Part shown: in pieces, positions 1-24,000 of the stretch
Layout: each line of letters starts with the position of its first letter
Position numbering within the stretch: position 1 is the first letter of the stretch
From: Leptonema illini DSM 21528
GTDB taxonomy: Bacteria > Spirochaetota > Leptospiria > Leptospirales > Leptonemataceae
Direction of reading: 5' to 3'
Length of the DNA: 24,000 bases
NCBI RefSeq assembly: GCF_000243335.1
Contig: NZ_JH597773.1
Location: forward strand, 3,008,156-3,032,155
Notes under the pieces: generated by a model
Told to the model about the DNA's origin: nothing
The model's database searches: none
Seen by the model: only the letters and a program-made list of their open reading frames with translations
Made by a program: the position numbers and the translations under genes

Positions 1-479
1 GTCCCACCCGAATCGGGAACGGGAACTATCTGATGGGAACCGTGCATCTCGGGCATGACTGCGTCGTCGGCGACAACAACATCTTCACGCAGGGATGCGT
101 TCTGGCCGGCCACGTTCACGTCGGCAATAAGGCCTTTATCTCAGGGCTTGTTGCCGTTCATCAGTTCTGCCAGATCGGCGATTACGCCATCCTGGGCGGA
201 TGCTCGAAAATCGTGAAAGATATCATCCCCTATTCTATGGCCGATGGCAATCCGTCTGTCATCACAGGCCTGAATGCCGTCGGATTGAAGCGAGCGGGAT
301 TTTCAGAAGAGCAGAAACGAGCCATCAAGAACGCTTATAAAACCCTCTTCCTGCGCGGACTCAACATTCAGAGAGGCCTTGAAGAACTGAAGCAGCTGCC
401 TGCTACCGAAGAGGTAACAAACATCATTCAGTTTATTGAGCGAAGCAAGCGCGGTATTCTGACGAACCGCGAAGGCTGA
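1..479 (+). CDS. lpxA: UDP-N-acetylglucosamine O-acyltransferase LpxA, C-terminal part (5' end cut by the window edge)
   Basis: Frame 3 is open from the window edge (PTRIGNGNYLMGTVHLGHDCVVGDNNIF...) to TGA 477-479. Hexapeptide-repeat beta-helix segments (GHDCVVGDNN, GCVLAGHVHVGNKAFISG, IGDYAILGG) are followed by the helical tail (ITGLNAVGLKRAGFS...AIKNAYKTLF) typical of LpxA. Confidence 0.9.
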   Translation, partial: PTRIGNGNYLMGTVHLGHDCVVGDNNIFTQGCVLAGHVHVGNKAFISGLVAVHQFCQIGDYAILGGCSKIVKDIIPYSMADGNPSVITGLNAVGLKRAGFSEEQKRAIKNAYKTLFLRGLNIQRGLEELKQLPATEEVTNIIQFIERSKRGILTNREG

Positions 480-497
480 TCGCCATTAGAGAGAACG

Positions 498-534
498 GCG
501 CCTTCTGTTCGATCGAGGGAAGGCGCGTACTTTT
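498..534 (+). terminator. Candidate rho-independent terminator after lpxA
   Basis: An 8-bp GC-rich stem GCGCCTTC (498-505) / GAAGGCGC (519-526) with a 13-nt loop, then TTTT at 531-534. It starts 19 nt after the lpxA stop. The loop is long and the U-tract short, so confidence is moderate. Confidence 0.4.
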
Positions 535-537
535 GTC

Positions 538-566
538 TTGACAGCGTCAGGAAACGACGCTAAGCT
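538..566 (+). promoter_or_regulatory. Candidate sigma70-type promoter for the 651-1283 gene pair
   Basis: Perfect -35 TTGACA (538-543), a 17-bp spacer, then TAAGCT (561-566), which matches TATAAT only partially. It lies about 85 nt upstream of ATG 651. Confidence 0.4.
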
Positions 567-650
567 CAAGAACTACGGCAACCTCACAGGATGCGCAATG
601 GAGCGACTGCTCCACTACGAATTCCCGTCATTTTTTAACAGGAGAACGAT

Positions 651-905
651 ATGGCTGAAGATACGATGCAACAGGAAAGCCCCGGTAAACTGAAAGAGAA
701 GGTTCAACAGGCCCGCCAGAAGGCCGGCGAAGAATGGGAGCATGTTCGCGATCGCCTCTCTGTGTATGGCGAAGGAGCCGATGAATTCATCGATTCTGTC
801 GGCCGTTATATTAAAGAGAATCCGCAGCGCTCTGCCATGATTGCAGGTGCCGCAGGTCTTGGCATTGGCCTGATCGCCGGCCTTCTTCTTCGCGGACGCC
901 GTTGA
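651..905 (+). CDS. ElaB/YqjD/DUF883-family C-tail-anchored membrane protein
   Basis: 84 aa. AGGAG at 640-644 sits 6 nt before the ATG. A charged helical N-terminal part is followed by a conserved NP motif (IKENPQRS) and a single C-terminal TM ending in basic residues (MIAGAAGLGIGLIAGLLLRGRR), the architecture of E. coli ElaB/YqjD. Confidence 0.75.
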   Translation: MAEDTMQQESPGKLKEKVQQARQKAGEEWEHVRDRLSVYGEGADEFIDSVGRYIKENPQRSAMIAGAAGLGIGLIAGLLLRGRR

Positions 906-908
906 TCT

Positions 909-1283
909 ATGAGTCGCTCGGTCCGGGCACGCACACATTACGAGCGTAACCGGGAGAAGTACAGGCCGATCCTCGAAAACCTGGCCGCCGTCATCCTTGA
1001 CCCGGCCGGGTATTTCAAGGCCTTTCGCTCCTTTGTGGGAGAGGAATACCATCGCCGGGCCGGGACGGCCATGTCGGCGTCCCTTCTCTTTGTAACGGCC
1101 GTCGTTTTGCTTGTGGCCGTCATTGTGCTGCTTTTCTTTTCTGCCTTTTTATTTCTCGATGACTTTCTACAGAATCCAGCTTTAAGCGCCTTCCTGCTTG
1201 CCTGGGTAGCCGTTCTCGTCTTTTTTATCGTCGTCCGGCTCTCTTTGCAGCGCTATCGCGACGTCGTCGGCAAACCGCGCTGA
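909..1283 (+). CDS. Two-TM membrane protein, YqjE/DUF1469-like by architecture and context
   Basis: 124 aa. The ATG is 3 nt after the upstream stop, suggesting coupling. A polar N-terminus is followed by two long hydrophobic helices (LLFVTAVVLLVAVIVLLFFSAFLFL; SAFLLAWVAVLVFFIVVRL) and a basic tail. Its position after a YqjD-like gene mirrors E. coli yqjD-yqjE. Family assignment is by analogy only. Confidence 0.5.
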   Translation: MSRSVRARTHYERNREKYRPILENLAAVILDPAGYFKAFRSFVGEEYHRRAGTAMSASLLFVTAVVLLVAVIVLLFFSAFLFLDDFLQNPALSAFLLAWVAVLVFFIVVRLSLQRYRDVVGKPR

Positions 1284-1284
1284 A

Positions 1285-1325
1285 ATCGGGCCCTGCCGGT
1301 AAATTTGTCGCATGCCGGGCCCGAT
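1285..1325. repeat. Perfect 9-bp inverted repeat in the 56-bp gap before the J-domain gene
   Basis: ATCGGGCCC (1285-1293) and GGGCCCGAT (1317-1325) are separated by 23 nt. No U-tract follows. It could be a weak terminator or processing hairpin, or a protein-binding site. Confidence 0.5.
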
Positions 1326-1339
1326 GATCATAGCAGAGT

Positions 1340-1972
1340 ATGCAAACCGAGCAGATGGATGACCTTGAAAAATACTGTTCTATTCTCGGAGTGCAGGCCG
1401 GAGACTCCGCCGAGATCGTAAAAGAAGCCTTTCGCCTGCGCATCAAAGAGGTGCATCCGGACCGGGAAAGCGGCGATTCTGAAGAGGCCCGGCTTCTTAT
1501 CGAGGCCTACAGGGAGCTGAAGAACGGCGTTCCCAGGGTAGAGAAGAAAACAGCGATCCCCCGCCCTTACAGACAGGCCGATGATATCGGCCGGCAGACC
1601 TATGAATCGCTCTATCGCGACGGCAGCTATGCCGATGCGCGTATCTATGACATCATCTCTAAGACCGTGGCCGCCGCGCCTAAAAGCGTCTTCGATCGGC
1701 TGCTGGAGCCGCTTGGCCAGCTTCCGCCTTCACGAGGAGCGGAGTTCTTGGAGCGAGCCGAGCACGCCTTGCAGAGCATCGTCCGCCGCTACAGGGCTTC
1801 GGTGCGACCTGGACGCCGTCGCGCCTCTGACCTGATCCGCGATCTGAATCAGGTAAAAGTACTCTATCGAGACGTGGGCAACCGGCATCCGTCGCTGCTG
1901 TCGCGCTGCAAATACAGGCTGTCACAGATCGACGAACTGATGCTTCAGGCCCGCTCCGAGCTGCATTCATGA
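1340..1972 (+). CDS. J-domain (DnaJ-like) protein with an unrecognised C-terminal region
   Basis: The N-terminal J domain carries the HPD tripeptide: YCSILGVQAGDSAEIVKEAFRLRIKEVHPDRESGDSEEARLLIEAYRELK. It has no Gly/Phe region or zinc-finger CxxCxGxG repeats, so it is not DnaJ proper. ATG 1355 is an alternative start. Confidence 0.8.
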   Translation: MQTEQMDDLEKYCSILGVQAGDSAEIVKEAFRLRIKEVHPDRESGDSEEARLLIEAYRELKNGVPRVEKKTAIPRPYRQADDIGRQTYESLYRDGSYADARIYDIISKTVAAAPKSVFDRLLEPLGQLPPSRGAEFLERAEHALQSIVRRYRASVRPGRRRASDLIRDLNQVKVLYRDVGNRHPSLLSRCKYRLSQIDELMLQARSELHS

Positions 1973-2012
1973 CCGCTTGACGCGACTGAACTTTTCTTTT
2001 TCATAGAAAGAG

Positions 2013-2945
2013 ATGCACCATCACGGAGAGATATCGGGTCGGCGACTGCTCTGGGTGACGCTGATCAACCTCGTCATTACGATCGCCGAGGTTATCGGCG
2101 GAATCGTCACGGGCAGTATTGCCCTGCTGTCAGACTCGGCGCATAATCTCAGCGATACGATCTCCATCGTGCTCAGTTACGTCGCTTTACGTATTGCCCT
2201 GCGAACGGCCACTCCCCGGCGTTCATATGGATACAAGAGGGCTGAGATTCTCGCCGCCTTTCTGAACTCTCTCTTTCTGCTTCTGATCTCGGCGTATCTG
2301 ATCTACGAGGCAATCGCCCGCTTTTATAGACCTGAGCCCATCAAGGGAGATTGGATGCTCATCGTCGCCGTCATCGGACTCGTCGGCAATCTGGTCTGTG
2401 TCATGCTTCTTCATCAGCATGCCAATCACAGCCTGAACATTCGCTCGGGCTATCTGCATCTTCTTGCCGATACGCTGTCCTCGGTCGGCGTCGTCATCGG
2501 AGCCGTCATTCTCATCTTCTTCCCGACGCTTACCTGGATCGACCCTGTCGTCTCGCTTCTTATCTCGTTCTATATCATCAAAGAATCGAAAGACATTTTT
2601 TTGCGTACCGTCGACATTCTCATGCAGTCGTCGGCCGAGCTCGATTACGAAGAGATGAAACGATCCGTTGAAGCCATAGACGGAGTGCAGAACATCCATC
2701 ACGTTCATACCTGGCTTGCCAATGAAAGAACCATCCACTTCGAAGCCCACATCGAACTGGAAGATATGCTTCTTTCACAGACGGCGGCGATTCGCGAGCG
2801 TATTCAACGGCTGCTTGAGGATCAATTCGGTGTGAGCCACATCACGCTGCAGTTTGAGTGCCGCTGCTGCGCGGAACGTACGATCTATGTAAAAGAACCG
2901 ACTCCTGTTCACCATCACGACCATTCCCGATGCGCGCACGGTTAA
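2013..2945 (+). CDS. Cation diffusion facilitator (CDF) family divalent-metal exporter (CzcD/ZitB-like)
   Basis: Six-TM layout with CDF signatures: SDSAHNLSDTISIVLSYVA, SYGYKRAEILAAFLN, HLLADTLSSVGVV. It has His-rich termini (MHHHGE...; ...PVHHHDHSRCAHG) and a C-terminal cytoplasmic domain (HHVHTW...HITLQFE). Confidence 0.9.
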   Translation: MHHHGEISGRRLLWVTLINLVITIAEVIGGIVTGSIALLSDSAHNLSDTISIVLSYVALRIALRTATPRRSYGYKRAEILAAFLNSLFLLLISAYLIYEAIARFYRPEPIKGDWMLIVAVIGLVGNLVCVMLLHQHANHSLNIRSGYLHLLADTLSSVGVVIGAVILIFFPTLTWIDPVVSLLISFYIIKESKDIFLRTVDILMQSSAELDYEEMKRSVEAIDGVQNIHHVHTWLANERTIHFEAHIELEDMLLSQTAAIRERIQRLLEDQFGVSHITLQFECRCCAERTIYVKEPTPVHHHDHSRCAHG

Positions 2946-3203
2946 CACATCACGCACGATACATAGGATCCAAAAACAGACTGATCGGTTTTTATCCTGG
3001 CAGGAGCGCATCGCATGCTCAGCCTCACTGATTGTCCACCATTCAAGTACATCACTGCCGCTCTTTCCCAGGCTCTTTAAAGCTTCTTTACAAAATAAAA
3101 TTGACATCTCCTATCGGCAAAGAAGGGTCGGCCTGTAGTTCGATCGCGTATCATCAAAACATACATAAAAAGAAACCGATCCCGAGCCTACAGGAGTCAA
3201 AGC

Positions 3204-4310
3204 ATGAATACTATGTTTCTCGAGCCTGCTCGCGGCCGGGGAGGCAGTTTCTTCGATCCACAGGAAAAGTCGATTCTCAGGAAGATACGCTCCGTTATGG
3301 AGGCCTTTGAAACGATCTCATACATCTGCGTGCTCGACAGGCGGGCACGCATCGTTCGTATGAACGATCGCTTTGCCGCCCTTTTTGGCGCAGAAAGCGC
3401 CGATTCTACCGGAATGAGCGTCATTCCGTATCTGAAGCGAGCCGGTCTCAGCCGCCTGACCGTTCAGATCTGGAAAACCCTGCACGCTCAAAGCACCCAC
3501 AGACAGGAGCTCGCCCTTGCAGAGAACGGCGAGGCTCCGAAATGGTTCGATATACATGTAACGCCCCACCACGACGAGAACGGACAGATTGCCGGAGCCG
3601 TAGCCGTTCTGCTCGACATCACCGAGCGAAAACACGTCGAAGAGGCGATGGCCTTTCATGCCTATCACGATGCGTTAACCGGCCTTCCCAATCGTCGCCG
3701 CCTTGAGGATCGACTGCATCAGACCCGTCTGCGAGCCGACCGTTTACGCGAAAAGTTCGCTCTTCTTTTCGTCGATCTCGATCGTTTCAAGCAGGTGAAC
3801 GACGTTCACGGCCATCGCATCGGCGACGCCGTTCTGATTGAGGTCGCATCGCGCATCGAAAGCGTTCTGCGAAGAGACGATACGGTATGCCGACAGGGCG
3901 GCGACGAGTTCATCATCCTGCTTCCCGGAATACGACATCCGGCGGCGGCCACAGGCGTGGCTCGAAAGCTCATCGACATCCTTTCACGACCCATCTTTGT
4001 CGATAACACGATCTGCCGCATAGGAGCGAGCGTCGGCATCGCGCTCTATCCCGATCATGATCCGCGACCGGATCGACTGATTCAGCTTGCCGACCGTGCT
4101 ATGTACAGGGCCAAGGCATCGGGACGCGGTCGCTTTGCCTTCTTTGAAGATCTGCCCACACAGGTTGCGCTTCCGATTCGCTTTGAAGAGAGATCCGAAG
4201 AGAGAACGGAAACGCTGAAGATTCCCGAGGCCTGTCATCAGTGCCTTGTCCGCGTTGCCGCTCATGCCGGTCTACCGTCGACCTCGCTTGCCCTGCTTGC
4301 GAAGTCGTAG
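3204..4310 (+). CDS. PAS-GGDEF diguanylate cyclase
   Basis: AGGAG at 3192-3196 sits 7 nt before the ATG. The PAS-like region ends in the typical LLDITERK. The GGDEF domain reads HDALTGLPNRR...FVDLDRFKQVNDVHGHRIGD...RQGGDEFIILLP, with an RxxD I-site (RRDD) exactly five residues upstream of GGDEF. Confidence 0.9.
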   Translation: MNTMFLEPARGRGGSFFDPQEKSILRKIRSVMEAFETISYICVLDRRARIVRMNDRFAALFGAESADSTGMSVIPYLKRAGLSRLTVQIWKTLHAQSTHRQELALAENGEAPKWFDIHVTPHHDENGQIAGAVAVLLDITERKHVEEAMAFHAYHDALTGLPNRRRLEDRLHQTRLRADRLREKFALLFVDLDRFKQVNDVHGHRIGDAVLIEVASRIESVLRRDDTVCRQGGDEFIILLPGIRHPAAATGVARKLIDILSRPIFVDNTICRIGASVGIALYPDHDPRPDRLIQLADRAMYRAKASGRGRFAFFEDLPTQVALPIRFEERSEERTETLKIPEACHQCLVRVAAHAGLPSTSLALLAKS

Positions 4311-4374
4311 ACGTGACTCGCAGCCGAATCGGTTGGCGGGTAGCAACCTGCTAACATCGAAGTCGCCTCCAGGC

Positions 4375-4812
4375 CTATCGGTTTACGGCGGCGTCGATCT
4401 TCTGTCTGTTTGTCTCAAAGGCCCTCTGAGCATCTTCAGAAAAAAAGGAATCAAAGAAAAACAGATTGGCGCTGCCCGATTCGAGCCGTTGCACGATAGC
4501 CCCCGATGCAATGTCGATCAGCAGAGCGTATCCTGTTGCATTCTTCTGATCGTCGAAGGCCTTGAGGACGCCAAGCCGCTCCGCCTGCCGGCGTGCTGTG
4601 ACAGTCTTTTCATCGTCGGTTAAATCGAAGACGACGACCGTGATTCCTTTTGATTCGGCATAACGCTTCAGATCAGAAAAACCCGGACTGACGTTATCCC
4701 AGCGTTTACACGAAGGGCACCAGTCCGCATGGAATTTTGCAAGCACAAGGCCTTCGGCGGCTAACGGTGACGCTGCGAAAAGTAGGGCCAGCCACAAGAT
4801 GGTTCGTTTCAT
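4375..4812 (-). CDS. Secreted thioredoxin-fold protein (CxxC thiol:disulfide oxidoreductase-like)
   Basis: Signal peptide MKRTILWLALLFAASPLAAEG, then a WCPSCK redox motif. I prefer ATG 4812 (GAGAGG about 10 nt upstream) over the TTG at 4830 used by the ORF track. It lies 26 nt downstream of the cyclase stop on the same strand. Confidence 0.75.
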   Translation of the reverse strand: MKRTILWLALLFAASPLAAEGLVLAKFHADWCPSCKRWDNVSPGFSDLKRYAESKGITVVVFDLTDDEKTVTARRQAERLGVLKAFDDQKNATGYALLIDIASGAIVQRLESGSANLFFFDSFFSEDAQRAFETNRQKIDAAVNR

Positions 4813-4838
4813 ACGTTTTCTACCTCTCAAAATGATAC

Positions 4839-6110
4839 TTACAGGCCTTTCAGCCTGGCATAAAGAGCTTTGAATTCTGCGTTCGGATGATTCGGTCGAT
4901 CCTCAAGCTCGGGGCGGATGCCCTTCACAAGATACATGGCCATATCGCCTTTCCCTTTAACGGGCAGCAGTCCTCGATCTTCGCAGATGAAAAAATCCTT
5001 TACCCGCTCATACATATCCTTAGAAATATTCACCTCACCGGGAAGCCCCGCCGATTCCATACGACTGGCGGTATTCACCGTGTCTCCCCAGACGTCATAG
5101 ACGAATTTATCAGTGCCTACGACTCCCGTTATGACCGGACCGCAATGAATGCCGACGCGCAGCCGCCAGTTCCGCGCCGGTTCGCTTGCAGTTGAATGCC
5201 GCTTCATCAGCTTCTGAAAGCGAAGAGCGCAGAGAACGGCGTCCACAGAGTGTGTTTGATTCTCATCGGGGATTCCACCGGCTGCCATATAGGCGTCGCC
5301 GATCGTCTTGATCTTTTCAAGACCTGTGGCCCGCACGGCATGATCGAACGATGCGAAGAGTTGATCGAGTTCTTTGATAAGTTGCTCGGGATTCAAATCG
5401 GCGCTTGCAGCCGTAAATCCCGTCAGATCGGCAAAAAGCACGGTCGCCGATGAGTAACCACGAGGCGTCACACGATCTCGCTTCTTCAGCTCTTCGGCCA
5501 CGGTGAGCGGTAGAATGTTACGCAACAACCGATCGGATTTCAATCTCTCGAATTCCAGGCTGTTTGTAAGTATAAAGATAAGGATGCCGGTCAGCAGCTG
5601 AACGAAAAGATAATTGCCGCCGGCATCCATCAGGCGATCCTCTCGAGAAGGATACATCGTGATCCATTCCGGATACAGATACTCGATAGAGAAGAGAGAT
5701 CCGACGACGAGCAGCGAGATGCCGTATATCAGATACGGACGGCGCCCATCAAGCAGGATCGTCGCGATGACAAGCGCCGGAATAAAGTAATAATGAGCGC
5801 CGCCGACCGATCCGCCATTCCAAAACCAGTTGAAAGATAAAAAAACCAGAATGGTCAGGTTAAAAAGCCAGAAGAGAGAGCGGTGTTGCGACCGGAACCT
5901 GGAAATAAAGTAATACAGAAGGAAGAGCGAGCCTGAAATGAAATGCAGAAGAAACAGACGCACAGGATCGGGTAGGGTCAGAGCGGCAAACGATCCGAGC
6001 AGATTCAAAACACCGTTCACAATGCTGACAGAATTGAAAAGACGCGCCGAAAGCGGATCAAGACGCGGATCACCGATGAGCCGCACAAGTAAACGCAGAA
6101 GCGGCTTCAT
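4839..6110 (-). CDS. Membrane-anchored class III adenylate cyclase (about six N-terminal TM helices plus one cyclase homology domain)
   Basis: The N-terminal half is polytopic and hydrophobic. The catalytic domain has ATVLFADLTGFT (metal Asp), EKIKTIGDAYMAAGG (specificity Lys plus second metal Asp) and FVYDVWGDTVNTASRME (adenine-specifying Asp plus the Asn/Arg pair). All catalytic residues lie in one chain, so it is a homodimeric type. Confidence 0.9.
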   Translation of the reverse strand: MKPLLRLLVRLIGDPRLDPLSARLFNSVSIVNGVLNLLGSFAALTLPDPVRLFLLHFISGSLFLLYYFISRFRSQHRSLFWLFNLTILVFLSFNWFWNGGSVGGAHYYFIPALVIATILLDGRRPYLIYGISLLVVGSLFSIEYLYPEWITMYPSREDRLMDAGGNYLFVQLLTGILIFILTNSLEFERLKSDRLLRNILPLTVAEELKKRDRVTPRGYSSATVLFADLTGFTAASADLNPEQLIKELDQLFASFDHAVRATGLEKIKTIGDAYMAAGGIPDENQTHSVDAVLCALRFQKLMKRHSTASEPARNWRLRVGIHCGPVITGVVGTDKFVYDVWGDTVNTASRMESAGLPGEVNISKDMYERVKDFFICEDRGLLPVKGKGDMAMYLVKGIRPELEDRPNHPNAEFKALYARLKGL

Positions 6111-6490
6111 GAAATGCCCCCCTGCTCCGTTTTGCGCCCGAGGATCAAGAGGGTGGCGCTTCCTGCGAGAACTGAACAGGCAAGGGCAAAAAGAAGCCCT
6201 CCGTCGTCATGGACGACGATTCCAAGTACGGTCAGATGCAGAATAATCGCAGGCACAATGATCAGAATGGATAACATTGCCCCCCTGCGATACTGAGACG
6301 GCCAGAGAAGAAGAACGGAGGCGATCAATTCAGCGAAGCCTGTAGCATAGCGACCGGCCGGTTCGAGACCGACCGTCTCAAAGATAAAGATAGATTCTGC
6401 AGCGCCGGTGAATTTGAAAAATAGAGTCTGCAGAAAGACTCCGGCAACGATCATTCGCAGAACAAGGATAACGATTTTGCGAGGCTGCAT
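6107..6490 (-). CDS. DoxX-like small integral membrane protein
   Basis: Four hydrophobic helices resemble a DoxX-type pattern (LRMIVAGVFLQTLFFKFTG...GFAELIASVLLLWP...). I prefer ATG 6490; the track ORF starts at a TTG at 6565. Its TGA stop overlaps the cyclase ATG as ATGA at 6107-6110. The family call is by eye only. Confidence 0.55.
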   Translation of the reverse strand: MQPRKIVILVLRMIVAGVFLQTLFFKFTGAAESIFIFETVGLEPAGRYATGFAELIASVLLLWPSQYRRGAMLSILIIVPAIILHLTVLGIVVHDDGGLLFALACSVLAGSATLLILGRKTEQGGIS

Positions 6491-6652
6491 CTTACGCAGA
6501 TTCGCAACATTCGATCTCTGGTTGCATGCAGGACATAGAATAACGATAAAAAATGGCCCTCTCAACTAAAAAATAAACTCCGGTCTTCCTCGTCGCTCTC
6601 ACCTCGTAAGTATCTTTTTTTTGCATTTTTTACGATTCCCAGAAAAAACACC

Positions 6653-7207
6653 GTGACGGTGAAACCAATGTCGATGGTGCACGAAACGTGCAGGATGAGC
6701 TCTCTTAAAGAAACATCCCCCGTTACTTCTCTGCAAACATTGCTGAGTCAGACACGCGATCTGCTTTCACTTATCACAGACGAGCAATACACGAAATGCA
6801 CCGCCAGTACTCAGTCGGGAACAGGATCTCATATTCGACACACTCTCGATCATATTCAAGCGTTGCTCGCCGGCCGTAACGGAAATCCGATCGACTACGA
6901 TACCCGAGAACGCAATACTACAGTAGAACGCTCCCGCATGTCGGCTATCGACGCCATCGACCTTCTCATAAAAGACCTGAACTCACTTTCAGAGCAGGAT
7001 CTCAATAAAACGGTAGAGCTACACCTTCTTCTCTCGCCGTTTCATCCACGCTACCGGACGACATCGACGATCGGTCGAGAGCTGGCCTTCGTAATGCATC
7101 ATGCCATCCATCACAATGCCATCATTGCGATGCTTTTGCGTAATCTGGAAGTCGACATTCCCGACTTTTTTGGCTTTGCCCCGGCAACGATTGAAGTGCT
7201 TTCCTGA
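6653..7207 (+). CDS. DinB-family (DinB_2/YfiT-like) four-helix-bundle metal-binding protein
   Basis: Characteristic spaced histidines: SHIRHTLDHIQALL near the N-terminus and FVMHHAIHHNAIIAMLLR near the C-terminus. The start is uncertain: GTG 6653 in the track, with in-frame ATGs at 6668 and 6695. Confidence 0.7.
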   Translation: MTVKPMSMVHETCRMSSLKETSPVTSLQTLLSQTRDLLSLITDEQYTKCTASTQSGTGSHIRHTLDHIQALLAGRNGNPIDYDTRERNTTVERSRMSAIDAIDLLIKDLNSLSEQDLNKTVELHLLLSPFHPRYRTTSTIGRELAFVMHHAIHHNAIIAMLLRNLEVDIPDFFGFAPATIEVLS

Positions 7208-7216
7208 GACGGAACG

Positions 7217-7945
7217 ATGTGTACGCTGACGATACTGCCCGAATCAAAAGACGGAATTCGGTTCTCGGCCATGATGAATCGGGACGAGTTGAATGAACGG
7301 AAAAAGGCGCTGCCTCCTCTCTTGCGAGATGGCATACTCGCCCCTTGCGACGCCGATGCAGGCGGGACCTGGACCGCCATTAACGAAAGCGGGCTCATAG
7401 GATTCGTGCTTAACCGCACGGAAGAAGGCGATAGATTGAACAGCGGCAGCGTCAGCAGAGGTAGCATTCTGCCGGCGCTGCTTGAGGCCCCTTCGGTTAA
7501 AGATGCGTCTGATCAGTGGCATCGTATTCCATTGCATGACATGAGGCCCTTTTACTGTCTGTTACGAGACCGACAGGAACAGCGCCTTTTCTCGTTCAAC
7601 GGAGAGTCCCTGACACACCGACTTATGGATATAGCCAGCCCTCTGCTACTGACGACCTCGGGACTCGGCGACTCTCTTGTGCATCCCTACCGCGAGTCAT
7701 TGTTTGCCCGGCTTCTCTCGCATCATCCCGACAGAGAGACACAGAGGCAATTCCATCATCATCATGATCCGCGGCATCCCGCCCAGAGCGTTATGATGAT
7801 GCGCGACGATGCACGCACGGTCAGCATTACCTCCTATAACGTACAGATTTCGACTGCCTCTATCGACTACTTTGATATCGACGGATCTACCGTTCGGGCT
7901 CAGCTGAGATTACGCAATGCAAAGGAGTCGCTGTATGCCTCCTGA
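7217..7945 (+). CDS. NRDE-family protein (TANGO2 homologue)
   Basis: It begins Met-Cys (MCTLTIL...) and contains the eponymous NRDE motif (SAMMNRDE), followed by GGTW (ADAGGTWTAINESG). It starts 9 nt after the DinB-family stop. Confidence 0.85.
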   Translation: MCTLTILPESKDGIRFSAMMNRDELNERKKALPPLLRDGILAPCDADAGGTWTAINESGLIGFVLNRTEEGDRLNSGSVSRGSILPALLEAPSVKDASDQWHRIPLHDMRPFYCLLRDRQEQRLFSFNGESLTHRLMDIASPLLLTTSGLGDSLVHPYRESLFARLLSHHPDRETQRQFHHHHDPRHPAQSVMMMRDDARTVSITSYNVQISTASIDYFDIDGSTVRAQLRLRNAKESLYAS

Positions 7946-9521
7946 TCTCTCGTCAGAATGGGCCTTTGCCCTCTCGGTCATTCTTGCGACCTTCATCGCC
8001 GAAGACGCTACGTTAATCGCCGTCGGCCTTGCCATCGGCTCGGGCATCGTCTCGCCTGTAACGGGGCTCGTTTCGGCCTTCACCGGCGTCCTTCTTGGCG
8101 ATACGGGCCTCTGGGTAACGGGGCGCTTTCTACAAAAAACGGGCATGCTTCAACGATGGCAGAGCTTCCGTACGGCATCTGAAAAAGGCGGGGCGATGCT
8201 TGCACGTCATTCGGGCAAGATGATTCTCGCCGCACGCTTTGTTCCGGGATTGCGTCTTCCCGTATATCTTGCGGCGGGATTTTTACATGCAAACGACCGG
8301 AAGAAAGGCCGCCTTTCATCATTTATCATGTTTGCCGCACTCGCAGTGATGCTCTGGACGCCTCTGCTTGTCGGACTTTCGGCTATGCTTGGTGTGGCTG
8401 CGGCCGAAACTTTACAGAGATACTCGTATCTTACGCTTCTTCCGCTTCTATCTGTCGCAATCGTTCCTGTTGTCCGTCTTTCTCGCAAAGGCATCGCCAG
8501 CTGGAAGCGATTTGAGTTCTGGCCTGCATGGATCTTCTATGCTCCCGTCGTTCCCTACATCATATATCAGAGCTTACGCTCCGGCGGATTCGGCGCCGTC
8601 GCAGCGGCTAACCCTTCTATTCCGGGAGGCGGCATCGTCGGCGAATCTAAATTCCAGATTCTGTCTTTGATTCCCGAACATCGCTCCCTTCGAGCTCATT
8701 TCATCGCAGCCGATGCAGATCGAGAGAATTCTATCGATACGGCGATCGCCTCGAAGGCCTTTGATTTTCCCGCGATCATGAAACCCGATGCCTCACAGCG
8801 AGGGGCATCCGTACGTATCCTACAGAATCGCGAACAGATGATCGACTATGTGAAGACTACGCCGGGAGACGTTTTGATTCAGGAGTATCATGCCGGCCCC
8901 GGAGAGGTGGGTATCTTTTATATCAGAGATCCCGACCACGAATCGGGAAGCATCTTTTCAATCACGGGTAAGATCTTTCCCTCAATCCAGGGAGACGGCC
9001 AGAAGACCCTGCGCGAACTCATCGAATCGCACGAGCGCTATCGCTTTCAGAAGTCGGTCTTCTTTGAGCGGTTCAAGGACCGTCTGCATACCGTTCCCGA
9101 AAACGGCATAACGGTTTCGCTCGGGCGGGTGGGTAACCATTGTCAGGGCACGCTCTTCTACGATCGCAGCGATCTGATCACGCCCGAGCTAACGATGGCC
9201 GTCGATGCTATGGCCCGATCGATGAACGGCTTCTACTTCGGGCGATTTGATATTCGTTTCGAATCGGAACAGGCCCTGAAAGCAGGGCAGGACTTCTACG
9301 TCGTCGAAGCAAACGGCGTCACCTCGGAGTCCACGAATCTGTACGATCCTTCGTTCTCTCTCTTGCAGGCATACTCCATATTGTTCAAGCAATGGAAGGC
9401 TCTTTTTACGATCGCTCGCAAGAATCGCAGACGAGGCCTTCCCGGAGTCAGCATAATCCGGATCGCCCGGGAAACGCTACATTACTACAGAAACAGAGAA
9501 TTCACGGCGGCATCGGACTGA
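7935..9521 (+). CDS. Fusion protein: N-terminal DedA/VTT membrane domain plus C-terminal ATP-grasp carboxylate-amine ligase domain
   Basis: I prefer ATG 7935 (AGGAG at 7922-7926, 8 nt upstream), which overlaps the NRDE gene by 11 nt. DedA/VTT motifs: FIAEDATLIAVG, LLGDTGLWVTGRF, AARFVPGLRLPVYLAAG. ATP-grasp motifs: FPAIMKPDASQRGASVRIL, VLIQEYHAGPGEVGIFY, FGRFDIRFES...DFYVVEANGVTSEST. The ATP-grasp subfamily cannot be resolved by eye. Confidence 0.8.
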   Translation: MPPDLSSEWAFALSVILATFIAEDATLIAVGLAIGSGIVSPVTGLVSAFTGVLLGDTGLWVTGRFLQKTGMLQRWQSFRTASEKGGAMLARHSGKMILAARFVPGLRLPVYLAAGFLHANDRKKGRLSSFIMFAALAVMLWTPLLVGLSAMLGVAAAETLQRYSYLTLLPLLSVAIVPVVRLSRKGIASWKRFEFWPAWIFYAPVVPYIIYQSLRSGGFGAVAAANPSIPGGGIVGESKFQILSLIPEHRSLRAHFIAADADRENSIDTAIASKAFDFPAIMKPDASQRGASVRILQNREQMIDYVKTTPGDVLIQEYHAGPGEVGIFYIRDPDHESGSIFSITGKIFPSIQGDGQKTLRELIESHERYRFQKSVFFERFKDRLHTVPENGITVSLGRVGNHCQGTLFYDRSDLITPELTMAVDAMARSMNGFYFGRFDIRFESEQALKAGQDFYVVEANGVTSESTNLYDPSFSLLQAYSILFKQWKALFTIARKNRRRGLPGVSIIRIARETLHYYRNREFTAASD

Positions 9522-9575
9522 CGCCCGGGCCCAAAACCCAGGGAGGATTGCAGGACCGGCTCTCAGGAGGAGTGT

Positions 9576-10322
9576 ATGAAAACAGAATTGAAACAGGCAT
9601 ATATTGCGCGAACCGAAGCGGAGCGTTATGCCGCCAGCCGACTGCGTCATGAGGTTTTCGCCGTCGAACAGGGAAGAGGAACAAGCGGGGGCGAAGACGG
9701 CCTTGATCGAGACCGATTCGACGACCATTGCGAGCATCTTATCGTGCCACATCCCGATAGAGCCGATACCGTGATCGGCACCTACCGCATCCTTCTTTCA
9801 GACGTGGCCGAGGCCGGGCCGGGCTACTACTCCGAGACGGAGTTCGATATGAGCGGCATACGAGCGTTACCCATACGCAAAGCAGAGATCGGACGCAGCT
9901 GCGTTCATCCTGATTTTCGCGACGGCAGCGTTATCCGACTTTTGTGGAGCGGCCTTGTTCGATTCATGCAGGAATCCGACGTCGGCTGCTTTATGGGCTG
10001 CGGCTCATTAACAGGTCAGGATGTCGAGCTTGCCGAGATCACATACGCCTGCTTTCGTGATGCGGGTCGCGTCATCTCGGGCAATGCGGTTCGTCCGGTT
10101 CCCGAGGCGGCGCTGCCCGGATTCCGAACCGATATCAGACCTGACGATGCAAAAGCAGCGATGAGACGTATGCCACCGCTGATGAAAGGCTATCTGCGAG
10201 CAGGGGCCTGTATTGCGGGCCCTCCGGCCTGCGATCGGGTATTCGGAAGCATCGATTTCTTTCTGATCTTCTTTCCCGCATCGGGGAATTCAGAATATAA
10301 AAAGCATTTCGGACTGACGTAG
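9576..10322 (+). CDS. GNAT-fold N-acyltransferase of the OlsB/FeeM (N-acyl amino acid synthase, 'putative hemolysin') type
   Basis: AGGAGG at 9565-9570 sits 5 nt before the ATG. The pattern is LRHEVFAVEQGRG...DRDRFDDHCEHLIV...VIGTYRIL...YYSETEFDM...EIGRSCVHPDFRDGSVIRLLWSGL, the layout of acyl-ACP-dependent amino acid N-acyltransferases. Confidence 0.7.
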   Translation: MKTELKQAYIARTEAERYAASRLRHEVFAVEQGRGTSGGEDGLDRDRFDDHCEHLIVPHPDRADTVIGTYRILLSDVAEAGPGYYSETEFDMSGIRALPIRKAEIGRSCVHPDFRDGSVIRLLWSGLVRFMQESDVGCFMGCGSLTGQDVELAEITYACFRDAGRVISGNAVRPVPEAALPGFRTDIRPDDAKAAMRRMPPLMKGYLRAGACIAGPPACDRVFGSIDFFLIFFPASGNSEYKKHFGLT

Positions 10323-10329
10323 CGAGCCG

Positions 10330-11640
10330 TCACACGCGCAATCGAAAGGCGCTTACGGGCTGATCGTTACCCTTCACCTTCATGGGTTCAAGCGCCTCGA
10401 ATCGTAAACCATGAGCGGCACCGGGATCACCTTCGGCTAACGTCAGAACTTTTTCGTAAGTGGTCTGGTCGCAATAAATCGAATCAGAGGCCTGCATGAG
10501 TCGGGCGGCAAGGTTCACGACGTTACCGTGCATCGTGTATTCGCTGCGAATCTCGTTACCCATCGGACCGACAAAGACGACTCCGGTGCCGATGCCGATG
10601 ACGGCCTTATGCCCCATCTCGCCGAGCTCGGTGAAGATATCGCGAGCCGAAAGCAGGGCGCGCACGGCGTCGTCAGGATGATCGAGAGGCGGTAATCCGA
10701 AGGCGGCGAGAATGACCGTACCCTTTTCCTCAATCCCGAAACGATTGATGGCTCCCTCATGACGGTACAGACCGTCCTGCACCTTGCGCATCACGCGATG
10801 GACCTCTTCAATCGGCAGCTCGGCCGTATGCCATTCAAGAATCCGAATAAAAAGAACGGTTACCGTGCGCACCTCGAAAGCGGCGGAGCCGCCGCGGCCC
10901 TCTTCTATGAGATTGATGATACGTCGCGGAATAAAGCAACGCAACGCCTTCTCACAACCGGGCTGTAAGGCGGGGATGGCAAGAGGACCCGGTGCTTCGG
11001 CCTCCGGACGGTGCTCGACAAGAAGTCGATTGCCTTCCCGATGCCCCGCCTTCATTGAGCGGATCATACGCGCCGCCTGGGGCGAGATCACGACCTGGCC
11101 TGGCTCGGCCTGCTTTTGCGCCCGGCCCACCTGGTCGACGGCATCGCCACCGATCAGAAACTCCCAGCGGTCGTACAGGCCGCCAACCATCTGGGCAAGC
11201 AGCGGTCCGGCGCCGACTCCGATACGCAAAGAAAGCTCCATGCCTGAACCGATCTTCGTTCTGTCGAGCTGGCGCTGTAGCTCCAGGCCGCAATGAGCGG
11301 CGCGCAGGGTCATCTGAGCCAGCTCCTTTTCTGAGGTGGCAGGCCAGACGGCGATCAGGGCATCACCGGCAAATTTCAGAATATCACCGCCGAATTCGTC
11401 GATGATGTCGATCTGGCGGCTGAGATACAGGTTTACGATATCGGCGAGTTCGATCAGGCCATTGGAGGATAGCTTCATAATCCTCTCAGTCAGAGAGGTA
11501 AAGCCGGCCATATCGGCGAAAAGCGCTGCTCCGACGATGCTCTCGGCCACAGGACGCTCGGGAGGGGCCGGATGTTCGACGAGATGTTCGAGAACCAGGC
11601 GAGGTGCATATTTGTGTAGCTTATTCAGGAATTCTGACAT
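10330..11640 (-). CDS. Soluble class III nucleotidyl cyclase with two tandem cyclase homology domains (sAC-like pseudo-heterodimer)
   Basis: I prefer ATG 11640 (MSEFLNK...). CHD1 keeps both metal Asp residues (AALFADMAGFT; KFAGDALIAVW) but lacks the Asn of the Asn/Arg pair (GGDAVDQVGRAQ). CHD2 has lost the metal Asp residues (VTVLFIRILEW; EEKGTVILAAFG) but keeps the Asn/Arg pair (EYTMHGNVVNLAARLMQA), with Thr at the position of the adenine-specifying Asp. Confidence 0.85.
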   Translation of the reverse strand: MSEFLNKLHKYAPRLVLEHLVEHPAPPERPVAESIVGAALFADMAGFTSLTERIMKLSSNGLIELADIVNLYLSRQIDIIDEFGGDILKFAGDALIAVWPATSEKELAQMTLRAAHCGLELQRQLDRTKIGSGMELSLRIGVGAGPLLAQMVGGLYDRWEFLIGGDAVDQVGRAQKQAEPGQVVISPQAARMIRSMKAGHREGNRLLVEHRPEAEAPGPLAIPALQPGCEKALRCFIPRRIINLIEEGRGGSAAFEVRTVTVLFIRILEWHTAELPIEEVHRVMRKVQDGLYRHEGAINRFGIEEKGTVILAAFGLPPLDHPDDAVRALLSARDIFTELGEMGHKAVIGIGTGVVFVGPMGNEIRSEYTMHGNVVNLAARLMQASDSIYCDQTTYEKVLTLAEGDPGAAHGLRFEALEPMKVKGNDQPVSAFRLRV

Positions 11641-11864
11641 CCGACCCGCCTGGATTCTGAGACAGGAAATCCGCACTTCGCAGGCTTTGCAACTGTTATC
11701 GGCTCTTTGATGGGCAATACTGCAGAGGTCCGATGAAAAATGTTCGCAGAAAAAAGATTGGAAAACAGTCGGCTGAGACCGGAAAAGAAAAACGCCAGTA
11801 AAGGGGAAAAACGATCGACCTACCCCTTCGTTTTATTTGAATCTTCCTTCAGGATAAGAGCTAT

Positions 11865-13673
11865 ATGGATTTTCCGCAGATAGACTTCCGCAGGCTGACC
11901 ATCCGTACAGAAATCTACACGCACCTTCTTCCCATCCCGATCTACACCTACTATGCGATGCTTGCATCGGATTTCGATCCGGATTTTCTTATCTCTGTTG
12001 GTATTGGAGCGACTATCGGCGCTACCATAGCGGCCACGATTGGTGTGCTCAGCCGATATCTGTACTCGAAGCGCATTAACGCCAGACTGCGCCGGTTTGT
12101 CGAAGGTCAGGCAGAGGCCGGCACTGTTCTTTACTCTCTGCTTCGCGTCCCTGCCTTCGAGGCTGGCCTGTTCAGCTTTCGCTGGATTTTTGGCCTTGGA
12201 TGTGCCGTTCTGAGCATCCATCTACTGCGAGGCCTTACTCCGTTTCAGGCCTGGACCGTGCTCGGCTTTCTTCCCTTTACCCTGCCCATCAACGTGCTCG
12301 GTCCCTATCACATTGCCGAAGAGCAGATACGCGAGACTCTTTCCCATCGAGCATTGCTTGATCCGCGGCTGCAGGCCTCTGAGTTTCGAACGAATTCCTT
12401 TTTTCTGCGCACGCTTCTCATTGCCGGCGCTGTCGCATTCACGCCGGCCGGCATGCTGGGAATCCTGCTGTATATCGTTGCAAGCGGTCACATATCCATC
12501 TCGCATCCGCTGTTGCATCTTGCCGTAATCTTTCCTCTTTACGGAATATCTGTCATTTACATGATTCGCCTGGCAACGGCAGCTTCGCGGCGTGCCCTGC
12601 AATCGCTGGGAGACGGCCTTGCGCGCGTCAGCGACGGTAACCTGAGTATCAGATTACCCGTAACGGGCAGAGATGAGATCGGCCTTCTCAGCCATTATGC
12701 AGACGGGCTGGCTTCAGAGATGCGTAAGGTGGTCGGCTTCGTGCAGGAACAATCTCGACATCAACTTCACTACGCCACACAGCTACGCAACGAAGGGGAA
12801 CAGCTTTTACAGGGAACACAGAGATCGACGACCGAGAGCGGCCGTATTCTGAGCGATCTCGCTCGCCTCGAAGAACTCGGACGGAGCATTGACGCCTCTG
12901 CGCGATCGCAGGCGGATCGCATACGGGAAACCGACCGCCGCATCGGGCTTTTCAGCGAAGAGATGCAAAAGGCCTCTCAGGAAGCAGAAGAGCGCGAACG
13001 AACCAATCGCCTGATGGAGCAGACGGCTCATGATGTAACGGAAAAGGGAGAGCAGCTATTTGAGCAGGCACGTCATGTTATCGACGAAATCGGGCAGAGC
13101 ACCGATCAAATCAGAAGCATCATAGAGACGATCGGCGAAGTGGCGGATCGCGTTAACCTGCTCTCGCTGAACGCTTCGATTGAAGCGGCCCGCGCCGGAG
13201 AACATGGCCGGGGTTTTGCCGTCGTCGCCTCTGAGGTTTCGAAATTAGCCGATCGCACACAGGAGAGCACAAAGGAAATATCGTCGGCCGTCTCGCGATC
13301 GGTATCAAGTACGGAGCGAGGGCTTCAGGCGCTTGACGAACTCTCGCTGTCTTTTGACGAAGGCATGTCTCTCATCCGCACCTATGCTACGTTTTCCACT
13401 GAGCTGGTGCGTCGACTGCAGAAGCATGCCGCAGAAAACGCCGAGATGCGAAGCGACGTCGCCGAGCTTGTAAGGCTTGCCGAGTCCATCTCGCAGGCCA
13501 CGCAAGAACAATCACAGAAGCAATCCACCGTGCGCGATGCCGTAAAAGAACTGGGGCAGATCGAAGGCCACGCTGCGGAGCTGGCCGCTCAGCTCAGTCA
13601 GATGGCCTCGCTGCTTGGAGAACAGGCCGACGAATTCAATCGAAGGATCGGTCGCTACAGCGCCTCTGATTGA
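11865..13673 (+). CDS. Methyl-accepting chemotaxis protein with a polytopic membrane N-terminus and a HAMP domain
   Basis: Highly conserved MCP hairpin-tip sequence [46 protein letters not shown]-like [39 protein letters not shown]. Several N-terminal TM helices. Confidence 0.9.
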
Positions 13674-13702
13674 CGCAGCGGATCGGCGAAAAAGCTTCGC
13701 CT

Positions 13703-14884
13703 ATGATCTCAGTCGGAACTCCGTCCTCATCCACCGCCACCAAGCTGCTGCTGCTCGGTTCGGGCGAACTTGGCCGTGAAGTCGCCATCGAGGCGATTCG
13801 CTTTGGAATCCATGTCGTCGCCTGCGACCGCTATGAAGGTGCGCCGGCCATGCAGGTGGCGCAGGAAAGGCGGGTCTTCTCGATGCTCGACGAAGAGGCC
13901 CTCAGACGCACGATTGAAGAGGTGCAGCCGGCCCTGATCGTCCCTGAAATCGAGGCCATCGCCACGCACGTTCTGCTTGAATACGAAGAAAAGGGCATGA
14001 CGGTTATTCCCACGGCAAAGGCCGCACGCCTTACGATGGATCGCGAAGGCATCCGTCGTTTTGCCGCCGAGACGCTCGCTCTGCCCGTTTCGCAATACCG
14101 CTTTGCCGGCACACGCGAAGAGTATGCGCAGGCGGTGCGTGAGATCGGCCTGCCCTGCGTCGTGAAGCCGGTGATGAGCTCTTCGGGCAAAGGGCAGAGT
14201 ATCGTACGCACGGAAGCCGAGATCGATAAGGCCTTTGATTATGCGCAGAGTGGAGGTCGCGCCGGAGCGGGCCGCATGATCGTCGAAGAGTTTATTCCCT
14301 TCGATTATGAGATCACTCTGTTAACCGTGCGCCATGAAGGCGGTACGTCCTTCTGTGAGCCGATCGGGCATCTGCAGATCGACGGTGATTACCGTGAGTC
14401 GTGGCAGCCGCAGCCGATGAGCGAGGCGGCGCTTGCGAAGGCAAAGCAGATCTCGGCGAAGCTTACGGAGGGACTGGGTGGACGCGGTATCTTCGGAGTG
14501 GAGCTTTTTGTAAAAGGCGATGACGTCTATTTCAGCGAGGTCTCACCCCGTCCGCATGATACGGGCATGGTGACTCTGATCTCGCAGGATCTGAGCGAGT
14601 TTGCGCTTCATGTGCGGGCCATTCTCGGTCTGCCCATTCCGGGCATTCGCCAGTTCGGACCGGCGGCCTCGGCCGTTATTCTGCCCGAAGGGAATAGCAG
14701 CAGCATGGTGTACGAGAATCTTGATGCCGCTCTGCGCGAAGTCGATACGGGGCTGCGCATCTTCGGCAAGCCGGAGATTCAGGGGCATCGCCGACTTGGC
14801 GTCGCCTTCGCTCTTGGCGCTACGATCGATGAGGCGCGAGCGAAGGCCCGTAATAGCGCCGCTCAGGTAAACGTGCGCATGTAG
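13703..14884 (+). CDS. purT: Formate-dependent phosphoribosylglycinamide formyltransferase (GAR transformylase 2)
   Basis: Near-colinear with E. coli PurT as I recall it: [118 protein letters not shown] prefer ATG 13703 over the TTG at 13670. Confidence 0.95.
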
Positions 14885-14955
14885 GAGATCGCCGACGGCG
14901 ATGAGAGCCGGTCGGGCCAGAGGTAAGGGATCTGTTTGGTGGCGCAGCAAAAGGG

Positions 14956-15594
14956 TTATCCGATCTCGCCGACAAACGGATTGGAACGGCGTTCTTCTGC
15001 GAAGGTCGACATCGGTCCATGGCCCGGAACGAACTGTATATCGTCGCCGAGCGTAAACAAACGCCCGCGAATCGATTCGATGAGCGCTTCGTAGCTGCCT
15101 CCTGGAAAATCCGTTCGCCCGATCGAGCCCGAGAAGAGAACGTCGCCGACCTGAGCCCAGCGCGCTTTTTCATCATAAAAAACGACATGGCCGGGCGTAT
15201 GCCCCGGACAATGGATAACGTGCAGGGTCTCTTCACCGAGCGTGACCGTTTCGCCATGAGACAGCCAGCGATCGGGTTGAAAATCGCCCGATTGTGGAAA
15301 GCCAAACATACGCGCCTGACCTGAAAGATTCTCCACCCAGTAACGATCCGCTTCATGCGGCCCTTCGATGATCGCCTTCGTTTTCTTCTGTAGCTCGGCC
15401 ACTCCGCCTACATGATCAAGATGTCCGTGCGTCACCCATATCTTCGTTATCTTTAATCCATCGGCCTGAGCCGCTTCGAGAATGCGATCGACCTCGCCGC
15501 CTGGATCGATGACGGCAGCCTCTTTCGTCTTCTCACACCAGAAGAGGGTACAGTTCTGTGCAAACGCAGTAACAGGAAGAACACGGAAGGCCAT
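14956..15594 (-). CDS. MBL-fold metallo-hydrolase (glyoxalase II / YcbL-like)
   Basis: THGHLDHVGG (HxHxDH motif), then HCPGHTPGHV, GDVLFSGSIGRTDFPGG and PGHGP. At 212 aa it has the size and layout of the short hydroxyacylglutathione hydrolase-like group. Confidence 0.85.
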   Translation of the reverse strand: MAFRVLPVTAFAQNCTLFWCEKTKEAAVIDPGGEVDRILEAAQADGLKITKIWVTHGHLDHVGGVAELQKKTKAIIEGPHEADRYWVENLSGQARMFGFPQSGDFQPDRWLSHGETVTLGEETLHVIHCPGHTPGHVVFYDEKARWAQVGDVLFSGSIGRTDFPGGSYEALIESIRGRLFTLGDDIQFVPGHGPMSTFAEERRSNPFVGEIG

Positions 15595-15623
15595 GATTCA
15601 GTAAACAAAAAAGCGGCCCACAA

Positions 15624-16160
15624 TCAAGCGGAAAGCGATCCGACCATCAGCTTTTCATGAAGCTTTTGTAGAGATGGAAAGGCCAGATCTTCGGAACGGA
15701 TTTCGGCGATATGGAGCAGATGCAACGAGAGCACTTCGGATCGATCGATCTTTAACCGCAACAGATCGTCGTTATCAATCGGACGATCCAGCTCAGCAAA
15801 GAAGAAGGCATCGGCCGTCGTGTATTCGACTCCGGCATAGAGGTAGGTATTCGAGAGCGAACAGAAATATGTCAGATGTACGGGCTCTTCACCGATCTCT
15901 TCAAGGCATTCGCGCCTCAATGCCTCTTCGAGCGTTTCTCCCGGATCGACGAATCCGCCGGGAACATCGAGCAAACCGTATCCGGGTTCGCGCGCACGTC
16001 TGAGAAAGAGAATGCGTTCGCCGCTGCGAATCAGCGCTCCGACGGCGGCGGCCGTATTCTGGAAGAATTCAAATCCGCATTGCTCGCAATGCAGGCGCTT
16101 TCCGTGTGTGAAGGTCGGCGATGGCGTACGGCAGGACGGACAATGCGCAAAGGGAGACAC
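15624..16160 (-). CDS. NUDIX hydrolase with an N-terminal zinc-ribbon
   Basis: CPSC...17 residues...CEQC zinc ribbon, then the Nudix box GGFVDPGETLEEALRRECLEEIGEE. It lies 29 nt upstream of the MBL-fold gene on the same strand, so the two are probably one operon. Confidence 0.85.
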   Translation of the reverse strand: MSPFAHCPSCRTPSPTFTHGKRLHCEQCGFEFFQNTAAAVGALIRSGERILFLRRAREPGYGLLDVPGGFVDPGETLEEALRRECLEEIGEEPVHLTYFCSLSNTYLYAGVEYTTADAFFFAELDRPIDNDDLLRLKIDRSEVLSLHLLHIAEIRSEDLAFPSLQKLHEKLMVGSLSA

Positions 16161-16267
16161 ACAGAAAGTATTCTCTGCGCGGCGAACAGGTCAATCAGAA
16201 CACAGACAGCCTGATCGTTCAGTGGTTTCTGAATTTACTAATTCCGTGGTATTCCAGAATCGGTCCA

Positions 16268-17689
16268 ATGAATACCGTGCTGTCAGCTCTCAGGCAGATC
16301 GTCAGAAGAGGCCACTGGAAAGGAGAAGGCGGCTACCGCGAGGTGCTTGCCATCTCGGTTCCGCTTATTCTCAGTACGTCGGCATGGTCGCTACAGATGT
16401 TCGTCGACCGCACATTTCTCAGCTGGTATTCGCCTGAAGCCCTTGCCGCCTCGCTGCCGGCCGGCATTCTCAATATTACGACGACAAGCATCTTCGCCGG
16501 CACAGCCGGATACGTCAGCGTTTTCGTCTCTCAGTATTACGGAGCAGGCCGTTTTTCACGTATGGGATCGGCGATGTGGCAGGGCATCTATATTGCTCTG
16601 ATCGGCGGCTTTATTCATCTGCTTCTGATTCCCTTTGCTCCGCAGATCTTCGCCCTGTTCGGCCATGAACCTGCCGTGCAGCGATTCGAGTCCGAGTATT
16701 TTCAGATGCTCTGTCTGGGTGCCGCTCCGCATATCGCATCCGCTGCTTTCTCGGGTTACTTCACCGGCATCGGTCGCACCTGGCCCGTTATGTGGATCAA
16801 CTTCGTAGCGACGGGCTTCAACCTAACGCTTGATTACGTTTTGATCTTCGGCAAATTCGGATTCCCCGAGATGGGCATGAAAGGCGCCGGCATCGCCACC
16901 TCGGCAGCAGCCGTCGTCTATTGCATTCTCTATGTCGGCCTGTTTTATATTCCGGGCTTCGCCGAAAACGACAACGCTCTCAGGCAGTGGCGCCTCGATC
17001 TCGAACTGTTCAAGCGTCTGATTCGCTTCGGACTTCCAAGCGGAATGCAGTTCTTCATCGATCTGGCGGGCTTCACGGGTTTCATTCTCATCGTCGGCCA
17101 TCTCGGAACCGAAGACCTGGCCGCGACAAACGTCGCCTTCAACGTGAACACGATCGCCTTCATGCCGATGATGGGGCTTGGCTTCGCCATCTCGATCCTT
17201 GTCGGCAAGTACCTCGGCGCCGAGAAGCCGCCGCTGGCCGAGTCGAGCTCTATTGCGGGCTTTCATCTTTCGTTCGCCTACATGAGCTTCATGGGGCTGT
17301 GCTATATCGCCCTGCCCTCGCTTTTTCTACTGCCGTTCGAGTTAGGCGCAGACCCTGAACGATTCGCCCCGGTCGCCGAGAAAGCGAAGATCCTTCTTCG
17401 CTTTCTCGCTCTGTTCGCCCTCTTTGACGGAATGAACATCATCTTTTCGTCGGCGTTAAAGGGCGCCGGCGATACGCGTTTCGTTATGTTCATGTTAACG
17501 ACGATGGCCATCTTCGGTCTGGTTCTACCCGTCGGCCTGGCCGTGTATTACTTTCAGGCGAATATCTACACGGTCTGGACGATCGCGACGGTGTACGGCC
17601 TGGTCCTTGCCCTTGGCTTCTTCGTGCGCTTCTCTCTCGGCCACTGGAAAGAGATGCGCGTCATCGAAGAGGCACCGCCTCTCGACTAA
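16268..17689 (+). CDS. MATE-family multidrug/toxin efflux transporter
   Basis: About 12 TM helices with a duplicated 6+6 layout and a typical MATE N-terminus (EVLAISVPLILSTSAWSLQMFVDRTFLSWYSPEALAA). The second half reads LIRFGLPSGMQFFIDLAGFTGFILIVGHLGTEDLAATNVAFN. I prefer ATG 16268. The track start at 16121 overlaps the divergent NUDIX gene. Confidence 0.9.
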   Translation: MNTVLSALRQIVRRGHWKGEGGYREVLAISVPLILSTSAWSLQMFVDRTFLSWYSPEALAASLPAGILNITTTSIFAGTAGYVSVFVSQYYGAGRFSRMGSAMWQGIYIALIGGFIHLLLIPFAPQIFALFGHEPAVQRFESEYFQMLCLGAAPHIASAAFSGYFTGIGRTWPVMWINFVATGFNLTLDYVLIFGKFGFPEMGMKGAGIATSAAAVVYCILYVGLFYIPGFAENDNALRQWRLDLELFKRLIRFGLPSGMQFFIDLAGFTGFILIVGHLGTEDLAATNVAFNVNTIAFMPMMGLGFAISILVGKYLGAEKPPLAESSSIAGFHLSFAYMSFMGLCYIALPSLFLLPFELGADPERFAPVAEKAKILLRFLALFALFDGMNIIFSSALKGAGDTRFVMFMLTTMAIFGLVLPVGLAVYYFQANIYTVWTIATVYGLVLALGFFVRFSLGHWKEMRVIEEAPPLD

Positions 17690-17729
17690 ACGCAGGCGGC
17701 AACATAGCGAAAAGGAGGCGGATAGGCAG

Positions 17730-18218
17730 ATGAGGAACATGACGATACTGCTTTTCATTTCATTGATATTGTGTCACACCCAGGGAATTATTGCCAGGCA
17801 AGAAACACTCCCTCAGAATCGTGCACAGGACTGTATTGAATTCAACGAAAGCATTCTAACTCTGTTTTCTGGAGCTGAAGGAATGATGTTTCTCTGGGAG
17901 GCATCTTATAGCGAAAGAACTGCTTCTGGCGACTGGCCAGATTACGGCCCGGGCCTGGTTTGCATTACGTTCATAAACGCAGGCGGGGAACAGATCCCTG
18001 GCGAATTCATTCATTACAAAGGAAACGTGCTTTATCGGTTAGTCGTGTATGAGAAGCCAGAATATGCGGTACAGGCTGCGGCTACGGCGTTCAAACGAGA
18101 AAGGACGATGGTTCGTGGGAACAGGCTGTTTACATATGCCGTTGATCAGGGGAACAGAAAAAATGTCTCTCCGATGATCCTGAAGGCTGCCGAAGATTTC
18201 TTGAATCGTCAGGATTGA
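17730..18218 (+). CDS. Hypothetical secreted protein with no recognisable family
   Basis: AGGAGG at 17713-17718 sits 11 nt before ATG 17730. Signal-peptide-like start MRNMTILLFISLILCHTQGIIA. The rest has no motif I recognise. The sequence is visibly more A+T-rich than its neighbours. Confidence 0.6.
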   Translation: MRNMTILLFISLILCHTQGIIARQETLPQNRAQDCIEFNESILTLFSGAEGMMFLWEASYSERTASGDWPDYGPGLVCITFINAGGEQIPGEFIHYKGNVLYRLVVYEKPEYAVQAAATAFKRERTMVRGNRLFTYAVDQGNRKNVSPMILKAAEDFLNRQD

Positions 18219-18348
18219 CTTCTTTCCCGCCACCGACCCGATTCCAGCACAGAAGAAACAGGCGATCGGTTAACAAATATCTGTCTCTTCCTCCGTGTCC
18301 TCGGAGCCCTCTGTGGTCAACTGGCTTCTTCCTGGCAGAATAGGATAG

Positions 18349-20709
18349 TCAAATCTCTCCCTGAAAGATATTGCGATACACAAACGTCGCCGTCCAGTCC
18401 TGCGTAAGAGGCAGCTCGTATTCCATAACCTGAACGGAGCGATCTTCGCTGCCGAGCGTCCTCACAGAGCCCTGTATCTTCTTATTCTTCTGGTTCATCT
18501 GTCGGTAAGGAAGAGGCAGGCGCAGCGTTAGCTTAGACTGCGTCGGCTGATATTCTCGAGTCGTCACCGTCCATTCCAGAGAGACATCGCCGTTGCGGTC
18601 TCGTTTGCCTTTCAGTCGGGCCTCAAAGGTTTTGCCGTGCGCATAATCGAGGCTCAGGCCGTCGTCAAGAATCAGCGTACCCTGGACCTCCTGATCGGGA
18701 TACACCTGTATAAAGATATCGTTAGCCAGAGTCTCCTCTGCATTGCGTCCGGGGCGGGCGAACGGAATCATCGAACCCGAACGAATAAAAAGAGGATAAT
18801 AACCCGGCGAAACAGGAATCTGAACGCGGCCTCCTCTATAAAGATCGCCCGTTTCGAACTCGTACCAATCGCCGGGAGGAAGCTCGACGACGCGCTCCCT
18901 GAGCGAGGGCTGCATGACGGGTGCGGCAAGAAGTGCCGGACCGAGCATAAACTGCGATGACGTTCTCGCATACTCCACCGAAGGGAATTCAAGAAAAAGA
19001 GGCCGGACGATAGGCATGCCCGTGCGATGGGCCTCCCAGAAGAGCGAATAGATGTACGGCAGAAGGCTGTAGCGCCGATTGATATGCTTGCGTGCGTTCT
19101 GTAATACTTCGGGCCCGTAGCTCCACGGATCCTGACTGTACGAATAGAGCGTCGTGTGGATGCGAAAAAACGGCATCAACGATCCAAGCTCCACCCAGCG
19201 CTGAAAAAGCTCGGGCTGCCGGCGCAGCTTCAAAGCGCCGAGTTTGCCCGATCTCGAACCGAAACCGCCGACATCCGCTCCGCTGAACGGCACGCCGCAC
19301 AATCCAAGGTTAACGATCTGATAGAGGTTATCGCGAAGATGCGCCCAGCTTGAATGATTATCGCCGGTCCAGAGCGCGGCATACTTCTGGATGCCCGAGA
19401 AGGCCGAGCGCGTCAGCACAAACGGACGCTGGCCGGGCTTCCATACGTTGAAGGCCTCGTTGGTGGCCTTCGCTTCGAGGTTGCCATAAAGATTGCGATA
19501 GCGCAGATGCGAGCCGTCGACGTGTGTGATATCTTCGTCAAGCGGCTCCGTCGTCTTGCCCATCTTCAAAGCGGGCTCGTTCATATCGTTCCAGATGCCG
19601 CTCACGCCGGCATTAAAGATAGGCTTATGCTGACGGGCCCACCAGTAGCGCGTATCCTCCCGCACGAAATCCGGGAAGGCGCACAGACCGGGCCAGACCT
19701 TGCCGATGTAAAGCGAGCCGTCGCTTTTGCGGCAGAAATGATCGCCTTCCAATCCGCCTCTGTAGACATCATAGTCGTCTTTCGCAGCGACGCCGGGATC
19801 GATGATAGCGACGGTACGCACGCCCTGCTCGGCAAGCTCCGCATGCAATCGTTCGGGCTCGGCGAATTTTTCGGGATTCCAGGTGAACACCCTGTAGCGA
19901 TCCATATAGTGAATGTCAAGATGGATTACGTCAAGAGGAAGCCGGTGCTGTCTTGCCGTCTTCGCTATCTCAAGCACCTTCTTCTGACTGCGATACGACC
20001 ATCGGGACTGATGATAGCCGAGCGCCCAGACAGGCGGCAAAAACGGCTGCCCTGTTAACTGTGCATAGGAACGCAGGATGTCGGCTGGCGAGCCGGTGAA
20101 TAATACAAGATCGATCGGAGCCGGCTCTTTTTCAACGGAGGTAGGAAGATGGCGGCTGACGTGAATCTCGAGGCCTTCTTCAATCCTCGTATCTCTTTGA
20201 ATATCGAACTGCTGCGGGTACGAGCTGTTCAGCAACAATCCAAACGACTGGCCTTCGGACCGGAAAAACAGAAAGGGAAAGGCGGAGTAAGACTGGTCCT
20301 TCACTTCATAAAATAGAGTATCGATCGTGCGCAGCAAATAACGGCCTTCGTTTCGATCTCTCTTGCCCTCGAAGGCGCCGAGCCCGTAGACCTCCATGGT
20401 CGACATCAGACGCAGCAGAAGGAATCTCTGCTCGTCCATCTGCATGCGCCCTTTCAGCAGGGTCTGCCCCTCAAGGTCGATACGAAAGCTTCCGGTCGGA
20501 GGATCGAGCACAAAGCGAAAGCTCTTGCGCCGGGCGATGATCTTGCTTTCGCTATCCTTAACGATCTGAAGGGATTCCTTGCGTCCGGATAGCGGGATGC
20601 CTGGCAGGTCGTCCACCGAATCGGCGGGATCGATCAATCTGCAAATGCGGAATACCTGGGCCGAATACGCAAAGACCCGGAAGCTGCCTTCTTTCTGATG
20701 TTTCTGCAT
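18349..20709 (-). CDS. Glycoside hydrolase family 31 (alpha-glucosidase/alpha-xylosidase type)
   Basis: GH31 catalytic signatures GIWNDMNEP (nucleophile Asp), LWTGDNHSSW and FSGADVGGF. I prefer ATG 20709 (MQKHQKEG...). The 84-codon N-terminal extension in the track (to 20961) is Arg/Ser-rich and overlaps the divergent gene. Confidence 0.9.
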   Translation of the reverse strand: MQKHQKEGSFRVFAYSAQVFRICRLIDPADSVDDLPGIPLSGRKESLQIVKDSESKIIARRKSFRFVLDPPTGSFRIDLEGQTLLKGRMQMDEQRFLLLRLMSTMEVYGLGAFEGKRDRNEGRYLLRTIDTLFYEVKDQSYSAFPFLFFRSEGQSFGLLLNSSYPQQFDIQRDTRIEEGLEIHVSRHLPTSVEKEPAPIDLVLFTGSPADILRSYAQLTGQPFLPPVWALGYHQSRWSYRSQKKVLEIAKTARQHRLPLDVIHLDIHYMDRYRVFTWNPEKFAEPERLHAELAEQGVRTVAIIDPGVAAKDDYDVYRGGLEGDHFCRKSDGSLYIGKVWPGLCAFPDFVREDTRYWWARQHKPIFNAGVSGIWNDMNEPALKMGKTTEPLDEDITHVDGSHLRYRNLYGNLEAKATNEAFNVWKPGQRPFVLTRSAFSGIQKYAALWTGDNHSSWAHLRDNLYQIVNLGLCGVPFSGADVGGFGSRSGKLGALKLRRQPELFQRWVELGSLMPFFRIHTTLYSYSQDPWSYGPEVLQNARKHINRRYSLLPYIYSLFWEAHRTGMPIVRPLFLEFPSVEYARTSSQFMLGPALLAAPVMQPSLRERVVELPPGDWYEFETGDLYRGGRVQIPVSPGYYPLFIRSGSMIPFARPGRNAEETLANDIFIQVYPDQEVQGTLILDDGLSLDYAHGKTFEARLKGKRDRNGDVSLEWTVTTREYQPTQSKLTLRLPLPYRQMNQKNKKIQGSVRTLGSEDRSVQVMEYELPLTQDWTATFVYRNIFQGEI

Positions 20710-20806
20710 GGGTTTGTATAAAAAGACCTTTGTTTCTGATTCAATATCGGCCTGCCTCTCTTTTTTTTCCTGTCCTTTTCCGGGCCGCTTCCGGTTTCTG
20801 ATCATC

Positions 20807-21826
20807 ATGAGTCGTGAACTGCGAAATAGAATCCTGCTTCTCTCCCTTGTCGTCGGCGCTGGCGCCCTGGCGCTCGCCGTACTTCTGCCTCCGGGGTATC
20901 GTTCCAAAAAGCGAACGCTACCGGCCACCTTCGATGAATACCTGAAAGAAAAACTGCGCATCTCGCACGAAAAGGGCGCACGCCCTGGAAACGAAGAGCG
21001 CCTGATCCGCTACGCCGATAAGACCGAGTTTGCCATTCTCTATATTCACGGATACGGTGCCTCCCGCGCCGAGGGGGAGCTTGTCGTCGACCAGCTTGCC
21101 GAGAAATTCAAGGCCAACACCTACTACGTGCGCCTTCCGGGCCACGGCACGAATCCAGAGGATCATGCTCAGGCCACCTTCTCGGATTATATCAACGAGG
21201 TCGAAGATGCCTATCAGATGACGCGTCTGCTCGGCGATCGCGTCATCATCGTCGGCACAAGTATGGGAGGCCTTCTGGCAACGTATCTGGGTTCCAGACA
21301 CCCTGAAATCGACGGCCTGATCCTCACCTCGCCGTTTTATGATTTCGAGGACTGGCTGGGACGTCTTGCCAACGAACCCGGCGCCATGTATCTGCTCGAA
21401 ACCGTCAACGGCAGCGCCTTTCGCAAAACCGAGAAGCGTCCGGATGATCCGAACGACAAACGAATTGAGGGATACCAGGATTTCTGGTACACAAAACAAT
21501 ATCTGAAGGCCATAAAATCCCTTGAGAATCTGCGGGAATACGCAGCCAACAGCGGTACCTACGAACGCCTGACCATGCCCGTGCTTCTACTCTACTATTA
21601 TAAAGATGAGCAGCATAAGGATCAGACGGCATCGGTTCCTGCCATGCTCGACGCCTTTCACCAGTTCGGAATGCTCGACAAACCCAATCCGCTCAACCGC
21701 GCCGTCGCCATCGAACGGGGCAATCATGTGCTGCTCAGCCGCTGGGTGGATGCCGATTATGACCGGTCGCTTCAGGAGATGGTACTCTTCGTCAACGCCG
21801 TAAAATCCCGGAATGTAAAAAAATAA
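20807..21826 (+). CDS. Alpha/beta-fold hydrolase (lipase/esterase-like) with an N-terminal membrane anchor or signal
   Basis: I prefer ATG 20807 (MSRELRNRILLLSLVVGAGALALAVLL). It has an oxyanion-type HG (ILYIHGYGAS), a nucleophile elbow GTSMGG (GxSxG) and a C-terminal His region (ERGNHVLL). Confidence 0.8.
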   Translation: MSRELRNRILLLSLVVGAGALALAVLLPPGYRSKKRTLPATFDEYLKEKLRISHEKGARPGNEERLIRYADKTEFAILYIHGYGASRAEGELVVDQLAEKFKANTYYVRLPGHGTNPEDHAQATFSDYINEVEDAYQMTRLLGDRVIIVGTSMGGLLATYLGSRHPEIDGLILTSPFYDFEDWLGRLANEPGAMYLLETVNGSAFRKTEKRPDDPNDKRIEGYQDFWYTKQYLKAIKSLENLREYAANSGTYERLTMPVLLLYYYKDEQHKDQTASVPAMLDAFHQFGMLDKPNPLNRAVAIERGNHVLLSRWVDADYDRSLQEMVLFVNAVKSRNVKK

Positions 21827-21857
21827 TACACAGACGGGTTTCAATCTCTATCTTGGC

Positions 21858-21880
21858 AGGGTGCAGAAGCTGCACCCTTT
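21858..21880 (+). terminator. Candidate terminator hairpin after the alpha/beta hydrolase gene
   Basis: Perfect 9-bp stem AGGGTGCAG (21858-21866) / CTGCACCCT (21870-21878) with a 3-nt loop, followed by a short TTT. It starts 31 nt after the stop at 21826. The U-tract is weak. Confidence 0.5.
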
Positions 21881-21893
21881 CAGGAACAGATTC

Positions 21894-22247
21894 ATGCCAG
21901 GCCATTGCGTATCACCGACCGTGCTCGTTCTCACCGATGATCCCGCATTGCGAGATATTCTGAGCACCTCTCTGCTGGAGCGCGGTCTTCGCTATCAGGC
22001 CTCTGACAGCTACGACGACGTCGACATCAACTTCTGCCTGATCATCGCCGGCCCCGATAAAAGCGCCACCGAGATCGGTTTTCGACTGCGCGAGATTGGC
22101 GGAATTCCGCCCTGCATCCTGCTTCTGCGAAACGAAACGACCGATGCCAATCCCATCCGTTGCTGCCGCTGCAAAACGCTTTTTCTGCCGATGGACATCT
22201 TCCATCTTCCCCAGGCTCTCGACCAGCTGCTGGCCTTCCACGACTGA
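21894..22247 (+). CDS. Hypothetical protein with a degenerate receiver (REC)-like pattern
   Basis: AGGA at 21882-21885 sits 8 nt before ATG 21894. The alternating beta/alpha pattern resembles CheY-like domains (VLVLTDDP...; CLIIAGPD; PCILLLRNE; TLFLPMD). However, the phospho-acceptor Asp, the Thr/Ser and the Lys positions appear substituted. This is a by-eye assignment. Confidence 0.4.
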   Translation: MPGHCVSPTVLVLTDDPALRDILSTSLLERGLRYQASDSYDDVDINFCLIIAGPDKSATEIGFRLREIGGIPPCILLLRNETTDANPIRCCRCKTLFLPMDIFHLPQALDQLLAFHD

Positions 22248-22381
22248 CCCTTACCCTGAAGGCCTGCTCGAACCTCAGAGCCGCTTCATTTTTACTGAAA
22301 TTCTGCCTTTCTGATCCACAAATCCGAAAAAAAGAGCTATACATGTAACCCGAAACATGCCAGAGTCGAACCGGTACAGGC

Positions 22382-22798
22382 ATGGACGGGCTGCACTCTA
22401 AAAAAGCCGGCACATCGCAACGCAGGATCTTCACTGCGGCGGCTATTTTTATGGCCCTTTCCTTTACCGGTAACCTCTACTGTGCCGCCTCCTGTGAAGT
22501 TGGGGCCGCGCCCGTTACGCCGGCAGCTGATTGCCCCATGCATTCCGGGCAGCCGGTGAACGATCCCTATAACGACCGGGGCGATCATGGCAATAGCTGT
22601 CCGGGCTGCTCCGATAGTAAGGTTGCTCCTGAAAAGGCCTCGCAGCTTCAGCCGACTGAGGTTGCCCTGCCTTTCTACGAGGCCTCTCTGCCGCTTATTA
22701 AAGAGCCTGCAGCTCCCGATATCTTCCGTCATTCACTCGATCCTGCCACGTCTCCTCCTCTTCGCCTTTTCTTGAGGTTAAGAGTTCTTCGCATATAG
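22382..22798 (+). CDS. Hypothetical secreted Cys/His-rich protein, possibly a periplasmic metal-binding accessory protein
   Basis: Basic N-terminus plus a hydrophobic stretch (KKAGTSQRRIFTAAAIFMALSFTG). It then carries CAASC, CPMH and HGNSCPGC motifs within about 45 residues. It lies immediately upstream of a TolC/CzcC-type gene. There is no strong SD sequence. Confidence 0.5.
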   Translation: MDGLHSKKAGTSQRRIFTAAAIFMALSFTGNLYCAASCEVGAAPVTPAADCPMHSGQPVNDPYNDRGDHGNSCPGCSDSKVAPEKASQLQPTEVALPFYEASLPLIKEPAAPDIFRHSLDPATSPPLRLFLRLRVLRI

Positions 22799-22834
22799 CC
22801 TCCAGAGATTCTCTTCTGAGTCTCTGGAGGTTTT
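22799..22834 (+). promoter_or_regulatory. Strong hairpin plus U-run that sequesters the Shine-Dalgarno sequence of the downstream efflux outer-membrane gene (attenuator/terminator-like)
   Basis: CCTCCAGAGA (22799-22808) pairs perfectly with TCTCTGGAGG (22821-22830) and can extend by U.G, U-A and C-G to 13 pairs with a 6-nt loop. TTTT (22831-22834) follows, and then ATG 22835. The GGAGG at 22826-22830 is the only SD for that ATG and lies entirely in the 3' arm. Confidence 0.6.
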
Positions 22835-24000
22835 ATGTTTCATGGAATAACGCGCCCTGCATTCGTACGGGAATACCGTCGATTCATCCTGCTCTTTTTC
22901 ATAGGAGCTCTGTCGCATCCTGTTGTTGCGGCACCGGCTGATCTGCCGGAACAGTCGTTCAAAGAACGCCTGCTATTATTAACGAGAAATCATCCGCGCA
23001 CAAAGGCAGCGGCCGAACGACTGGCCGCCGCTCTGGCAAAGGCGCGCTACAGCGGATGGTATTATCCTGATCCGATGATCGGCTTCACCTACATGGAAGC
23101 CCCGTATAAGAAAGATCCGGCCGATCTTTCGCCGAAGGCCTTTATGGAAACGGAGCTGATGATCAGTCAGGCCATTCCCACACCGGGACGGCTGTCTCTG
23201 GAATCCGATATCGTCGATCTCGAAGCACAGAAGGCGCGCCTGCGCCTGATGGCGACGTCTAACGAGCTGACGGCCTCGTTTCTACGAGACGTAACGGCTG
23301 CATGGCGTATCCATCATCATCTGGATCTGACGAGACAGTATCTGAGCCGATTCCAGCCGATCCTTTCCATTTCGGGGGCGCAGTATGCTCTGGGCAAGGG
23401 AGGATTAGCCGACATCTCGATGGCGCGGCTCTCATCGCGCAACCTCGAAGAGAAGCTGCAACGATACGAAAAGCAGCATGAAGCGGCCGAGGCGACATTG
23501 TCATATTATGCTCCGGACATAAAGACGATGCATAACTTCGATGCCGTCGCCGGCTACGCCGAAGAACTCCTTGTGGCGATCAAGAAAGAATCGCGCAAAG
23601 TGGCCGAGCTTTCCCCCGAGCTTGCGATGGCCTCTCTTGATTCGCAGATCGAAGAGAAACGCACGACGATCGATAAGCTGGACTATGCCCCCGATTTTAC
23701 GATCTTTGCGAAGTATCTGCGAAGTCGACCGGGCAATATGGAACCGCCCGAAACGTTACCCGACAATCGCATCTCGCTCGGATTCACCATGCGCGTTCCG
23801 CTGTGGTCGGCGCTGAATAACCATAACAACGTTGAAGAGTCCAGCCGACTTACCGACGCCGCACGGTTTCAATACGACGATCTCAATCTCGCCGCCGAGG
23901 CAGGCCGTCGCGCCCTGCTCTCTGACATCGAAAGCGCCACCGAACGCATCAAACTTTACAGAGGCCGCATGATTCCCGAGGCAAACCGAGCCGTGCTTGC
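22835..24000 (+). CDS. TolC-family outer-membrane efflux protein (CzcC/CusC-like), 3' end beyond the window
   Basis: My own translation from ATG 22835 is open to the window end; the ORF track omits it because there is no stop. Signal peptide FILLFFIGALSHPVVAAPA. OEP-type repeats: NHPRTKAAAERLAAALAKARYSGWYYPDPMIGFTY...; DYAPDFTIFAKY...; ISLGFTMRVPLWSALNNHNNVEES. Confidence 0.85.
   Translation, partial: MFHGITRPAFVREYRRFILLFFIGALSHPVVAAPADLPEQSFKERLLLLTRNHPRTKAAAERLAAALAKARYSGWYYPDPMIGFTYMEAPYKKDPADLSPKAFMETELMISQAIPTPGRLSLESDIVDLEAQKARLRLMATSNELTASFLRDVTAAWRIHHHLDLTRQYLSRFQPILSISGAQYALGKGGLADISMARLSSRNLEEKLQRYEKQHEAAEATLSYYAPDIKTMHNFDAVAGYAEELLVAIKKESRKVAELSPELAMASLDSQIEEKRTTIDKLDYAPDFTIFAKYLRSRPGNMEPPETLPDNRISLGFTMRVPLWSALNNHNNVEESSRLTDAARFQYDDLNLAAEAGRRALLSDIESATERIKLYRGRMIPEANRAVL

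Follow-up and report, generated by a model that had tools for sequence, protein, structure and literature searches.

The question raised by this locus is whether four tightly packed genes from a Leptonema illini-lineage genome form one functional unit, and on which substrate such a unit would act. The genes lie on one strand at positions 6653–10322 of the window—that is, the whole 24,000-nucleotide stretch that was analyzed—and, according to the ORF listing, encode in order a DinB_2 protein, a TANGO2/NRDE protein with a Met-Cys start, a DedA/VTT::ATP-grasp fusion, and an OlsB-like GNAT. The relevant features are as follows.

4375–4830, minus strand: thioredoxin-like protein, member of a minus-strand trio
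4839–6110, minus strand: adenylate cyclase, member of the same trio
6107–6565, minus strand: DoxX-family small membrane protein (Pfam DoxX, E 9e-6)
6653–7207, plus strand: gene 1, DinB_2-family four-helix-bundle metalloprotein (Pfam DinB_2 and DinB; AF2; Foldseek)
7217–7945, plus strand: gene 2, TANGO2/NRDE-family protein with Met-Cys N-terminus (Pfam TANGO2, E 3.8e-14)
7917/7935–9521, plus strand: gene 3, whole ORF (ORF listing)
7935–8486, plus strand: N-terminal half of gene 3, DedA/VTT membrane domain (Pfam VTT_dom)
8509–9521, plus strand: C-terminal half of gene 3, interfacial helix followed by ATP-grasp carboxylate-amine ligase domain (Foldseek, family profile)
9576–10322, plus strand: gene 4, OlsB-family amino-acid N-acyltransferase, an Acetyltransf_5 GNAT (Pfam, NCBIfam)

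Gene packing and the encoded proteins

The spacing described in the sequence-only reading is matched by the ORF coordinates, with a 9-nt gap between genes 1 and 2, a 54-nt gap between genes 3 and 4, and, if gene 3 starts at ATG 7935, an 11-nt overlap of genes 2 and 3. ATG 7935 is the gene-caller start of the 528-residue gene 3 orthologue. The Shine-Dalgarno sequences noted before genes 3 and 4 were also found, as AAGGAG 7 nt 5′ of this ATG and as AGGAGG, respectively. Terminator-like hairpins are not enriched within the four-gene block (8, versus 5.2 ± 2.3 in shuffled sequence), the interval between genes 3 and 4 gives no terminator signal above background, and a single weak sigma-70-like match overlaps the start of gene 4. 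The packing is not mere chance; other phyla carry this gene set as well.

The four domain assignments made from the sequence were upheld, by Pfam for DinB_2, TANGO2, VTT_dom, and Acetyltransf_5 and by structure prediction for ATP-grasp. Gene 1 (DinB_2, E 1.8e-9), whose true start is probably ATG 6668, as chosen by L. illini gene callers to give 179 residues, encodes a protein of the DinB fold whose predicted metal site is conserved and rich in His: His60, His63, Asp66, His150, His153, and His154 are at least 90% conserved among 66 cluster-linked homologues, and the AF2 model (pLDDT 83.9) matches DinB/YfiT structures, mycothiol S-transferase, and BstA in Foldseek.

Gene 2 encodes a TANGO2-family member that retains the Cys2/NRDE active-site signature. 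The Met-Cys start pointed out earlier is borne out by Cys2 in 55/55 homologues, with the N21-R22-D23-E24 motif likewise conserved, and the family profile matches solved human TANGO2 (9bwa, 8sv7; E 1e-8), with an alignment confined to the N-terminal ~130 residues. A published proposal (PMC13044924) makes TANGO2 a Cys-Ntn hydrolase whose structure resembles those of BSH, acid ceramidase, and NAAA, all fatty-amide hydrolases, and TANGO2 has been shown to bind acyl-CoA via the NRDE motif (PMC11867700). The gene 2 product would be an amidohydrolase or acyltransferase of the cysteine N-terminal-nucleophile type, an enzymatic role that is putative as for every TANGO2. Human TANGO2, the protein of TANGO2 deficiency disorder, shares with gene 2 the Pfam family, Cys2, NRDE, and the profile match, whereas a conserved association with lipid enzymes, in operons and in fusions, is limited to bacterial homologues; the module would offer a bacterial handle on the function of a human disease protein.

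In gene 3 (residues numbered from the 534-residue ORF starting at 7917), the DedA/VTT half spans approximately residues 10–190, is all-helical in the AF2 model (pLDDT 85.9 for the protein), and matches VTT_dom over residues 32–155 (E 2.3e-10; 41.4 bits, cut-off 33.9). The acidic and arginine positions of the DedA/VTT family, which includes the undecaprenyl-phosphate transporter UptA, E. coli YqjA/YghB, and the eukaryotic VMP1/TMEM41B scramblases, are invariant (E29, D30, D62, R107, P110, G111, and R113 being the invariant residues). The NCBIfam matches to UptA and DedA are weak—UptA being the best though very weak—and lie far below the equivalog cut-offs (20 vs 250 bits). A conserved interfacial helix with an EFWPxWxFY motif follows.

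The C-terminal half of gene 3 has no Pfam match and no phmmer match to PDB sequences. Its ATP-grasp fold was confirmed in the predicted structure, which matches the ATP-grasp modules of GshF (3ln6), CphA1 (7wae, 7txv), and Ddl at a Foldseek probability of 1.0, and a search with the family profile finds the CphA1 G domain (E 1.5e-4), with the KP..G..G and E-x-N motifs aligned. With K289, P290, R295, Q322, E330, R443, D445, R447, E464, and N466 invariant, the ligase domain looks catalytically intact from its sequence. It shares fold and ATP/Mg motifs with the cyanophycin synthetase G domain, the GshF module, Ddl, and RimK, and shares the "GDGxST..ELI" insert with CphA1; however, identity to these C-terminal-carboxylate ligases is only 10–19%, it matches no Pfam ATP-grasp model significantly, and the DedA domain and interfacial helix stand where those ligases normally have an N-terminal pre-ATP-grasp domain. 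No description of a DedA domain fused to an ATP-grasp enzyme was found in the searchable literature.

Gene 4 encodes an OlsB-family N-acyltransferase (Acetyltransf_5, E 6e-30), its best NCBIfam matches being two OlsB models over the full length (E 5e-40). Its scores are 138 and 131 bits, well short of the respective equivalog cut-offs (350 and 320 bits). It groups with OlsB/OlsF-type N-acyltransferases rather than with small-molecule acetyltransferases, in line with the initial assignment, and its nearest metagenomic relatives (36–43% identity) belong to ordinary OlsB-PlsC pairs.

Conservation and linkage to aminolipid synthases

The DedA::ATP-grasp fusion family comprises ~1,900 representatives at 50% identity from at least seven phyla. 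The survey covered 84 fusion loci, 53 of them well flanked, in Planctomycetota, Acidobacteriota, Verrucomicrobiota, Gemmatimonadota, Rhodothermales/Balneolaceae, Leptospirales, Sumerlaeia, and Desulfobacterales; none of the 84 is from Acetobacteraceae or Bacteroidales. Among the well-flanked loci, the DinB gene, the partner most tightly linked to the fusion gene, adjoins it in 42/53, and the TANGO2 gene is adjacent in 37/53. A close DoxX homologue directly precedes DinB or follows the ATP-grasp gene in 24/53, across several phyla, making DoxX the fifth conserved member of the cluster. In Leptonema the DoxX gene, the first of its minus-strand trio, is divergent from gene 1 and lies outside the block originally delimited. 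Furthermore, 79 of 281 fusion-family members carry an N-terminal alpha/beta-hydrolase domain, and two of these (P0152 and P0153) additionally carry TANGO2 with the MC start intact; these rare TANGO2::hydrolase::DedA::ATP-grasp fusions tie the parts of the module to one another.

The co-occurrence in other genomes on which the sequence-only reading had staked its claim was therefore observed, with a modified membership. DinB, TANGO2, and DedA::ATP-grasp, often with DoxX, form the conserved unit; this trio was recovered from Phycisphaerales, Leptospiraceae, and other contigs. Gene 4 is a frequent but not obligate associate, an OlsB-like aminolipid synthase lying within the 10-kb search range in 27/53 well-flanked loci. 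For a gene with one or two copies per genome, we estimate that less than 1% of genomes would carry it by chance within ±10 kb of a given locus. At least four arrangements occur: OlsB-OlsA upstream of DinB, a convergent OlsF-like fusion, OlsB(-PlsC) downstream, and a synthase 5–6 kb upstream (Verrucomicrobiota). In loci such as L049 and L026, the synthases are placed as members of the same operon, separated by short intergenic gaps.

The window contains no PlsC-type or OlsA gene, as the sequence-only reading had said, but its corollary that the system is not of the classical olsBA kind does not generalize: in 26/27 cases the neighboring synthase either has an OlsA-like PlsC partner gene or takes the OlsF-like form, a PlsC::OlsB fusion, exemplified by a PlsC-type protein with OlsA as best match (L049, E 7.5e-41) and a 700-residue protein with OlsF as best match (L007, E 8e-118). 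This makes the module an addition to the usual synthesis of acyloxyacyl aminolipids, with Leptonema as an outlier in having no O-acyltransferase gene adjacent to gene 4. The linkage is one-way: none of 80 loci centered on the nearest OlsB relatives contains the module, which therefore accompanies only some aminolipid pathways, as an accessory, and the coupling is not obligate. Overall, the genes and DoxX constitute a cross-phylum cluster repeatedly found beside OlsBA-type or OlsF-type synthases, and the earlier observation, domains, and co-occurrence stood, but the four-gene core and the argument against olsBA did not.

A possible role in head-group extension

By gene neighborhood and family analogy, we tentatively read the block, with somewhat less than even confidence, as the Leptonema version of a widespread, uncharacterized accessory module of acyloxyacyl-aminolipid (ornithine-lipid-type) pathways, which would extend the head group through an ATP-dependent amide and translocate the product. 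The module probably modifies and moves amino-acid lipids. The order of steps suggested in the sequence-only reading (N-acylation, ATP-grasp amide formation, DedA flipping) is plausible and largely adopted here. OlsB would form an N-(3-hydroxyacyl) amino acid, with a second acyl chain perhaps added by an OlsA encoded elsewhere. The cytoplasmic ATP-grasp domain, which the DedA domain would keep at the membrane, would convert the free alpha-carboxylate of the lipid to an acyl-phosphate and join this to an amine or an amino acid. C-terminal carboxylates are activated in the same way by its nearest relatives, namely glutathione synthetase, Ddl, RimK, and the G domain of cyanophycin synthetase. The product would be an extended or amidated head group, as in a lipodipeptide or cerilipin-like lipid. 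DedA proteins being a family of lipid scramblases and flippases, the DedA domain would supply the substrate or carry the product across the inner membrane. The TANGO2-like Cys-Ntn enzyme, acting as a fatty-amide amidase, may serve in editing or turnover by hydrolyzing or transferring a fatty-amide bond or a head-group amide, and the DinB protein and DoxX may carry out some metal- or redox-dependent tailoring step. That the DinB step stays unspecified counts against this reading, given the tight DinB linkage, as do the roughly half of well-flanked loci with no aminolipid synthase inside 10 kb, the 80 OlsB-centered loci devoid of the module, and the lack of an OlsA gene in the window and of a reported Leptonema aminolipid.

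The overall logic would resemble that of MprF, in which an aminoacyl-phosphatidylglycerol synthase is fused to a flippase and partnered by hydrolases; in the domain layouts of the module, a head-group enzyme is likewise fused to a putative lipid-translocating domain, with a hydrolase adjacent or fused. There is no homology, however: gene 3 has neither the MprF synthase nor the MprF flippase domain (Pfam), its membrane domain is DedA/VTT, and it would use ATP instead of aminoacyl-tRNA. Similarly, OlsBA and OlsF (S. meliloti OlsB/OlsA; S. proteamaculans OlsF; Bacteroides GlsB/GlsA) share with the locus a full-length OlsB-family GNAT, and lie beside the module as a pair or fusion in relatives, but OlsBA has the OlsA partner that the Leptonema window lacks.

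In favor of this reading, some known aminolipid head-group chemistry is still without enzymes. No gene has been assigned to ATP-dependent taurine transfer to ornithine lipid, and Ser-Gly and Orn-Ser-Gly head groups are known, with glycine lipid as the precursor of the Ser-Gly lipid (PMC12971839). Cerilipin (Gluconobacter cerinus) and the Ser-Gly and Orn-Ser-Gly lipids require the chemistry proposed here, an ATP-requiring amide on the head-group carboxylate (PMC12971839), but the makers of cerilipin and flavolipin show no link to the fusion family in the 84 loci. None of the aminolipid pathways described in PMC12971839 includes DinB, TANGO2, DedA::ATP-grasp, or DoxX; no characterized system of such composition, as had been supposed, and no report of a Leptonema aminolipid was found in the searchable literature.

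Alternative readings and redox neighbors

A rather unlikely alternative is that DinB-TANGO2-DedA::ATP-grasp(-DoxX) is self-contained and acts on another membrane-bound substrate, such as the head group of a phospholipid or a cell-envelope precursor linked to polyprenyl phosphate, with aminolipid synthases nearby through a common envelope-remodeling or stress regulon. The polyprenyl-phosphate candidate fits DedA proteins such as UptA and those ATP-grasp ligases that extend peptidoglycan precursors with amino acids, and UptA is the best, if very weak, match of the DedA half. Consistent with self-containment, 26/53 well-flanked loci have no OlsB-like gene nearby, the trio stands alone in Leptospiraceae and Phycisphaerales loci, and the OlsB-centered loci lack the module. 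However, co-regulation alone hardly explains OlsBA and OlsF-like genes at operon positions, and unbiased neighbor clustering recovered no recurrent peptidoglycan, LPS, or phospholipid genes.

The same loci recurrently contain redox partners (DoxX, a YHS protein, Ferric_reduct::Rieske, and Rieske::FMN_red) together with Cys-rich domain proteins, and these partners fit a simple ligase-flippase model poorly. They suit a membrane-associated low-molecular-weight-thiol or redox-detoxification system, in which the ATP-grasp domain would resemble glutathione synthetase, DinB would be a thiol S-transferase of the mycothiol/bacillithiol type, the Cys-Ntn protein an EgtC-like amidohydrolase, and DoxX and the Rieske proteins a quinone/electron link. 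The glutathione-synthetase module of GshF is indeed the top structural match of the ATP-grasp domain, but not a specific one, because the Foldseek E-values of GshF, CphA1, and Ddl are similar. The characterized structural neighbors of gene 1 are mycothiol S-transferase and BstA, and in a 72%-identical relative (L001) EgtB-like and EgtD-like genes are inserted directly after gene 4; this adjacency is confined to that locus, however, and absent among recurrent neighbor families. Leaving the invariant DedA fusion and the OlsBA/OlsF linkage without a role, this explanation is improbable.

Heme or metal trafficking—with TANGO2 as a heme chaperone alongside Ferric_reduct heme-b, YHS, and the DinB metal site, and OlsB adjacency incidental—would also accommodate the recurrent Ferric_reduct::Rieske, YHS, and Cys-rich proteins. 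It is very improbable: the heme-trafficking role proposed for TANGO2 homologues is disputed by recent work, as discussed in PMC12782551 and PMC13044924, the ATP-grasp ligase, DedA domain, and aminolipid synthases are left unexplained, and no YHS, Ferric_reduct, or Rieske-type partner lies in the window. Finally, a chance placement of gene 4 beside the trio, the four genes not being one functional unit, would agree with the core trio without gene 4 in three Leptospirales loci (L003, L038, and L046) and with a 54-nt gap that could fit a promoter, but is highly unlikely given the unremarkable terminator signal before gene 4, the same adjacency in unrelated phyla in several arrangements, and its conservation between Leptonema lineages that are 72–92% identical.

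Gene layout and protein families of the cluster

Four same-strand open reading frames (g1–g4) were located at 6653–10322 of the window, where the sequence-only reading had placed an undescribed lipid operon, and a fifth gene lies divergently just beyond them.

Genes of the cluster (position, strand, product)
6653–7207, +: g1, DinB_2-family protein
7217–7945, +: g2, TANGO2-family protein
7917/7935–9521, +: g3, VTT/DedA domain (residues 32–155) fused to an ATP-grasp domain
9576–10322, +: g4, Acetyltransf_5 protein
6107–6565, −: DoxX protein, divergent from g1

The spacing is as had been claimed, with a 9-nt gap between g1 and g2, an 11-nt overlap between g2 and g3 (counted from ATG 7935) and a 54-nt gap between g3 and g4, and strong Shine–Dalgarno sequences precede g3 (AAGGAG, 7 nt 5′ of ATG 7935) and g4 (AGGAGG). 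ATG 7935 is also the start chosen by gene callers for the 528-aa g3 orthologue. Terminator-like hairpins did not exceed their frequency in shuffled sequence, a promoter scan was uninformative, and an Rfam scan of the window detected neither riboswitches nor any other RNA. At 92% identity, the cluster of g3 includes WP_002773260.1 (Leptonema illini DSM 21528) and a 534-aa protein from an L. illini metagenome-assembled genome (MAG). Contigs of the L. illini type show full synteny with the window, and the same five genes are kept in a 72%-identical relative.

The family assignments made from the sequence alone were upheld for all four proteins. In g3, the VTT_dom match scores 41.4 bits versus a Pfam gathering score of 33.9. 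The C-terminal two-thirds of the protein has no Pfam match, ATP-grasp models included; NCBIfam ATP-grasp models match g3 at E values of about 1e-3, far under their cut-offs, two g3 relatives reach RimK at E 3e-5, and a phmmer search of the C-terminal half against PDB sequences gave no match, a family profile being needed. With an AlphaFold2 model built from 42 homologues (pLDDT 85.9), Foldseek assigned the C-terminal region to the ATP-grasp fold at a probability of 1.0, the top matches being the glutathione-synthetase module of GshF, the G domain of cyanophycin synthetase (CphA1), and D-Ala-D-Ala ligases (Ddl). The family profile also reached the CphA1 G domain by sequence (E 1.5e-4), and in this alignment the lysine of KP..G..G, the E-x-N magnesium site, and a common 'GDGxST..ELI' insert all match up; none of K289/P290, R295, E464, and N466 varies among 42 g3-family sequences. 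Neither Pfam nor NCBIfam matched an MprF flippase or aminoacyl-PG synthase domain in g3, and the likeness to MprF is one of architectural logic only.

The Met-Cys-initiated g2 protein matches Pfam TANGO2 at 53.9 bits versus 22.6. Its Cys2 is kept in 55 of 55 cluster-linked homologues, and the N21-R22-D23-E24 motif is conserved. Although phmmer with g2 alone found no match among PDB sequences, the family profile reached the solved TANGO2 structures 9bwa and 8sv7 at E 1e-8. For g1, the DinB_2 match (38.5 bits versus 24.8) is accompanied by a four-helix-bundle fold and a His-triad metal site (His63, His150, and His154, plus His60 and His153); His60, His63, Asp66, His150, His153, and His154 are conserved in the cluster-linked homologues. 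The g1 model was built from 12 homologues obtained by a word-indexed search, a number sufficient for a confident model but not for describing the breadth of the family. Foldseek related it to DinB/YfiT proteins, MST, and BstA, with uncharacterised structural-genomics proteins as top matches and thiol S-transferases as the nearest characterised neighbours. Finally, g4 matches Acetyltransf_5 (E 6e-30), and its two best NCBIfam matches, over the full length (residues 8–245), are models of OlsB, the L-ornithine N-alpha-acyltransferase, which moves a 3-hydroxyacyl group from acyl-ACP onto the alpha-amine of ornithine. The scores of 138 and 131 bits lie below the equivalog cut-offs of 350 and 320, so that g4 is assigned by sequence to the OlsB family and not to the OlsB equivalog function.

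Conservation of the module and its relation to aminolipid synthases

The g3 family gave more than 3,000 word-indexed matches, with 1,910 representatives at 50% identity in an exhaustive profile search (E ≤ 1e-30). Eighty-four loci were fetched from Planctomycetota, Acidobacteriota, Verrucomicrobiota, Gemmatimonadota, Rhodothermales/Balneolaceae, Leptospirales, Sumerlaeia, and Desulfobacterales, and were scanned with HMMs of the proteins in the window and of their neighbours; the neighbour counts cover the 53 loci flanked by 6 kb or more on each side. Beside the fusion gene, DinB homologues were found at 42 of these 53 loci, TANGO2 homologues at 37, OlsB-like genes at 27, and DoxX homologues at 24. 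The genes therefore do co-occur in other genomes, and the recurrence of DoxX makes it a conserved cluster member. The proposal of a four-gene operon accordingly stood in part, with corrections to the conserved core, to the extent of the cluster, and to its relation to olsBA. The MAGs of L008, L049, L059, L060, and L065 are labelled 'Alcaligenaceae' or 'Heliomicrobium sp.' and carry clusters resembling the planctomycete and acidobacterial types; these labels may be unreliable.

The OlsB-like neighbour takes at least four arrangements relative to the module of DinB, TANGO2, and DedA::ATP-grasp.

Arrangements of the OlsB-like gene (position, genes, hosts)
Upstream, same operon: OlsB-PlsC-DinB-(TANGO2)-(Hyd::)DedA::ATP-grasp; Acidobacteriota, Rhodothermales, Gemmatimonadota, some Planctomycetota (loci L049, L026)
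Convergent, directly downstream: 700-aa PlsC::OlsB fusion; Planctomycetota, Vicinamibacterales, a Desulfobacterales MAG (locus L007)
Downstream, same strand: OlsB-like gene; Leptonema and Sumerlaeia, followed in Sumerlaeia by a PlsC gene
5–6 kb upstream: OlsB-like gene; Verrucomicrobiota

From the lack of a PlsC-type O-acyltransferase it had been argued that the cluster is not the classical olsBA ornithine-lipid pair. The observation holds, in that no PlsC/OlsA-like open reading frame was found across the 24-kb window, but the argument does not extend to the relatives: an O-acyltransferase partner accompanies the relatives' synthases in 26 of 27 cases, and its absence here is thus a peculiarity of the Leptonema lineage and no argument against kinship with olsBA. 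An OlsA may be encoded elsewhere in the Leptonema genome. The separate PlsC-type gene (of L049) matches the lyso-ornithine-lipid O-acyltransferase OlsA best (E 7.5e-41), and the PlsC::OlsB fusion (of L007) matches the bifunctional OlsF best (E 8e-118). The module is an accessory to ordinary acyloxyacyl-aminolipid synthesis, and the link is one-directional: of the 80 metagenomic loci that stand closest to g4 (36–43% identity), almost all are simple OlsB-PlsC pairs, and DinB, TANGO2, and the fusion gene were found near none. The pattern scan for g4 relatives used a 6-sequence OlsB alignment, a 13-sequence alignment being too divergent.

OlsF-like PlsC::OlsB genes were seen at 17 loci (within L007–L039, and L066 and L068; for example, L007 12773–14875, minus strand) from Planctomycetota, Vicinamibacterales and other Acidobacteriota, and a Desulfobacterales MAG. 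A 2026 review (PMC12971839) notes a lack of functional evidence for several of the orders with OlsF-like synthases here. TANGO2 is present at 16 of the 17 OlsF-like loci versus 6 of 17 loci with a separate upstream OlsB-OlsA pair.

Gene fusions provide further information. Among 281 retrieved members of the g3 family, 197 are DedA::ATP-grasp proteins, and 79 have an N-terminal alpha/beta-hydrolase domain. Two of the 281 (P0152 and P0153) are TANGO2::TM::hydrolase::DedA::ATP-grasp proteins, with the N-terminal cysteine of the TANGO2 domain retained in P0152 (N-terminus MCTVT); these two proteins are a separate line of evidence for joint action of g2 and g3. A single transmembrane helix divides the hydrolase domain from the N-terminal Cys-Ntn domain, which suggests that the hydrolase domain may face the periplasm. 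The fused alpha/beta-hydrolase domain is conceivably an OlsI-like O-acyltransferase (PMC12493201). Split halves of the fusion are rare: DedA and ATP-grasp are separated by a 193-nt gap, possibly a frameshift, in L027, and ATP-grasp alone follows TANGO2 in L068. An alpha/beta-hydrolase at 20708–21826 of the window was considered as a member of the system and rejected, its match to the relatives' fused hydrolase domain being generic (55 bits).

In other phyla, several further families are repeatedly found next to the module, and none of them occurs in the window: a secreted protein of the YHS-domain (seleno)protein type upstream of DoxX, a Ferric_reduct::Rieske membrane protein, a Rieske::FMN-reductase (Rieske::FMN_red) protein, and a Cys-rich domain with the motif KCYLGVMxPGxGKxHxxCAxxCIxGGxPP and no Pfam or NCBIfam match. 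These redox/metal neighbours point to a redox step beyond the present model. Examples lie at L004 4680–6531, L026 5031–6950, L007 11652–12830, and L031 8211–8846.

Proposed role in aminolipid head-group extension

The closest structural relatives of the ATP-grasp half (GshF, CphA1, Ddl, and RimK) all activate a C-terminal alpha-carboxylate and add an amine to it, and DedA/VTT proteins such as UptA, VMP1, and TMEM41B are lipid scramblases or transporters; the DedA half of g3 is by analogy a putative scramblase or transporter. At the membrane surface, an N-acyl amino acid lipid exposes a carboxylate of exactly this kind. Whereas the identities of the domains, the conservation of their active sites and of the cluster, and the fusions are observed, the mechanism is inferred: g3 would ligate an amine or amino acid onto the head-group carboxylate of the lipid made by OlsB and would pass the lipid over the membrane. 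This model of head-group ligation and translocation, drawn by analogy with characterised relatives, is tentatively preferred, at somewhat less than even confidence.

Defects in TANGO2 cause severe human metabolic disease, and the function of the protein is disputed, with proposals of a heme carrier, an acyl-CoA binder, or a Cys-Ntn hydrolase. Its structural relatives are the fatty-amide hydrolases BSH, acid ceramidase, and NAAA (PMC13044924), and it binds acyl-CoA via the NRDE motif (PMC11867700); amide hydrolase/acyltransferase activity is putative for TANGO2 proteins, human TANGO2 included (PMC13044924). In light of these relatives and of acyl-CoA binding, g2 is most simply regarded as a putative amidase or transacylase of aminolipids, which would work on the same lipids as g3.

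The main rival explanation is that the module acts on some other membrane substrate and is merely co-regulated with the aminolipid genes. We regard this rival as possible but rather unlikely. A thiol/redox role, to which the structural neighbours of g1 and the Rieske-containing neighbours would be suited, is improbable. A heme or metal role, recalling the proposed heme carriage by TANGO2 and the ferric-reductase-like neighbours, is very improbable, and equally so is a chance adjacency of g4, against which the recurrence of OlsB-like genes across phyla speaks.

The system is most likely a member of the known class of aminolipid-modification systems, assembled from known families. Its gene composition and the DedA::ATP-grasp enzyme are undescribed, and there is a real chance that it is more than a variant of that class. 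As the sequence-only reading had held, no description of a system with this composition was found in the searchable literature, in which no paper combines 'ornithine lipid' and 'DedA'. Acyloxyacyl aminolipids were reviewed in March 2026 (PMC12971839). That review makes no mention of ATP-grasp, DedA, DinB, TANGO2, or DoxX, describes the ATP-dependent taurine transferase that makes cerilipin from ornithine lipid as still unidentified, gives Ser-Gly and Orn-Ser-Gly as head groups and names no enzyme for their extension, and never discusses a flippase or transport. The membrane-anchored DedA::ATP-grasp protein clustered with OlsBA/OlsF is a concrete candidate for both head-group extension and transport.

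In its fullest form, the proposal would make DedA::ATP-grasp the first lipid head-group ligase to run on ATP independently of tRNA and to carry its own scramblase as a fused domain, producing extended aminolipids in at least seven phyla, with a TANGO2 homologue editing them; this conjunction is unlikely to hold as a whole. If it did, the extended aminolipids (lipodipeptides or amidated ornithine-type lipids) would be a class so far unrecognised in at least seven bacterial phyla, and the linked, sometimes fused TANGO2 homologue would be a Cys-Ntn amidase/acyltransferase editing fatty-amide lipids, so that a class of enzymatic substrates would for the first time be defined for TANGO2 proteins. 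The finding bears on two questions. One is which enzymes extend and transport aminolipid head groups; the other is what TANGO2 does, for which a bacterial homologue with the same Cys2 and NRDE motif, in a conserved operon with genes for making and modifying fatty-amide lipids, offers a tractable system with respect to the amidase hypothesis. With about 1,900 representatives at 50% identity in abundant environmental phyla rich in 'unidentified aminolipids', a new lipid class could matter ecologically, and experiments are feasible since L. illini DSM 21528 is cultured.

Genomic surroundings in Leptonema

Genes around the cluster in the window (position, strand where noted, product)
3204–4310: GGDEF protein
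4375–4830, −: thioredoxin-like protein, 8 nt after the adenylate cyclase
4839–6110, −: membrane-anchored class III adenylate cyclase, overlapping DoxX (6107–6565) by 4 nt
10330–11676, −: second adenylate cyclase, abutting g4
11865–13673: MCP
13670–14884: PurT, formate-dependent GAR transformylase, an unrelated ATP-grasp enzyme

With adenylate cyclases, a GGDEF protein, and an MCP close by, the cluster sits in a signalling-rich region. The DoxX, adenylate cyclase, and thioredoxin-like genes (4375–6565, minus strand) look like one operon divergent from g1, and conservation of this trio is limited to the Leptonema lineage. In the 72%-identical relative (locus L001, 11033–13131), EgtB-like (DinB_2 + FGE-sulfatase) and EgtD-like (Methyltransf_33) genes of the ergothioneine type lie between g4 and the adenylate cyclase; they are not in the window. 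A link to ergothioneine was rejected as lineage-specific, these genes not being among the recurrent neighbour families. A 203-aa open reading frame at 17607–18218 has no Pfam match; in L. illini it is annotated as a hypothetical protein of 162 aa. The longest PurT reading frame begins at a TTG overlapping the MCP gene, and L. illini gene callers start it later, giving 393 aa.

Follow-up and report, generated by a model that had tools for sequence, protein, structure and literature searches.

DedA/VTT membrane proteins, which include YqjA, YghB, DedA and UptA in bacteria and TMEM41B and VMP1 in humans and other eukaryotes, share the Pfam VTT domain and are studied as lipid scramblases whose substrates have mostly been inferred. 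They are also widely regarded as transporters. In Escherichia coli YqjA, membrane-embedded acidic residues of the first helix and a basic R..P..R motif in a re-entrant loop are essential. To our knowledge no fusion of a DedA protein to an enzyme has been described, and a literature search for DedA with ATP-grasp found no account of one. The combination of a cytoplasmic head-group-modifying enzyme and a product-flipping membrane domain in one protein is represented by MprF, the aminoacyl-phosphatidylglycerol synthase/flippase, in which the enzyme is a tRNA-dependent GNAT-like transferase rather than an ATP-grasp ligase, the flippase is unrelated to DedA and the substrate is phosphatidylglycerol.

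Two further groups of enzymes are relevant to the locus described here. RimK, the G domain of cyanophycin synthetase (CphA), GshAB and TTL have a common ATP-grasp fold and ATP- and Mg-binding residues, and each activates the carboxylate of an amino-acid residue, whether terminal or in the side chain, and adds an amino acid to it. The OlsBA and OlsF pathways of ornithine-lipid synthesis are accompanied by modifiers (the hydroxylases OlsC, OlsD and OlsE and the methyltransferase OlsG), a set that includes no ATP-grasp ligase and no protein of the DedA, TANGO2 or DinB families. Biochemical work has shown that ornithine lipid can be amidated with taurine at its carboxyl group in an ATP-dependent reaction, to which no gene has been assigned, as in the cerilipin synthesis of Gluconobacter cerinus (PMC12971839). 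Human TANGO2 shares its fold and its catalytic residues with fatty-acyl-amide Cys-Ntn hydrolases (PMC13044924).

A DedA domain joined to an ATP-grasp ligase

We analysed a window of 24,000 nucleotides of the Leptonema illini genome, in which a plus-strand gene (7935..9521) encodes a DedA/VTT::ATP-grasp fusion of 528 amino acids. The frame is also open from an ATG at 7917, and the resulting uninterrupted ORF (7917-9521, 534 amino acids) supplies the residue numbering used here. Judged from the sequence, ATG 7935 is the better start, because a ribosome-binding site (AAGGAG, 7922-7927) lies 7 nt upstream of it and the most similar homologues, P0001 (92% identity, 528 amino acids) and P0002, begin at the matching position. 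The single polypeptide claimed in the preliminary description was confirmed as one continuous ORF. The same ORF recurs in more than 3,000 full-length homologues, carried by at least 578 species genomes from about ten phyla, chiefly Planctomycetota, Acidobacteriota, Verrucomicrobiota and Leptospirales. Since it recurs in thousands of proteins, in independent assemblies and in several phyla, the fusion is not a frameshift. We therefore regard as almost certainly wrong the reading that these are really two genes merged by an assembly or frameshift artefact, or that the ATP-grasp part is decayed, inactive and merely structural. No point in its favour was found; the ATP and Mg residues are all invariant, and the ATP-grasp part is 74% identical to its closest representative and, where it matches the closest related genome, is free of stops.

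The DedA/VTT domain (residues 7-190; 7935..8486, plus strand) was delimited using Pfam VTT_dom and NCBIfam alignments, AF2 helices, hydropathy, K/R counts and invariant columns. It comprises TM1 and re-entrant loop 1 with an E29-D30 pair, amphipathic cytoplasmic helices, re-entrant loop 2 and two C-terminal TM helices. Pfam VTT_dom (PF09335) matches residues 32-155 (E 2.3e-10; 41.4 bits against a cut-off of 33.9) and also 42 of the 43 homologues used for our conservation alignment, whose identity to the window protein is 39-92% (39-45% in all but two). Re-entrant loop 2, R107-F-V-P-G-L-R113, opens the segment RFVPGLRLPVYLAAG (residues 107-121), and E29, D30, D62, R107, P110, G111 and R113 are invariant in the alignment. 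The window protein thus has both the acidic residues of the first helix and the basic re-entrant R..P..R motif expected of a DedA protein; we take these residues to be equivalent to YqjA E39/D51/R130/R136 on the basis of the motif. The TM1 acidic pair and the R-x-x-P-G-x-R motif are common to the window protein and the DedA/VTT family, so the assignment of residues 1 to about 190 and of its re-entrant-loop motif, made initially from the letters alone, stands. NCBIfam models for UptA and DedA give weak alignments within residues 37-185, at 20 bits for UptA (NF052604; equivalog cut-off 250) and 18 bits for DedA (PRK10847; cut-off 236). Because the alignment with the UptA profile spans residues 37-183, both TM helices that follow the re-entrant loop (133-168 and 170-190) are counted as part of the DedA fold. 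The domain is thus, by sequence, a divergent DedA/VTT member, distinguished from known DedA proteins by this divergence and by its fusion to an enzyme.

The catalytic body of the ligase (about residues 240-480; 8634..9356, plus strand) was recognized from profile comparison with the PDB, Foldseek and invariant columns. Its motifs are, in order, GESK245, MKP (K289) followed by QRGASV, a QEYH hinge, E330, GNHCQGT, GRFD (R443, D445) and E464-A-N466. The preliminary description had pointed to a nucleotide-binding Lys and Mg-binding D...E.N elements. Because K245, K289, E330, R443, D445, E464 and N466 are invariant among the 43 sequences, the catalytic set is not degenerate; the equivalence of D/E/N to those of RimK was read by eye from the motifs. 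None of the ATP-grasp models of Pfam and NCBIfam reaches threshold on the ligase part, and the ATP-grasp assignment is upheld by the family profile, the predicted fold and the invariant ATP/Mg residues. A single-sequence phmmer search of the PDB gave no match, and only the family profile reached ATP-grasp structures, namely cyanophycin synthetase (E 1.2e-4), Ddl, glutathione synthase, CPSase, RimK-domain and TTLL chains. Foldseek with the AF2 model placed GshAB (3ln6, E 1e-10) on top, together with CphA1 (7wae/7txv) and many Ddl entries; matches to these three ranged from E 1e-10 to 1e-7, and 337 matches fell at E<=0.001. The model has a pLDDT of 84.8 and a pTM of 0.69, and the linker (residues 175-196) has a pLDDT below 50, leaving the relative placement of DedA and ligase in the model uncertain.

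RimK, the CphA G domain, GshAB and TTL are therefore the nearest known enzymes by profile and structure, at marginal sequence similarity. The RimK model PF08443 does not match the window protein; it matches 8 of the 43 homologues weakly (best E 9.6e-4), and weak TTL Pfam matches also occur among members. An hhalign comparison of the family profile with RimK and Ddl of the same genome, underpowered because these were single sequences, gave probabilities of 8.5% and 0.3%, the aligned part being limited to the KP..G.GV and QEY motifs, and we take it as support for these motifs only. CphA1 and the genome's own RimK both align at K289/G.GV and at the QEY hinge. Unlike these enzymes, the window family is without an N-terminal pre-ATP-grasp (Rossmann-like) domain: in the AF2 secondary structure, the region from the last TM helix to GESK contains short helices and no beta-alpha-beta unit. 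The window family also differs from them in having a membrane-surface helix, the GNHCQGT loop and a family-specific C-terminal helix pair (9360..9518, plus strand; AF2 helices 482-505 and 513-525), which ends in ..S/A-D with an invariant terminal Asp, D534.

Membrane association and domain architectures

Between the DedA domain and the ligase body, after a basic stretch, lies an aromatic, proline-rich helix (residues 198-221; 8508..8579, plus strand), EFWPAWIFYAPVVPYIIY, with the family motif R-W-E-F-W-P-x-W-L-F-Y-x-P and invariant E200, F201, P203, F207, Y208 and P210. This segment had been described as an extra TM helix. We rejected that possibility: its hydropathy falls below the TM threshold, it is the sole hydrophobic element of the stand-alone forms of the ligase, and a true additional TM helix would place an ATP-dependent domain in the periplasm. 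An interfacial (monotopic) or re-entrant element is more likely than a membrane-spanning one, as judged from conservation and hydropathy. The positive-inside rule, applied through hydropathy and K/R counts, supports a cytoplasmic location for the ligase domain.

The family is not confined to the DedA-ligase arrangement. Hydrolase-DedA-ligase, TANGO2-hydrolase-DedA-ligase and stand-alone ligase architectures also occur, and the sister family of this genome has the ligase in stand-alone form. Among 155 domain sequences, the ligase follows a polytopic membrane region in 137 and stands alone in 18, and an alpha/beta hydrolase is fused to it in 58. All 18 stand-alone ligases retain the basic stretch and the EFWPxWLFY helix, which lies at the N-terminus of L066, L095 and L096, ligases without any TM segment. 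Across the 155 sequences the ligase is thus predicted always to be membrane-associated. On the domain tree, stand-alone ligases arose at least nine times, and by this sequence evidence the DedA partner is facultative and dispensable in many lineages. Because it is facultative, an obligatory coupling of ligation to DedA-mediated translocation, as first suggested for this protein, is not supported.

The current annotation of these proteins goes no further than 'VTT domain-containing protein'. In the literature searched for DedA together with ATP-grasp, and for TANGO2/DinB/VTT neighbourhoods, the family is not described. The OlsHI paper does not mention it, and a Leptospira transcriptome paper that names TANGO2, DinB and VTT does so for unrelated genes.

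Conserved neighbours and candidate substrates

In the window the fusion gene is preceded by two genes on the same strand. The first of the run encodes a DinB_2-family protein (6653..7207; Pfam DinB_2 E 1.8e-9) and the second a TANGO2/NRDE homologue (7217..7945; Pfam TANGO2 E 3.8e-14), whose stop overlaps the fusion start by 11 nt; both are conserved partners of the fusion. A gene for a DoxX-family membrane protein (6107..6565, minus strand; Pfam DoxX E 9e-6), also a recurrent neighbour, diverges from the DinB gene. Downstream by 54 nt, and with its own GGAGGAG, lies a plus-strand gene for an OlsB-like amino-acid N-acyltransferase (9576..10322), which matches Pfam Acetyltransf_5 (E 6e-30) and, over its full length, NCBIfam OlsB (E 5e-40), at scores below the NCBIfam equivalog cut-offs (137.8 bits against 350; 130.7 against 320). 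Scanning 6400-10500 for promoters and terminators yielded no signal beyond shuffled expectation by which to delimit an operon.

We counted neighbours at 82 loci from about ten phyla. DinB adjoins the module in 63 of them, TANGO2/NRDE in 57, DoxX in 31 and an Ols-type synthase (OlsB/OlsA or OlsF) in 34, of which 19 have a separate OlsA and the rest are OlsF-like. DinB and TANGO2 are thus more constant partners than the Ols genes. The linked synthases are full-length matches to NCBIfam OlsF, OlsB or OlsA, below equivalog cut-offs, and no other biosynthetic genes recur as neighbours across phyla. An alpha/beta hydrolase is another recurrent neighbour, and redox genes (DoxX, AhpC/TSA-YHS and Rieske-ferric reductase) are frequent. 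No Verrucomicrobiota locus (0/9) has an adjacent Ols gene. For loci lacking one, we checked 10 genomes of other phyla and found an OlsB/OlsF GNAT elsewhere in nine. Such a GNAT is present in 31/31 Leptospirales genomes compared with 2/14 control genomes; this genome-level co-occurrence of PF13444 is a weak test, because the GNAT occurs in all Leptospirales searched, including three genomes without a ligase match.

The adjacency to amino-acid-lipid synthesis genes in many phyla makes it probable that the fusion protein modifies a membrane lipid by adding to its head group. The preliminary description had placed ligation on, or coupled to translocation of, a lipid-linked substrate, with an emphasis on polyprenyl phosphates. 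The evidence agrees with ligation on a substrate embedded in the membrane and points to another class of substrate than polyprenyl phosphates, the recurrent neighbours being N-acyl amino-acid lipid synthases of the OlsB/OlsA or OlsF type. A polyprenyl-phosphate-linked cell-wall intermediate, or a head group of the PS/PE type, might still be the true substrate, the Ols genes being linked through general membrane remodelling. In its favour, some ATP-grasp ligases use peptidoglycan precursors, undecaprenyl phosphate is recycled by DedA relatives that include UptA, with which there is a weak alignment here, and about half of the loci are without a nearby Ols gene. Yet no polyprenyl-phosphate, peptidoglycan, glycan or cell-wall genes recur among the neighbour clusters of the 82 loci, the UptA score of 20 bits is far from its cut-off, and Ols-type synthases are alone in recurring across phyla as biosynthetic partners; we consider such a substrate unlikely.

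The redox neighbours, for which the aminolipid model does not account, bear on another alternative, in which the product of the ATP-grasp domain is a small soluble molecule, exported by DedA in a proton-driven manner. That molecule could be a dipeptide, a compound of the gamma-glutamyl or thiol type, or a modified amino acid later acylated by OlsB. The transporter reputation of DedA proteins, the top structural match to GshAB, a maker of a soluble thiol peptide, and the thiol/redox flavour of DinB, DoxX and AhpC/TSA all agree with this. Stand-alone ligases that have no transporter nevertheless keep a dedicated membrane-surface helix, the domain that usually binds soluble substrates (pre-ATP-grasp) is absent, and the lipase-type alpha/beta hydrolase fusions and the Ols adjacency point to lipids, which together make synthesis for export improbable.

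A protein could also be the acceptor. A RimK- or TTL-like enzyme anchored by DedA might add amino acids to the C-terminus or side chains of membrane proteins, possibly to its own ..S/A-D tail, as the weak RimK and TTL Pfam matches and the invariant C-terminal Asp would allow. We hold this to be very unlikely, as the neighbourhood contains no conserved candidate target protein, and the fusions to TANGO2 and alpha/beta hydrolase and the Ols linkage are more easily understood as lipid chemistry.

A proposed lipid-modifying reaction

From context and fold together, we propose that the fusion protein is a membrane-tethered, RimK/CphA-like ligase for amidation of an N-acyl amino-acid lipid at its head group, with DedA presenting or flipping the lipid; we give this reading a probability of roughly one half. 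The substrate would be a lipid of the ornithine-lipid type, supplied by the linked OlsB-like enzyme here and by OlsBA or OlsF elsewhere. On the cytoplasmic face the ligase would, at the expense of ATP, form first an acyl-phosphate at the head group and next an amide bond. In the most likely chemistry, the free alpha-carboxylate of the lipid would be activated and an amine or amino acid added, the alpha-carboxylate being proposed because it resembles a peptide C-terminus, the type of substrate used by RimK, the cyanophycin synthetase G domain, GshAB and TTL. DedA would hold the lipid or deliver it to the active site, or else move the product across to the outer leaflet, in the way that MprF flips lysyl-phosphatidylglycerol. 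MprF is the best functional analogy for this mechanism, by arrangement only: a Pfam scan of the window protein found VTT_dom and no MprF-type domain. The likeness to the ornithine-lipid taurine transferase is one of reaction alone, the class of reaction proposed here. The module, which adjoins or co-occurs with the OlsBA and OlsF pathways, would add a further head-group modifier to them, and the family is a candidate class for ATP-dependent ornithine-lipid amidation, a reaction known since the 1970s. The natural fusion to an intact ligase also marks the molecule that this DedA handles and offers a direct assay for it.

Trimming or reversal of the modification would fall to the TANGO2 partner, which has a Cys-Ntn amidase fold, and to the alpha/beta hydrolase. 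A more speculative extension, which we put forward tentatively and would not call likely, makes the ligase and the TANGO2-type amidase a write/erase pair for reversible amidation of the lipid carboxylate with an amine or amino acid, perhaps with several residues added in the manner of RimK and with DedA flipping the product, giving a surface-charge system that resembles MprF, though assembled from unrelated components. If true, it would reveal a bacterial membrane lipid of a new class, provide the first case of an enzyme-fused DedA whose lipid substrate is defined, and supply a concrete substrate class for the TANGO2 family, whose human member underlies TANGO2 deficiency disorder. Operon linkage and outright fusion tie bacterial TANGO2 homologues to fatty-acyl amino-acid lipids, and bacteria thereby offer a way to test the biochemical function of TANGO2, which is disputed. 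In P0138 and P0156, TANGO2 and the ligase protein are joined in one chain, as confirmed by Pfam, and the homologue encoded in the window retains Cys2 and the NRDE motif.

Reading frame and domains of the fusion protein

The gene joining a DedA/VTT membrane domain to a C-terminal ATP-grasp ligase lies in a single uninterrupted open reading frame of 534 codons (window 7917-9521, + strand), which sets the residue numbering used here. The ATG at 7935, the start given in the preliminary description, is preferable to 7917, because AAGGAG lies 7 nt upstream (7922-7927) and the equivalent Met is the first residue of the two closest homologues; the product is then 528 aa, and the start overlaps the stop of the upstream TANGO2/NRDE gene by 11 nt. 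A word-indexed protein search with the fusion returned 3,197 matches (E ≤ 0.001). Among the best 120, almost every one is full length (510-600 aa), and their most specific annotations are 'VTT domain-containing protein' and 'membrane protein DedA'. With the full-length frame recurring in these proteins and in many phyla, the single polypeptide originally described stands, and the fusion is not a frameshift artefact.

Residues 32-155 match the Pfam VTT domain (E 2.3e-10, exceeding the gathering score), and residues 107-121 form the re-entrant-loop motif RFVPGLRLPVYLAAG, which bears out the DedA/VTT assignment. The AF2 model and hydropathy profile together give a helix carrying an invariant E29-D30 pair (14-41), a second helix (47-74), an amphipathic K/R-rich stretch (75-108), the re-entrant loop R107..P110-G111..R113, a basic loop (124-132), two TM helices (133-168 and 170-190) and a basic linker modelled with low confidence (about 175-196). 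UptA and DedA profiles align over residues 37-185, so the two TM helices are part of the DedA fold rather than an addition. The extra TM helix proposed to follow this domain is more likely an interfacial or re-entrant element: the helix at 198-221, which carries the family motif RWEFWPxWLFYxP, has many Trp, Phe, Tyr and Pro residues, falls below the TM threshold in hydropathy and is among the most conserved segments of the family. K/R counts assign the segments on either side of the last TM pair to the cytoplasm, from which the ligase part is predicted to be cytoplasmic, as an ATP-using enzyme must be.

The C-terminal 340 residues match no Pfam or NCBIfam ATP-grasp model at threshold, giving only weak CphA and CPSase-like matches. 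The assignment is nevertheless established by other means. A profile built from 43 homologues, most of which share 39-45% identity with the window protein, matches PDB entries for cyanophycin synthetase (E 1.2e-4), Ddl, glutathione synthase, CPSase, RimK-domain and TTLL proteins, with the KP..G.G and E.N motifs aligned; the AF2 model (pLDDT 84.8, pTM 0.69) retrieves GshAB 3ln6 (E 1e-10), CphA1 and dozens of Ddl structures in Foldseek; and K245, K289, E330, R443, D445, E464 and N466 are invariant in the 43-sequence alignment. This invariance indicates a catalytic set that is intact rather than degenerate, including the proposed ATP- and Mg-binding residues (K245, K289, D445, E464 and N466). GESK245 marks the beginning of the ATP-grasp body. 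From secondary structure in the AF2 model we infer that the membrane part replaces the Rossmann-like pre-ATP-grasp domain, which contributes to binding of non-nucleotide substrates in other members and is missing here. At the other end, the last codon (9516-9518) encodes an Asp, preceded by Ser or Ala, that is invariant in 43 of 43 aligned members, an unusual position for a conserved residue. A second ATP-grasp-like gene of the window (about 14111-14557, + strand, inside an open frame of about 404 aa), unrelated to the fusion, has a weak Dala_Dala_lig_C match (E 9.5e-8).

Distribution and architectures of the family

Scanning one genome per species yielded at least 578 confirmed relatives among at least 600 candidate stretches, in Planctomycetota, Acidobacteriota, Verrucomicrobiota, Gemmatimonadota, Rhodothermota, Balneolota, Spirochaetota and other phyla; almost all carriers among the relatives listed are MAGs. 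When the ligase part was used by itself, an exhaustive search found 1,140 representative clusters at E ≤ 1e-30. Neither a paper nor a curated Pfam or NCBIfam model describing a DedA-ATP-grasp family turned up in our searches. Both domains belong to known superfamilies, and lipid synthase-flippase fusions are already known in MprF.

Fused and split versions both exist. Among 155 classified proteins (the best 150 of the 1,140 ligase representatives plus five sequences from loci), 75 are DedA-ligase, 32 hydrolase-DedA-ligase, 24 hydrolase-ligase with an intervening polytopic region not recognised as VTT, and two TANGO2-hydrolase-DedA-ligase. The last two, P0138 (1121 aa) and P0156 (1130 aa), carry TANGO2, alpha/beta hydrolase, VTT and ATP-grasp ligase in that order on one chain, confirmed by Pfam, and physically tie a TANGO2 homologue to a lipid-handling machine. 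The remaining 22 lack a recognised N-terminal domain, and 18 of these are genuinely short, the ligase being preceded by fewer than 90 residues. Hydropathy revealed no TM segment in the three short forms checked (P0127, L066 and L095), and both N-termini read (L066 and L095) consist of a basic stretch followed by the EFWPxWLFY helix; genomic context confirms L066, L095 and L096 as stand-alone.

Architectures are interleaved on the FastTree ligase-domain tree. Its well-supported branches require at least nine switches between the stand-alone and the membrane-fused state, and at least 11 changes in the case of the hydrolase fusion. Branch support from FastTree is less reliable than support from a thorough tree search, and some of the short forms could be truncated gene calls. 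Within the order of Leptonema, matches occur in 15 of 18 genomes of its own family and 12 of 12 of a sister family, where 11 have an open frame of 368-434 residues matching the ligase part only and the twelfth (G027) has the full fusion. The counts, the tree and these ligase-only frames together point to the membrane-surface helix plus ligase as the constant unit and to DedA as a frequent, dispensable partner.

Gene neighbourhood

In the window the fusion gene follows DinB_2 (6653-7207, +) and TANGO2/NRDE (7217-7945, +; start MC.., NRDE motif), with DoxX divergent (6107-6565, −), and an OlsB-like N-acyltransferase gene with its own GGAGGAG lies 54 nt downstream (9576-10322, +). Leptospirales TANGO2 proteins fall into a canonical subtype (Pfam E about 1e-60 to 1e-72) and a divergent one (E 1e-10 to 1e-16, with a match confined to the first ~110-210 of 257 profile positions); the operon-linked copy is divergent and keeps Cys2 and NRDE. 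A 6-TM adenylate/guanylate cyclase gene adjoins DoxX or the ligase gene in the window (4839-6110, −) and in two sister-family genomes (L095 3379-4677, −; L097 7870-9162, −), which may be a lineage-specific signalling link; loci L028, L044 and L075 encode a similar protein.

Across 82 loci, HMMs of the neighbour clusters detected DinB in 63, TANGO2 in 57, a fused or adjacent alpha/beta hydrolase in 37, OlsB-type GNAT in 34, DoxX in 31, AhpC/TSA-YHS in 21, OlsA-type PlsC in 19 and a Rieske-ferric-reductase membrane protein in 17. Ols genes, for N-acyl amino-acid lipid synthases, occur as OlsB-OlsA upstream on the same strand, as OlsB-OlsA downstream, or as a convergent OlsF-like bifunctional gene, under eight phylum labels, some of which look unreliable for MAGs. 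Matches to full-length OlsF (E 1e-120), OlsB and lyso-ornithine-lipid OlsA all fall under the NCBIfam equivalog cut-offs, so no amino acid can be assigned to the synthases. Genomes without an adjacent Ols gene have an OlsB/OlsF GNAT elsewhere in 9 of 10 cases, against 2 of 14 controls, a comparison that carries no information in Leptospirales, since all 31 genomes searched there have one. Leptonema has two OlsB-like GNATs: the copy outside the window, at G000:C1:4120393-4120701, resembles the GNAT common to all 31, and the operon-linked copy is a second paralogue restricted, among the 31, to G000, G001 and G005, a distribution that suggests a dedicated enzyme with a specificity of its own.

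A candidate aminolipid ligase

The nearest ligases, RimK, the CphA1 G domain, GshAB and TTL, all phosphorylate a carboxylate of an amino-acid residue, either terminal or in the side chain, and join an amino acid to it. N-acyl amino acid lipids offer a group of this very kind, an N-acylated residue whose alpha-carboxylate is free, at the membrane surface. A protein C-terminus as acceptor seems very improbable to us. The enzyme apparently has no N-domain for a soluble substrate and is always membrane-tethered; that it makes a soluble product exported by DedA is unlikely. Because of the missing N-domain, the membrane tether, the recurrent fusions to a lipase-type hydrolase and to TANGO2, the Ols neighbours and the chemistry of the nearest ligases, we propose, at a probability of about 0.5, that the fusion is an aminolipid head-group ligase. 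Amidation of the head group would be the direction of its chemistry, and DedA would supply the substrate or flip the product, for which MprF, a synthase plus flippase, offers an analogue. That the carboxylate activated is specifically the lipid's is a more tentative suggestion.

Transfer of taurine to the ornithine lipid carboxyl is ATP-dependent, by a gene not known (PMC12971839), and TANGO2 shares its fold and catalytic residues with bile-salt hydrolase, acid ceramidase and NAAA, all of them fatty-acyl-amide hydrolases (PMC13044924). These biochemical precedents make a ligase/TANGO2 amidase pair plausible.

Against the aminolipid proposal, an Ols gene lies within 5 kb in fewer than half of the 82 loci, where DinB and TANGO2 are the tighter partners. 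Action of the ligase on some other membrane substrate we regard as improbable. The proposal also leaves the redox neighbours (DoxX, AhpC/TSA-YHS and Rieske-ferric reductase) unexplained, and they suggest a redox or thiol aspect with no place in an aminolipid model. In Planctomycetota and some other phyla, Rieske-ferric-reductase and AhpC/TSA-YHS peroxiredoxin-like genes lie upstream of the module (for example L005 109-3059, L011 85-3180 and L012 1131-3185), which is sometimes trailed by a Rieske-FMN reductase and a glyoxalase. At a Rhodothermales locus (L039 6608-7366), an MlaE-type lipid-transport permease gene lies directly 3' of a hydrolase-DedA-ligase gene, overlapping it by 4 nt.
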